The notes beneath the pieces were generated by a model, which was not told the DNA's origin, made no database searches, and saw only the letters and a list, made by a program, of their open reading frames with translations. A DNA stretch of 61,590 nucleotides, counting the filler. It is 8 parts of 8 records of this genome, joined end to end, with 100 filler letters (N's around TTAATTAATTAA, not from the genome) between each part and the next. Parts side by side here need not be neighbours in the genome. Positions count along the whole stretch, not along the records: positions 20,885 to 34,890 come from SRR2962707_4412; 7 more parts are not named here. One strand, given 5' to 3'. The number at the start of each line of letters is the position of its first letter. Position 1 is the first letter of the stretch. Below are positions 1 through 61,590 of this stretch, piece after piece. The translations under genes and the position numbers were made by a program.

Positions 1-95
1 ATTTATGGGGAATAACCACACCACATAGGCGCTGCCTTGCCTGAATACCAAACAGGCTGCTGCAAATTTAACCTTGAAAGGTAAACAGACCCTAG
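1..95. mobile_element. One end of a probable MITE / IS5-family-like non-autonomous repeat, truncated at the window start
   Basis: The minus strand reads CTAG-GGTCTGTTTACCTTTCAAGGTTAAATTTGCAGCAGCC..., non-coding, just after the stop of the last operon gene. The end motif GGGTCTGTT beside a CTAG/TA site resembles, from memory and unverified, a dispersed intergenic repeat of Pseudoalteromonas/Shewanella/Colwellia-type genomes. Confidence 0.5.
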
Positions 96-104
96 TCTTC
101 AGTC

Positions 105-971
105 TCACATGCTGTGAAGTATTTTATCTAAGTTGGCTTTTGATTTAGCAACGCTTTGTAAAGGCGTTAAACCAGCAGGGTATTCTTCTTGCTCTACAAC
201 CAACCACTGCGTGCCGCCATCGGTTATGAGTGCCTGAATTATTTTTTGCCATGGATAATTATTTTCCCCGAATATAGGGCTTAAGCCGTCATTTTCGTGG
301 GTGCGAACTTTTAAATGTGTCGCATAGGTTCTACCTGCATACTTCTTTATGAAATGGATTGGTTCTTTTCCTGCGTAATGCACCCAGCCAATATCAAGTT
401 GTAATGGCAAATTTGTGGGTGTATTACTGGCAATCGCATCCCAATAGGTTGCGCTTTTAAATTGTTCGAACTCTCTATTATGATTATGAAAGCCAATTTG
501 CATCTCATATTTTTGTGCGATTTCGTTTAATGCTGTTAATTGTTTTGTTAGTGACATAACACCTTCAGGGTCCCATGCACGCTCATCCCACGGCACGAAT
601 AAAGTAGTGACACCGAGTGTTTTATAAAATAATAAGGTTTCCATTAAGCGGGTGTCAGTTAATGCATCAAAGCCAATATGCGCACTGCTGGCCACTAAAT
701 CTAAGCTTGCGAGTTTGTTTTTAAGCGCCCGAGGATTATTTTCATAGGGGCCAAAATCACCAGCAAACTCGAGTCCTTGAAATCCCATGTCAGCAAGGCT
801 TGTGATGGTTGCGTTAAAGTCTGCTTTTAATGCCTCTTTAACCGACCACAATTGAACGCTTACTTTAACGGAGTCGCTCGTATTAGCGGTGGCAGGTGAA
901 GATTGTAGTGCGAGTATGACTAACATGCTTGCGACAGCATTAATTAAGAATGAATACATGGCTTTAAACAT
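105..971 (-). CDS. Exported sugar phosphate isomerase/epimerase-family TIM barrel (xylose-isomerase-like/AP_endonuc_2); putative 3-keto-glycoside eliminase or hydratase
   Basis: Signal-peptide-like N-terminus (…SSPATA), then SVQLWSVK, GFQGLEFAG, IGFHNHNREF, LQLDIGW, HLK and VVEQE metal-binding motifs. Confidence 0.85.
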   Translation of the reverse strand: MFKAMYSFLINAVASMLVILALQSSPATANTSDSVKVSVQLWSVKEALKADFNATITSLADMGFQGLEFAGDFGPYENNPRALKNKLASLDLVASSAHIGFDALTDTRLMETLLFYKTLGVTTLFVPWDERAWDPEGVMSLTKQLTALNEIAQKYEMQIGFHNHNREFEQFKSATYWDAIASNTPTNLPLQLDIGWVHYAGKEPIHFIKKYAGRTYATHLKVRTHENDGLSPIFGENNYPWQKIIQALITDGGTQWLVVEQEEYPAGLTPLQSVAKSKANLDKILHSM

Positions 972-983
972 AATAAAATACCT

Positions 984-1011
984 AAAAATAAGCAGAGATC
1001 ACTCCCTGCTT
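984..1011 (-). terminator. Intra-operon hairpin / intrinsic terminator-like element
   Basis: Minus strand AAGCAGGGA-GTGA-TCTCTGCTT followed by ATTTTT, between the dehydrogenase small-subunit gene and the last TIM-barrel gene. Confidence 0.5.
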
Positions 1012-1042
1012 TGGTCTGGGCTAACTAACAATGTGTTGTGGA

Positions 1043-1795
1043 TCAATCCTCTTTGTAAGCATATTCGCTCAAGCCAAGCTCATCTAAAATATGCTCTAAA
1101 TGGGCTTTAGCCTCGGTTGAAGGGCCAGGGTAATCGCCTGCAATGGGCACATTGCCTAAATAGCCGATATCTTTACAACCTTGTGGGGTACAAAAGAACG
1201 CAGCCAAAACTAATTCCTTAAAGCGATTGAATGCTTTAGCAATACGCTGGAAATGCTCTGGCGTATCGTCATTATAATAAGCTATATCATCCAATATAGC
1301 GTGTTGCTGTTCTTTATTGAGAGTGCTGTAAAGCTTATCAAAACGGATTTTAGATTCGTCATCAATCCACGCTAATGCATGTAAAATAGTAACACGATCT
1401 TTTTGTTGGCCATGATAGGGCGCGCTGACCCACTCATCGATAACACTCGGCACATTAAGCTCCGATGCGCTTGGGATATTACCTTCTTTTGGCACTAGCA
1501 GATCAGATAAAATAGCCACTAAAGTCAGCTGTGACTGGGTTAAGGTTAACGGCCAAGGCGATGCCGGTGGCATTACTAGGTTAGGATCGGTGCCATAACC
1601 TTTTGCTGTAATGGGAGCTATTTCAATATCAGGCCAATGCCCTGAACTGGTTGGCGTATCTTCAAGTACTTTAGTACAACCTGTGGTTAAACCAACAGTT
1701 GAACCTGCAGCAAGTAAGCCCAACCACTTAAGTGATTCTCGGCGTGTCATACCAGAAATATATTTGTATGAATCCATACGGTCGTTGGTGTTCAT
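1043..1795 (-). CDS. Gluconate 2-dehydrogenase subunit 3-family protein (Tat-exported small subunit of a glycoside 3-dehydrogenase)
   Basis: Twin-arginine motif TRRESLK and C-terminal FFCTPQGCKDIGYLGNVP. Overlaps the GMC gene stop by 1 nt. Confidence 0.85.
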   Translation of the reverse strand: MNTNDRMDSYKYISGMTRRESLKWLGLLAAGSTVGLTTGCTKVLEDTPTSSGHWPDIEIAPITAKGYGTDPNLVMPPASPWPLTLTQSQLTLVAILSDLLVPKEGNIPSASELNVPSVIDEWVSAPYHGQQKDRVTILHALAWIDDESKIRFDKLYSTLNKEQQHAILDDIAYYNDDTPEHFQRIAKAFNRFKELVLAAFFCTPQGCKDIGYLGNVPIAGDYPGPSTEAKAHLEHILDELGLSEYAYKED

Positions 1796-3474
1796 TACAA
1801 TACTCCTTCACTGATCTGTTTAGCTAACCAAGTCGAATTACGCATCGCCAGTGTCATAATCGTTAAGGTACAATTTTTATGCGGGTTAGAAGCGAACACG
1901 CCGGCATCCATAACAAACAAATTGTTGCAATCCCAGGTTTGTCCCCACTGATTAGTTACCGAGTCTTTTGCTGAGCTGCCCATACGGGTTGTGCCAACTT
2001 CATGGATAATTTCGCCGCCCTTTGAAATCGCTTGCTCAGCAGAAGGTAATTTGCCTACTTTGGCACCCATGTTTTCAAGGATTTGCTTCGCTGTTTTTAA
2101 ACCATGCTCAATTTGCTTAAGTTCTCGATCAGACCACTTAAAGTGAAATTTAGAGACAGGGATACCCCATTTATCTTTTACGGTTTCGTCAATTTCCATG
2201 TAGGTATCTTTATTAGGTAGCATTTCGCCGCGCAGAGCAAAGCCAACGTATGAGCCATAAGCATCTCGTATTTGTTGCTTTAATTGACTACCATAACCTT
2301 GCTTATCACCGGATACACCAGCTCCTGGTTGGTTAAAGCCACTGCCTATTTCAAAGTGATAACCACGCGGGAAATCAAGTTCTCCTTTGGCTTGGGCTTG
2401 GTGTCCCCACCAAGGAATAAATAAATGATTGGCGGTGTGGCCATCTTCGTTATAACGCGGGCGGCCTTTTAGTGCAGGAATTTGCGCGCCTAACCAAGCA
2501 CCAGTTGAATCCATTAAATTACGACCTACTTGATCACTTGAATTAGCTAAACCTTTAGGGTGCTTTTTGTGTTTAGAATTAAGTAGAATTCGTGCTGATT
2601 CACAGGCGCTGGCCGCCAAAATAACGACATCGGCATCAATAGCGTGTTCTTGCGCAGAGTGCTTGTCTATATAACTTACACCAGTAACTTTGCCATCATC
2701 ATTCACAGCCACCGATTTTACCATTGCATCGGTGATCACTTTTAAATTACCTGTGGCTTGTGCCATCGGTAATAAAGATGTGGTGGTTTGAAAAGCGGCA
2801 CCAATTGAGCAACCCGCGCCACATGGAGTGGCGTAAAAGCAAGCCATCCGATCATCTTTAGGGCGAGTTAATACCGCGCGATGCATAGGTGCGGCGGTAA
2901 TGCCAAGCTTCTTCGCTGAGGCTGCAATTAATAATTCTGGCACGCGGGGCTTCGGTGGCGGCTGTAATACACCCTCAGGTGAAGGAGGCATGTCATCTAA
3001 GCCGGTGTTAGTGCCACAAATACCGACTAACTCTTCGGTAATGTCGTACCAAGGAGCGATATCTTCGTATACAAATGGCCAATCAGCACCTTGGCCGTCT
3101 CGGCTTTTACCTTTAAAGTCATGTTCACTAAAACGAAGTGAATAGCGACCCCAATGGTTAGTACGTCCGCCGAGCATGCGTGCACGCCACCATAAAAACT
3201 CTGAGCCTTTCGCGCTAGTATAAGGCTCATCGGGCACCTGCCAACCGCCATCAACAGTGGCATCATAAAAACCAAAATTTTTATCTTTAGTACTGGTTGC
3301 CATTAATGGCGCTTCACTGTTACGGCGAAACATAGGGCTTTCTGTTTTCGGGTCGTAATTACGGCCCGCTTCGAGTAATAATACTTTGTGGCCAAGCTTT
3401 GTAAGAGTATAGGCGGCCATTGCACCACCTGCACCTGAGCCGACAACTAACACTTTATGGTCAAATGTTGACAT
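1795..3474 (-). CDS. GMC-family FAD oxidoreductase (glycoside 3-dehydrogenase large subunit)
   Basis: VVGSGAGG FAD motif, RMLGGRTNHWGR, Fe-S-type Cys cluster CFYATPCGAGC, HEVGTTRMG and NCTLTIMTLA. Confidence 0.93.
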   Translation of the reverse strand: MSTFDHKVLVVGSGAGGAMAAYTLTKLGHKVLLLEAGRNYDPKTESPMFRRNSEAPLMATSTKDKNFGFYDATVDGGWQVPDEPYTSAKGSEFLWWRARMLGGRTNHWGRYSLRFSEHDFKGKSRDGQGADWPFVYEDIAPWYDITEELVGICGTNTGLDDMPPSPEGVLQPPPKPRVPELLIAASAKKLGITAAPMHRAVLTRPKDDRMACFYATPCGAGCSIGAAFQTTTSLLPMAQATGNLKVITDAMVKSVAVNDDGKVTGVSYIDKHSAQEHAIDADVVILAASACESARILLNSKHKKHPKGLANSSDQVGRNLMDSTGAWLGAQIPALKGRPRYNEDGHTANHLFIPWWGHQAQAKGELDFPRGYHFEIGSGFNQPGAGVSGDKQGYGSQLKQQIRDAYGSYVGFALRGEMLPNKDTYMEIDETVKDKWGIPVSKFHFKWSDRELKQIEHGLKTAKQILENMGAKVGKLPSAEQAISKGGEIIHEVGTTRMGSSAKDSVTNQWGQTWDCNNLFVMDAGVFASNPHKNCTLTIMTLAMRNSTWLAKQISEGVL

Positions 3475-3476
3475 AA

Positions 3477-4169
3477 TTACAGCTCCTTAATTTTTATATT
3501 TTTGAACCACACTTTGTCACCATGATCTTGCAGGCCAATACGGCCTTGTTTTGCAGTAGCAAAATCTGACCATGTTGCAAATTTACTGTTTTTAACTAAG
3601 GTATTCCACGTGCTGCTGCCCACTACAATACTGGCCGTGCTTACTCCATTTTGCCAAACCTGTAAATGGTTGTTGAGCATTTTGATGCGCACAGTATTCC
3701 ATTGCATTGCAGGTTTATGCGCTGCTGCAGGAGCTGTTAGCAAGTCATAAATTGACCCCGATAAATGAGAGTCGATTTTGGTATCTGAATGGCGTTCATT
3801 ATCAATAATTTGGATTTCAGGCGCATGCGAGTAAATATATTTACCCAGTTCATCGGCTAGAACAAAAATGCCGCTATTACCAACTTCACTGATTTTCCAA
3901 TCAAGCTTTAAATCAAAGTTTTCATAGTTCTTTTTAGTTAATATGTCACCACCGCCTTTGGTAAGTAACATAGCACCATCGTCGATAGTCCATTTTGAGC
4001 TGAGTGTATCGCTTTTAAAATTGCGCCAATGAGACATATCTTGGCCGTTGAATAGTAATTGCCAACCAGCATTTTGTTCTTCTTTAGAAAGTTGGTTATC
4101 AATACTCTTAGCAAATGCAGTGCTAGTGAAAGCTAAAGCAATTGATAATGCTGAAAGTGATTTAAGCAT
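3477..4169 (-). CDS. DUF1080 / 3-keto-disaccharide hydrolase-family periplasmic protein
   Basis: Signal peptide (…TAFA), GWQLLFNG, GNSGIF, EIQIID and C-terminal GRIGLQDHGDKVWFKNIKIKEL. Confidence 0.92.
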   Translation of the reverse strand: MLKSLSALSIALAFTSTAFAKSIDNQLSKEEQNAGWQLLFNGQDMSHWRNFKSDTLSSKWTIDDGAMLLTKGGGDILTKKNYENFDLKLDWKISEVGNSGIFVLADELGKYIYSHAPEIQIIDNERHSDTKIDSHLSGSIYDLLTAPAAAHKPAMQWNTVRIKMLNNHLQVWQNGVSTASIVVGSSTWNTLVKNSKFATWSDFATAKQGRIGLQDHGDKVWFKNIKIKEL

Positions 4170-4205
4170 AAAGTACCCCTTTATTTTGTGTGCGACGTAT
4201 TGCTA

Positions 4206-5423
4206 TTAAACGTATTTTTCTACATTTTTGTGTTTTGTTATAAACAGGTGAAGCCCGATAAATACAACTATCAATACAATTGGAAAGATTAATAGGTTTT
4301 GCAAAACAGCCTGACCGGCAACGACTTCTATTTGCTCTGCTGAGATCTGTGTTTGTTGAGCTTGCTGTTTCGCAGTGTCAATCCAGTAGCCTATTACTGG
4401 GTTCCACAGACTCATTGCAAACATGCCTGCGCCACCGATTAATGACATGCCTAACGCCCCCGTTTTTGGTGTGTACTCAGCAACACAGCCAATCATGGTA
4501 GGCCAAAAATAAGTAACGCCGATGGCGAATAGGGCGGCGGCAAAATAAATTGCGCTGCCTTGTGCTTGGCTCATTAAAAATATGCCAATGGTTGAAAATA
4601 CAGCTGAACCTAGTAGCACGCCCGATGGGCTAAAGCGATGCACAATAGGGCCTGCAAAGAAGCGACCCAGCGCCATTAATCCGGTGATAAGCGCGAGAAT
4701 AACCATAGGCGAGGCACCCGACGAGCCGAGGATTTGTTCAATCCACTGTTGAGTACCAAACTCGGTCACTGCGGTTAGGGTCATGCAAATAATTAAAAAC
4801 AGATATAAAGGCGAAAGTAAGTGTTTTAAGTTACTCGAAGTTGAGTTTTGTTGAGCATCAAATTGTGGAAATTGCGCTTTTACCATCATCAGGCCATAGA
4901 TAATGGTTGGTACTAGAATTAACGCCACTTGCCATTGCCAGCTCAAACCAAAAGAGGTCATCGCGTTTGACGCCAGTGCACCAATAACAATGCCGCCAGG
5001 GAACCAAACATGGAATCGGTTTAACATTGTTGTGGTGTTTTTTGGGTACATTTGCGCAATAAGCGGATTACATCCAGCTTCAACTGAGCCATTGGCAAAG
5101 CCAATTAAAAAGGTTGAGATAAGTAATCCCCAAAAACCTTCAGCCATGATGGTTAAAAGCAGCCCCGCTAAGTGACAAACAAATGCTAAAGCCACTAATT
5201 TCTTAGCGCCAATGGCATTGTAAATAATGCCTCCGAGCATAGTCGCAACCGGAAAACCCAAAAATGCCATCGCATTGACCCAGCCTAGCTGAGCGCCAGT
5301 TAAACCAAATTGCTCGCCTAATTGCCCTAAAATTCCGGCTCTTATCGCAAACGTCATTGATGTAACAATGAGTGCAATACAGCAAAGCCGAAAAATAATA
5401 CGGTGGTTATTGTTATTATTCAT
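4206..5423 (-). CDS. MFS sugar transporter
   Basis: About 12 hydrophobic segments, GFANGSVEAGCNPLIA and LNRFHVWFPGGIVIG, within a sugar operon. Confidence 0.88.
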   Translation of the reverse strand: MNNNNNHRIIFRLCCIALIVTSMTFAIRAGILGQLGEQFGLTGAQLGWVNAMAFLGFPVATMLGGIIYNAIGAKKLVALAFVCHLAGLLLTIMAEGFWGLLISTFLIGFANGSVEAGCNPLIAQMYPKNTTTMLNRFHVWFPGGIVIGALASNAMTSFGLSWQWQVALILVPTIIYGLMMVKAQFPQFDAQQNSTSSNLKHLLSPLYLFLIICMTLTAVTEFGTQQWIEQILGSSGASPMVILALITGLMALGRFFAGPIVHRFSPSGVLLGSAVFSTIGIFLMSQAQGSAIYFAAALFAIGVTYFWPTMIGCVAEYTPKTGALGMSLIGGAGMFAMSLWNPVIGYWIDTAKQQAQQTQISAEQIEVVAGQAVLQNLLIFPIVLIVVFIGLHLFITKHKNVEKYV

Positions 5424-5438
5424 TGTGTGTGTTCCTGT

Positions 5439-6494
5439 TTATTTAATGCCTAATATCCGCTTATTACGCTCATCATTGGTTGCCAGTGCAGTAAAGTCAT
5501 CGAATGCTTTAGCTGTTGGGCGGATCAGATGATCTTGAATAAATTTAGCGCCTTCACGGGCGCCATCTTCTGGGTGTTTAATACAGCACTCCCACTCTAA
5601 AACGGCCCAACCATCAAACCCATATTGGGTTAATTTGCTAAAAATACTCTTAAAATCAATTTGGCCATCACCTAACGAGCGGAACCTGCCGGGGCGGTCC
5701 TGCCAATTTTGATAGCCGCCATAGACGCCGCTACGGCCATTTTGATTAAATTCCGCATCCTTGACGTGGAATGCTTTTATACGCGTGTGATAAATATCAA
5801 TAAACGAAAGATAATCAAGTTGCTGTAATACAAAATGGCTTGGATCATAAAGAATATTTACCCGAGGATGGTTATTGGTCGCCGCTAAAAAGCGCTCAAA
5901 AGTAATACCATCATGTAAATCTTCACCAGGATGCAACTCGTAACAAACATCCACTCCCATTTCATCAAAGTAATCGAGTATTGGAAGCCAGCGATTAGCC
6001 AGTTCAGTAAACCCAGCCTCAACTAGACCTTGTGGTCGTTGCGGCCAAGGATAGAAAGTATGCCAAAGCAACGCGCCAGAGAAAGTAACATGGGTGTCCA
6101 ATCCTAACTGTTTACTCGCTTTGGCGGCCACCATCAGTTGATTGATAGCCCACTTTGTTCTGTCTGCGGGGTTGCCGCGTAATTTCTCGGGCGCAAAGTT
6201 ATCGAACATTTCATCGTAAGCTGGATGTACGGCAACTAATTGACCTTGTAAATGCGTAGATAGCTCTGAAATTGTAAGCCCTGCTTGTGCTGCAATACCA
6301 GTCACCTCATCGCAGTAATCTTGGCTTTGAGCGGCTTTTTCTAAGTCAAACAGCTTGGGATTTGAGGTGGGGAGTTGAATTGCTTTATAGCCTAAACTTG
6401 CCGCCCACTGACAAATACTTTTAAAGTCGTTAAAAGGGGCCTCATCACTGATAAATTGGGCTAAAAATATTGCCGGGCCTTTTATGTTATTCAT
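5439..6494 (-). CDS. Cytoplasmic sugar phosphate isomerase/epimerase (IolE/AP_endonuc_2-like TIM barrel)
   Basis: Probable start MNNIKGPAIFLAQF at 6494. Motifs YELHPGEDLHDG, YDPSHF, FHVKDAEF and WAVLEWECC. Confidence 0.9.
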   Translation of the reverse strand: MNNIKGPAIFLAQFISDEAPFNDFKSICQWAASLGYKAIQLPTSNPKLFDLEKAAQSQDYCDEVTGIAAQAGLTISELSTHLQGQLVAVHPAYDEMFDNFAPEKLRGNPADRTKWAINQLMVAAKASKQLGLDTHVTFSGALLWHTFYPWPQRPQGLVEAGFTELANRWLPILDYFDEMGVDVCYELHPGEDLHDGITFERFLAATNNHPRVNILYDPSHFVLQQLDYLSFIDIYHTRIKAFHVKDAEFNQNGRSGVYGGYQNWQDRPGRFRSLGDGQIDFKSIFSKLTQYGFDGWAVLEWECCIKHPEDGAREGAKFIQDHLIRPTAKAFDDFTALATNDERNKRILGIK

Positions 6495-6501
6495 AGTTTG
6501 C

Positions 6502-7662
6502 TTATCCAATTTTAAATGTTTGCCATTTCGTGTCTTGGCTTGATGCCTGTACAGCATTTTCAATAAATGCCATGCCACGAATGGCTTCTTTAATACCCGG
6601 TACGTCATAGTCAGCGTTACTTGCCAGGCCACCTGCTTTTTTCGCGTCGATCTGCTTAGCAAAATTGACATAGATATTGGCAAATGCCTCAAGGTAACCT
6701 TCGGGGTGACCGGCGGGGGAACGTAAAGCACTTTGAGCGGCTTGGCTTTTTAGCGCCACTCCTGCTCGCAGCAAAGTTGTTGGCGCATTATGACTTTTTA
6801 GCCATAAACTGTTGGGTTCCATTTGCGACCATTCGATACTGGCTTTATCGCCGTAAATACGCAGAGTAAGATTATTTTCTTCGCCAAGAGCAACTTGGCT
6901 GGCTAATAACACACCTTTGCAACCTGTGTTAAAACGCAGTAATACCGTACCATCGTCATCAAGGGTGCGCCCTGGTACAACGTGGTTTAAATCTGCGCAT
7001 AACGCTGTTATTTCCAAGTTACTGACATATTCAGCTAAGTTTGCAGCATGGACACCAATATCGGCTATACAGCAGCTAATACCTGCTTGTTGCGGATCTA
7101 AACGCCATTTTGCTTGTTTAGCTTGCTCGTCTTCATTGCTCGAAAGCCAACCTTGACTGTATTCCACAATTACTTTGCGAATAGTCCCCAGCTCACCTTG
7201 AGCAATACGATGACGTGCTTCTTTGATCATCGGGTAACCCGTGTAAGTGTGTGTTAAGCCATACAAGCAATCATTTGATTGCACGATTTGCTCTAATAAC
7301 AAGGCCTCTTGTAAATTCAAGGTCGCGGGTTTATCTGATAAAACATGAAAGCCGCTCTCAATGGCAAGCTTTGCGATGGGAAAATGCAAATGATTAGGGG
7401 TAACAATGGCGACAAAATCAATGCGTTGATCTGCTGGTAACTTAGCTTCCTCGATAAACATTTGCTGATAACTGTCATAACTGCGAGTTGGATTTATTCC
7501 TAACATAGCTGCTGTTGCTTGGCTACGGGCTGGATCTGAACTAAAAGAACCCGCAACTAACTCAATTAAGCCATCTAAACGCGCTGCAATACGATGAATA
7601 GCACCAATAAATGCACCTTCAGCACCACCAACCATGCCCATACGGATCTTTGTTTTATTCAT
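6502..7662 (-). CDS. Gfo/Idh/MocA-family NAD(P)-dependent oxidoreductase
   Basis: IRMGMVGGAEGAFIGAIHR, VTPNHLH, SDKP, YTGYPM, DIGVHA and GHPEGYLEAFANIY. Start set at MNKTK. Confidence 0.92.
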   Translation of the reverse strand: MNKTKIRMGMVGGAEGAFIGAIHRIAARLDGLIELVAGSFSSDPARSQATAAMLGINPTRSYDSYQQMFIEEAKLPADQRIDFVAIVTPNHLHFPIAKLAIESGFHVLSDKPATLNLQEALLLEQIVQSNDCLYGLTHTYTGYPMIKEARHRIAQGELGTIRKVIVEYSQGWLSSNEDEQAKQAKWRLDPQQAGISCCIADIGVHAANLAEYVSNLEITALCADLNHVVPGRTLDDDGTVLLRFNTGCKGVLLASQVALGEENNLTLRIYGDKASIEWSQMEPNSLWLKSHNAPTTLLRAGVALKSQAAQSALRSPAGHPEGYLEAFANIYVNFAKQIDAKKAGGLASNADYDVPGIKEAIRGMAFIENAVQASSQDTKWQTFKIG

Positions 7663-7779
7663 TAAAAGTTCCATTTCAGTAACTGACAACTGAAGTTAGT
7701 TAATATCATGTTATTAATAATAGGGAATGCCTGGCAGTAGGGCTAATATAAATTCGGTTGACAATGCAATAAAATCGGC

Positions 7780-7879
7780 NNNNNNNNNNNNNNNNNNNNN
7801 NNNNNNNNNNNNNNNNNNNNNNNTTAATTAATTAANNNNNNNNNNNNNNNNNNNNNNNNNNNNNNNNNNNNNNNNNNNN
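7780..7879. other. Artificial contig spacer (N44-TTAATTAATTAA-N44)
   Basis: An identical 100-bp linker with stops in all six frames recurs at 14269-14368, 20785-20884, 34891-34990, 41029-41128, 48648-48747 and 53843-53942. Confidence 0.98.
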
Positions 7880-7903
7880 TTGTTGTTGTTGTTGTTGTTG
7901 TTG
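7880..7903. repeat. (TTG)n microsatellite at contig start
   Basis: Directly visible tandem TTG units. Confidence 0.9.
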
Positions 7904-8119
7904 TGTGGCAGTATTTTGTTTTCTGTTTTTCTTCCGTCTGCTTTCGAAATAGTTGCACTGCTGTTCCAGGGCCTGTCCCAGGACTGAGTGTCGCAGCACT
8001 GTCCCTGCGTGGTCGGTGGTGGTCTGCTGGAGGTCTGGGGACTCGTCTGAGCAGGTGCGGTGGGGGTGGGGTGCCGGTTCGTTAGGGTGGGACGAGGTGG
8101 CGAGGTGGGGTGAATCGAG

Positions 8120-9790
8120 ATGGACATATTTGTTGTCGCTGTCGCAGCGTTGTTCGTGCTGTTCGTGTGGAAGCTCTTCAACAGATCCTCGACGTCTTTA
8201 CCGCACCGCAAGGACAGCCCCCGCCGTCTTCCTGTTCAGCATCACAAGCAGGCTCACGCAGGAGCGGCTCCAACGAAGAAAGCACTGCCTGTGCAGCGCA
8301 GCGGTGCTTCCAACACCACAAGCAGCACGGTAAAATTTCAGTTGTGCAGTACAAGTCCTTTGCAGGGATACACGTTCGTGAGCGCAACTCCGCTCGGTGA
8401 AGGCGGCTACGGCACGACCCACCTCGTCACGAAGACGTATGGGACGCACAGTGGCCAGCACTATGTGCTGAAACGTATTCCGGTTTCCAACTTGACGGAG
8501 GCCAACGAGGCACTGCACGAAGCGCAGCACTTGCAGCGGCTTCGCCACCCGAATGTTGTCAGAGTGTTCGACGCCTTCTTGCACGCCAACCAGTCCGCAG
8601 TGCTGGAAATTGCAATTGTGATGGAGTACTGTCCGCGGGGTGACATGTACCACGCCATCAAAGAAAGGAACCCAATCACGGAGCGAAAACTGACGGACTG
8701 GTGTGGACAGCTGTGTGCAGCGCTCGCTGCCATTCACGACGCCGATATGATCCATCGTGATGTCAAGCCGGACAATATTTTCATCAGCAGCGATGACACG
8801 CTTCGCCTTGGCGATTTTGGCCTTGCGAAGTACATCCCTCACACAGACGTGCTCTTGTCAGGTGGCGCAGCAAATTTATCGGTGGCAGGAAGCCTGTCGT
8901 ACATGGCACCTGAGCTGGTTGCGGAACAGCCGTATGGGACAAGCGCTGACATATACAGCATGGGCCTGGTTCTGCTGGAGTTGAGCATCGGCGAGATTAT
9001 TGGTGACTCGGAGGCTTTTCAGAAGTTGAAGGGTGGCATTGAAGAAGAAAACAAATTCATTTTACAACATGTGGACCGAATTCCGACAAGATTTGCCACG
9101 CGGAAAGCGCTGGCGGCTGTGATTCGGCTGATGTTGAACATTGACCCATCGCGCAGATCGACGATGCCTGCGATAATCGATCGATATGCCGGGTTGCTGT
9201 GGAGCCACGACTTGGTAACAACGGCCATACAACGCGATAACGATGTCCCGACGTTCGGGCAACGGAGCTTCTCAGTGCCGGCAGACCCAAGATCTCGATC
9301 TCCAACCCCACGATTCAATTTGAGAGGCTCGCAGCAAGCAAAGCAGGCCCAAGGGTCATCAATCCTGCGTCAAGCAGCACAGGCTTCTGGTGCTGCGACC
9401 TCCACTGTTGCCACTGGGACACCCTTCGTGACTGCGATTAGCAACAGAAAAATCTCTCGGCAAGCTGCTCAAACCACCGGTGCAATCACCCGAGCTAAGT
9501 CTAAGATTGCTGCACGTCAAGGCCCGAGGCGAAGCAAGCCAAGCACCGCGGGGCAAGTTGCCCGTCCCCCTCAGCAGGATGGTGCTGTCATCCACGCGAG
9601 CAAGGCTGTCCCAAGTCATTTAATCAAGATTCAAACCGACTGCATGCAGCAGATCGACGAGGAAGATGAGACGGACACAGATGTTGCACCTCCTTCGACG
9701 CGGCCGCGAAAACGACGAAATTCTGCTGTTTCAAAGGGAAAGGCGTCCAAAATTCCGTTATTGAAGAAAACCAGGCGCCCCACCAAATGA
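8120..9790 (+). CDS. Eukaryotic Ser/Thr protein kinase, NEK-like, with N-terminal hydrophobic anchor and basic disordered tail
   Basis: LGEGGYG, YVLKRI, LRHPNVV, VMEYCPRGD, HRDVKPDNIF, DFGLAK and YMAPE in an intronless ORF. Confidence 0.85.
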   Translation: MDIFVVAVAALFVLFVWKLFNRSSTSLPHRKDSPRRLPVQHHKQAHAGAAPTKKALPVQRSGASNTTSSTVKFQLCSTSPLQGYTFVSATPLGEGGYGTTHLVTKTYGTHSGQHYVLKRIPVSNLTEANEALHEAQHLQRLRHPNVVRVFDAFLHANQSAVLEIAIVMEYCPRGDMYHAIKERNPITERKLTDWCGQLCAALAAIHDADMIHRDVKPDNIFISSDDTLRLGDFGLAKYIPHTDVLLSGGAANLSVAGSLSYMAPELVAEQPYGTSADIYSMGLVLLELSIGEIIGDSEAFQKLKGGIEEENKFILQHVDRIPTRFATRKALAAVIRLMLNIDPSRRSTMPAIIDRYAGLLWSHDLVTTAIQRDNDVPTFGQRSFSVPADPRSRSPTPRFNLRGSQQAKQAQGSSILRQAAQASGAATSTVATGTPFVTAISNRKISRQAAQTTGAITRAKSKIAARQGPRRSKPSTAGQVARPPQQDGAVIHASKAVPSHLIKIQTDCMQQIDEEDETDTDVAPPSTRPRKRRNSAVSKGKASKIPLLKKTRRPTK

Positions 9791-10119
9791 CACAAGCGAT
9801 TGCATCTGTAAAGTTATTATTTATTGCGCGCTATCGATACTTCATCGCACACGTGCTGATCCCATCGCCGTGAGAGATATCACAGTCTTCTCACTCAGAT
9901 CAGAGGCTGTTCCATCGCCAGCGGCACTGCCAGCATGGAAATCAATTAGCCGCTGTTCACGAGCCAATTCGAGGACACCAAGCAAGGAGTCAGGGATGTC
10001 TTGATACGCAACCAGTAAGTCACCGAAGAGAATCGATATGGTGCCGTGGCGCCTGTGTTATGAGTGAGAGCAAGGCATCGCGGATCGTTGTCATCGTTGC
10101 AGGTTCACCAACGAGGCTA

Positions 10120-13100
10120 TCAAAATTTCGACAAAACAAGCACAAAAACGCACTGAGTGCCAATGCGCGCGATAACGCCCACGAGCAGGTTGATTTGTGT
10201 TTCAAGCCACTGCTTCGAGAACTTGGCGATCATGTCCATTTGCATGAATCCAGCTTTATTGCTTGCACCATCATTGAGAGGACTGCCTCCGTCACTACCT
10301 GATTCTTCCAACACATCTGAGAGCATGTGCATTTTGGATCCCTTGATGGCAACTGACGTGGGACGGCGCTGATGGACCTTGGCAACCACTTCCCGTGGGT
10401 CAGCTGACTCCATGTGCTGCTTAAACGCACGGCTCATGCGAGCCTGGAACAAGAATCCAGCCAGCATAACCCGGCACTGGTGAGCAAGGTGCTACACGCA
10501 ATGTCGCACACACAGCGCAGCCAGAACGGGGAAGGGGGAGCTGAAGCAGAGCCCAACCAAACAGCTGCTTCGATGCACCTGATTTTTGTCATGCTGTTCC
10601 TGGTCGGCGCCGGCTCTCAGTTCTTCGTACAATTCAGACAACCAGTCAATGACCTACAACCCCCCAGCACAAACACACAAGGATTGGCAGCTGTCAGTAC
10701 ATCGCAGTGGCATGGAAATCGATCGCCGCACCTCGAGCTCGAGAGACAGCTGGTGAATGCGTGAGAAAGGCGCATGCACGCCCACACACAAGGACACGCA
10801 CACACCTCATCCACAGTGGACCGATCATCGGGCTCGTATGTGAGACACTCTTCGACAAGCAACTTGAGCGATTCAGGGCAGCGGCCGATCCCTGCTTCTT
10901 CAGCCTTTGCGGACGCATCATCAACTGCCGAGTGAAACTCATCCATATCGAGCTTGAAGCGGGTTCGAGGACTCCGATTTAAGAAACTTGGGCCAGGGCA
11001 TCGCTTGCACAGCACTTCTGCCATTAACAAACCAAAACTGTACACGTCGGCGCGACAGTCGTATGGCTCTCCGAAAATAACTTCAGGGGCCATGAATTCG
11101 TCCGTGCCACAAATGGTCATTGGAAGGGCGTCGTTGTCAGTGAGCGAGTCGCCATATCGAGCCAAACCGAAGTCACACAGTTTGCAGCGCAGCGATGTGT
11201 CCAATAGAACATTGTCTGGTTTGATATCGCGATGCACGATGCCATTCTCGTGAAGATAGTGCAAGGCATGGGCGATCTCCATAAACACGCCTGTGACGGT
11301 GTCCCAGCGGAGCGTTTGGCCTGCCTTTTCGCGGCCTTGCCACATCTCACGTAAATTTCCCCCGTCCAGAAACTCGGTCACAATTACGACGGCGCCAGCA
11401 ATTGCATTACCATCGTCATCTGCCTGAGCGCTGGGCACGTCTACGGCCTGGAAGGTCGCCCAGCACAACGTGCAATGAAACAGAGCAGGCAATGCCATTG
11501 ACAACCGACCGCACCGACAATCACCTCACCCAAACACATCGTTGCGCGCACGAACCAACGACTCGAATTTGTCAAGCTTGTCGATCGGGCACCAGCATGC
11601 ACCGACATATCGCAGTAAGTGCGGGTGGCGAAGATTTTTGAGTACCGACAACTCAGTGCGCAAATACTTGTCAATATTGACATTGTTGAAAATGGATTGG
11701 GTTTTGGCCGCGACAACAAACCCATCGTACTTGGCCTAGATGCAACACACCCGAAGCGTTGCAAGTGACGCGCTTGGGCACACGTGCTCCATTGCGAGCC
11801 AGGCAGACTTTTCTCAAGTGGCTGATGATACTCAACACAGGGGAGGATGGTCAGCGCGCACCCACCTTGAATACTTTGCCGTAAGATCCTGCACCAACGC
11901 AGCTGAGAGGTTGAACAGCGTCCACGTCGATGAGGAAATCTCCACCTCTGGCTGTGCCTGCCATACATGTGCAATTTGGGCATGCATTGAGACCTTCTGC
12001 ACCCCTCGTCAACGCAATTGCGACCACATGCAAGCGTGCTACACACTCACTTCGGGTGTTGAACCTTTCGAATTCTGGCGGACACCTTTCGGCTGAGCTT
12101 CGGCGGTGCCTACGCTCTTCGTCAACCTCAATGTCCGCTTCGTCAAGCGGCTGAGTTGCATCGTCGTCATCGTCACCGTCCTCTTCGTCGTCCCCTTCGA
12201 TAGACTCAAACTCTTCCTCTTCGTCTTCTACAACTGTCGACGCTGGGGCTGGCGTTTGGTCAGCGACGTTGCCTTGCTCTGGCGAGACCTCATAAGTGGA
12301 AGCTTCCGGCCCTTCCTCGAGAATCTCCCGAGCTTGCGCGTCCATGCGCAGGTGCGCCATGGATCTCGATGGCTTGATGGACTCTTGGCGTTGAAGAAGG
12401 TGCATGGCGCTTTCGCGTTTGATAGCGGCCCGAATGTGGCGAGTGGACGACTGTTCCATTCGTTCAAGCCGGAGCTGCTCGACTTGCATCTGTTTGAACG
12501 TCTCAATGCCGGCAACGGCTGTGACGGACTCGACGGGGTCCATGGACAGCATCTGGATGTCATCGATTAGTTCCATAACTTCCTCTTCGAGGTCGTCGTC
12601 TTCTACTGGATCGTCCGGAACGTCATTCGGTGTGGTTCCCGCGTCCGGCAGCGGTTGACCCACTGAGCCTGCAGCCTCGGGCAGGTTGGTTTGCACAGCA
12701 GGCGACGAGTTTGCATTAGCTGACTCATCTGAAGCAGATTGCCCTTGTCCCGTCAGCAACTCAGAGGGGTCATCGGGAAGAACACGCTGCTTCCGTGTTG
12801 CAACACGGTGGCGAGCTGGGTACATATCCGCAGCGACTGCCTCGGCCGTTTCCACTGCGTTGCTGCCGTTTGGGGCTCCATCGGTCGGCAGACCTTCATC
12901 AATTTTCTCAGACACGCCGTAGCGTAAGCGAATGACCTGCAGCATCTCACGCTCCTTGCCCCTGTACTTGTAGCACAGTTGATCGACGTGCGCGAGTTTG
13001 TCGGGATTCTTCTCCGAGTACACTTTGATAAGCCTGGCGCGAGTGACCGCAGTAATTCTGTCCTGGAGTGAAATCACAGTGTTGCCAGAGGGTCCGGCTG

Positions 13101-14268
13101 CCGTGCTTGCAATACCGGCGTCGACTTCCTCACGTTCCACAATGCGCATGTCATTGTGGAACACTGCAGCGTTGTACTTGATCAGCATGGTCAAGAAGGA
13201 GTTCACGAGTCTGGGGTTGACCACGAGCTCAATCTTGAGTTTTTTCAGGTCTCCAGCGTCCGCGGAAGCCATCAACTTCGCTGGGTCACGGTCGCTTCTC
13301 AGGATCGAGGGGCCAAATGTGTAGGCCAGAACGAACGCGCTGGTACTTCCCCGGGTGTCCTCGAGCAGTCGGCACAGCTTCGCCAGCGTTTCATGCTCCA
13401 ACGCGGGCATGACGTCAAGAAGGCGTCCGATGTTCACAACTTGATCGCGCAAGGAGTGTTCACGCCACCACTTGAACTTGAATAGCACTTTATCATACAT
13501 ATCGCAGGGGATAAGCGGCGACTGACGCTGGCGCAAAAACTTCTTGAGCGCGGCAGCCATGAGGAATGCTTTGTCCGTAGCGGGTTTTCCGGCTTCGTCA
13601 AAAAGGATTTCTTGAAGGGCTTCCGGGTTGGGGTTGCCAAGGGCAGTGACCACGGCTGCGAGGTCGTCAGCGAAGAGGCTCTCGACGTACTGTGCAGAGG
13701 CGCGCGTGTCTGTGAACAAAGCCGGGGTGGAGCGGCAATGCTTGTTGAGGAACGTGATCAAGACAAGAACGCTGTCCAGATTTTCGGTTCCTTCGGAAGC
13801 ATTTCCACCAGACACAGCAGCCAATTCACTGCCAGCACCCAGCTTGTCGGCCCCCCCAGAGGGCGCACTGGAGGCGATTTTGACCTTGGAAGCAGCCGGG
13901 CGAGCACGGCTAATTTTGTTCATCCAGTCGTTGCGTTCCTCGTCCGTGAAGGCGCACAAGTAGATGTTTTCCTTCCCGCCTTGCACCGTGAGGCAGAAAG
14001 CACCCTTCGAACGGAGTGAGGAGTACGCCAAACGTGCCCCGTCCAGAGCGATCAGCTTTTTTGGCTCTGGGTCCGTCTCGACGAGATACATCTTCAGCGT
14101 CCCAGGCTCGAGGATAAAGAAGCGGCGGCGCCATCGTCGCCACCAGACACTACGTTTCAACATGAATCCACGCTTCAGCTCAGTCCGAGGACTGCCGCGA
14201 CGCGAAGAACCGTCAGCTGCTGCTGCTGCTGCAGTTGCCGCTCCTCCTCCTCCTCCTCCTCCTTCTCC
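10120..14268 (-). CDS. Multi-exon PH + RhoGAP-like + TKL (LIMK/TESK-like) protein kinase; 5' end truncated, 3' end approximate
   Basis: PH (WRRRFFIL…EERNDWMNKI) and RhoGAP-like (AAALKKFLRQRQSPLIP…LAYTFGPSILR) domains. The kinase can be rebuilt across GT-AG introns (exons …-11866, 11735-11556, 11447-10806, 10653-…): VGAGSYGKVFK/AKYDGFVVAAK…LRHPHLLRYVG…TEFLDGGNL…HRDIKPDNVL…DFGLAR…ICGTDEFMAPE. Confidence 0.8.
14241..14268. repeat. (CCT)n microsatellite at contig end
   Basis: Directly visible; encodes poly-Gly in the kinase-fusion reading frame. Confidence 0.85.
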
Positions 14269-14370
14269 NNNNNNNNNNNNNNNNNNNNNNNNNNNNNNNN
14301 NNNNNNNNNNNNTTAATTAATTAANNNNNNNNNNNNNNNNNNNNNNNNNNNNNNNNNNNNNNNNNNNNTC

Positions 14371-14694
14371 CAGGAGGAAATCTTCGGCCCGGTGGTGGCG
14401 GTGACCACCTTCAAGGACGAGGCGGAAGCGCTGGCGATCGCCAATGATACCGAGTTCGGTCTCGGTGCCGGGGTCTGGAGCCGGGATATCAACGTGGCGT
14501 TCCGCATGGGCCGCGGTATTCAGGCCGGCCGGGTCTGGACCAACTGCTATCATGCCTATCCGGCCCACGCCGCCTTTGGCGGTTACAAGAAATCCGGTAT
14601 CGGCCGGGAAACCCACAAGATGATCCTGGATCACTACCAACAGACCAAGAACCTTCTGGTCAGCTACGACGTAAACCCGCTTGGCTTCTTCTGA
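14371..14694 (+). CDS. Aldehyde dehydrogenase, AldB/ExaC type (3' fragment)
   Basis: [24 protein letters not shown] and [31 protein letters not shown]…LGFF. Confidence 0.92.
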
Positions 14695-14868
14695 AGCCAA
14701 CGGATAAGCCGGCGGAAGGGGGAAGGGATACGTTCTCCCGACCTCTCCGCCGGTGCCGCCGCTTTTCCTGTCCATCCCCCCCTCTACCGTTGCTTGATTG
14801 CGATCAAGGCCCCCGCTTGCACTACACTGGATCATGGGTGTGGTATTCCAATAACAGCGGAGGTTCCC

Positions 14869-15852
14869 ATGCGAGCCATGAGCTTGCGAAAGATCGGCGG
14901 ACCGCTCGAATTGATCGATTGCCCGGCAGCCCGTCCCGGCACCGGCGAGCTGCGCCTTCAGGTCGAAGCCTGCGGTGTCTGCCGCACCGATCTGCACGTG
15001 GTGGACGGCGAGTTGACGGGGGGCAAACTCCCTTTGATTCCCGGCCACGAAATCGTCGGTCGGGTGGTGGAATTGGGGCCGGGCGGCAGCCGGTTTTCTC
15101 TGGGGCAGCGCGTTGGTATTCCCTGGCTTGGACACAGCTGTGGACGATGCCGCTATTGCGAAGCGGGCCAGGAGAATCTTTGTGACACGCCCGGATTCAC
15201 CGGTTACACCCTTGACGGAGGTTACGCCGAACATTGCGTGGCCTCACAGGACTACGCTTTTGCCTTGCCGGAAGAACCCGATCCCGTCAGCCTGGCGCCG
15301 TTGCTGTGTGCCGGCCTGATTGGCTACCGCTCCTATCGAATGGCCGGGGAGGCGCCGCGTTTGGGGCTCTACGGTTTCGGCGCGGCGGCGCACATCCTGA
15401 CCCAGCTTGCTTGCTGGCAGGGACGTGAGATCTACGCGTTTACCCGTCCTGGCGATACCGTCGCTCAGGCGTTCGCGCGGGAAACGGGGGCAGCCTGGGC
15501 CGGTGGATCAGATCAAGCGCCACCGGTGGAACTGGACGCGGCCATTCTTTTCGCTCCGGTGGGCGCTTTGGTGCCCATGGCTTTGCGCGCGGTGCGCAAA
15601 GGCGGTGTGGTGGTCTGTGGCGGCATTCATATGAGCGATATTCCGAGGTTTCCCTACGCTGATTTATGGGGTGAACGAGTGATCCGTTCCGTTGCCAATC
15701 TGACCCGGGAAGATGGCGAGCAGTTTCTGCGCCTTGCCTCGCAGGCGGGTATCGAGGTCGCGACCCGGACCTATCGGCTGGACGAGGCCAACGAGGCGCT
15801 GGACGATCTTCGCGCCGGCCGTCTCACCGGCGCGGCGGTGTTGGTGCCATGA
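14869..15852 (+). CDS. Zinc-binding alcohol dehydrogenase (AdhP-like MDR family)
   Basis: GGAGG RBS before MRAM, catalytic CGVCRTDLH and GHE, structural CGRCRYC…NLC, and GLYGFGAAA. Confidence 0.92.
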   Translation: MRAMSLRKIGGPLELIDCPAARPGTGELRLQVEACGVCRTDLHVVDGELTGGKLPLIPGHEIVGRVVELGPGGSRFSLGQRVGIPWLGHSCGRCRYCEAGQENLCDTPGFTGYTLDGGYAEHCVASQDYAFALPEEPDPVSLAPLLCAGLIGYRSYRMAGEAPRLGLYGFGAAAHILTQLACWQGREIYAFTRPGDTVAQAFARETGAAWAGGSDQAPPVELDAAILFAPVGALVPMALRAVRKGGVVVCGGIHMSDIPRFPYADLWGERVIRSVANLTREDGEQFLRLASQAGIEVATRTYRLDEANEALDDLRAGRLTGAAVLVP

Positions 15853-15975
15853 GCAGGAAGCCGCTGGGCAGCCTGCCTGCAAGCGAGTAGCAACGCCGGA
15901 GGAGCGGAATTGGCAGCAAGCCAGCGCCCACGGCGGCCTTGTAGCTGTCTCCGAAATCATATCCACGGCGCTGAT

Positions 15976-16000
15976 AAAAAAGGCCGCCCCAAGGGCGGCC
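15976..16000 (-). terminator. Rho-independent terminator of the porin gene
   Basis: Minus strand GGCCGCCC-TTG-GGGCGGCC-TTTTTT. Confidence 0.85.
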
Positions 16001-16034
16001 AAATGGCACAGTGGAATGGATCCGCTCAGCGGAT

Positions 16035-17192
16035 CTACCAGGAGAGTGCGGCCCCCACTGCCAGGGTATCGGTGGATTCAATTTCGCCGGCCTGTTTGTC
16101 ATCAATTTCGAAGCGGCTGAAATTACCCAGCAGTTTCAGATTGTCATTGACCGCGTAACTGAGCAGCACGGCTTTGTTTTCGTAGTCAGCTTCACCGCCA
16201 AGAAGATTGCCATCGTCCTCGCTACGGCCGTAGGACAGGGCCAGCCGGAATTTATCGATCTGCTGGCCGATTTGCAGCAGGTACCCCTTGCTGTCGATCT
16301 CCTTCAGGTTGGCTTGCCCCAGGTTGTTGGAGAACAGGGGATGCATACCCTCGGCATTGAAGCCCGAAGCGGTGAGGGAGGTGTCGCCGAGTTTGGCCTG
16401 AACCCCATAGCCCAGCCCCCGCGAGGTCACATCCTCGACACTACCGTCGGTGTTTTCCGAGGTCTGATAGGCGCCATTAACCCAGGCGTACAGTTCAGTG
16501 GCGCCGAGGCTGGTCTGGTAGCTTACTTCCGTTTCGAAACGCGGTGCTGATTGGTAGGCCTTGCCGGCTCCGCCGACTTCGTTGCTGTCATAGGGGTCGA
16601 GAACACCCACGGCGACTTTCAGGGCATGTTGTTGTGGGCTGCGGTAAGTGATCTGCGCGCTGGGGAAAGGGTAGGGATAACCGGTGCCGATATTGCCAAA
16701 GGACACACCGCTACCGTCCATCAGGCCGAGGGTATCGCTGGCCTGGCCGAAACCCGACAACAGTTCGTCGCGGAGAATGTTGGAACGGGCGAACAGACCA
16801 AAGTCCTTACCGATCAACACCTGGCCCCAACCGCCGTCGATGGTGCCATAAAACTGGCGCACATCGATGCCGGTTTCGGTGCCGTTGGTTTCACTGTCGT
16901 TGATGGTGACCCAGAACGAGGAGCGGGCCCCGAGTTTCAGGTCGCCGACCTGGCGGGAAAAATTGAAGCCGATCCAGTTCGGCAAGAATCCCATTTTCAC
17001 CCGGGACTGGCGCCGGTCGAACTGATCACCGGGGCGGTCCACGTCGTTGTGTACGTAGAAGGCATTGATGTAGCCATCGGTGGAAAAAGTGGTCCGATTG
17101 TCATCGTGCAGTTTGATTTCCGCCTGGGCGCCGGCACCGGCAAGGGATGCCAGCAGGGCGCAGGTAAGGGGCAGCCTTTTGTTGTTGTGCAT
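16035..17192 (-). CDS. Gram-negative outer-membrane porin
   Basis: Signal peptide (…AGAQA), amphipathic beta strands and terminal aromatic residue (…VGAALSW). Start at MHNNK, preceded by GGAG. Confidence 0.85.
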   Translation of the reverse strand: MHNNKRLPLTCALLASLAGAGAQAEIKLHDDNRTTFSTDGYINAFYVHNDVDRPGDQFDRRQSRVKMGFLPNWIGFNFSRQVGDLKLGARSSFWVTINDSETNGTETGIDVRQFYGTIDGGWGQVLIGKDFGLFARSNILRDELLSGFGQASDTLGLMDGSGVSFGNIGTGYPYPFPSAQITYRSPQQHALKVAVGVLDPYDSNEVGGAGKAYQSAPRFETEVSYQTSLGATELYAWVNGAYQTSENTDGSVEDVTSRGLGYGVQAKLGDTSLTASGFNAEGMHPLFSNNLGQANLKEIDSKGYLLQIGQQIDKFRLALSYGRSEDDGNLLGGEADYENKAVLLSYAVNDNLKLLGNFSRFEIDDKQAGEIESTDTLAVGAALSW

Positions 17193-17369
17193 GGTTCGCT
17201 CCATGTTTTTTGCGTCGTTCGGAGCGGGCAGTATGGAAAGTGGCGGGCGGCTGCGAATCCCGCTTTGGTCGGGAAGGCGTCTTAAGACCGTGGTGACCTG
17301 ATGGGTGGCACGAAAGTCGTGCGCGGGGGATTGGTTCAGGAACTAGAACGAAGAGAGAAGGGAATAGGC

Positions 17370-17399
17370 AAGGAAAGGCCCGGCGCGTTCGCGCCGGGC
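17370..17399 (-). terminator. Hairpin terminator after the efflux operon
   Basis: GCCCGGCGCG-nn-CGCGCCGGGC followed on the minus strand by CTTTCCTT. Confidence 0.65.
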
Positions 17400-17407
17400 A
17401 AGTACGC

Positions 17408-18865
17408 TCAACCTTGTGTGCCGGAGGTGTCGCTGTCTTCCTGCTCCGGAGCGGTGTTGATCACGGTGGCCTGATCTTCCAGCCAGCCGCCGCCCAGGGC
17501 CCGATACAGAGTGATCTGATTTGCGAGCTTGCTGAGGGTGATCGACACCAGTTCCTGACGGGCGGTAAGCAGACTGCGCTGCGCGTCCAGCACCGCCAGG
17601 TAGTCGTCCGCGCCCAGCTCGTAGCGTTGCTGGGACAGTTCCAGTGAGCGGCGGGTGGCGTCCACCAGGGCCTGCTGGGCGATTTCCTGTTCCAACAGAG
17701 TCTCCCGGGCCACCAGCGCATCCGAGACTTCCTGGAAGGCGGTCTGGATGGTTTGTTCATAGGTGGCGACGCTCTGGTCCCGGCGCACTTCCGCCACGTC
17801 CAGGCTGGCGCGGTTGCGTCCGCCAGTGAAGATTGGCAGGGAAATACTCGGTGAGAACGACCAACTGCGTGAGCCGCTCTCGAACAACCCGTCCAGTTCG
17901 GCACTGCTGGTACCAAAGGTCCCGGTCAGGGAGATGCTCGGGAAGAACGCCGCCCGCGCCGCGCCGATGTTGGCGTTGGCCGCACGCAGCAAGTGCTCCG
18001 CGCGGATGATATCCGGGCGTGCCAGCAGCACGTTGGAGGACAGCCCGGAAGGCACATCCGACAATTCCACCAGCCCGGAGGCCTCCAGATTATCGTTGGG
18101 CAGAGGTGGCAGCGGCGCGCCGACCAGGGTGGCCAGGGCGTTACGGTCCTGGGCGACCAGACGGGCGAAGCGGGCACGATTGGCGCGGGCGGTTTCCAGC
18201 GCGGTCTGCGCCTGACGCAGTTCCAGCTCGGAGCCGACACCCAGGTCGAAACGGCGCTGGGTCAGGTCCAGGGACGACCGATAGGCCTCCATGGTCTCCT
18301 CGCTGATGCGCAGGTTCTCCCGGTCCGCCACCAATGTCAGATAGGCGTTGGCCACTTCCGATACCAGTGTGATATGGGCGCTGCGTTGGGCTTCCTCGCT
18401 GGCCAGATAATTCTGCAGGGCGGCGTCCTTGAGACTGCGCACCCGGCCGAACAGATCCAGCTCGTAGGCGGAGATGCCCACATTGGCGCCGTACTGGCTC
18501 TGCACCTGACTCTCGCCGGTGTTGCTCAGGTCACCGGGCACCCGTTGCCGGGTGCCGGTGCCGTTCAGGCCGATATCGGGAAACAGATCGGCACGCTGAA
18601 TCCGATACTGGGCGCGCAACTCTTCCACATCCAGCATGGCCAGCCGCAGATCCCGGTTGTTGGCCAGGGCGGTCTGGATCAGCTGTTGCAGTTCCGGTTC
18701 GGCGAAGAAATCCCGCCAGCCGGGCAGAGTGACCTGCGTGGCGTCGGCGCCTTCACGGAACTGATCCGGCACCGGGGACGGGGGCTGTTCATAACTGGGC
18801 GCCAGCGTACAGCCACTCAGGGCCAGAGCGACGGCCAACGCCATGGAAGCGGGTTTCAATGTCAT
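17408..18865 (-). CDS. OprM/NodT-family outer-membrane efflux lipoprotein
   Basis: Lipobox [25 protein letters not shown]…[20 protein letters not shown] and LYRALGGGW. Confidence 0.95.
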
Positions 18866-20784
18866 CCGCGGGTCTCCTCGGACGGCTCGTTACGGTCGCC
18901 TTTGCCGTTCAACGGCACGCCGGACAGTTTACGAACCACCACGTAGAACAAAGGAATAAAGAAAATGGCCAGGGCGGTGGCGGTGAACATGCCGCCAAAC
19001 ACACTGGTACCGATGGCGTTTCGGGCGCCGGAGCCGGCACCGCTGCTCAGCATCAGTGGTGTCACCCCGAGCATGAACGCCATGGAGGTCATCAGGATCG
19101 GACGCAGCCGCATGCGTGTGGCCTCCAGCGTGGCTTTCCACAACGAGTAGCCCTGGTCCTCCAGATCCTTGGCGAACTCGGCGATCAGAATCGCGTTCTT
19201 CGCCGATAGCCCGATGGTGGTGAGCAGACCAACCTGGAAGAAGACGTCATTTTCCAGGCCCCGGCCCAGCGAGAACAGGACCGCGCCGATCACACCCAGC
19301 GGCACCACCAGCATCACCGCGAACGGAATCGACCAGCTCTCATACAGGGCGGCGAGACACAGGAACACCACGATCAGTGACAGGGCATACAGCGCCGGCG
19401 CCTGGTTGCCGGACTGGCGTTCCTGGTAGGACAGTCCGGTCCATTCGTAGCCGAAGCCCTCCGGCAGATTCGCCGCCAAACCTTCCAGCGCGGTCATGGC
19501 GTCACCGGTACTGAAGCCGGGGCTGGCGTTGCCCTGGATGTTCACCGAGGAGACACCATTGTAGCGTTGCAACTGTTGCGGACCGTACTGCCAGTCGCCG
19601 GTGGCGAAGCTGGAGAAGGGCACCATCTGGTTGTCACTGTTGCGCACGTACCAGGTGCCGATATCCTCCGGCAGCATGCGGTCTTCCGCGTCACCCTGGA
19701 CGTAGACCCGCTTGATCCGTCCGCGATCGAGGAAGTCGTTGACGTAGGTGGAGCCCCAGGCCACCGACATGGTGTTGTTGATGTCGGCGATGGAGACGCC
19801 CATGGATTGCGCTTTCAGGTGATCCACGTCGACCTTGTACTGCGGCGCGTCGGGCAAGCCGTTGTAACGCACTTGTACCATCGACGGATCCTGGTTGGCC
19901 TGACCAAGCAACTGGCCCATGGCCTGGTTGAGCGCGTCATGGCCCAGGCCGGCACGGTCCTGGAGCTGGAAGTTGAAACCGCTGGCGACCCCGAGAGCGG
20001 GGATCGACGGCGGGTTCAAGGCAAAAATGATCGCCTCGCGAATCCCGCCGAAGTAACCCATGGCGCGACCGATGATCTGGTCGATGCCATCGGTGCTGAG
20101 ATCACGATCCTCCCAATCCCGCAGACGGACGAAAGCGATCCCCGAGTTCTGGCCACGACCGGCGAAGCTGAAGCCGGCCACGGTGAAGATGGATTGCACC
20201 GCGTCCTTTTCTTCCTCCAGGAAGTAGTACTCCATCTTCTTCAATACTTCGATGGTCTGCTCCTGGGTGGAACCCACCGGCAGCTGTACTTGCGCCAGCA
20301 TGATGCCCTGGTCCTCTTCCGGCAGGAAGGCGGTGGGCAGGCGGGTGAAGGTGAACGCCAGCACCGCCACCACGGCCACATAGATCAGCAGGTAGCGGCC
20401 ACGGCGGCCCAGGATCTTTTCCACCCTGTTGTGATAGCCATGGCTGGCACGATCGAAGTTGCGGTTGAACCAGCCGAAGAAGCCTTTCTTGTCCTCATGG
20501 GAGGCGTCCTGCTGCTTGAGCATGCTGGCGCACAATGCCGGTGTCAGGATCAGGGCCACCAGTACCGACAACACCATGGCCGAAACGATGGTGATGGAGA
20601 ACTGACGATAGATGGCGCCGGTGGAGCCGGGGAAGAACGCCATGGGAATGAACACCGCGGACAGCACCAGGGCGATACCGACCAGAGCGCCGGTGATCTG
20701 GCCCATGGATTTGCGCGTGGCTTCGCGAGGGGGCAAACCCTCTTCCGCCATCACCCGTTCCACGTTTTCCACCACCACGATGGC
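18862..20784 (-). CDS. AcrB/MexB-family RND efflux transporter (5' truncated)
   Basis: [43 protein letters not shown] and RLRPILMTS. Confidence 0.96.
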
Positions 20785-20884
20785 NNNNNNNNNNNNNNNN
20801 NNNNNNNNNNNNNNNNNNNNNNNNNNNNTTAATTAATTAANNNNNNNNNNNNNNNNNNNNNNNNNNNNNNNNNNNNNNNNNNNN

Positions 20885-20974
20885 CTTTTTGCAGATCTCC
20901 AGGTATTCCTCAAGGGAGTATTCCTCCTCCTGAGTCTGTTCATACCGGTCTTTGAAGTGCTGCAGAATGCTCAT
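20885..20974 (-). CDS. prkA: PrkA/YeaG serine kinase, N-terminal fragment (not in ORF track)
   Basis: Translates as MSILQHFKDRYEQTQEEEYSLEEYLEICKK, matching the typical YeaG/PrkA N-terminus; GAGGGG RBS upstream. Confidence 0.75.
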
Positions 20975-21194
20975 AGATGGCCCCTCGCTTACTCTTGCCT
21001 GTTATAAATTCACGCAATGTCCCCGTTGCTGTTTCGCCGCCTGTCCCGGCGGTGTGTCTGGTTAAGGAATGAATGGGATGGTGTTAAGCAGGTATACGTT
21101 ATCCGGAGGTTTCCGGCCTGCTTAATCTGAGCTTAGTTCAGAGTTCGGGGGTTGGACAGTGAGCAGTCAAATTAGGTTCATTAAATTATGTTAC

Positions 21195-21221
21195 GGGCGG
21201 TAAGCGAGGGACTTACCGCCC
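21195..21221 (-). terminator. Stem-loop downstream of tpm
   Basis: GGGCGGTAAG-N7-CTTACCGCCC perfect inverted repeat just beyond the tpm stop. Confidence 0.6.
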
Positions 21222-21232
21222 ATGAGCGAAGG

Positions 21233-21892
21233 TTATTTCTTGACGAGGGTAAATACGCTCTCTGTGGCGCCGTTTCTCAGGCCCCGGCGTTTGGCAAACG
21301 GGTTGTCACGGGCCATGTCCCGTTTCAGCACCTGGTTGATCTCATAATCCTCACCGTAGAGCCTGAACACTTCGTCGTCGGTAACGTTGAACGGAGGGCC
21401 CTGCATTTCCGAACTGTCGTAATCCAGCGTGATCAGCAGGATTCTGGTTTCGTCCGGAATAATAGCGGTGAGATGATTGACATAGCTCATGCGCATTTCC
21501 GGGGGCAGGGCGATCAGGGCAGCCCGGTCGTACACCAGGCGAATATGTTTGAGGTCGTCCGGCACCAGCTGGAAATAATCCCCACACCAGATCTGCAGGT
21601 CGTCATGGCGGAAGGTGGTAAAGGGTTCGCCCGGGTGAACGCTGGCTTTCTCCTGCGCTTCCTCGAAAAAGTCCTTGCAGGCAACCTCGCTTAACTCCAC
21701 GCCGATAATCGGATGCCCGCGATCGTGCAGCCACCACATGTCATGGGCTTTGCCGCACAGGGGAACGAACACGGCGTCGGTGCCGTTGCCTGCCAGTTCG
21801 GGCCAGTGGTCATGCAGGTACTGATTAACCGTGCCTTCGTGGAAGCCGATTTGGTCTTTTGCCCAGCGTTCGTGCCAGAATTCGTGTTCCAT
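21233..21892 (-). CDS. tpm: Thiopurine S-methyltransferase
   Basis: FWHERWAKDQIGFH, VFVPLCGKAHDM, GVELSE, YDRAALIALP and GPPF. Confidence 0.93.
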   Translation of the reverse strand: MEHEFWHERWAKDQIGFHEGTVNQYLHDHWPELAGNGTDAVFVPLCGKAHDMWWLHDRGHPIIGVELSEVACKDFFEEAQEKASVHPGEPFTTFRHDDLQIWCGDYFQLVPDDLKHIRLVYDRAALIALPPEMRMSYVNHLTAIIPDETRILLITLDYDSSEMQGPPFNVTDDEVFRLYGEDYEINQVLKRDMARDNPFAKRRGLRNGATESVFTLVKK

Positions 21893-21966
21893 GGGTAGCC
21901 TCCCGGAGATTGATCGTTTTCCTCAGTCTACCTTAATCTGTGGGGTCGATGAGTCAGGAGAAAAGT

Positions 21967-22902
21967 ATGAAAGCCGTTTTTCTGGATGCCGCAACGCTGG
22001 GCGAGGATGTGGATCTGAGCCCCATTGAAAACATGACCGGTGGACTGACCTGCCATCCGCGCACCAACCCCGAGCAGGTGATTCAAAGGATTCAGGGCTT
22101 TGATACGGTGCTGGTGAACAAGGTTGTGCTGGGCCGTGAACATTTTGAAGCCTGCCCGGAACTGAAAACCATCGCGGTGGTGGCAACCGGTCTCAATAAC
22201 ATCGATCTGGAGGCGGCCAGGGCCCACGACATCAAGGTAACGAACGTTACCAATTATGGCCGTTCCACCGTGACCCAGCACACCATGGCTCTCATCCTGG
22301 CACTGGCCACCCGGCTGCTGGATTACAACCGGGGTGCCCGCAACGGCCAGTGGGCCAAAAGCGATATGTTCTGCCTGATGGACTACCCGATTATGGAGCT
22401 GGAAGGCAAAACTCTGGGCATTGTCGGCTACGGCGATCTTGGCCAGGGTGTGGCGGAAAGGGCAAAGGCGTTTGGCATGAACATCGTCCTCGGCTGCCGG
22501 CCCGGCCAAGAGCCTGGCGAGGTGGATGGCTACCCGCGAATTCCGCTGGATGAACTGTTGGTGCAGGCTGACGTGCTATCTCTGCACTGCCTGCTGACAG
22601 AAGAAACCCGCAACATGATTGGCGCCCGGGAACTGGGTTTAATGAAGTCGTCGGCACTGCTGATCAACACCAGTAGAGGCGGCTTGGTTGATGAATCGGC
22701 TTTGGCTGACGCCTTGCGGAATGGCGACATTGCCGGTGCAGGCTTTGATGTGTTGACCGAAGAACCTCCCCGCAATGGTAACCCGCTGCTGGCAGACAAT
22801 GTTCCCAATCTGATTCTGACCCCACACTCGGCCTGGGCGAGCCAGGAGGCGCGGCAGCGAATTGTGGAGATTACGGCGCGTAATCTGGCCTCCAGGGCTT
22901 AA
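21967..22902 (+). CDS. D-2-hydroxyacid dehydrogenase (glycerate dehydrogenase/HprA-like)
   Basis: MKAVFLD after a CAGGAG RBS, ATGLNNID, GIVGYGDLG, LINTSRGGLVDE, DVLTEEPP and TPHSAW. Confidence 0.9.
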   Translation: MKAVFLDAATLGEDVDLSPIENMTGGLTCHPRTNPEQVIQRIQGFDTVLVNKVVLGREHFEACPELKTIAVVATGLNNIDLEAARAHDIKVTNVTNYGRSTVTQHTMALILALATRLLDYNRGARNGQWAKSDMFCLMDYPIMELEGKTLGIVGYGDLGQGVAERAKAFGMNIVLGCRPGQEPGEVDGYPRIPLDELLVQADVLSLHCLLTEETRNMIGARELGLMKSSALLINTSRGGLVDESALADALRNGDIAGAGFDVLTEEPPRNGNPLLADNVPNLILTPHSAWASQEARQRIVEITARNLASRA

Positions 22903-23198
22903 GAATTCCCATAGCTGCAGAACCTACATATTGCACATCAAAAAATTACCTTTTTTTACCTTTCAACAGAGGAAAACCAGAACTCTCTAGGCTATCTTTC
23001 CGCCTAACAGAAAGTTAATGGCGAATGGATACAGCGTTATCGCCGTGATGACCGCCCAGCGGTCTAACTTCATCAGGGAGTTCTGATGACCATCTTCGCG
23101 TTTAGTTGCCTTTTCAATTCGTACCAGAAAGAAACCCCACCAAAGACGATTGCAAGCGGACTTTCCGTCCCAGTGCCCCTGCCTGCTGAGTAACTGAC

Positions 23199-26100
23199 AT
23201 GAAATTGAAGCAAGCCATGAATGTATGTGCCGTTATTGGCACGTATGCCACTATGTTGTTTTCAGGCAATCTCTGGGCGAGTCAAACATCGCTTACCCAC
23301 CATGTAATTGGTGAATGGGATAACTCTGCCGCCGCTGCTCAGGCAGATCTGGGCTCGGAGCTGGTCATAATCGATCATGATGTGCCTGACAGTGACATTC
23401 TGGTTGGCGCTTTGCCCCCCCAGACCGCCGTGATTGCTCTTTCTAGTGCAAACACAATCGAAGAACTCAATGAAATTTTGGGTTCTTATCATGGTTTAAA
23501 AGCTATTTACCTGGTTTCGCATGGACAAAGTGGGGAGTTTTCGCTGCTGGGTCAACGAATTAACTTTGAGAGTCTGAGTCAGGCACCTGCTTTGGCTAAT
23601 GCGCTTGGGGGGGCCTTGGTAACTGGTGGAGACATTTTGCTGTATGGCTGCAGCATTGGACAGGGACAGCAGGGGGCAGACTTTATTGAGCTGTTTTCCG
23701 CAGCCAGTGGTGCTGATGTTGCGGCCTCTGTAAACGACACGGGAAGCTTTGCCAAAGGCGGTGACTGGGTTCTGGAATACAGTTCCGGCGTGGTTGAGGG
23801 GGGCACTCCCTTTGAGGGGTCTGCGCTCCGGGAATACTCATCGTTATTGGCGTCTGCTGTGTTGAATTACGCGGCGCAGCCAAGCACCAACAACGTAGCT
23901 GATTACGCACTGTCAGCATCGCTTACTGCTAATACCAATTTTACAATCGATTGGGGCAATGGAGATCAAGGCCCGGATACTTACACAAGTAGTCTGCTCC
24001 GGGTTTTCGGTGGTTTCGCGATTGCTCCTATCCAAGGCGGCACCCTCGGCGGCACCGATGGTATGGTTTTCAATGCGTCGACCATGGGTCTGCAGTTAAC
24101 TGCCAATAACAGTTTTTCTCTTGATGTTTTGAATCTTTATCGTCGGGCAGATACTTCGCCAACGAGGACGGAAGATTTCACGATTAAGGGGTTCAAGAAC
24201 GGAGCCCAAATCGTTCAGGACACGTTGACCTGGGTCCAGGCTCTTCAAAACAATACGACTGAAGTTTTCACGCGTGGGGTTGGCACCTGGGATGCAAACC
24301 CAGCCTGGGATAATATCGACAAGTTGGTTATCAGTTGGCCTGATCCGAGTTCTTTTGAAAATGCGTCCGCATATCAGGAAATTGCGGTCGTCAGTATTTC
24401 GGTTTCTGACCCCGTTTCCGGCAATAATGCTCCGACTGACATCTCCCTCGATTCGAGTACCATCACTCAAGGTGCCACCGGCCCTGGCGCGGTAGTTGGT
24501 AATCTCGCAACCTCCGATGCAGACACGGGAGATACACACACCTATTCCCTGGTAACGAATGGCACATCGGGAAGCGGTTCGTGCGGGGCGACTGGAGACG
24601 ACGAGAACGCCAGTTTCCAGGTGGACAACGCCAATGATCAGCTCGAAACCGCGGGTAGCCTCACGGCCGGAACCTATAACGTTTGCGTTCAAACTGATGA
24701 CGGCACCGATAGTTACCAAAAGAGTTTGTCGATATCGGTGGTAGTTGACTCGGATGGCAGCTTGATACCCGCTGGCGGGGTCATCGAGCCTGTCGGCCTG
24801 GACACTACCATCGATACGGTTGGCGAAGCGGTCGACCTATTCGATTTCACCCTCTCCGATGGCGGCACAAACGATGGTCTGCCGATGGCGGTTTCACAGG
24901 TGGTGGTGAACGTTTCCGGCACCAGTACAGATACCGAAAGGGCCAAGATAACCTGGCGGCTCAACGGCCCGGATGCCAGCAATGTGACCGGGACCTACAG
25001 CGCTGCTGCGGATACGATTACGTTTCCCGGATTGAGCATATCGGTTGCGGACGGGGCCAGCGAAACCTATACCATCAATGCCTATTACAATGACAACAGA
25101 GGACTGACCGAGGACAACACAATCATCCTGTCTGTGGATGGCGACACCGATCTGACGGTGGAATCCTCGGGTACCCAGATGGGGGGCACGTCTTCAGTAC
25201 ATAATGGAACAGGTACGGCCATTGATGTGGTGGCCACGCAACTGGCCTTTGTCACTCAGCCTGCAGGCTCGACCTCTGGCAGTGCTCTGAGCACTCAGCC
25301 GGTGGTGGCTGCGCGGGATGCCTTCGGTAATACCGATGTGGATTTCAGTGAAACGATAACGCTCACGGAATCCAGCGCGGGTGCCCTTTCCAATAGCGCT
25401 GCGTCATCCGTTTCCGGTGTGGCTACATTCACCGGTGTTATCTATACGGCTACATCGGATCAGGAAAGCTTCACCCTGATCGCCAATGATCAGGATAGCG
25501 TAGGTTCCGATCTGGTACCGGTAAACGCTAATGCGGTCACCTCTGATGTCGTAGCCACCAAACTCCTGTTCGATACACAGCCTTCACCCGCTTCGGTGAC
25601 CAGTGGCAGTTCAACTGCCTTCACTACGGTGCCGGTTATTCGGGCGGTTGATGCCAACGACATCACCGATACTGGCTATTCTACGAACATTATGATTGCT
25701 GAAATCAATGGCGCCGGCAGTGCCACGATGACCGGCACCGGCGACCTTGATGGCGATGGCTCAACCGTCACACTGGCACCTGGCGTTGGCGTGGCAACGT
25801 TCACCGGTTTGCAGATTACCTATACCGCCTCCGGAGCGTCGAACGAAAACTTCAACCTGCAGGCCTCCTCGGGCGGCCTGTCCAGCGCAACCAGTACTCA
25901 GCTGACCGCGAGCGTTACGCCGACGATCACCAGTGTGAGTGTGCCAGCCAATGCGACCTATGTGGCTGGGCAGAATCTGGACGTTACGGTCAATACCAGC
26001 GGAGCCATCACTGTTAACACCGCTGGTGGTACGCCGCGGATCGTGCTGGATATCGGCGGATCTACCGCCTACGCGAACTATCTCTCCGGTAGTGGCACCA

Positions 26101-29100
26101 ATAGCCTGGCTTTCCGCTACACCCTGCAGTCGGGTGATCTGGATACGGACGGTATTGGCATTGCAACGCTGGACACCAATGGCGGAACGTTGCAGAACAG
26201 TTCCGGGAATGACCTGGATACCACATTGAATGCCGTCGGCAGTACCGCAGCTATTCTTGTGGACGCTGTCAACCCGACTGTAAGCAGTGTCACCGTGCCC
26301 TCTGCTGGTCGGTATGTTGCGGGAAACAATCTCGATTTTACCCTCAACGTCAGTGAGAACCTCACCCTCAACACCGGTGGCGGCGTTCCACGTATTGCGT
26401 TGACGCTTGGGTCTACCACCCGCTATGCCAGTTACATCAGTGGTAGCGGCACCGCATCACTTGTTTTCCGATATGTCGTCCAGTCAGGAGACGAAGATAC
26501 CGATGGTGTGACGGTCGCTGCGGCCGTTGATTCGAATGGCGGAACGCTGAAGGATGCTGCCGGTAATGATCTCGTTACGACGCTGAACGCAGTAGGCGAC
26601 ACCAGCGCCATTCTGGTTGATACCGTTGCGCCAGCCGGCCACAGCGTGAATTTCGATGATAGTACGCTCAACGCTGCTGAAGCCGCATCGGCCAGTTTCA
26701 CCTTCATTGCAGCCGAGGTGGGCACGGATTACAGCTATACCATTTCCAGCACTGGAGGCGGTACTCCCGTGACCGGGTCGGGAACGGTTGCGACGGCGTC
26801 AGATCAGATAACCGGTGTGGATCTCAGTGGTCTGGCGGACGGCACGCTGACGCTTTCAGTAACGCTGACCGATACTGCCGGCAACAGCGCCGTCGCTGTG
26901 ACGGGTACTGCGACACTCGATGTAACCGCGGCTACAGTCACCCTGAGTACAGTGGCGCCCGCGGTTACCAATGCTGCCTTCGAGGTTGCCATTGTCTTTA
27001 GCGAAGCCGTCGATGGTTTCATGGTGGGGGATGTTACGGCGGTCAATGCCGCTTTGAGCGGATTCACTGGCTCCGGTGCAAACTATTCCGTTACCGTGAC
27101 GCCTTCTAATGATGGTGTTGTGACGGTTGATGTTGCCTCTGCAGTCGCTCAGGATGCCGCCGGCAATAGTAACGTTGCTGCAACTCAGCTCAGTCGCGTT
27201 TTCGACGGTACAGCCCCGGCCCCGGTCATAAGTACCGATGCGAACGCTCTGACCAATGGGCCGATCAATCTGACGATCAATTTCGGTGAAGTGGTCAGTG
27301 GCTTTGTATCAGGCGACCTGTCAGTCACCAATGGCAACGTGACGGCCTTTACCGACCAGGGCGGTGGCGTGTTTGACCTGACGGTTGAAGCGGCTGCCGA
27401 TGGCAATGTTGTGCTCTCTCTACCGGCTGCGGTTGCTGACGACGAAGCGGGTAATGCCAGTATCGCAGCCACGCCACTGACCATCGCCTTTGACGGTTCC
27501 GGCCCGACATTACAGTCATCTTCGCCTTCAGCGGGAGCCAGCGCCGTGTCGTACCAGAGTGGCTTGACGCTGACCTTTGATGAGCCGGTATTCGCGGTCT
27601 CCGGTGACCTGGTGTTGCAGGATGCGACTGAGGGTGTAGAGCACACTCGCATCGCCATCGACGGGGCTGGTGTGGTGATTGTCGGTGCGCAAGTAGAGGT
27701 TACTCTCGAAAAAACGCTGGTACCCACTCATGACTACTATGTCACCGTTGCCTCCGGAAGTCTGGAAGACGAAGCAGGTAATGCCTGGGGGGGAATACAG
27801 AACGATACCACGCTGAGCTTTACCGTCGGCAACGAGGCACCGCAGGCCAACAATGACACCGCTACGATCTCGCAGGATCAGTCGGTTGCCATTGATCTGC
27901 TTGCCAACGATACCGATCTGGAAGGTGATTTGAGCCCGGCGAGCGTGCGCATGACGACAGCACCTTTCCATGGGCAGGTGACCATCAACACGGGAACAGG
28001 CGTGGCTATCTACACGCCGGAGCCTGGTTTTAATGGTAGCGACAGCTTTGCCTATGTGGTCGAGGATCAGTACCGCGGCCAATCGGCTGCGGCGACGGTA
28101 GCAGTCAATGTTGTTGCAGAAGTGCGGGCACCGGTTGCCAGGGCGGATGTGGCAAATGGAGTGCCGGGTGACATCGTGGTGCTTGATCTGTTGGCCAATG
28201 ACAGCCCGGGTATCGGTGGGGTGAGTCTTGATAACGTCACTCTGACGCTTATTAACCGGCCGCTGAATGGCACTGCGGAAATCGCGAACGGCGAACTGAC
28301 CTACGTATCGGAAGAGGGCTTCGGCGGGATTGAGCAACTGCGCTATTCTCTGACGGATCCAGACGGTCGTGTCTCTAATGTGGCGGATGTCTGGATCAAC
28401 CTGTCTGACAGTAACCAGCCTCCGGTCACGCTGGACGATTCCGCTGAAACCCCAGCAGGTACCACATTGACCCTGGATATCCTGGCTAACGACAGTGATT
28501 CCGAAGGGGCTCTGGATCCTTCCTCGGTCAGTCTGATGAGCTTGCCTGCCCATGGCAGTGTCAACCTGGATGAGGTGACTGGCCGACTGACCTATGCGCC
28601 GGACGCGGGGTTCCGGGGCGAAGATCGACTTACCTACGTGGTCCGTGATGCTGAGGGGCTGGTTTCTCCGGTGGCTGAAGTGATCCTGGCGGTGGGGACG
28701 AACGAGGCGCCGGTGGCACGTGATGACCAGGTCCGTCTGGTCGGAGATAAGGTGCACGCGATCAGCGTCCTGGGTAACGATGGTAATGGCAGCGCATCGC
28801 TCGTGTCCTCTTCCCTGCGGGTTGTGAACACCCCCCTTCAGGGCAGTGTTGCTGTTGATGCCGCTTTGGGCCTGTTGCTGTATACCCCGGATGCAGGCTT
28901 CACCGGGACCGATGAACTCACCTACACCGTGGAGGACGATCAGGGACGGGTTTCTGCCCCGGCAATCGTGCGGATCGGCTCCGGAATCGTGAACAACGTG
29001 CCCGTAGCCAATCCGGATCGGTTCGTTCTGGAGGAGGACAGCTCACTGACGCTTGATCTGCTGACCAATGATCAGGATCTCGAAGCCGGCCTTAGCCGTT

Positions 29101-31376
29101 TTGACATTGTTCTGATTGACACCCCGCGTCATGGCTCGGTCAGTGTGGAGAGCGACGGAACGCTGATCTATTCACCGGACCAACACGTCTTCGGTGAAGA
29201 TCGATTGACCTACCGCGTATCCGATGCTCAGGGTGGCGAATCCCGTGTGGTCAGCGCCCGCCTGCGGATTACACCTAAAGCCGATGTACCGTTGATCAGC
29301 GGTACCCCCACCCGTACGGTCACGGCAGAAGAAGCCTATCGCTTTACTCCGGTGGTGAAGGATATAGACGGCAATCCGTTGCAGTTCAGCATTCTCAACA
29401 AGCCGATATGGGCGACGTTTGATGACACCACGGGCCGCCTTTCAGGTACGCCAGGCGTTGCCCAGGTGGGGGTGACAGAAGGTATTGTGATCTCCGTAAG
29501 CAATGGGGATGAGAGTGCCAGTTTGCCGGCATTCGATTTGCTGGTGGCCGATAATTCTGGCGGCGATCAGGCGACGGGAGGTGGTGTAACAAGTCCAGCA
29601 GGGCCCGGAGCGGAAGAAGATTCTCCGGTTTACAGGGTTAACCCTGACGATCCGCAGTTGAGCCTGCCGGAAAGCAGCTGGCCGGCGACGGAAGGCGAGC
29701 CTCCCCATTCGGTTTACCGCGTCAGTTTCATCGATGCGAATGGGGATGGCCGCACGATCAGCGTAACGCAAGGCGCTAACGTGGCACCGCCGCTCAGCTC
29801 TGGTCCGAATGCGAATGGCGAGCTGGGACTGGAATTCAGTCAGGCCGATGGCAGTCGTCAAACGGTCAGTATCGGCCCTGACGGTGAGACGGAGCTCCTT
29901 GTCTTCCGCCAGGCCGGAGACGCGTCGCCGGTCAGTCGATTGACCAGTCGCGCCCCGCAACTGGATTCTGAGGTTCGCGAAGACGGAAGGGTCGTCAGTG
30001 GCACTGTCATCGAACGCACCGCTGGCGGTTTCGCCAAAGTGGATATCACCCAGTCACCGAACGCCGGTCTCACTGTTGCCATGACGATCGTGGCTGTTGA
30101 CGGTACTGAGAGCGATCCCACGCTGTTCCAGTTTGATCTGGTTCCGGCCGATGTCGATCTGTCAGCCGATGGGGTTGTGACCCTACAGGGACAAACGGTC
30201 AATGGTGCCGGTGATGCGGTGGTGGTCAGCGTGCGTCTTGATGCCCGCGGAGGAATGACGGTCCTGTCCAGTGTCGATGATGGCGTATCAGACATCAGTA
30301 GTGGCATTGTGACGGAGAGCCCGGGTGCCATTGGTGGGCTCGATGCCGCAGGGAATGTGTTGGTGACGCCCAGCCTGAATGCGCCTGCGAATCTGGCGGT
30401 CACTGTCGACAACCTTGGTACCCTTGAGTTCGATGAAAACGGCACGACCGTGACAGAACCCAACGGGGGCAAGGTGGTGCTCGACGCCTCGGGTGTCAGC
30501 CAGGTAACTCTGAATGATGACCCGGATGGTAACGGGCTTCGCCGTGCGGCTGAAGTCTCTCGCCCCGGTGCCGGAGTGCAATCCCTGGCACGACTCGAGG
30601 TGACGGACGTTGAAAGCGGCAATGCCGGCGTCTTCGTAGAGAATGCGGCTGATGGTGATGGCTTTGCAGTTCAGCGGAACCTCGGTGATCGAACCCTCAC
30701 AAGTCAGATTCGCCTGGATGGAAGCGCGCAACATCGCCTTGCCGTTGACGGGCAGCCTGCCAATGAAGTCATCGCCCTGTTGCCTCAGACCCTCTCCATT
30801 TTCTTCGATGACCGGGCGGTGACCGTTGCCGATCAGAACGACGCAACGCTCTACGTGGAGGCTCTGCTCAGTGGGGAAATGCGGCACGAAGTTGTCCGTG
30901 CAGGGAACAGCACGCGTGCGATCAGTCGTTTGCCAGGCTCCCGGACGCAGATGGAGCAGGGTGAGAATGGCGCTCAGGTGATCACAGAAGGCGCCAGTGA
31001 GGGGCGGCAGATCACGGTGATTGCCCGAGAGGATGGCTCTGCTCGTCATCAACTGGTAAACCGGCTAGGTCATCGGACGCGGGCGGAGATTGCGATTCCC
31101 GGAACCGCGACCGATATTGCGGAAGATGGAGGATTGATCAGTCGGGTGCGCTTGGGGAGCATTGATCTCTGTGCCTGGGTGGAGACCTTCGGCAATGGTG
31201 AGACCTCGACCGGATTCGGACGCTATGACGCCGCTCAGGGGAGCTGTGTGGATATTACCAGCCCAACGAACCTGGATAGTGCGTTTGAGTCCGGCAATGC
31301 GGTTTCTGTCGAAGAGAGCGATGGATACTACTCAATCACAGTTGAGGCGGACGTTACCCGCCCAATCCGATTCTGA
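23199..31376 (+). CDS. Giant (2725 aa) exported surface protein/adhesin: signal peptide, DUF4347, cadherin-like and many bacterial Ig-like repeats, He_PIG-type Ig domain, unassigned ~580-aa C-terminal region
   Basis: DUF4347 motifs (IYLVSHG, DILLYGC, GADVAASVNDTG…GGDWVLE), NNAPTDISL cadherin-like unit, D.AGN.S Ig units, five NxAPxAxxD…YTP..GF.G.D…Y units, and PLISGTP…GRLSGTP. Confidence 0.88.
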   Translation: MKLKQAMNVCAVIGTYATMLFSGNLWASQTSLTHHVIGEWDNSAAAAQADLGSELVIIDHDVPDSDILVGALPPQTAVIALSSANTIEELNEILGSYHGLKAIYLVSHGQSGEFSLLGQRINFESLSQAPALANALGGALVTGGDILLYGCSIGQGQQGADFIELFSAASGADVAASVNDTGSFAKGGDWVLEYSSGVVEGGTPFEGSALREYSSLLASAVLNYAAQPSTNNVADYALSASLTANTNFTIDWGNGDQGPDTYTSSLLRVFGGFAIAPIQGGTLGGTDGMVFNASTMGLQLTANNSFSLDVLNLYRRADTSPTRTEDFTIKGFKNGAQIVQDTLTWVQALQNNTTEVFTRGVGTWDANPAWDNIDKLVISWPDPSSFENASAYQEIAVVSISVSDPVSGNNAPTDISLDSSTITQGATGPGAVVGNLATSDADTGDTHTYSLVTNGTSGSGSCGATGDDENASFQVDNANDQLETAGSLTAGTYNVCVQTDDGTDSYQKSLSISVVVDSDGSLIPAGGVIEPVGLDTTIDTVGEAVDLFDFTLSDGGTNDGLPMAVSQVVVNVSGTSTDTERAKITWRLNGPDASNVTGTYSAAADTITFPGLSISVADGASETYTINAYYNDNRGLTEDNTIILSVDGDTDLTVESSGTQMGGTSSVHNGTGTAIDVVATQLAFVTQPAGSTSGSALSTQPVVAARDAFGNTDVDFSETITLTESSAGALSNSAASSVSGVATFTGVIYTATSDQESFTLIANDQDSVGSDLVPVNANAVTSDVVATKLLFDTQPSPASVTSGSSTAFTTVPVIRAVDANDITDTGYSTNIMIAEINGAGSATMTGTGDLDGDGSTVTLAPGVGVATFTGLQITYTASGASNENFNLQASSGGLSSATSTQLTASVTPTITSVSVPANATYVAGQNLDVTVNTSGAITVNTAGGTPRIVLDIGGSTAYANYLSGSGTNSLAFRYTLQSGDLDTDGIGIATLDTNGGTLQNSSGNDLDTTLNAVGSTAAILVDAVNPTVSSVTVPSAGRYVAGNNLDFTLNVSENLTLNTGGGVPRIALTLGSTTRYASYISGSGTASLVFRYVVQSGDEDTDGVTVAAAVDSNGGTLKDAAGNDLVTTLNAVGDTSAILVDTVAPAGHSVNFDDSTLNAAEAASASFTFIAAEVGTDYSYTISSTGGGTPVTGSGTVATASDQITGVDLSGLADGTLTLSVTLTDTAGNSAVAVTGTATLDVTAATVTLSTVAPAVTNAAFEVAIVFSEAVDGFMVGDVTAVNAALSGFTGSGANYSVTVTPSNDGVVTVDVASAVAQDAAGNSNVAATQLSRVFDGTAPAPVISTDANALTNGPINLTINFGEVVSGFVSGDLSVTNGNVTAFTDQGGGVFDLTVEAAADGNVVLSLPAAVADDEAGNASIAATPLTIAFDGSGPTLQSSSPSAGASAVSYQSGLTLTFDEPVFAVSGDLVLQDATEGVEHTRIAIDGAGVVIVGAQVEVTLEKTLVPTHDYYVTVASGSLEDEAGNAWGGIQNDTTLSFTVGNEAPQANNDTATISQDQSVAIDLLANDTDLEGDLSPASVRMTTAPFHGQVTINTGTGVAIYTPEPGFNGSDSFAYVVEDQYRGQSAAATVAVNVVAEVRAPVARADVANGVPGDIVVLDLLANDSPGIGGVSLDNVTLTLINRPLNGTAEIANGELTYVSEEGFGGIEQLRYSLTDPDGRVSNVADVWINLSDSNQPPVTLDDSAETPAGTTLTLDILANDSDSEGALDPSSVSLMSLPAHGSVNLDEVTGRLTYAPDAGFRGEDRLTYVVRDAEGLVSPVAEVILAVGTNEAPVARDDQVRLVGDKVHAISVLGNDGNGSASLVSSSLRVVNTPLQGSVAVDAALGLLLYTPDAGFTGTDELTYTVEDDQGRVSAPAIVRIGSGIVNNVPVANPDRFVLEEDSSLTLDLLTNDQDLEAGLSRFDIVLIDTPRHGSVSVESDGTLIYSPDQHVFGEDRLTYRVSDAQGGESRVVSARLRITPKADVPLISGTPTRTVTAEEAYRFTPVVKDIDGNPLQFSILNKPIWATFDDTTGRLSGTPGVAQVGVTEGIVISVSNGDESASLPAFDLLVADNSGGDQATGGGVTSPAGPGAEEDSPVYRVNPDDPQLSLPESSWPATEGEPPHSVYRVSFIDANGDGRTISVTQGANVAPPLSSGPNANGELGLEFSQADGSRQTVSIGPDGETELLVFRQAGDASPVSRLTSRAPQLDSEVREDGRVVSGTVIERTAGGFAKVDITQSPNAGLTVAMTIVAVDGTESDPTLFQFDLVPADVDLSADGVVTLQGQTVNGAGDAVVVSVRLDARGGMTVLSSVDDGVSDISSGIVTESPGAIGGLDAAGNVLVTPSLNAPANLAVTVDNLGTLEFDENGTTVTEPNGGKVVLDASGVSQVTLNDDPDGNGLRRAAEVSRPGAGVQSLARLEVTDVESGNAGVFVENAADGDGFAVQRNLGDRTLTSQIRLDGSAQHRLAVDGQPANEVIALLPQTLSIFFDDRAVTVADQNDATLYVEALLSGEMRHEVVRAGNSTRAISRLPGSRTQMEQGENGAQVITEGASEGRQITVIAREDGSARHQLVNRLGHRTRAEIAIPGTATDIAEDGGLISRVRLGSIDLCAWVETFGNGETSTGFGRYDAAQGSCVDITSPTNLDSAFESGNAVSVEESDGYYSITVEADVTRPIRF
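25920..26633 (+). repeat. Two tandem ~118-aa Ig-like repeats inside the adhesin
   Basis: PTITSVSVPANATY…SGSGTNSLAFRYTLQSGDLDTDG…ILVD and PTVSSVTVPSAGRY…SGSGTASLVFRYVVQSGDEDTDG…ILVD. Confidence 0.9.
27831..29280 (+). repeat. Five tandem ~97-aa cadherin-like/Big_9 repeats inside the adhesin
   Basis: Units begin NEAPQANND, VRAPVARAD, NQPPVTLDD, NEAPVARDD and NNVPVANPD. Each has L.ND, a P..G strand and Y.V/L.D..G..S. Confidence 0.88.
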
Positions 31377-31387
31377 GGTAGAGAATT

Positions 31388-31690
31388 ATGCAGATACAGA
31401 CAGTTAGGCGTTCTCTCGGATTGGCAGTGTTGGGCAGTGTCTTTGCCCTGCTGGCTGCTTGCGGTGGTGACTACTCCGCTAAAGAAAAGTCATCAGGCGC
31501 GGATAACGGACCGGTTGTCGTTTCTCTGGTAACAGGAAACGAAACGGAGGTGTTCTCCGGCGATGAGGTGGTAGATCCGGAGGGGGACGCCCGTATAAGG
31601 GTCCGGCATGAATCCGTGAATGATCGTAAATTCGTAACCCTGTTGTCGGGTTCCGCGAATCTGGTCCGGCATTCGGGAGGAGAAGGTTGA
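31388..31690 (+). CDS. Small (100 aa) lipoprotein of unknown function
   Basis: Basic n-region, hydrophobic h-region and lipobox LAA-C25-GG. Starts 11 nt after the adhesin stop; beta-rich mature part. Confidence 0.8.
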   Translation: MQIQTVRRSLGLAVLGSVFALLAACGGDYSAKEKSSGADNGPVVVSLVTGNETEVFSGDEVVDPEGDARIRVRHESVNDRKFVTLLSGSANLVRHSGGEG

Positions 31691-32277
31691 TGAAACTCTC
31701 TCCCTCCTGCCGTCTGGCGTTTTTTATCTTGCCTCTGGTAACCACGCCCTGTGTTGCAGAGGATAACTGGTGGGTCAGTGCCCACATTGCTGCCACCCAT
31801 TCCGATAGCCAGCTGACGGGCCCAGGGAGCGCGACCCTGAGGCTGGAAGAGGGTGCCGCGGTGCAGCCTGGATTCGCCATTTCCCGGGGTAGTCAGTTCG
31901 CCGGTCACCATATTCGTCTGGCGGCTCAGGCTGGTTATGCGAGTTGGGCGGAGGCCAGCGGGGCTCTGTTGGTGCTTGGGGGCGACTATCTCTGGAATGA
32001 CCGTCTCGGATCCTCTGGTGGGGTATACCTCGGGCCTCGCCTCGGAGTGATGGAATTTGACGAGAACATCACTGACCAATCGGATACGACCGCAGTGTAC
32101 GGCTACGAGTTCGGATTTGACCAACCCTTCTACGATGGCGGCATGACGCTGGGGCTGTTCTATCAGCAACTGTTTGTCGACGTGAACAACCGGGCGTCGG
32201 CGTCAACCGGCAGCGCATTGGGAGTCAGTGTTGACCGGCTTGATAGCCTGGGTATCCGTTTAAGCTGGCGGCTTTAG
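31690..32277 (+). CDS. Small outer-membrane beta-barrel protein (about 8 strands, OmpA-TM/Ail/OmpW-like)
   Basis: Signal peptide, alternating strands (GGDYLW, VYLGPRLG, YGYEFGF, LGLFYQ) and C-terminal LGIRLSWRL. TGATG overlap with the lipoprotein stop. Confidence 0.78.
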   Translation: MKLSPSCRLAFFILPLVTTPCVAEDNWWVSAHIAATHSDSQLTGPGSATLRLEEGAAVQPGFAISRGSQFAGHHIRLAAQAGYASWAEASGALLVLGGDYLWNDRLGSSGGVYLGPRLGVMEFDENITDQSDTTAVYGYEFGFDQPFYDGGMTLGLFYQQLFVDVNNRASASTGSALGVSVDRLDSLGIRLSWRL

Positions 32278-32328
32278 TCGCTAGCCGCTACCATTTGGGG
32301 GTCAAAACCCGTAAAGACAGGATGTTAC

Positions 32329-33684
32329 GTGGCTTCCACCCAGATGAAAGAGCGGCTCCAGGCTGCTGAAGACTGGATACTGTCCAATTCCAACCCACCG
32401 CAGACCTGGCCCTGGACCTGGCTGTATAAATCCGGGCGCTCGGCTTATGCCCTGATCCGCGATGTGATCAGTGGTCAGCTGACACTGCACGCCATGAGCC
32501 TGGTTTACACCACGTTGCTCAGCATTGTGCCGTTGCTCGCCCTGAGCTTTTCCGTGCTGAAAGCGCTGGGTGTGCACCAGCGCATGGAGCCATTCCTGTA
32601 CCAGTTCTTCCAGCCGATGGGCCCACAGGGTGTGGAGGTGGCTGAGCGAATCCTGGGCTTTGTCGATAATATGAAAGTCGGTGTGTTGGGCTCGGTGGGT
32701 CTGGCCTTGTTGGTGTACACCGTCATTTCCCTGGTTCAGAAAATCGAGCGCTCGTTCAACATGATCTGGCGGGTGCCGGAAATGCGCTCCATGGCGCAGC
32801 GTTTCAGTAACTATCTGAGCGTCATCATGGTCGGCCCCTTGTTGATGGTTTCGGCTATCGGGGTAACCGCCACCATATTCTCTTCAGAAATCGCGCAGAA
32901 TCTTATGGCCATCGAGCCGTTTGGTTCGTTGATTGTCCTTGCCAGTCGATTTACACCATTTTTCCTGGTGGTGGGCGCGTTCACCTTTGTTTACATCTTT
33001 ATCCCTAACACCCGGGTGAAGCTGCGCTACGCGTTTATCGCCGGGCTGGTGGCCGGCGTTTCCTGGCAGGCTGGCGGCATGCTGTTTGCCTCGTTCGTGG
33101 CCGGCTCGGCCAAGTATGCGGCCATCTACTCCGGTTTTGCGGTCGGTATCATTCTGCTGATCTGGACGTATCTGAACTGGATGATCCTGCTGCTTGGCGC
33201 CAGTCTGGCTTTCTATCTGCAAAACCCGGGGGCCGTAGCCAAGCGCCGGAATGTCCAGCTGGCGCCGGAATTGCAGGAGCGGGTAGGGCTTGCCCTGATG
33301 TGGATGGTGGCCAAGCCGTTCAGCCGCGGTGAACCGGCGCCTCAGCAGGAGTCTCTGGAGCAGCAGTTGCGGATTCCCGGCGAAGTCACCCGCAAGATCA
33401 GCGACAAGCTGATCCGCGCCGGATTGCTGAATCTGGCGGGGCGAGATGGCGATCAGCTGGTTCCAGGGCGAACACTGGATCTGATTACGGTCGGCAGTGT
33501 GCTGCGGGCTGTGCGCAAGGACGAAGACCGGGTGGTGGATCGTCTTCCAGCCGGTGCCATGCCGCGGGAGTTGACCGATCTGGCGCCCACCAGCGATGAC
33601 GTCAGTTTTGCCAGCCTGCTGAATGCCGATATACCGCCCGGGGCGGACACTGTCAAAGCACCGGCGTCAGGTCCGAACCTGTGA
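32329..33684 (+). CDS. yihY: YihY/virulence factor BrkB-family membrane protein with C-terminal extension
   Basis: AMSLVYTTLLSIVPLLA, IERSFNMIWRV, YIFIPNTRV and YAAIYSGFA…WMILLLGA. Confidence 0.88.
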   Translation: MASTQMKERLQAAEDWILSNSNPPQTWPWTWLYKSGRSAYALIRDVISGQLTLHAMSLVYTTLLSIVPLLALSFSVLKALGVHQRMEPFLYQFFQPMGPQGVEVAERILGFVDNMKVGVLGSVGLALLVYTVISLVQKIERSFNMIWRVPEMRSMAQRFSNYLSVIMVGPLLMVSAIGVTATIFSSEIAQNLMAIEPFGSLIVLASRFTPFFLVVGAFTFVYIFIPNTRVKLRYAFIAGLVAGVSWQAGGMLFASFVAGSAKYAAIYSGFAVGIILLIWTYLNWMILLLGASLAFYLQNPGAVAKRRNVQLAPELQERVGLALMWMVAKPFSRGEPAPQQESLEQQLRIPGEVTRKISDKLIRAGLLNLAGRDGDQLVPGRTLDLITVGSVLRAVRKDEDRVVDRLPAGAMPRELTDLAPTSDDVSFASLLNADIPPGADTVKAPASGPNL

Positions 33685-34716
33685 ACTTTTGCCTTCCTGG
33701 AGCATTCTGAGCAATACCGTACGTACCCTGCCCAGTTGCTCCGGGGACAGGTGCACAATGCGAATCAGATTCTCTTCTGACAGGTTTCTCTGGCGGGCAT
33801 GGCGCAGCACCTCCCGGGTGCCCAGAAGCAGGCCGTCGGTCAGTGCCGAGTGCGCCTGCCGCGGCGCCGGTCGTTCTGCCGATAACAGCCAGGCATGGTA
33901 TTTGGGCGGCAGAGTCCAGACATTCGCCAGTAGCTGACAAGTGGCCCACTGATAGCGGGTCAGGGCCAATCTCAGCAACGCCGGCTCCGGTTCACTGCCA
34001 GAGCCCCTGGTGCGGTAGATACGCCCCAGTTCCCTGCGAATGGTGATGTACGCCAATGCTGGCAGCAGGCCAACCATGAAGTGGGCGCTGGTGTCGTCCC
34101 GGTGAATCTTGGCAATCATTTCCGCCGCTCGGGCGCAGGTCAGGCCCCAGCGCCAGGATCGTTGGGCGAAAAGTGCCTCGCGGCTGTTTCGGGCCGCCAT
34201 CATAGGCCGCATAACCGCCGCAGCAATCACGTTCCGGATGCCGTCCACACCCAGCACGAACACCGCCTGGTCAACGGATTCTATGACGTGTTCACTCGGG
34301 CGGAAGTAGGGGCTGTTGGCCACCTGCAGCAACTGGTCGGTCAGTGACGGGTCACTCAGAATGATGCGGGTAAGCTCTTTGCGTTCGGTGGCTTCATTGG
34401 ACAGTGCTCGCATCAGCATGGGTAAGCTGCCAGGCTTCCTGGGCAGTTCTTCCATTTCGTTCATTTGCAGGCGCCGCTCGAGCTCGGCCAGTTCCTTTTC
34501 GCCACTATCTGTGCCGGCACGAAGTCGCGCGGGTTCCACATCAAGCAGCCAGGTGAACAGGTGGTCTTCCAGTTGGCCAACAATGTCGCCTTCATCGTTG
34601 CTATTGCCGGGCTGGCTGGTGCTGGAAGGATTAAAAAGCCGGGTTTCGGAGGCAGCCTGTGGGACGGATTGAGTGCTGTTGAACAGGCCTGATATCCAGG
34701 AAAAAAAGCCCGGCAT
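33667..34716 (-). CDS. HDOD-domain protein
   Basis: ELPRKP…ILSDPSLTDQLLQVANSPYF…SVDQAVFVLGVDGIRN…WTLP. GGAGG RBS before MPGFF. Confidence 0.85.
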   Translation of the reverse strand: MPGFFSWISGLFNSTQSVPQAASETRLFNPSSTSQPGNSNDEGDIVGQLEDHLFTWLLDVEPARLRAGTDSGEKELAELERRLQMNEMEELPRKPGSLPMLMRALSNEATERKELTRIILSDPSLTDQLLQVANSPYFRPSEHVIESVDQAVFVLGVDGIRNVIAAAVMRPMMAARNSREALFAQRSWRWGLTCARAAEMIAKIHRDDTSAHFMVGLLPALAYITIRRELGRIYRTRGSGSEPEPALLRLALTRYQWATCQLLANVWTLPPKYHAWLLSAERPAPRQAHSALTDGLLLGTREVLRHARQRNLSEENLIRIVHLSPEQLGRVRTVLLRMLQEGKSSQVRT

Positions 34717-34806
34717 CCCTTGCCTCCGCATAGCGTGTATAAAGAATGGACTGGTTATCTGGCCAGTATAGTAGCGTAATGCAACCCTGCACAGCCCTGA
34801 CAACGA

Positions 34807-34890
34807 TCAGAAAAAGGACTCGCCAAAGACAAAGACCAGTTGGCACACACCGGCCACCAGACCCAGGAAGGCGCCCACCAGGATCAGTTT
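34807..34890 (-). CDS. C-terminal fragment of a membrane protein, DUF445-like
   Basis: KLILVGAFLGLVAGVCQLVFVFGESFF-stop resembles the DUF445 C-terminal helix. Confidence 0.5.
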   Translation of the reverse strand, partial: KLILVGAFLGLVAGVCQLVFVFGESFF

Positions 34891-35330
34891 NNNNNNNNNN
34901 NNNNNNNNNNNNNNNNNNNNNNNNNNNNNNNNNNTTAATTAATTAANNNNNNNNNNNNNNNNNNNNNNNNNNNNNNNNNNNNNNNNNNNNCCCCCCCGCT
35001 CCCCCCCCCCCCCCCCCCCCTTGTGTTCTGTTGCTTGTGCTGTGTTGTGTATGTATTCTGTGTGTGTGGTTGTGTGTGTATTTGCTGCTGCTCGTGCTCT
35101 GCTGTATTTGTGCGCGTGGCGTTGCTCTGCCCGCTGTGCCCGCTGTGCGTCTGTCTCTGTGTGTATGTACTGTGTTTCTTTCTTGGTGTGGCGCTGCATA
35201 AGCGAAGAGATTCTGGCGCTTTTATGTGCCGAACCACTTGTTCTGGTTTCTCTTCGTGTTCGTCGTCCAGACTGTGAACTAATCTGCTGTATTGCACGCC
35301 AACTGTGATGGGCGCTCTTCGTCCTTATTA

Positions 35331-37512
35331 GATCCCGCTCTCGCTCCCGTGATCGCAGTCGGAGCCATCGTGATGACCGCGTTCGCCGCAGCAGCCACCG
35401 AGACGATCGTGACCACGATCGCAGCCGCAGCCGCCGCAGCCGCAGCCGAAGGCACCGAGATGACCGCGATCGTGGGCGTGATCGCGATCGGGACCGCCGC
35501 CGCCGCCGCCGCCGGAGCCCGAGCAGCAGCAGCAGCAGCTCCAGCAGCAGCGATGATGAAGGCAAAAACAAATCGGCTGCAAACACTAGCCCCACTGTGC
35601 CCGGTGCAGCCCTTTGGAAGCCTCCAGTGCCTCCAGGTGCACCGGGTGGTGGTGGCGCCACAACCACCAACCTTGCCGGTTTTGGAAATCCTGCGCTCAG
35701 CATGGCCAATATGACAAACATGGCCATGCTCTTGGGAGGCCAAGGCCTAGCACCCGGGCTAGGTATTCCCGGACTTGGGGGCGCTTTAATGTCCCCCATT
35801 CAAGATAAAAAGCAGCGTGAACTGTTCGTCACGATCGTACTTTTGTACATTGCATGCCGAGTCGTTGCGCGTCGCGAATGGATATTGTGGCAGACGTTGA
35901 CTGGGCGCGTGGTTGTGAAATTCTGATTGCCTCTTAGGTACGTTGGCAATCTACTGACCGGCCATGTGACGGATATCATGTTGGCGCAATGCTTTACAGA
36001 AATGTTCAAAGGCGTGCCGGTTCGTTAATTTTCGATTTTTATCTGTGATAGCGCTCTGTCCAAGAGTGCATCGAACTGATGGCACGTATGCGCATGATTT
36101 TTTTTAACAGGGCTTCGACGCATCCAAAGGCCCTGCAGTTCGAAACGTTCAGCTTAGCGGCAATAATTTTGGCTTTGTGGAATTTCGTGACGTGGAAACT
36201 ACCGCAACAGCAATGAAGTTCGCGGGAGCCCAACTCCTTGGACGACCAATGAAGATTGGACGTCCAAGCGGCTACATGCCACCCCCTATTCCAGTCCAAG
36301 GGCTGGAGGTTCCACAGGAGCTGCTGACCCGCCTTGGTTGCCACCAAACTTTTCAACTTATGCCACACAACGGTGGCGGAATGGACATGGGAATGGCAAT
36401 GGGAGTCGGGGGGTCTCGGATTGACCCGAAGAAACAACGCGAAGTATGGGTTGGCAACCTCTCCAAAGAGGAAGTGTCAAACGAGATGATCAAACAGTTG
36501 TTCGAGGCTATGCTGCTCGGTCAACCTAACACTCCACCGAACCCTGTGGTCAATGTCCAAGTGGGCTCAAATGGCATGTATGCTTTTGTGGAATTGGTAA
36601 GTTCTGTCAATTTGCTCTGGCAAATCGCATCTGCCACTCCGGTGCAAACTTTTGACGTGCCGCTGGGTAATTTCATTGTTTCGTCGCAGGCCACACCGGA
36701 GCTGGCAACCATTTGCATTCAAGTCTTCAACGGCATCGAGTTCAAGGGAAGGGCGATGAAAGTTGGCCGCCCGACCGGATACGTTGATCCTGCGCAGGCG
36801 CAGGGAGGCATGTATGGCCAGCCGCCGCCCCCACCTGCACCTATGACTTCGCTGGCTGCTCTGGGAGTCGCACCGAGTGCGGCAGCGCCACCGACGGTAT
36901 TCTTCCATGCTTTCATGACAATGCCCCTGTGCCGAGTCAGATGCTGTTGTGGCGCTACGCCGACCTGCTCATGTGTTTGGTGTATGAATTGTGGTTGAAT
37001 TAGGGCGATAGCTCAGGAGCCCCGCCGCTTCCCCCAGGGAACCCGACGACAACAATGATTTGCCTCGAAAATTTAGTGTCTATTGACGAACTGAAAGACG
37101 ACGAAGAATACGCTGTGAGTGATTGTGGCTGTGGTTGTTGATGCTGGTTGCTGCGTTTGTTGGTGTCGCCACGTACCAGCTGTCTCTTGCTCACTGCTTC
37201 CATGTCTTCATGTAGGCCATTGTAGACGACATCAATTCAGAATGCGCTAAGTCAGGGACAATTGTTCGGTGCGAAGTTCCTCGCCCTGGTGTCGAAGGTG
37301 TCGACGCTGCAATGGTGGGCAAAGCCTTCGTTGCGTTTGACTCGGAAGCGGCGGCCACCGCTGCAATTGCATCTCTCAACGGTCGCAAGTTTGGCCCAAA
37401 CACTGTTCGTGCTACATTCGTGACCGAAAGTGAATTTCCTGCAACGGGGGCACCTGCGCCCGCCTCTGAGCCCGCCGCCACTGCAGCTCCGGCTGCGCCG
37501 GGTGCACCATAG
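35331..37512 (+). CDS. U2AF large subunit (U2AF65)-like splicing factor, multi-exon; start not resolved
   Basis: RS/RD-rich region, then RRM, RRM and UHM (ICLENLV…DDEEY/AIVDDINSEC…GKAFVAF…LNGRKF). GT-AG introns at 35824-35937, 36020-36110, 36597-36689, 36897-37003 and 37115-37215 restore the frame. Confidence 0.85.
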
Positions 37513-37733
37513 AAGCCGTGACTTCGAGCAGATGGCTCGTGCGAACAAAATACAAACAAATCCGTCACACGTCCGGGCACGGCTGGACGTCAGTAGATCG
37601 AATTTGTTCTGGGTAAAATGAATATCACCACGTGTGGTTTTAAAACTTAGCCTGTTTCCACAATGGAGGTTTCAAAGAGGTCGGCCACAGCGAGTTCGTT
37701 ATTCCACGCGCGCTCGCAAAGCTGTGGCAAAGC

Positions 37734-40700
37734 CTAGGGATTTTGGCGATCCATGCTTTCAAATTTCTTCCGCAGCAACTCGAAGCGCGCTCGCAATTGC
37801 CCACCCGCTTGGGGTGGCGCTGCGGGCTTTGATGCTTGCTTTTGGGACACCGCCTTTTGTGGCGGCAGCTTTGTCCTCTTGTGATTCCCAGGGTTTGTAG
37901 TGGTCTTCGATGCCGCAGAAGGTCTAACATGGTCAACATCATCGGCGCTGTCGGACTCCTCGTCACCGCCTGTTATCACATCTTCTGGCAAATCAAACTG
38001 ACGCATGACATCTCGCAGCCTGGCAACGTCTGCAGCACTATATTCTTCGTGTTGGCTCTCTTTGTGATCGCTAGCGTTTTTGTTTTTCTGTTTTGCAGCT
38101 TGCTTTCGTGCGAGCTCTTTCTTTTTGTGCGCTCGCTTGCTGGGTGGCTGCTCGTCCTCTCCATCAGGTACTTCATCGACAGCGGCCTCAGCAGTTTCTG
38201 CTTCCAGCAATTTACGCTTCTTTTGCTTCGGATCTGCATCGCTGATAATGACGGGGTCATCCGTGGCCCCATCAGGTTTGTCGGGGTGCTCCACCCCGGC
38301 AATAATATTCGCTATGAGTTTTGTCTCACTCACGTGCTTCCGCCCAATCCATGCCGGGGACTCCTTGCCAGAGAAAGACCCAGTGGAAGGAATGCCGTCA
38401 TCACGTGCGGCATTCTTGGCTCGACGCTGCTGCTGCCAAGTCGCATCTCGAACATCGTGTGTCCCATCTTCATTGACTCCTTCGACACCAGCGTTGGCTT
38501 CTGTCACAGATAATTGCTTGGTGGATCCATTTTGACCGGAACGCTCGTAGTCGCTTTCAGCACTTTCGCTGTGCGTGACCTCTCGCAATGCTGCAAACCA
38601 CTTTGGAACCTGACACATCGCGCAAAATTCATCAGGGATCTTTGACATTAGCTACGGGCGTGTGAATTGTGACGAAAAAGCATTGAAGGTGGCAACACTG
38701 AGGAAAAAGAATCGATCTTGCAAACAAGCCTCCTGGCACGTATGCACCTTTTGGTTGGCGTCTCGTAGGGATTGCAAAAGAAGAGGCGCCATTTTCCCAT
38801 TTCCACTATGCGGCGCAAAACCAGGGGTGTAGAACGACGTTGCGATTCCCGAGGCACCCGCACGTCCTGTGCGCCCGATACGGTGAACATAGGTTGTGAA
38901 ATTCTTTGGCAGAGAGAAGTTTACGACGTGCTCCACCGCTGGCACGTCCAAGCCGCGTGCTGCAACATCGGTTGCCACGAGAATGCGCGCTTGAGTTTTG
39001 GTAGTTTCCCCTTGCTTCCGTGACGCAGAAAATTTCGCCAACGCTCGCTGCCTTTGTGCCTGGTTTCGGTCAGCATGGATGAGCTGTGCAGAAGCGTCGC
39101 CAAACCCGCCTTCTGAAAGAGGCATGGCCAGAACATTGTGCACTTGCACAGCCTCTGCCTTTGTGCGTGTAAACACGAGAGTGCGACCCTTGACTCGGCG
39201 CAGTGCGTCAAAAAGCAGCTTGAACTTCGCTTGTGGGGGCATGTCCGCTGGAGTGCAAAACAATCGTTGCTTGATCGACTTGGCAGCAGCACCGACTTTA
39301 CCAACCGCAATCCACACGTAATCACGCAAAAACGCTGACGCTAATTGTTGCACACGATTTGGAAACGTAGCACTGAACATTGCGTTCCGGCGCTGCGCCT
39401 TTGGTGGTAGGTCGGACGAAGCGATGATGTGGCGTATCTGACCCTCAAAACCAAGGTCAAGCATTCGGTCTGCTTCATCCAGCACCATACTTTTGACGCG
39501 ACTGAGTGAAATGATGCCGCGGCTCAGAAAATCTGCAAGGCGCCCTGGCGTTGCCACCAGCACCTCACACCCGAATGCAAGCTTGTGAAGTTGGCCACCT
39601 AGCTTGCCTCCGCCATAAAGGCACAGGGTACGCAGCGTAGTGCGGTGACAAAGTTTTTGGCATTCGATAGCAATTTGCTGGGCAAGCTCTCGGGTTGGCG
39701 CAAGGACGAGAACCACGGGGGCAGGAGGTCGCTTGGCCCGAGCGTGATAAACTGCAAGTGGAAGTTGCGAGTGTTGGGATTCCGCGCGGAAGCTGCTTTC
39801 GTGTTCACAGTGCGATTGGAGGTTCTGTTCATTGCCAGTGCTGTCGCTGTTGCCAGGCTTGGCGTTGCCTTTGCTGGCGATCACTTCTGCACTTTCATTT
39901 CGACGACTTGCGCAATCGCCAAGCGAAGCTTCCATTTTCTTCTGCCATGCAGCAACCGTACCTGCGCTCAACACTCCCGCACCGCCTATGTTGTCGTCAA
40001 GCCCTGCACCCGAAACGGCCGAGCTGGACAGCTGTGGGTCCCATATGCTGCTACCGCCAGTCAGCGCTGCAACACTTCCGCCGCTAAAAGCATCCGTGTT
40101 GCCTGCAGCTTGCGCTCCATTCTGCAGATAATTGCCGTCCTTCACCATCGTGTATTGCTTTTTGCCCCCCTTCTTTTTTCGCTTTTGCTTTTGTGCCTTT
40201 TCGCGTCGCTTGTTGTCTTCTTCTTGCACACGAATGATCATGGCAATGGCTGGAAGCAAGAAAGCGCACGTTTTGCCAGAGCCAGTTTCGGCACAGCACA
40301 TAACATCGTGGCCTTCGAAAGCAAATGGAACAGCATGTTTCTGCACGGGCGTTGGTTGCTGGTAGCCCATGCGTTGCAAATTACTCCACACTTGAGCCGG
40401 GCACCTACTCCGAATCTCATTGAAGGCCTCGATAGGCGATACTTTCTGAGCGTTGAGCCCCGAGCGCTTTACAGACACCTTGTCGTAGCGAGAATAGTCG
40501 ATGGGCGGATTGGTGTTCACTGCCGTAGAGCCATCCAAATCTCCTCCGTTCCTCTGGCTCTGCTTCCCAGCAACATTAATGGCTTCTGCTGCTTCTGCTG
40601 CAGCCTGAATATCTTCCTTGGCAAATCCTGCGTATTCCACAAGTGGCGACTTTTTCTTCGACAGGATCACCATCGCCCGGCGCCGCTGCTTCCAAAACGA

Positions 40701-40880
40701 GTGATTCTGTTCGTTTAGCTTGGCAGCTGGAACCGCTGGGCGTTCACGCTTGCCGTGGGATGCAAATCCTCGACCTCTACCCCGGCCTCTGCCCCTTCCA
40801 GAGCTGTTGCCCCGCCCTCGCTCACGGCCACGGCCATGCGTACGTTCTGAGTGGTGAGGGGTAGCGCTGTCGTCTGACAT
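37734..40880 (-). CDS. DEAD-box RNA helicase, DDX3/DED1-like, two exons
   Basis: Q motif GYQQPTPVQ, AETGSGKT, PTRELA, TPGRL, DEADRMLDLGF, SAT, ARGLD and HRIGRTGRAG. Intron 38747-38610 joins ANQK to VPKWF (DDX3-type ANQxVPxW), so ORF 37734-38648 is the last exon. Confidence 0.9.
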
Positions 40881-40999
40881 TGCAAAAACGAAGTCAATCG
40901 CTGTGTTCCAACCAAATGAACCTACCCGCACACACACGCACGCTCGCTCACGCACACTCGCTGTGTCCCAACCCACTCGCAACGTGAATGGCGAGTGAG

Positions 41000-41152
41000 C
41001 ACACACACACGCACGCACGCACACGCACNNNNNNNNNNNNNNNNNNNNNNNNNNNNNNNNNNNNNNNNNNNNTTAATTAATTAANNNNNNNNNNNNNNNN
41101 NNNNNNNNNNNNNNNNNNNNNNNNNNNNACACACACACACACACACACACAC
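41000..41152. repeat. (CA)n/(CACG)n microsatellites on both sides of a contig spacer
   Basis: Directly visible at 41000-41028 and 41129-41152. Confidence 0.9.
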
Positions 41153-41430
41153 GAATCACGTACAACGCAAAACGTCACACGCACACACAGCACTCGGGCA
41201 CACAATAGTTGTACACAATGCGCAAGCACTGGAAGGACTCAACGAGCTCAAAGTGCCTTGACGCATTTGTTTTATTTTATTTTGTTTTGTTTTGTTCTGA
41301 AGCTGCGAAGACATTCAAGATGCTTCTCGCATTGAGCTTGTGCCTTTTGCTTGGCTCGTGAAAGCCGTCCGATGCGAAGGGGAAATAAGCTGATTGACTC
41401 TGGCAAGCAGGAAGAAGAGCACAAGCAGCT

Positions 41431-43401
41431 ATGAGCGTGCAGAGCAACCGGTCCGAGCACCTCACTTGGATCGAGCAGCACGAAGATGAACTTCAAAGTC
41501 GAGCACACTTGCTCTCAGAAGCCTCTGAAGAGTACTCCAGAATGTGCAACTTCCCCTTCCGCTTCGCGCGACCCTTCGCTGGGCACTCTCAAGATGACAT
41601 CACTGCTGCTGAACTCCATCTCGGAGTTGAGCCTGCAAGACAGCTGTTTGCGGTCAGAGCACAGCACAAACTCTTGCAGGCAACTGGCTGCTGCCTGGAT
41701 GAGCTGCTGGGCAATGATCAGACAGATTCGGCTAACTTGCAGCACCCTGGTCGCGCAGCAGCAGCAGCTCAGCGGTCACAGCAGCCGTGGAAAAGCTGCG
41801 ATTTGGCAAGCTTGAGTCCTGGTGTATCTGCGAGTGCAGCAGAACAGGTGCCCTGGTGGGACAACGTTGAGTTTCATCCCGCTCCGCAGTTGCGCGTGTT
41901 TCGCGCAAATATTCAAAGTGATCCGTGGATGTCAGATGATGCCGAGTCTGACAATGATGAGTCCAGAGCGGAATCGATACCGCTGGAGCATTCACCTCCC
42001 AGCAGACATTGCGCCCACTTGCATCATGTGTCGCAGTTCAACGAGCAGACTCGAGAGCCAATTATAAATTGCAGCTCGGAACACCAAGTTCACGGCCATT
42101 TAAAGCCGAAGGATGAACGTCCTTGTCGCAGTCCTCGTTGCGACAAGTCTTTCATTCTTTCACTGTCACAGAGCGCTGGTGGTCGTGGAGGCGTGTTTGC
42201 AACAACTCCAAACAGCGCCTTGAAGGCGATTTCGGATGATTTGCTGTGCATACTTGAGAGCCATGCTCCCAATCAACAGCATTCCCATCGAAAGCGGGTC
42301 TTGGTCATCACACGCCAAGACTCCGAATGCCAGCAGCTAGTGCAACTGAATTGTGGTCAGACAGAAAACGGCGCTATTGTGTGGATGACGAACAAAGATT
42401 TTGAGGGGGTCGCTGCTTCAGCAGCACCCCTTCCCGCGAAAAAGAGGCATTCAGTGACCGCTAACAAGCTTCAAGGTGGCAGCACCGTCGTTGTCGTATC
42501 ATTGACTCATGTCATGAATCCACAAAATTTCGCAACACGAGACGTGCTATCAAGAATGCTGAAATGTCAGCCCACACTTCCGACACTACAGTGCGTTGTA
42601 GCACAGGCAAAGGTGTGGCTTCGTGTGCGGAAAAAACTTCTTACGAATCACCATGAGTCTTTGAACGTTCCGTTGGTTTCCGTCGTGGAAGTGCCTCTCC
42701 CAGCAAACCTGCGGCGCCCAAACTCCACAGAAAGTAAAAGTATGGTTGAAACTCACCATCCAGACGAGTCAACGACCGCTCGCCATCGAGGCAGCAGTCG
42801 CGACTGCAGTAATTGCCGTGAGTTGGACCCCGGAGAAGCATCATCCCAAATTTCGACGAAATCGGACTGTGCTCAATTCAACGTCGAGACTCATCTTCAA
42901 TACGTCCGCCAAAATGCACAATCTTCCTCCAATTCTATCCGCCACCAACTCGACACAAGGTTTAAATTGCGGTCGGAATCCGGATTAACACCGTCAATTG
43001 CAAAAGTCAAGTCTGAATGTGATGCCGTCAACCAACTTGCAGCAGACGCTCAAAAGATGCTGGCCCTCAAAGCGTTGTGTTGTTCTCAGACACCCAAAAA
43101 CGAAAACACGCGTCCCGTCCCCAACCTGACGTCAACAACAGTCAATACACGTATTCGGCAGGTGAAGCAAAAGCGAGTTCGATGGACACCCGATGAAGAC
43201 CAGGCGCTGGTTAAAGGCCTCAAGCACCATCCCCCCAAACCCTGCGCCAATGGTCGCACCCGGTTCCAATGGGCTGCTATCAAGAAGGACCCTCGTTTTG
43301 CACATGAATTGAGGCACCGCACGAATGTGGAGATGAAAGACCGTTGGAGAAACATGCAAATCGGGCAACTTAGCAAATTGAGGGTGACAGGATCCAACTG
43401 A
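41431..43401 (+). CDS. Protein with a C-terminal single Myb domain of telobox (TRF/TRFL) type
   Basis: RVRWTPDEDQALVKGL…QWAAIKKD…RTNVEMKDRWRNM matches the telobox signature (RTxVDLKDKWRN). Confidence 0.75.
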   Translation: MSVQSNRSEHLTWIEQHEDELQSRAHLLSEASEEYSRMCNFPFRFARPFAGHSQDDITAAELHLGVEPARQLFAVRAQHKLLQATGCCLDELLGNDQTDSANLQHPGRAAAAAQRSQQPWKSCDLASLSPGVSASAAEQVPWWDNVEFHPAPQLRVFRANIQSDPWMSDDAESDNDESRAESIPLEHSPPSRHCAHLHHVSQFNEQTREPIINCSSEHQVHGHLKPKDERPCRSPRCDKSFILSLSQSAGGRGGVFATTPNSALKAISDDLLCILESHAPNQQHSHRKRVLVITRQDSECQQLVQLNCGQTENGAIVWMTNKDFEGVAASAAPLPAKKRHSVTANKLQGGSTVVVVSLTHVMNPQNFATRDVLSRMLKCQPTLPTLQCVVAQAKVWLRVRKKLLTNHHESLNVPLVSVVEVPLPANLRRPNSTESKSMVETHHPDESTTARHRGSSRDCSNCRELDPGEASSQISTKSDCAQFNVETHLQYVRQNAQSSSNSIRHQLDTRFKLRSESGLTPSIAKVKSECDAVNQLAADAQKMLALKALCCSQTPKNENTRPVPNLTSTTVNTRIRQVKQKRVRWTPDEDQALVKGLKHHPPKPCANGRTRFQWAAIKKDPRFAHELRHRTNVEMKDRWRNMQIGQLSKLRVTGSN

Positions 43402-43556
43402 GAGGCAGAGCACAAAACTCTTGTCGTCATTGAACTCCGCAAAGCAGCTTAGGTGCAGCCGACAGGGGACATGAAACAACGAAGTCAATTTTACATAAAA
43501 CCAAAACTAACCCTCGCACAATAATGACGTCTGGATTGAAGAGTACACGTGCGACC

Positions 43557-46500
43557 TCACTTTATTGCCGCAACAACGGCGGCCGAATCGAGCGCAAAAT
43601 CGGGCGTGGCCAATGACGCCATTCCAATCGAAATCCGCACTCTGCCTGAATTATCCTTGCACTCGCCTTCATCCACTGCACCAACTGTGTTTTTGTCTGG
43701 CAACCCCCATATCTTCGACGGATCTTCGGCACTCCACGCCTCGGCCCCATCCGCGGCTTCCCACGACTGCTCCTCATCCCCACCCACAGACTCATCGCTC
43801 TTTCCTGCGTTCCCAGGCACAGCTGCATCGTGAGGGGCGCTGCTGCCTTGTAGAAGCTGTTCGTAAGCCTCGTGCAAAGGACGGTGCACATTAATCGGTA
43901 ACATAGACATCAACCGGAGGAGTCGATCATGAAGCTCGGACAGCCGTTGGCGCAAATCCATGCGCGCTGGCGCGTCGAAAGTGTCAGTACCCACGCGATC
44001 AATGTCACTGTCTGAGGCGTTGGCAACAATGCCCAGTTGACACATTGCATCATCGTCGGTATCACTGAAGGATTCGTCCCTCGCTTTCTCAATCGTTATC
44101 AGAACGTCTGAGAATGGCACTGAGTCACTGGTGCCGTCAGGTGGGTCTTCGACAGCATCATACCGTTGCACGAATGGCAACCGCTCCGCCCGCTCAAATG
44201 CAGCTAAAAGTGCACTGATTTGCTGCATCAACAGCGGCAGCGTCGATGCTTTGTTGCTGGCGCCACCCGCGTCGTCTGGGACGCCCAAGGGCTTTCGTGT
44301 CACTTGAGCTTCAGACGCACCCGATTCGGTTCTTGCGCGTGGCTCAAGTTGGTCTTGCAATTGCATCGCTGCCGCCATTTCGTCAGCTCGGCTGCGTTCC
44401 ATTGCAGCCTGCAGCTCTGCATGTTCGTGACGCAACGCGGATACAGCTTCGGCAAGATTCTCTTCAACCTCTTTGGCCTTCTCAGCATGCTGGGTTGCTT
44501 GGTTTGCTGCTTCGGCAGCAATTTCTGTATCGTGTTCAAATGACGCAACCAGGGATCTGGAAACTGACAGTGCTTCAGCGTGCCATAAACGCTCAGACGC
44601 ATTATTTGCCTCCAATTCTGCCTGCTCTGCTTGCAAGGCTGAGATGCTTGCTTTGAGACCATCAACTACTCCTCGGGCTACTTGATCCTGTTTTGCCACT
44701 CTGTCTGCCTCGGTCTGAGCTTCGTCGATTCGATTCACAAGAATTTCCAGCTGATCGCGAGATTTACACTCACGCTGACGCAATTGCGCTGCATCGTGCG
44801 CAAATGTGTCTCGTTCCTGCTCACTCTCGATCACTTCCTTGTGCAACATCTCCAATTGAGCATTCATTTCTTCAACTCTGGCTCTGTGGGCAACTTCTTC
44901 AGCTCGTGCGGCATCCTGACACGTTTCGGTACGCTGTTGCTGTGAAAGTGCCGCGAATAACTCCCTCGCCTTTGACATTAACGTGGCCACAGCACGCGTA
45001 GAGTAGTCTGTGGCAGCCTCAAAAACCTCCGAAGGTACGCCACCAGTACCATGGTGTGTCGTATCAATGTCACTGACAACGACATTCTGCTCCTCTCTGT
45101 CTTTCACAAAATACAAGTCTCCTATGTTCGTTTCTCCATTGATGAAGCCCAGAATAAGGTCAGCGTTCGCGCGCAACCCAGATTCGTGAGCATTATCGTC
45201 TATTTTCTCCGAAACCATGGCATCGAACTCGACAGCGGCACAGTCGATGGCCTTGAGAGTCAACGCAGACGCCTGCAGGAGACCCCGCAAATCAACTACA
45301 GCCAGTGAAACTGCTTGTTTTGCTGCCTTGGCGTTGTTTTCTGCTGTGGCGACAAGCTCAACCTGTCCGCGAAGCTTTTCGTGAAGTGCGTCCATCTCCT
45401 TGGCATCCGTTTTTGCTTGATTGGTCGTGGCATCAAGCTCTTCACGGAGCACCTGCAGTATTCCGGTATCCTTCAACGAGCACTCTTTCACCTCCTGCAG
45501 CTCTTCACGGAGCGCGACAGCTGCCGCTTCACTCGCACTTGCCGACTCGCGCAACTCCGAAAGTTCATCGCGACTCGCCTGTGCATCCTTGAGAGCTGCC
45601 TCAATCTGCGACGTTGCCTCTTCATGCCGCAATTGGGCTGCAGCCTCCACTTCATGGAACTGTGCTCGAACAGCGCTCAGTTCAGCGGCGCGAGCGTTGT
45701 CAACGTCGTTCAACTGCCGCACCACGTCATCATGTTCTGAGCAGAGCAAAGCATTCTTCTGCTGCAAACTCTGGATTTCTGCCCGCAAACTCAAAACGAA
45801 TGCTTCGTCATACTCTGGTACCAATGAGGCACTTGCGGAAGTATTGTTGTCATCGGTTCCTGGCTCGTTTATGAAAGCAGGTTCGACTACGTTAAAATCA
45901 CTTGCTTCTTTGATCTGAGCTGCAGCGGCCAGCTCGTCACGCAAGCTTTGAATTTCAACGTTCTGGGCTTCAAGGAGGGTCTGTTGGCGCTCCAGGCTCT
46001 CTTGAGCAGTGCTCAACTTTTCCTCCAGTCCGCTTGCTCGTTCTGTGTGGGAGGGAGATGAACCAGTCCCACTAAATGTCGGAGCTTCACCCATGCTCTC
46101 GGCTGCTGTTCGGTGTGACTCTGCTGCAGCTAGCTCGCGGCGGGCGACGCTGGCTTCTTGGATCGCGGTCTCGAGACGGGACTCGAGATCGGCAACCGTG
46201 GCCGCTGCTTCCGAATCAAGCTGGGCTTTTAGCGCCTTGAGTGCTGCTTCTTGTGCCAATGCACCCTCCTTCAAAACGGTTGCGCGGACCTTCAAAGCAG
46301 TTTCATGAATTTGTTGCCTAAAGCCCGCGGCCTGAGCTTCAAGCTCAGTTTCCAAGGCCTTCATCGAAGCTTCAGTCTCTTCAATTGACATCGATGATTG
46401 CGACAGCGCAGCAACTGGTCGCCATGACTCCTCCTCCATCGCCGCAATGGCCGCCTTATGAGAGGTCTCTAATTGCCGACGCACCTCGGCTACTTGCTCA

Positions 46501-48647
46501 CTCACTTCATTCGCCGCTACCTACCAGACAAAACATCCACAGCAGATAATCAAGCATGCACTCCCACACTGCAGGCGCTGCATACACAGCACGTTTCGGG
46601 ATATTAACTCTTCATTGAACTGACACAATCCGCATGCTGCAGAAACACAGAGCAACACAGTTTTGTTGTCGCAACGATGCCTGCAAAAACGTTACCTCAG
46701 CGGCCACATTCGCTGCCAATTCTGCATCTTTGGTTTGTCGGCGGAGGTCCTCCTCTAGCATTGCAATGCGGGCCTCCGAAACTTCCTTGGCAGCCTTTAC
46801 CTCGTCAAGCTCTGTGCGCCATGCCTGGTCACGAGCCTCGTGTGCCAACGCGGCCTCATGCAGTTGCGTCTGCAGTCGCTCAACTTGGTCTGTGTGACTC
46901 TCACTGTCAGCAGCATCTACGGCAGCAGCGGCAACCTCTTCTTCTGCCATACGCTGTTGAGCACGGGCAGCCGCTAGCTCATTGCGCAACTCGTTCTCTG
47001 CAACAACCAATCCTTCCTGCTGCGCGTGGAACTGCTCTTGCATTTGCGAAAACAAAACACCAGAATCGACCTCCAAATCTTGAAGTTGTTTTTGTGCTGC
47101 CGCAGCTGCAGCTTGTTCCTGATTGCGCGCTGTCACGAGTCGAGCCTCCAGTTCCTCTTGCACTTGAGTTGCCCTAACAATGGCTCCTGCTGTTTCGTGC
47201 TCGAAAGAACGTTCTGCCGCCCTCGATGTTGCCTCAAGCTCCAACAGCTTGCCCCGTAGCTCTGCCAGTTGCCCCTCGACCGTTTCCTCTGCAACTAAGC
47301 CTCGAGCGGCAGTTTCCATTCGCGTCACATCTGCGCGAAGGGCGGCCACATCTGCGCGGGCTTGGGCAACTTCGCGTTCGGCAGTTTTACGTGAAGCTTG
47401 CGCTTTACCGGCCGATTCCTCCAAAGCCGCCTCGAGTGCAGCAACTTTTGCTTGCAAAGCCTGAGCAGCATCCGCCTCCTGCCTCAACTGCTCTTCAGCA
47501 GACACCAGCCGTTTCTGTGCAGCGGCAGCTGCAGCGGTAGCCGCAGCAACAGCATTCACTTGGTCGTCGTTTGACCGAGGAGCGCCATCAAGTGACCTTT
47601 TCTTTGCTGTGGACAAAGGAATCGGGCTAAGATCAAAGGACGGCTGCTCAGTGCGACGCTGCTCCTCAAGCTCCTCAATTTTTTCTTGCATTGCAGCCAC
47701 CTCTTCCAAAGCCTTGGCGTAAGAACTTTGGACGGCAGCAAATTCTTGCCGCTGTTGTGGGTTTTTCAGCTGTCGTCCAGCACTACCTCCCAAGTCATGC
47801 CCCTGTCCACTTGCAACCTCGTCTGGCTCGTTCATTGGATGTTTGCTTCGATTCGATGAACGGCTTTGTAAAGGCCTTCTGGGTGGCGGTGACTCAAAAA
47901 AATCATCGACGTCGACCCCTTTGTCCTCAGATTCAGCATCGCTACTGCTGCCATGCAGTTGCTCCGCACGTAGCTGCAAAAACGCATCTCTGAACGACTG
48001 GCCTCCAACAACTACATCGCTGACTGGTGGTGAAACAAGTGGCGAAGGGTTTAACCGCTGCAACTGTTGTTGGTGCTGCTGCTTATGAGTCATGGTGTTG
48101 CCGTTGTTCTTAGTTGAGACAGCCACACTGTGGCCTTGTGGCACTTGATACATGGCCACTTGCTGCCGCTGTTCGAGCAGTGAAACTTCTTGTCGCTGCT
48201 GTTCGATCTCTGCCCGTGCTTCTTCTTTTTGGCGCTGCATTTCCGCTTGCAGCCGGTCAATCTGTTGTTGCAGCTCACTTGAGTGTTGTGTCTCCACTTG
48301 CAGCACATTTTTTATTTCGTTGACAGCAAGCACGTGCAAGGCCCGCGTCTGTTGAAGCTCTTGATCCAGCTGCTCCGCCCTCATCCGCATCGTCAAAAGC
48401 TCCATTCGCTTCGTCTGCGGAGAATCTGTCTCTCCCTCTTCAAACCTGCCCTTCTGAAGAAAGCGTTGGGCATACGATTTGTTCGACTGCTGCTGCTGCT
48501 TCTGCTGCTGCTTAACTGCCACACGCCCAGCCCTCTCAACCTGCCTCGTAATTTCGGGAGTGGCGACATTTGGAGCTTCTGCTCTTCTCTGCTTCCCCTG
48601 TTTCAACTGCCTCTGCCCCTCCTCCTCCTCCTTCTCCTCCTCCTCCT
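43557..48647 (-). CDS. Large coiled-coil protein, two exons, 5' truncated
   Basis: Two long A/E/Q/L-rich heptad ORFs joined in frame by GT-AG intron 46695-46521. Confidence 0.75.
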
Positions 48648-48819
48648 NNNNNNNNNNNNNNNNNNNNNNNNNNNNNNNNNNNNNNNNNNNNTTAATTAAT
48701 TAANNNNNNNNNNNNNNNNNNNNNNNNNNNNNNNNNNNNNNNNNNNNTTTTTTTTTTTTTTTTTTTTTTTATTGGCTCGTTGAATACCGGTAATTGATTC
48801 ACTGAATTAATTATCGATC

Positions 48820-50934
48820 ATGAGCAAGCGCATCATGGCGCAGACGTACCAGGACGCGGTGCTTTCTGGGCTCGCTGTGCCGACCCTGAAAGGAGCGTTT
48901 GCACAGTGCCGCCGTGAGGGCAGCATCGTGCTGGATGGGAATTGGTTCCAGGATCGAGTTGCAGTGCTGGTGCCCGACCACCGGGACGTCATGCTTTACC
49001 TAGTGGACTCTGTGGAAGACGCGGAGCGTCCTGAATTGGCCAGCAGCAAAAGCGTGTTCAACATGAAGGAGCTGCTGTGGGTGAACTCCCCGTCGTTGAA
49101 CACCAAGGCAGTGGACCCTAACTCGGGCGAGCCGTTCGGATTCGATCTCATCTTTCGGACCACCACATTGACTCTTACGGAAGGCATCGCTTTCGACAAC
49201 GCGGAGCTGGCCAACTCCACGCACCAACTGCAGCAGGTGTTGCTGAGATGGAAGCCGCTGGTGAGGTCTGCAAACCTGCTCAAAATCAACCGGTTTGGGG
49301 CGCAGCAAAAGCGCTGGTTCATGCTGGAAAACAACGTCGATCTCAGCTGGTACAAGAACCGTTTTGCTGTGCACTCGCGGAATGCCGTGCGCATTGACAC
49401 GCTGCTGAAGGTGGCTGTACCATCCTCCAATGCCAAGGCACGGAAGTACCCGCTTTCTGCTGACCTTATCTTCAGCGAGTTTAAGAAAGACAAGACGTAT
49501 CACCTCGCGGCTTCTGGGGAACCTGGATCCGTCGATTTGCTGCAACACATCATCGGCCACTGGACGATTGAGGACTTGCACATGAGTCCACCTAGCCCTG
49601 AGCAAGGAACGGACATGGTTTGCTTTATTGATCTTCACATCAAAACTGTCAACTCGAAGCTTGCGACATCGCCAGAGGACTTTGGTTTCCAGTGCAAAGT
49701 ATTCGGCCGGGAGCCGAATGCACCTCAGGAGTTCTTTGGGCAGGCGGAGCCGCATGTTCGAGTGATTGACTTTCTTTCGCCGTTGGAGGGGCTCAAGGGA
49801 CCGGCGGAGCAAGCTGGAATGTGGATGCACGATGCAGTCGTCACTGTTGATGGTGCGTTTCCTTTTTTTCCGTGCGTGTACTTCACGTTTCCTGAAGTGC
49901 TGGTAGCACAGGCACACTGATCCGTTTCAATCCGCAAAGTATTTCCTTGAATTTGTTGTGCGTCACCTGTTTGTGTCCGCCGGGACCTGCTTTGGAACTG
50001 CTAGGCCACAAAATCACGAATTTAGCTGAGCTCACCCACGCAACTTCGAATCGAAGTTCAATTACCGTTCGCGTTGCCCGTCTCCCATTTCAACGCAATG
50101 TGGTAACAAAGGCTTGGAAACGCATTGTGAGTCGCGAGAAGGCACGTCGACTTACCCTTGGATACCAGCGCGACTGGGACGATTCTGGTTTGAAGGGGAG
50201 CCGCGAGGCCAAGAAGCACTCGCGCCAGCGCTGGGGACGCCATAAAAAGACAGAGTTCCGCCAACTTGCAGCGCGTGAGCGCGACGACGAGCCTTTGCCG
50301 GGTGGGCGACGAGTGTACGTCAGTGTGCGCAGTGCGATCAACTATTATAACTGCACCAAAAATGCTGCAATAACTGTGATTGAAGTTTTCGTGTCCACTC
50401 TGCACACTTGCCAGGCGACTGGGGCTGCGGCGGACTATCAGCCAACGGCATCACGAGGTCATGGAGCAGGCTGAAACTGTCATGCTGGACAGTCCGCGTC
50501 TTTCGGAAGTGGCGCCACCCAAAGGACCTCCACCACTTGAGCTAGAAGGGGCACAAGGTGCAGCAGCGCGACGGATCCACCCTCCGCGAGTTGACACCTC
50601 TCTTCGCAAGGGACTTCCTGGAGATGAGGGGTTTGAGGCTCGTTCTTCAGCTCGGAACACAGATCGTAAAATCTGGATTGCAGTACCTCCGGTGGGCTCA
50701 CCGTTTGCGACATTACGCCGCGATGCTTCCACTCCAGGAGTTCCTCCGAGCGCCCCACGCACTCCGGGCGGGCCTGGTGAGGGAGTTGTTCCGCTTGTGT
50801 CCAGGGCATCAACTCCCAAAGAGCGCACGCGTATTCTTAGCGATGCCGGGCGTGCTCTGTTTGGGGCAAGTCAGAAAACTTTCCGCCTTGACAACGGCGA
50901 AGACGATGATGGTGAGCATGGTACTGATGTATAA
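48820..50934 (+). CDS. Protein with PH-like and PDZ-like domains, multi-exon
   Basis: LLKINRFGAQQKRWFML…LSWYK (PH). FGFQC…GPAEQAGMWMHDAVVTVDG/HKITNL…ITVRVAR (PDZ) spans an intron near 49853-50003. Pro-rich last exon. Confidence 0.6.
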
Positions 50935-51105
50935 GACAATGCGACAAGAACATTCGACAAAACTCCAGGCGCCACGAATTATTGGTGGCGGAGGAAATGC
51001 CCTTTTAAATTAAAGCTCACGAGCATGGAAAAGTAGCGCGTTTTTTCATTGTGGAGCGGCAGCAAGACCTCTGTGCCCAGCGTTGACTTGGAGGACTCGG
51101 CAGGT

Positions 51106-53392
51106 TCAGTGGTAGACCCGACCAACAAGCGGGACGTACACAGGGCAGTACAACTTCTTGCCCAGCTTTTCCCAAACTTGCTCTTTGTTTTCTGCATTGA
51201 TTAGGGGGAGGTATTTGGCCTCCACCTCGGGCGACGCCAGGCCCTGTTTGACAGCAGTCACGAATACCGAATATCCAACTTGCCGCTGGACATCGACAAT
51301 ACGCTCTATGCTCGGGAAAACCTGTCCACGCTCCCGCTCCTCTTCAGTGACGGAAGCTGCAAGCGCAATTGAGGCGGCAAGCACCATCTCATCAGAAACA
51401 GATTTGCACTCGCTGAGAACAGCACCTTGGCCAAGACCCGGAAAGATGTACCTGCAATGTAACCAGCCACAAGGCACCAAGTTTGAGCACTCGCTTTGAT
51501 TGTTGCGCATAGTGTGTCATCGCCACATACAGTTGACAAGAATGCCGCTGCACGTACACATTGTTGCATTGGCTGGTCTTGTGAAGAACGCCGTTCACCT
51601 CCACTGGCTCAAAAGGGGAACCGGATGCAAGGATTGCTTGTCCGTTGGTCCATGTGTATGCATCCACAGCGGTGATTTCAGCCTTCGACGTCGGGTTGGA
51701 CAGCGGGAAAATGATCGGACGTTCAACACCATTTTCCATCATGGTTTCGACAATTTTTTTTGAGAAAAGCCCGGGCACAGCTGTGGCACCGATCAATACC
51801 GTCGGCTTCGCTTCCTTGACCACCTCTTGAAGCGTCATTCCTCCGGTGTCGTCGCGTGCAAAAACAGCAGCTTCTTCAGGCAAATCGGGATACCTGGTCG
51901 ATTGTTTGCATGGGGCCGACAGGGATAAGTTCCTTGCACCAAGAACCAGCTGCGACAAAGATGGAGTCACATTCGAAACGTTCGACGCACTTGCTATGGC
52001 ACAGTACTCCGTCAATACCCACAACGTGGAAAAGCGAACGAGCATCTTCGACACTCATGCCTTGGGCAACTAAGGCCTGCACGATGCCAGTGCAGATGCC
52101 GATCCCAGCGGAGCCGTTGCCGGCCACAACAAAAGTTTGCTCGGCAAGTTCGTTGAATTCTTTTCCTTGAGCTCGCCTGCACAAAGAAAGTAACAAACAA
52201 ATCGTGTGAAGAAAGCGAAAAAACTGGGGAAGGATTCATCAACCAAACGTAAGAATTCGAATCTCAGGTCATAGAACGCAAAAAATATGTTGAAACAGAG
52301 ACACTGGATCATCAAATCGTTCACACTTTTTCAAACTCACATTGCACCCATTAGCCCAGCCACGGCAACAGCTCCAGTGCCCTGAATATCGTCATTAAAG
52401 CAGCGCACACGGTTTCGGTACTTCTGCAACACGGTATTGGCACGGTTGCTGCTGAAATCCTCGAACTGGATCACCGCCTTGGGCCACCGACGCGATGCAG
52501 CAATGACAAATTCGTCCACAAGGCGATAGTAGTCGTCGCCACGCATGCGAGGGAACTTGGTTCCATTGTAGAAAGGGTCTTCAATCAGTTCTTGATTGTC
52601 CGTGCCCACGTCCAGGACGACAGGTAGTACACGATGAGGGGCGATGCCGCCAACAGCGCAGTACAGCGCAAGCTTGCCAATGCAGATCCCCATGCCGTTC
52701 ACGCCAAGGTCTCCAAGGCCAAGGACACGCCCACCGTCAGTGACAACAATGACATGAACGTCATCGGATGGCCAATTGTAGAGCAGCGAGCCAATCTGAC
52801 CAACGTCGTGTCGTGAAAAATACATGCCACGGGGTCGTCGAAAGTCGCTTCCGAAGCGTTGGCACACAAGACCAACAGTTGGTGTGTACACAATCGGCGC
52901 GATCTCCTTGATGTACTTTTGCAGGAAAGCGTGGAACAAGGTCTCGTTGGTCTCTTGCAAGTCGCGGAGGTACAGGTTCTTCATGATGTCGGTGCGCAGG
53001 CTGTCGACCATCTTCTTCGTGCGCATGAGCTGGTCGGTCTTGGACTCCACGCGGGCAGGCATCAGGCCGCGAATGTTCAGTCGATCCCGCTCGCCGTGCA
53101 TGAACGCGCAGCCTTTGTTCCACAGACTGTTGTGCAAAACGTCGATGCCGTTCAAGAAGGCGGGAATGTGCAGCACTTTTCGCTGGTGATAAGGCACGTC
53201 CTCCAGTCCCATGTGCCCGTACTCGCCTTTTTCCTCAGGCTTGTAGAGCCCGTCCTTCATCTTGTTGATCGCATCCTCCGCTTTCCCGCGGTGCGAGAAC
53301 ACGGCGGGAAGTGCACGGCGGTTGCCGTTCACCCGGGTCGCGCGCGCTAGATTCGAGCGGCAAGACAACATTCCACCAATGCGCCCCAACAT
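51106..53392 (-). CDS. Malic enzyme, probably mitochondrial NAD-dependent, multi-exon
   Basis: Arg-rich transit-like N-terminus, PIVYTPTVG, VTDGGRVLGLGDLG, IQFEDF, FNDDIQGT, AGNGSAGIG, FPLSNPT, SGSPF and NN/YIFPGLG. Confidence 0.93.
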
Positions 53393-53737
53393 TCTGCTTC
53401 TTATAGATTTAATATCAATTTTTTGTTCAGCCTTCTCACGAACCAGCTGTGTTGTTTTCGAAGAGCCAATCAGCGCCGACGCCCTCCGTCGAAAAAGTGT
53501 GGCAAATGAAGGTGCACACAGAAAAGCGAGGCGGTAGTCCGAATACCAGCGACAGAGTGCAAGAAAGCAAGAAAGTAACACAAAAACAAAAAAACAAAAA
53601 AAACACAAAAAACACAAAAACACGTATCTATCACTCACTCACATTCTCGCTCACATTCTTGCTCCCTCTCACGCGCAGAAAGCGAGCCCCAAAAGAATCG
53701 TGTCCTCCTCCTCAGGTATCGAGAGAGAGCTTGCGTC

Positions 53738-53842
53738 AGTGAGTGAGTGAGTGAGTGAGCTTTCGTCAGTGAGCAAGTGAGTGAGTGAGCTTTCGTCAGT
53801 GAGTGAGTGAGCGAGTGAGCTTTCGTGAGCTTTCGTGAGCTT
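53738..53842. repeat. Compound (GTGA)n / GCTTTC minisatellite at contig end
   Basis: Roughly 30-bp units of GTGA runs ending GCTTTCGTCA, repeated about three times and then shortening. Confidence 0.85.
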
Positions 53843-54066
53843 NNNNNNNNNNNNNNNNNNNNNNNNNNNNNNNNNNNNNNNNNNNNTTAATTAATTAANN
53901 NNNNNNNNNNNNNNNNNNNNNNNNNNNNNNNNNNNNNNNNNNATTTCATGTACGTTATGTTGAATGTGTGTAATGGAGGCAGGAGCAATGCAGTTCTGCA
54001 GTAAACTCAAAACAAAAAGAAGAAGATCTTTCGGTGCATTTCAGTCAGATGGCACTTCGAGCCGAA

Positions 54067-57000
54067 TCAAGGAGCGATCCCATTGCTGATTCTTTGGAAC
54101 TCATCGTAGTATGAGCTCCAACTAGAATCATAAGATCGGTAAAGGAGCCTCCGCACTTGGTGTACAACGTCCACGTCGGTCAAGTCAACCTTTGCGTGTC
54201 GCACGAGTTTAGTGCAGCGACAAGGACGAGTAAAAAATAATGTGAGAAAGTGCACGTATCGCATGGACGGAGTTCTCACAGGAAAACGATGCACCTGCGA
54301 GGACTCACGAACCATGAGGCGGTCTCGGAAAGATTTCATCATTGCATCCTTTGGCACTGCTTGCATGCAAGGGAAGTCATCGTGGGTTGCGAGCAACAAA
54401 AGCGACTCGAGCTGGGCTCGTGCTCTTCGCAGGGCGAAAAATCCCGATATAAGCAGTCCTTCAAAATATGCCTGAACGGAACGGGGCAGGGGCGGAGAGG
54501 GGAAAGGTAACACCATCAAAGAGGAGTGTCTTTAGAAATCACAGCACAGAAGGCACACGTCAACTACCACCTCCACCCATGTGCGAGTGAGTGACGGCTC
54601 ACCCAAAGCGAGGAATTGGGACCGCCAAGAATATCTCCCATTTCAGCGGTCAGCTTGAAAGGAGCTCGCTCTAGACTGAAGCGTCCTCCTGGGGCATGTC
54701 CAAGGACAAACCCAAAATCTATGTGGACTAGCATCCCTGTTGCGTGGAGCGGGGAAAAACAGCGTTATAAAGTTGTCACAATCACACAGAAATCCCAAAC
54801 CCAACTCGGCGATCAACACGCTAGCCAGCGCATGTGTCTTTGGTCAAGAACACACATCCTGCGAGCAATCCCTTGCTGCTTTACGCACCGTCAGAGCGAA
54901 GCATGATGTTTCCATTATGCCTATCTTTGACAGAGAGAATGAAAGTAAAAATGCAGTAAGCGGCAAGACTCTCGGCGAAGCGAATTCGAGCATTCCGAAG
55001 GTCGGTTGGTGTTGCGGAGAATGACTGCACGAAAAAATCCGAGAGGGTGTGGTCATCTGGGAGCTGTTTTTTTATCTGTTTGCACAACAAGTGCAATCAT
55101 TTTCAAATTGGCTGGCGCCTCAACATAAGCGTCAAAATCAACACACTGTCCAATACATACCTGATCCAAAGACCTCGCATTTTGGATTGTTTCGATAATT
55201 CCACTGTCTGGACCCGTCGCAACGATGCTGTAAGCCTGGAGACGAAGTGGGAGCTTGTGATTATCAGCCCACACTTGGTCGAAAATTGCTGCCATTTGCA
55301 AAACGAATCGCTCCTGTCGAAGATCGTCGTATGACTTCACAACAAACGACCTATCAAAGTAAGCGAGCAAGAAAACTGTCAAATGCACAAGATGATACAA
55401 AACGATACTGACCGCGGCCGAGTAAGTGGCGCAATCATGGGCATGCACGCATGCTGTTTGAAAGGACAAACCGCAGGTCCCATCCGCGTCGACTGCCCAA
55501 GTATGAAACGTCCGCTACGCGCTCAGTCTTTTGTTGCCAAAGTTCTCCAAACTGAGCTGCAACCGTCTGGGGCAGGACAGTGTGCTCCGAGTGAATAAGT
55601 CGAGCAGGGTGAATGGGCGTGAACGAGTTTTGCCGGCTCAGGGAGAGATCAGAAATATCATCGGTGTGGGGAGTTGTGTTTGTTGAGGCTGTGGCGGGCG
55701 ATGGAGAGCTGGTTTCACGACTGACTTTCGAGCCATTGCCTGGGCCAACGCGGGGTCTATCATTCGCATCATCGTCCTCATCGTCACTGGATTCCTCTTC
55801 ACTGTCCGAATATCTCGGCTCTAAAGCATGAGGCGCCACAAAAGCAGTTGGAGTCATGGGTGAGGATCCTGATGCGCCTGATGAGCATGAACTCAAGCTT
55901 GGTCGTCGGCTTGTAGGGTAAACACCGCGTTTCGAAGCTGCCTGAGCGGCTTGAAATGCTTTCGCTGCAGCAGATGCTTCACGGGTACTCTGTGCCTTTT
56001 TCCGCGGCTTTTTCGTTGCGGAATGGGGACTTTCCTGGTGCAGAATGCTGGGTATTTCGTCCTCATCAATCGCATCTACAAGTGGCGCGTCACTGTTGAA
56101 AATACTGGTGCGCAAAAAAGTCAAATTCTGAACGGATAGCGCATCACGCTCCGAATGTGAATGTTCTGTGTCGCGGGACTGCGTTGCAACATCTTTCAGC
56201 TGCAAAGCAGCCTGAGAGCGAATATAGGCCAATACTTGGTCATACGAGTATCCGATCACCATTTCATTTCCAACTGCGGCCAGAATATCACCACTCTGAA
56301 TGCCGTTGGCGATGGCTGCAGTCTGCTGAGGATCAGAGTCCTGGCGTTTGACTTGCAGTGCAAACCTGGACATGGCGCCAAAAGGTGACACCGCGCGTGA
56401 AGTAAATGTTGGGCACAGCAAAGGAGCAATTTAGAACACCCGATTTTGAACGCACTGTGCTTTAGCGCGAGAGTGAGTGGCCGTGAATTGTAACTTTGGT
56501 TGTTGGCCGTGCGCAACGGCCCTGAGCACCATGCCAGCGTCCTTCGAGATGAGGAAACCCTCGAGACAGGAAGCAAGCCACGAAAGTGGAATTGGTCCTT
56601 GGATGGGGTACATCTTGGTAGCCGAGGTCGTGGCAGAGCGGGAGGCCGATTCTTTATCAGGACGAGGAATTTCGGTTGAACTTTCAGCTGTCGATGCAAT
56701 AGCGTCAAGTGGCTCGGGGGTCGCATGGCCGTTTATCACAAGATCAATTTGATGCATCCACTGAGTCATTGTTCTATGTTTTGACGTTGACAGGTAGAGG
56801 TGTACAGCACGTCCACGAGAATCTTGGCAGTTTAACATGAAGCTGCAGGCCTATCCATGTCAAAGTAGACACCGCCAATGTGTACGAAACACGTAAATCC
56901 GCAAGCGAGAACACTCCCTACTCGAGCAAAGGCGGTGTCGAAAAGGAAAATGGTACGCAGGTGCTTTCTTTTTTTTACCTTGTGATTGCTGGTTTCGGTC

Positions 57001-60000
57001 GGTGAAGCTGTGCGTACATGTGAAACTCCAGGAACTAGCACCAGTGTGCCCTTGGGTCGGGCACCAAAGTCAGCACTTTTGTAGTAAGCAAGCGTTCGAC
57101 TTCGGGGATGCAACCGAAAGAAACGACGTCGCCACAACTGTCGTTCCCGAATGCTGTCGGAAACAAGTTGAACAGCACCCTTGTCCATCCATCCTTGACA
57201 CGAGTATGACGGTTGAAGCGTCATTTTTTGGTTGAGCCGATCAAAATATCTGCAGTACACGTAGTGCAGCAATGAGCCGAGCAACTTTCGGATTGAGAAA
57301 ACACCAGAAAAACCAAAATCAAACGTTCCCACAGCACTGAGGCAGAAACACAATTCACAAGAGAAACGAACAAACTGCGTGGAGTCAGAGGAACATCGGT
57401 TGTAGCCGCTTTCTTCAAACTTGCCGCAGGAGAGCCCGTGGCGGTTTTGGGGATCGCGAAGAAGCTTCCAATACCGGAGCCAGAGATGTGCGTTGGAGAC
57501 GATTCTCTCGTGGTATTTTTATTTTGTGGATTCTTTTCAGAGCTACCACGTTCGACGCACACATTGGAACTGTCGTCCGTCATCGTTGCCTCGGAATTCG
57601 GCGTTGTTTCAACATCCACAGTCTCCACACACAGCAAATATGGGGCACGCTCCTTCGTGTTGAAAACGATGCTTTCGAGTGGAACGACGGCAGCAATTCT
57701 GCACGACGCTGACGGATCTTTTGTGTCGCTGCACTGAACACCGGAGAGACTGGCTTGAAAGCTTTGACCACGCAGGTCCCGGTTAAACATGGCATGGAAT
57801 AGGACATCCAGCGATGGTTGGCGTTTTTTATGATTGCCGCTGCCCTCAGCTTTAGTTTCATCAACGCTGCTCGGAGCACTTCCACACCCGCCTAATAGAG
57901 ATTCGCTACGTTGCTGCAGTAGTGCAAGTTCAACTCGAAGAGCCACTTTGCGTTGTGAAGGCTCTAGGTCTCGAAGTTTTTCAGATATGCTCACCAAATG
58001 AGCCACAAAGCGTCGGTTTGCGGCCAGCATGTCGGCGTATCCTTCTTCTTTGCAATTGCGGACAACAAACTTGTTGACAAGACGGAGTTCGGTGGGTGAC
58101 AACCGTGGGAAAAATGCATTGGGTGAGTTCCCATTCGCATAATCGCCTTTTTCGCCGGAAGGAGCTGCAAGTGTCGGAAGATACAGTAAAATTCCAGGGT
58201 CTATTCCTCGCACTTTCATGTCTTGGATCTGCTGTGCAACAGCTTCAGGTAAGACCTGAGGAAAAACAGCCAAACGAGGAAGGCAAAAGAGCATTGGTGA
58301 ATCGACAACACAAAAACCGAAATCACTAACGCCGGGTGAAACTACTGACGCACCTTTGCCTCCGTAAAATCATCCAACATGCGGTTTCCAGACAAGCAAC
58401 CAGCAGCCGCAGGGCCAGTGTAGCTCAGAAAGTCTGCTCGCACAATCTCGACAGCAACCCAGCAAACTGGAAACTGGCTAGCTTTCCTACAACCAGCAGG
58501 ATGTGTTCGTGGAGGTATCACCCAGGCGCGTGAAAATTGCTACCGTACAATCAACATTGCATGCACCCATCTGCAGTATTCGACTCACTCAAACACAACG
58601 ACTAGGTAATGTCCTGGACGAGGAACGCGAGGGGCCTCCCATTCAAATTCTGTCACTGCGGATCGTCGTGGGCATTGGTACGGAACGCTGTGGATTGCCC
58701 ATTTGAGATCCTGCAGAGGTGTTGACTTGGCCTGCTCACTGACGTCAAACAAGCTTTCTGTAGCGGACAGTGTTGTTTCCTCCAAGGCTGTTGACAAAGC
58801 GGGTAGCCACTCAACTGGGGGAATGAAGAAAGCGATTGCCAAATCGGCACCACGGCGACGATTAGGAATAGTGAACTTTGCATGAAATGCCTGCACCATC
58901 GCGCCACGAGGCAAACGGTACACGACAACACGGACACGAAATAATCAAGATCATAAAAACGCCAACTGGTAAAAGCATCACACAGAACACTGCATTCATG
59001 TGGGCGCAAGTGCATGTGAACGCGATAGTTGCAACTTGCCTCGCCGCTACGGAATACAGCAGGTGACATCCACCAACCCAGCGGTACCTCAACCTGGTCA
59101 ATCGTTGAATTTACAAAATTTGAGCTTGGTTAAAAGGGCACAGTGCCGCACAGTGACTGGTTGGAACAGAAATCATGCTGAGAGACACACCCTGCTTGCA
59201 GTCAATAGCCTATTTTTGGCATCTCCAAAATCATCCGAACTATCATCATCATCATCACGAACTAGCTGATGGACAATGCGTGAGTGTTTTCCATCCTTGT
59301 TCCCGAAACCTGGGTCCAAACAGCTGGAATTCTGTTCTGTGCTTATGTCATCGTTTGGAATACTGCCGGTGCTGTCATCGCTGTCTCCAGGGAGCGTGTC
59401 CATGTCGGTCGCTGCTGAGGCCACTGTTGCAAGAAATTCGCGATTTGCCTCTCGTTGAGGGCGGCGGTACATGAAATACTCCAGAATTAGAAGAAGGCGG
59501 AGCACGTAAATGTCGCGTGGGCGAATCCATCCTTCTTCAGGAATGCTGGCAGCGGATTCGCTTGATTCAGGATGAATTTGCTGGTCGACTGAACTGGCGG
59601 TCCTGGAAGGCAGCCGAGGAAGCTCACTCATCAAGGCCCAAAATAATTTCAGCGCCACGTTTGCTTGATGAGCAGGGTTGTCTTTAGTAGTGATTAGACA
59701 AGAAAAGATCAACTGCTCGAGTAAGACAGACGTATTAGATGGCGTGGCAGCTTTAAGTCGCAGAATTGTCTACACAAGCATTTTCGATGGGTAAAAGCAA
59801 CACAGAAGTCGGTGTCAATTGAAGCATTCGCTCGGCCCCAGTCAACACGAGCAGAAAAGCGATTGTCTGACAAACCAAAAACTGTGGCAGAAAGAACAAC
59901 AGAGTGTAGACTGAATCGATGCCAAGAGCAAGTCGCTGTGCAAGGCAATAGCACAATACGTCAAACACTAGTGCATTGCCATGAAATCGATGAAGGTGAT

Positions 60001-61359
60001 CCACGATGCTCGCCAAATCCCATGCATCTTCATCTTTGGCTCTGTCAGAAACTGGGCGATCAGCGGTGCTGCAAGGTGACACATCCGACAGCGTCCGGTC
60101 CTGATACATATTTTGAAAGCGGCGAATTGACCTTCTATGAAGTCGGAGGACATGGCCCACAATGCGCTTGTTGTGCGTGATCAATGTGTGGAGGGTGTCA
60201 GCCTAACAGCAACCGCAGACAGGGAGTGATGAGCTTCTCTGCCACACAGCAGACAATAAAAACATTGTCAGGCAGTTCAACGCAGGAAACAGACATGCGA
60301 TGGTCCAGGAGTAGCGTCTGCTGCAGTGTCTCGCATTTGCATTGATGGCTGTTGGTTCAACGAATTGAGTTCAGATACTGTGGCAATCCAACGGTCGCAG
60401 AGCTCCATCGATGGAGCTGCAAGTACAAGGGATTGGCCACGCTTGAATCGGTTCGAGAAGTGGAGACTGCCAGTTGCTCCACCACTCACTGCGGCAGCTG
60501 CAAGCGTTGTCGCTCGTGCAGACTGCTCACGTTTTCGGAGCTGCTTTCGGTCTCGTCGAAGGACCTGCGAAATTGCAAAACGAGGGTGCAAAAACAGTTA
60601 ATCAGATGATAAGCGGCACGACTAACCCATCTCGCAGCCGAAGCGTCCACACACCTTGCCGTCCAGTGAAGTGCTGAAGACCTGGAAAACAAAAGCATGC
60701 TTCTTGGATGCGTAGCGGCGTGGTTGATACACTCGAGATATGTCAAACTTGAACGATGGAGAAGGAGGTGCCATGTCTTGGGTTCGTTGCTTTGCTTTTC
60801 CTGAACTGCCTTTCGTCTTTGTCGCATTGGTGCCTGTGTCACGCGCTGGGGCTCGGAACCTGCGAAAATTCAGAAGCGACAGAAGCGAGCTCGAAGTTGA
60901 AGCAGTAGCTTCAACGGAGCCGTCGTTGACTTCCGTGGTATCATTGTTCACAGCGCTGGAACTAGCTTGCCGACTGTCACCGCGAGTAGGAGTCGATAGG
61001 GCCTCACTGTCTTCTGCCTGGGTTGGGGACAAGCCACGCGCATTAGGACTATTGGAATGCGCATTTGACTTCGTCAGTCCGGACGCTAAAGACTGGTCTT
61101 CAGCTTGAAGGGACGCGAGCGCGGGGTTGTTTGACTTTTCATTGGCAACGTATCCTTCCAAAAAGGCACCTTCATACCCATTGAACAGGCGACAGTAATA
61201 GCGCTTCCAACTGCCAGTCATGGTTGCCCAGCGACTTCGCAGGAGCAGAAACCCCGTCATGACAGGGATGCGGGCTTTAGACGGAGTCAATGGTGGAGGT
61301 GGAGGCGGTGGAGGCGAAGGTCGTTGCTGCTGCTGTTTGCGGCCGTTGCGCCCCGACAT
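54067..61359 (-). CDS. Phosphatidylinositol 4-kinase (type III beta-like) with extra PH and PDZ domains, multi-exon
   Basis: Helical-domain ALKLFWAL, FNTKERAPYLLCVE, FGELWQQKTERV…WDLR/SFVVKSYDDLRQE, SLAAYCIFTFILSVKDRHNGNIML, HIDFGFVLG…ERAPFKLT and C-terminal YDEFQRISNGI. Confidence 0.88.
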
Positions 61360-61547
61360 TGTCGGTTCGCGGAAAGCCGAGACCTCTCGCCCACCCACGA
61401 GTCCAGTCCAGCTCGATCGTCCCTCCTGTACGTGCGTCTGCACCTTTGTTAGTTTTCTGCTTCTATCAACTGTGCGTGCAAGACAGAAAGAAAGCGGTGC
61501 ACGCACATGCGCACACGCAGGCTGGCAGGCCTTGCCTGAAGCTGCCC

Positions 61548-61590
61548 ACACACACACAGATACACACACACCACACACACACACACACAC
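61548..61590. repeat. (CA)n microsatellite at window end
   Basis: Directly visible. Confidence 0.9.

Follow-up and report, generated by a model that had tools for sequence, protein, structure and literature searches.

The window analysed here, a stretch of 61,590 nucleotides including filler, is composed of eight unrelated contig pieces joined by N44-TTAATTAATTAA-N44 spacers. A cassette of three co-directional genes on the plus strand lies on one piece of ~14 kb (20885..34890), which is flanked by N runs at 20785-20884 and 34891-34990 and at whose end, position 34890, homology to the same-species contigs L001-L003 stops. Because the window is concatenated, DNA outside 20885-34890 is not physically linked to the cassette; eukaryote-like open reading frames (PH-RhoGAP, kinases and Myb) sit on other pieces, and chimerism or horizontal transfer was therefore rejected as their explanation, while an OEP/AcrB fragment at 17408-20778 also belongs to a different piece. 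The tight coupling described in the original prediction can be read directly in the sequence, with an 11-nt gap between the first two genes (31377-31387) and a TGATG stop/start overlap between the second and third (31688-31692). The Shine-Dalgarno motif GGAGGAG precedes the ATG of the third gene by ~7 nt, GAGG lies upstream of the ATG of the second, and all three products carry N-terminal export signals, their leaders having been read by eye. Promoter and terminator scans returned nothing exceeding the shuffled expectation. The region is covered by contigs from the RNA libraries of three studies, with the gene junctions bridged by two, although this evidence is weak as DNA carry-over is possible.

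The first gene (23199..31376, plus strand) encodes a giant adhesin of 2725 aa with a mass of 278 kDa and a pI of 4.05. Its Sec-type signal peptide (aa 1-28; 23199..23282) reads by eye as MKLKQAMNVCAVIGTYATMLFSGNLWA|SQ, with cleavage guessed after LWA, and a basic-then-hydrophobic leader also begins most homologues with a complete N-terminus, the exceptions being three partial gene calls (P0013, P0018 and P0022) and the over-extended L005 open reading frame. The signal is followed by a DUF4347 domain (aa 55-217; 23361..23849; Pfam E 8e-40) that is the variable and probably distal part of the protein. Region 22891-24820 is swapped for unrelated sequence in near-identical strains, where it finds no match in L001-L003, and other homologues carry a Laminin_G_3 head or none that was recognised. 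The stalk (26925..29288) is assembled from two Big_12 repeats, one Big_5 repeat and five Big_9/cadherin-like repeats of the tandem-95 type, as assigned with Pfam and NCBIfam.

None of the hallmarks of the usual secretion routes for large Ig-repeat adhesins was detected in this protein, as had been proposed. The motif GG.G.D of RTX nonapeptides has 0 matches in the 2725 residues and Pfam returns no HemolysinCabind match; Pfam and NCBIfam searches give no autotransporter barrel (PF03797), TPS domain (PF05860) or ShlB/POTRA match indicative of a TpsB partner, no PEP-CTERM/GlyGly-CTERM-type sorting tail, and no T9SS CTD or Por_Secre_tail. There is no hydrophobic C-terminal helix, and 19-residue hydropathy peaks at 0.86 in the last 150 aa. 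The accompanying claim that type I secretion genes are not adjacent stands for the 14-kb piece, where no ABC transporter, membrane-fusion protein or TolC-like gene was found among the scanned open reading frames, a set that does not take in every small one; as the window is concatenated, nothing wider can be read from it and the claim is limited here to those 14 kb. Pfam scans of part of the flanking open reading frames within +/-10 kb revealed no secretion genes at the Marinobacter loci L004, L006 and L007; there were none beside the cassette in the G523 locus and none among the scanned flanking open reading frames of L023.

The adhesin ends in a conserved C-terminal domain of ~620 residues (aa 2110-2725; 29526..31373), which has no Pfam, NCBIfam or PDB relative. 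An AlphaFold2 model (pLDDT 85, pTM 0.80) predicts an all-beta structure of ~48 short strands, each of 3-10 residues (mostly 5-8), in a very hydrophilic sequence with few aromatics (6 Tyr and 2 Trp in 616 aa). Tandem repeats of ~56 aa occupy 29703..31145, as detected by hhalign self-alignment at an offset of ~55-58 residues (E 3.7e-8), and are followed by a terminal cap (31170..31373) with the cysteine pair C2658/C2683, the motif CAWVETFGNGETxTGFG and, as its invariant end, TRP[IL]RF-COOH. All seven C-terminal domains in the alignment keep the cysteine pair, as would suit a protein that folds outside the cytoplasm. Across strains whose adhesins have different N-terminal heads and lengths (2725 to 2942 aa), the C-terminal domains are 98-100% identical, a pattern of conservation compatible with a C-terminal anchor. 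Structure searches with the model were uninformative: Foldseek against the PDB returned only beta-propellers without meaningful similarity (TM 0.09-0.16, rmsd ~20 A), a wide VIA-align search placed LPD-3 first (Z 5.7, rmsd 26 A), followed by the long beta-sheet proteins TamAB, LptA, OspA and SAS-4 TCP (Z ~3), with no fold assignable, and the ESM Atlas held no usable match. Since the fold matched nothing clearly, the shape of the domain offers no functional guidance. Searches of the literature, outside of supplements, found no published description of this domain, of the lipoprotein or of the cassette.

The second gene (31388..31690, plus strand) encodes a lipoprotein of 100 aa. Its lipobox reads LLAA-C25 (Cys codon 31460-31462), and a linker rich in Gly, Ser and Asp leads into a domain of ~50 aa that has the family signature VTLLSGSA(E/N)LxR at its end; the mature protein of ~75 aa is all-beta by sequence pattern. 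All 20 family members align at a lipobox-type cysteine and are thereby predicted to be lipidated substrates of signal peptidase II. Asp at position +2 is the inner-membrane retention signal of E. coli; it occurs in only two of the 20, the other 18 having an outer-membrane-type residue. The three members scanned (P0002, P0071 and P0084) have no Pfam match, similarity of the 20-member profile A5 to PDB entries is limited to the signal peptide, searching PDB sequences with profiles of the lipoprotein and of the C-terminal domain gave signal-peptide matches only or nothing, and the ESM Atlas yielded only leads below 0.9. The profiles of the lipoprotein and of the C-terminal domain are not significantly similar to each other (E 0.18-0.64 over all profile comparisons), and complex prediction with the C-terminal domain (616 aa) and the mature lipoprotein scored 0.00 in both runs, in which alignments were unused and the partner fold was uncertain, so that the score speaks neither for nor against binding. 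A link to Campylobacterota depends on a single homologue, P0071 (E 1.1e-11), labelled as coming from a metagenome-assembled genome of that phylum. Weak order-level matches covering profile positions ~7-68 (E 4.5e-4 to 8e-4) in G181, G183, G217 and G360 were set aside as putatively leader-like.

The start of the third gene (31690..32277, plus strand) overlaps the stop of the lipoprotein gene. Its product of ~195-196 aa (195 from the ATG, with an in-frame TTG at 31687) has a hydrophobic leader ending in CVA|ED, as read by eye, and the C-terminus SWRL, and is predicted to be an accessory 8-stranded outer-membrane beta-barrel. We are only moderately confident of the ~8-stranded barrel, as the best AlphaFold2 model shows eight strands at pLDDT 72 while the other four are poor (28-36). 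The top Foldseek matches in the PDB are NspA (TM 0.55/0.68), OmpA, Ail, OmpW and OmpX. The barrel P0003 has no Pfam match, and a distant relative, P0029, passes PF13505 with 33.5 bits against a cut-off of 28.7. The barrel search also matched P0035, a protein of Sel1 repeats, and P0031, a 663-aa protein with a barrel-like C-terminus; a pattern scan of genome contigs gave 39 pattern stretches, of which 0 were confirmed.

The original prediction implied that homologues of the three genes would co-occur, which proved correct for the C-terminal domain and the lipoprotein but not for the barrel. We searched 191 Marinobacter genomes with profiles of the adhesin C-terminal domain (A2) and of the lipoprotein (A4). 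Both match the same six genomes, once per genome each, with the genes adjacent and 4 to ~20 nt apart; these reciprocal counts show that the two form an obligate pair and bear out the proposed specific partnership between the lipoprotein and the unusual C-terminal domain. The pair is also present on the window and three near-identical metagenome contigs, and further metagenomic lipoprotein and adhesin clusters are linked indirectly by base-exact longest-contig sizes (48130, 46653 and 19716 bp). The barrel, in contrast, occurs in two of the 191 genomes, both times directly after the lipoprotein, and is missing from four of the six Marinobacter cassettes; whole-genome searches, in which a positive control worked, did not find it in eight of ten lipoprotein-bearing genomes. 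Wherever context is visible it lies inside the cassette, and five more barrel/lipoprotein cluster pairs share exact longest-contig sizes (2431, 8165, 4741, 19716 and 2573 bp). The barrel is thus a cassette-specific accessory and not, as first envisaged, an obligate partner.

The lipoprotein family also serves a second cargo. In another family, 5 of 28 genomes have the lipoprotein gene directly upstream of a gene for a reprolysin-like metalloprotease of 900-1000 aa with a Sec signal and a Big_9 domain. Together with the differing heads on near-identical C-terminal domains, this agrees with the earlier suggestion of swappable passengers. Cargo and lipoprotein genes are adjacent in all 11 genomes examined, and the adjacency is preserved in at least four chromosomal contexts, whichever gene comes first and with either type of cargo. 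All 18 cargo C-termini read (13 adhesin-type and five protease) end in [I/L]-x-F; the C-termini of adhesin and protease show no significant homology to each other (hhalign E 0.18), and the common end could reflect convergence or chance. As profile comparisons were not significant, a collinear Cys...P...[IL]xF pattern noted by eye is a lead only. The secretin GspD scored above its curated cut-off in ten of ten carrier genomes, and its presence does not separate carriers from non-carriers.

The cassette bears on how giant Ig-repeat adhesins with Sec signals cross the outer membrane and stay attached. We favour, with a probability of about 45%, a reading of the cassette as an outer-membrane docking module of cargo plus lipoprotein, in which the undescribed families, the lipoprotein and sometimes the barrel, probably hold the adhesin on the cell while passage through the outer membrane relies on a general route, for instance type II secretion. 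Sec would export the 278-kDa adhesin with its C-terminal module of about nine 56-aa beta repeats and a disulphide cap ending in [I/L]-x-Phe, the Lol pathway would deliver the small lipoprotein to the outer membrane, and the 50-residue lipoprotein domain (signature VTLLSGSAELxRG) would bind the cap. Because the proposed contact is with the cap, the C-terminal domain would be the stalk nearest the cell, and the head at the N-terminus, which varies (DUF4347, LamG or other), would be the distal end that faces the ligand. As an optional third component whose translation is coupled to that of the lipoprotein, the barrel may stabilise the lipoprotein anchor in the outer membrane or expose it there. 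Crossing itself would be left to a general pathway, most likely type II secretion, which is encoded in all carriers checked, and we consider a dedicated translocon unlikely. What we infer from this arrangement is that the two proteins bind physically, where they are located and how they are oriented, and by which route the cargo is secreted; the adhesin would reach the surface, and the lipoprotein could sit on either face of the outer membrane. Among the points against docking, 278 kDa is exceptionally large for a type II substrate, and a 50-residue domain as sole anchor of so large a protein under load is mechanically questionable.

A more elaborate version of docking, which we regard as rather unlikely, envisages a hitherto undescribed, cargo-swappable, non-covalent display system in which the [I/L]-x-Phe cap plugs into the 50-residue lipoprotein domain, which in the full form is itself clamped by or threaded through the private 8-stranded barrel, with lipid anchor and cargo on the outer face. 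Such a system would resemble an RcsF-OmpA put to use in display, would accept adhesins or proteases as passengers and might move between lineages and possibly phyla (Gammaproteobacteria and Campylobacterota). RcsF-OmpA/OmpC combines a small lipoprotein bearing a long disordered linker with an outer-membrane barrel, and PulA and InvL are reportedly type II-dependent lipoproteins on the cell surface. These serve as precedents for lipoprotein-barrel pairing and for the arrival of lipoproteins at the surface, although no homology to them was found and the lipoprotein described here, instead of acting at the surface itself, would carry a separate giant protein.

A different role for the lipoprotein, doubtful but deserving weight, is that of a chaperone or pilot in the periplasm, tethered to the membrane and dedicated to a type II substrate, which would bind the C-terminal module transiently and have no part in the final surface structure. 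Like the foldases Lif/LipB, CpaB of Acinetobacter or the secretin pilotins, it would keep the cargo secretion-competent or steer it to the outer membrane. LipA/LipB-Lif and CpaA/CpaB are indeed described as pairing type II substrates with membrane-bound chaperones encoded beside them, at 22-132 bp from the effector (Harding et al. 2016, PMC4713064). The cassette shares with them Sec cargos lacking a dedicated transporter and a membrane-tethered partner within tens of bases in either order, and GspD is found in all ten carriers. CpaB serves the protease CpaA, which is reportedly adamalysin-like and would fall in the same peptidase clan as the reprolysin-like cargo. The partner here, however, is a mature lipoprotein of 75 residues that is probably in the outer membrane, given its lipobox and the prevailing +2 residue, whereas LipB-Lif and CpaB are inner-membrane proteins with a transmembrane helix, a feature missing from its N-terminus. 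With ~50 folded residues it is far smaller than Lif or CpaB and has no Lif or SRPBCC similarity; the Pfam scans of the three members and the A5 search of the PDB likewise gave no such relative. The cargo is a giant adhesin that needs some anchor, with no other visible, and the co-translated barrel of several lineages, absent from the chaperone systems, would stay unexplained. The secretin pilotins PulS/OutS, AspS and MxiM are mostly helical small lipoproteins. Like them, the lipoprotein is small, probably sits in the outer membrane and, as proposed here, would recognise the very C-terminus of a much larger Sec-exported protein whose gene lies close by; they differ in that the partner here is no secretin, in showing no sequence or profile similarity, and in the all-beta pattern of the lipoprotein.

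An improbable alternative is that the lipoprotein is an inhibitor or immunity protein that neutralises an activity of the C-terminal cap, or the metalloprotease, in the periplasm, as in AprA/AprI or toxin-immunity pairs. Toxin and immunity genes are usually laid out in this way, a small gene directly beside a large one for a secreted product; proteases make up one of the cargo classes, and weak VIA structural matches include immunity proteins (Z 3.6-4.7). The pattern of variation is nevertheless the reverse of that in CdiA/Rhs polymorphic toxins, whose N-terminal body is conserved and whose C-terminal toxin is hypervariable and has a matching immunity gene, while here the C-terminus is conserved and the N-termini differ. 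Moreover, the adhesin C-terminus has no recognisable enzyme domain, and one lipoprotein domain serves two unrelated cargo types.

The proposal that the lipoprotein and barrel form a dedicated export machine recognising the adhesin C-terminal domain now appears highly improbable. It would account for the coupling of the three genes, for the cassette being the sole observed context of the barrel and for the lack of another dedicated transporter nearby, but most carriers lack the barrel, and its predicted fold class is that of NspA, OmpA and OmpX, 8-stranded barrels in which we know of no channel wide enough for a polypeptide. Predicted to be eight-stranded and missing from most carriers, the barrel is very unlikely to be the translocon. 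That the genes are functionally unrelated neighbours travelling together on one small island is barely credible, as the rarity and patchiness of the cassette (6 of 191 Marinobacter genomes) would suit a mobile island but adjacency survives changes of chromosomal context, gene order and cargo, with spacing of the translational-coupling type.

Among known adhesins, the protein resembles the RTX adhesins of the LapA/MpIBP/SiiE type, which are retained in the outer membrane: it too is a giant fibre of Ig/cadherin-like repeats, in which a conserved end would hold the protein close to the cell and a variable one would reach out to the ligand. It is oriented the other way round, its conserved end being C-terminal, and it differs further in having a Sec signal (a leader read by eye), no RTX repeats and no type I secretion genes nearby. 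BapP of Pseudoalteromonas tunicata, a Big_9-rich Ca-type adhesin, is likewise marine and gammaproteobacterial with a predicted Sec signal, and poses the same puzzle of an unresolved outer-membrane route; a set of T1SS/MacAB-like genes lies beside it, its N-terminus carries a propeller, and the available part of its description mentions no lipoprotein or barrel partner or comparable C-terminal domain (PMC12153261).

Three families are newly defined here without Pfam, NCBIfam or PDB relatives, namely the ~620-aa C-terminal domain, the ~75-aa mature lipoprotein and the small barrel, a distant relative of which, P0029, passes PF13505. If a short C-terminal cap and a 50-residue lipoprotein domain suffice for surface tethering, they would provide a compact display tag and would supply adhesin annotation with a category that it lacks. 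The anchoring hypothesis is directly testable because two carriers, Marinobacter azerbaijanicus TBZ242 and M. lacisalsi CECT 7297, are in culture and only one of them has the barrel.

The main evidence is the strict one-to-one adjacency of the adhesin C-terminal domain (the last ~620 aa) and the lipoprotein, which is maintained whatever the context, gene order or type of cargo. A C-terminal-domain profile scan of one genome per species identified five Marinobacter loci, and in all five the adhesin gene is directly followed by a lipoprotein homologue, at a spacing of 4-14 nt in L004-L007, where the gene ends were read, and ~10 nt in L008; a barrel homologue then follows in two of the five. Across 191 Marinobacter genomes, the lipoprotein profile matched six and the C-terminal-domain profile the same six, in single copy each, bearing out the predicted co-occurrence of these two families. 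The barrel, originally predicted to form a dedicated pair with the lipoprotein, is not an obligate partner, with matches in 2/191 genomes, both within the cassette, versus 6/191 for the lipoprotein. Whole-genome searches with genomes G003 and G005 as positive controls found no barrel in G001, G002 or G004, and such searches found none in G523, G207, G978, G980 or G981 (G979 was left out). Of two cultured, non-pathogenic carriers, M. azerbaijanicus TBZ242 possesses the barrel, and M. lacisalsi CECT 7297 is without it. Metagenomic clusters of lipoprotein and adhesin have base-exact equal longest contigs of 48130, 46653 and 19716 bp, as do clusters of barrel and lipoprotein (2431, 8165, 4741, 19716 and 2573 bp), which indirectly connects further metagenomic clusters.

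In the window, the adhesin (23199-31376, 2725 aa), lipoprotein (31388-31690, 100 aa) and barrel (31690-32277, from ATG) genes all lie on the plus strand as predicted, with an 11-nt gap after the first and a TGATG overlap at the second junction, both read in the DNA sequence, and Shine-Dalgarno-like sequences upstream of both small genes. The export signals predicted for all three N-termini were recognizable by eye: a basic, then hydrophobic leader in the adhesin, a lipobox (LLAA-C25) in the lipoprotein and a leader terminating CVA|ED in the barrel protein. Two contigs from RNA-library assemblies (30600-32071 and 31358-32393) both cross gene junctions; the region is present in such assemblies from three studies, in which DNA carry-over is possible, and these contigs are no proof of a single transcript.

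The lipoprotein has no Pfam match and belongs to a family of 47 clusters at E <= 0.01. All 20 aligned members carry a lipobox, a Gly/Ser-rich linker and the signature VTLLSGSAELxRG, and 18 of the 20 lack Asp at position +2. The family is rare in wider genome samples: at order level its profile matched 6/401 genomes at E <= 0.001, with only G003 and G207 convincing and the other four being 21-22-bit matches to the leader region, while at class level it was found in 1/400 genomes, the query's own, with one genome unscored. The similar trios suggested for Campylobacterota are backed by a single lipoprotein homologue, P0071, which carries a Campylobacterota MAG label.

A second class of cargo was found in G207, a carrier from another family, whose lipoprotein homologue (hhalign probability 97.4%, E 1.1e-11) is encoded 31 nt upstream of the gene for a 903-aa protein with a Sec signal and reprolysin-like metalloprotease, PKD and Big_9 domains. 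Within this family the lipoprotein is present in five of 28 genomes, and in each its gene comes immediately before (18-53 nt) that of an orthologous protein of 903-1000 aa. Similarity between the adhesin and protease C-termini is not significant (E 0.18); the protease cargos terminate in G[IL]xF, and common to both cargo classes are a Sec signal, Big_9 domains, a near-terminal Cys pair and a final [I/L]-x-Phe. Together with adhesin heads that differ above 98-100% identical C-terminal domains, the protease cargo upholds the proposal that passengers are swappable.

The C-terminal domain itself was recovered in 13 giant proteins at full coverage and 41-100% identity with residues 2080-2725 as query, a 14th match covering only 6%. 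In four of these proteins the domain is 98-100% identical to that of the window; three differ from the window adhesin in N-terminus and, at 2749-2942 aa, in length, and the remaining one, P0014 (2725 aa), has its N-terminus in common with it. For the last 616 aa, AF2 modelling from seven sequences gave a confident structure (pLDDT 85, pTM 0.80) of ~48 short strands; profile self-alignment gave a tandem period of ~56 residues (E 3.7e-8), and there was no convincing match among solved structures. The last ~70 residues contain a conserved Cys pair, and most homologues finish TRP[IL]RF, with TRVITF instead in one Marinobacter adhesin.

Pfam recognizes DUF4347 (aa 55-217; 23361-23849), Big_12, Big_5 and five Big_9/cadherin-like repeats in the adhesin, and nothing in its last ~650 aa. 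The known display routes said to be missing from this protein are indeed not detectable, as there were no RTX motif matches along its length, no autotransporter, TPS, T9SS-CTD or sorting-tag match in Pfam and NCBIfam, and no hydrophobic C-terminal helix. Heads vary among homologues (DUF4347, Laminin_G_3 or none recognized), and the Big_12/Big_5/Big_9 block and C-terminal domain are retained in most, the G523 homologue having no Big_9 match at E <= 1e-5. The near-identical same-species contigs L001-L003 are 98-98.6% identical to the window DNA across 24821-34890 and have no match to 22891-24820, the promoter region and first ~540 codons. In addition to this head swap, the number of stalk repeats differs between window positions 24821-26930 and L001/L002, two alignment blocks overlapping by ~210 nt in the window and lying ~690 nt apart in L002; judging from these alignments, this is strain-level repeat-number variation. 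The DUF4347 head holds the motif pair VSHGQSG and LYGCSIG, with a spacing that we take to be reminiscent of the His/Cys dyad in caspase-like (clan CD) peptidases.

The strict adjacency of C-terminal domain and lipoprotein suggests that the lipoprotein is a physical partner of its cargo's C-terminal end. Our preferred reading, to which we tentatively assign a probability of about 0.45, is that the lipoprotein would dock the cargo at the outer membrane via this end, the adhesin C-terminal domain forming a cell-proximal stalk, because the C-terminus is conserved and the N-terminus variable, the lipobox context is of outer-membrane type (lacking Asp at +2), a predicted outer-membrane barrel is co-translated in some lineages and no other anchor is visible. 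The main rival, which we regard as rather unlikely, is that the lipoprotein assists type II secretion in the manner of CpaB/Lif or of a pilotin. Harding et al. (PMC4713064) showed that helper genes adjoin those of their cognate type II effectors, a protease among them; the helpers described there, however, are inner-membrane proteins with other folds. GspD scored above the curated cut-off in 10/10 carrier genomes, which is needed for a type II route yet does not discriminate. That the lipoprotein is an inhibitor or immunity protein is improbable, being at odds with the conservation pattern. Similarly improbable is a dedicated lipoprotein-barrel translocon, which is hard to maintain given that the barrel is missing from most carriers and is predicted to be of the 8-stranded class. 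Of the export or anchoring pair in the original prediction, the lipoprotein's tie to the C-terminal domain is supported, and an obligate or dedicated export role of the barrel is not.

The barrel has no Pfam match, and its family is very small: against 1.84 billion representatives only 12 proteins scored E <= 0.001, four of them E <= 1e-10. From an alignment of six homologues, drawn from 5.8 billion proteins, AF2 predicted eight strands (pLDDT 72 for the best model, 28-36 for the remaining four), with NspA, OmpA, Ail, OmpW and OmpX as top PDB matches. One distant family member passes Pfam OMP_b-brl. Another distant match, P0031 (663 aa), has its barrel-like portion at residues 534-662 and an N-terminal region weakly resembling DUF3344; it may be a fused passenger-barrel form.

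The general logic, in which a secreted protein is paired with a small membrane-tethered protein encoded beside it, is already known. For the three protein families, no relative exists in Pfam, NCBIfam or the PDB, and no description was found in the literature, supplements aside.

Several different contexts surround the Marinobacter cassettes, and the flanking ORFs scanned include no secretion genes. One has TPMT and 2-hydroxyacid dehydrogenase genes on one side and yihY and HDOD genes on the other; in the window's own piece, the 2-hydroxyacid dehydrogenase and yihY/HDOD genes flank the cassette likewise. Another, at two loci, has a sulfotransferase upstream; in two of six Marinobacter carriers (L007 750-1607, L023 14193-15086) such a gene immediately precedes the adhesin gene, and its product is a possible modifier of the adhesin or of a glycan ligand. 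A further one, at one locus (L004 11618-15780), places a PAS histidine kinase and a GGDEF-EAL response regulator after the cassette; these and the HDOD-domain genes near the cassette in other carriers are possible c-di-GMP-type adhesin regulators.

Seven N44-TTAATTAATTAA-N44 spacers (7780-7879, 14269-14368, 20785-20884, 34891-34990, 41029-41128, 48648-48747 and 53843-53942) divide the window into eight separate contigs. Their sources clearly differ: the stretch at 1-7.7 kb holds bacterial sugar-metabolism genes of low GC content, and several other pieces hold eukaryote-like genes. The adhesin locus is on the piece spanning 20885-34890, and the unrelated surrounding pieces are uninformative on it. 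An OEP outer-membrane factor gene followed by an AcrB-type pump gene truncated at the piece end (17408-20778, minus strand; Pfam profile matched from position 405 of 1021 onward) was discounted as a linked efflux system or T1SS, since this pair lies on another piece. Long intron-free ORFs at 8120-9790, 10617-11504, 11851-14163, 38652-41024, 41431-43401 and 48820-49920, on pieces of 50-57% GC, encode eukaryote-type domains (Ser/Thr/Tyr protein kinases, PH and RhoGAP, DEAD-box helicase, Myb and PH) and could come from a eukaryote or a giant virus, or else from a bacterium whose proteins include eukaryote-like ones.
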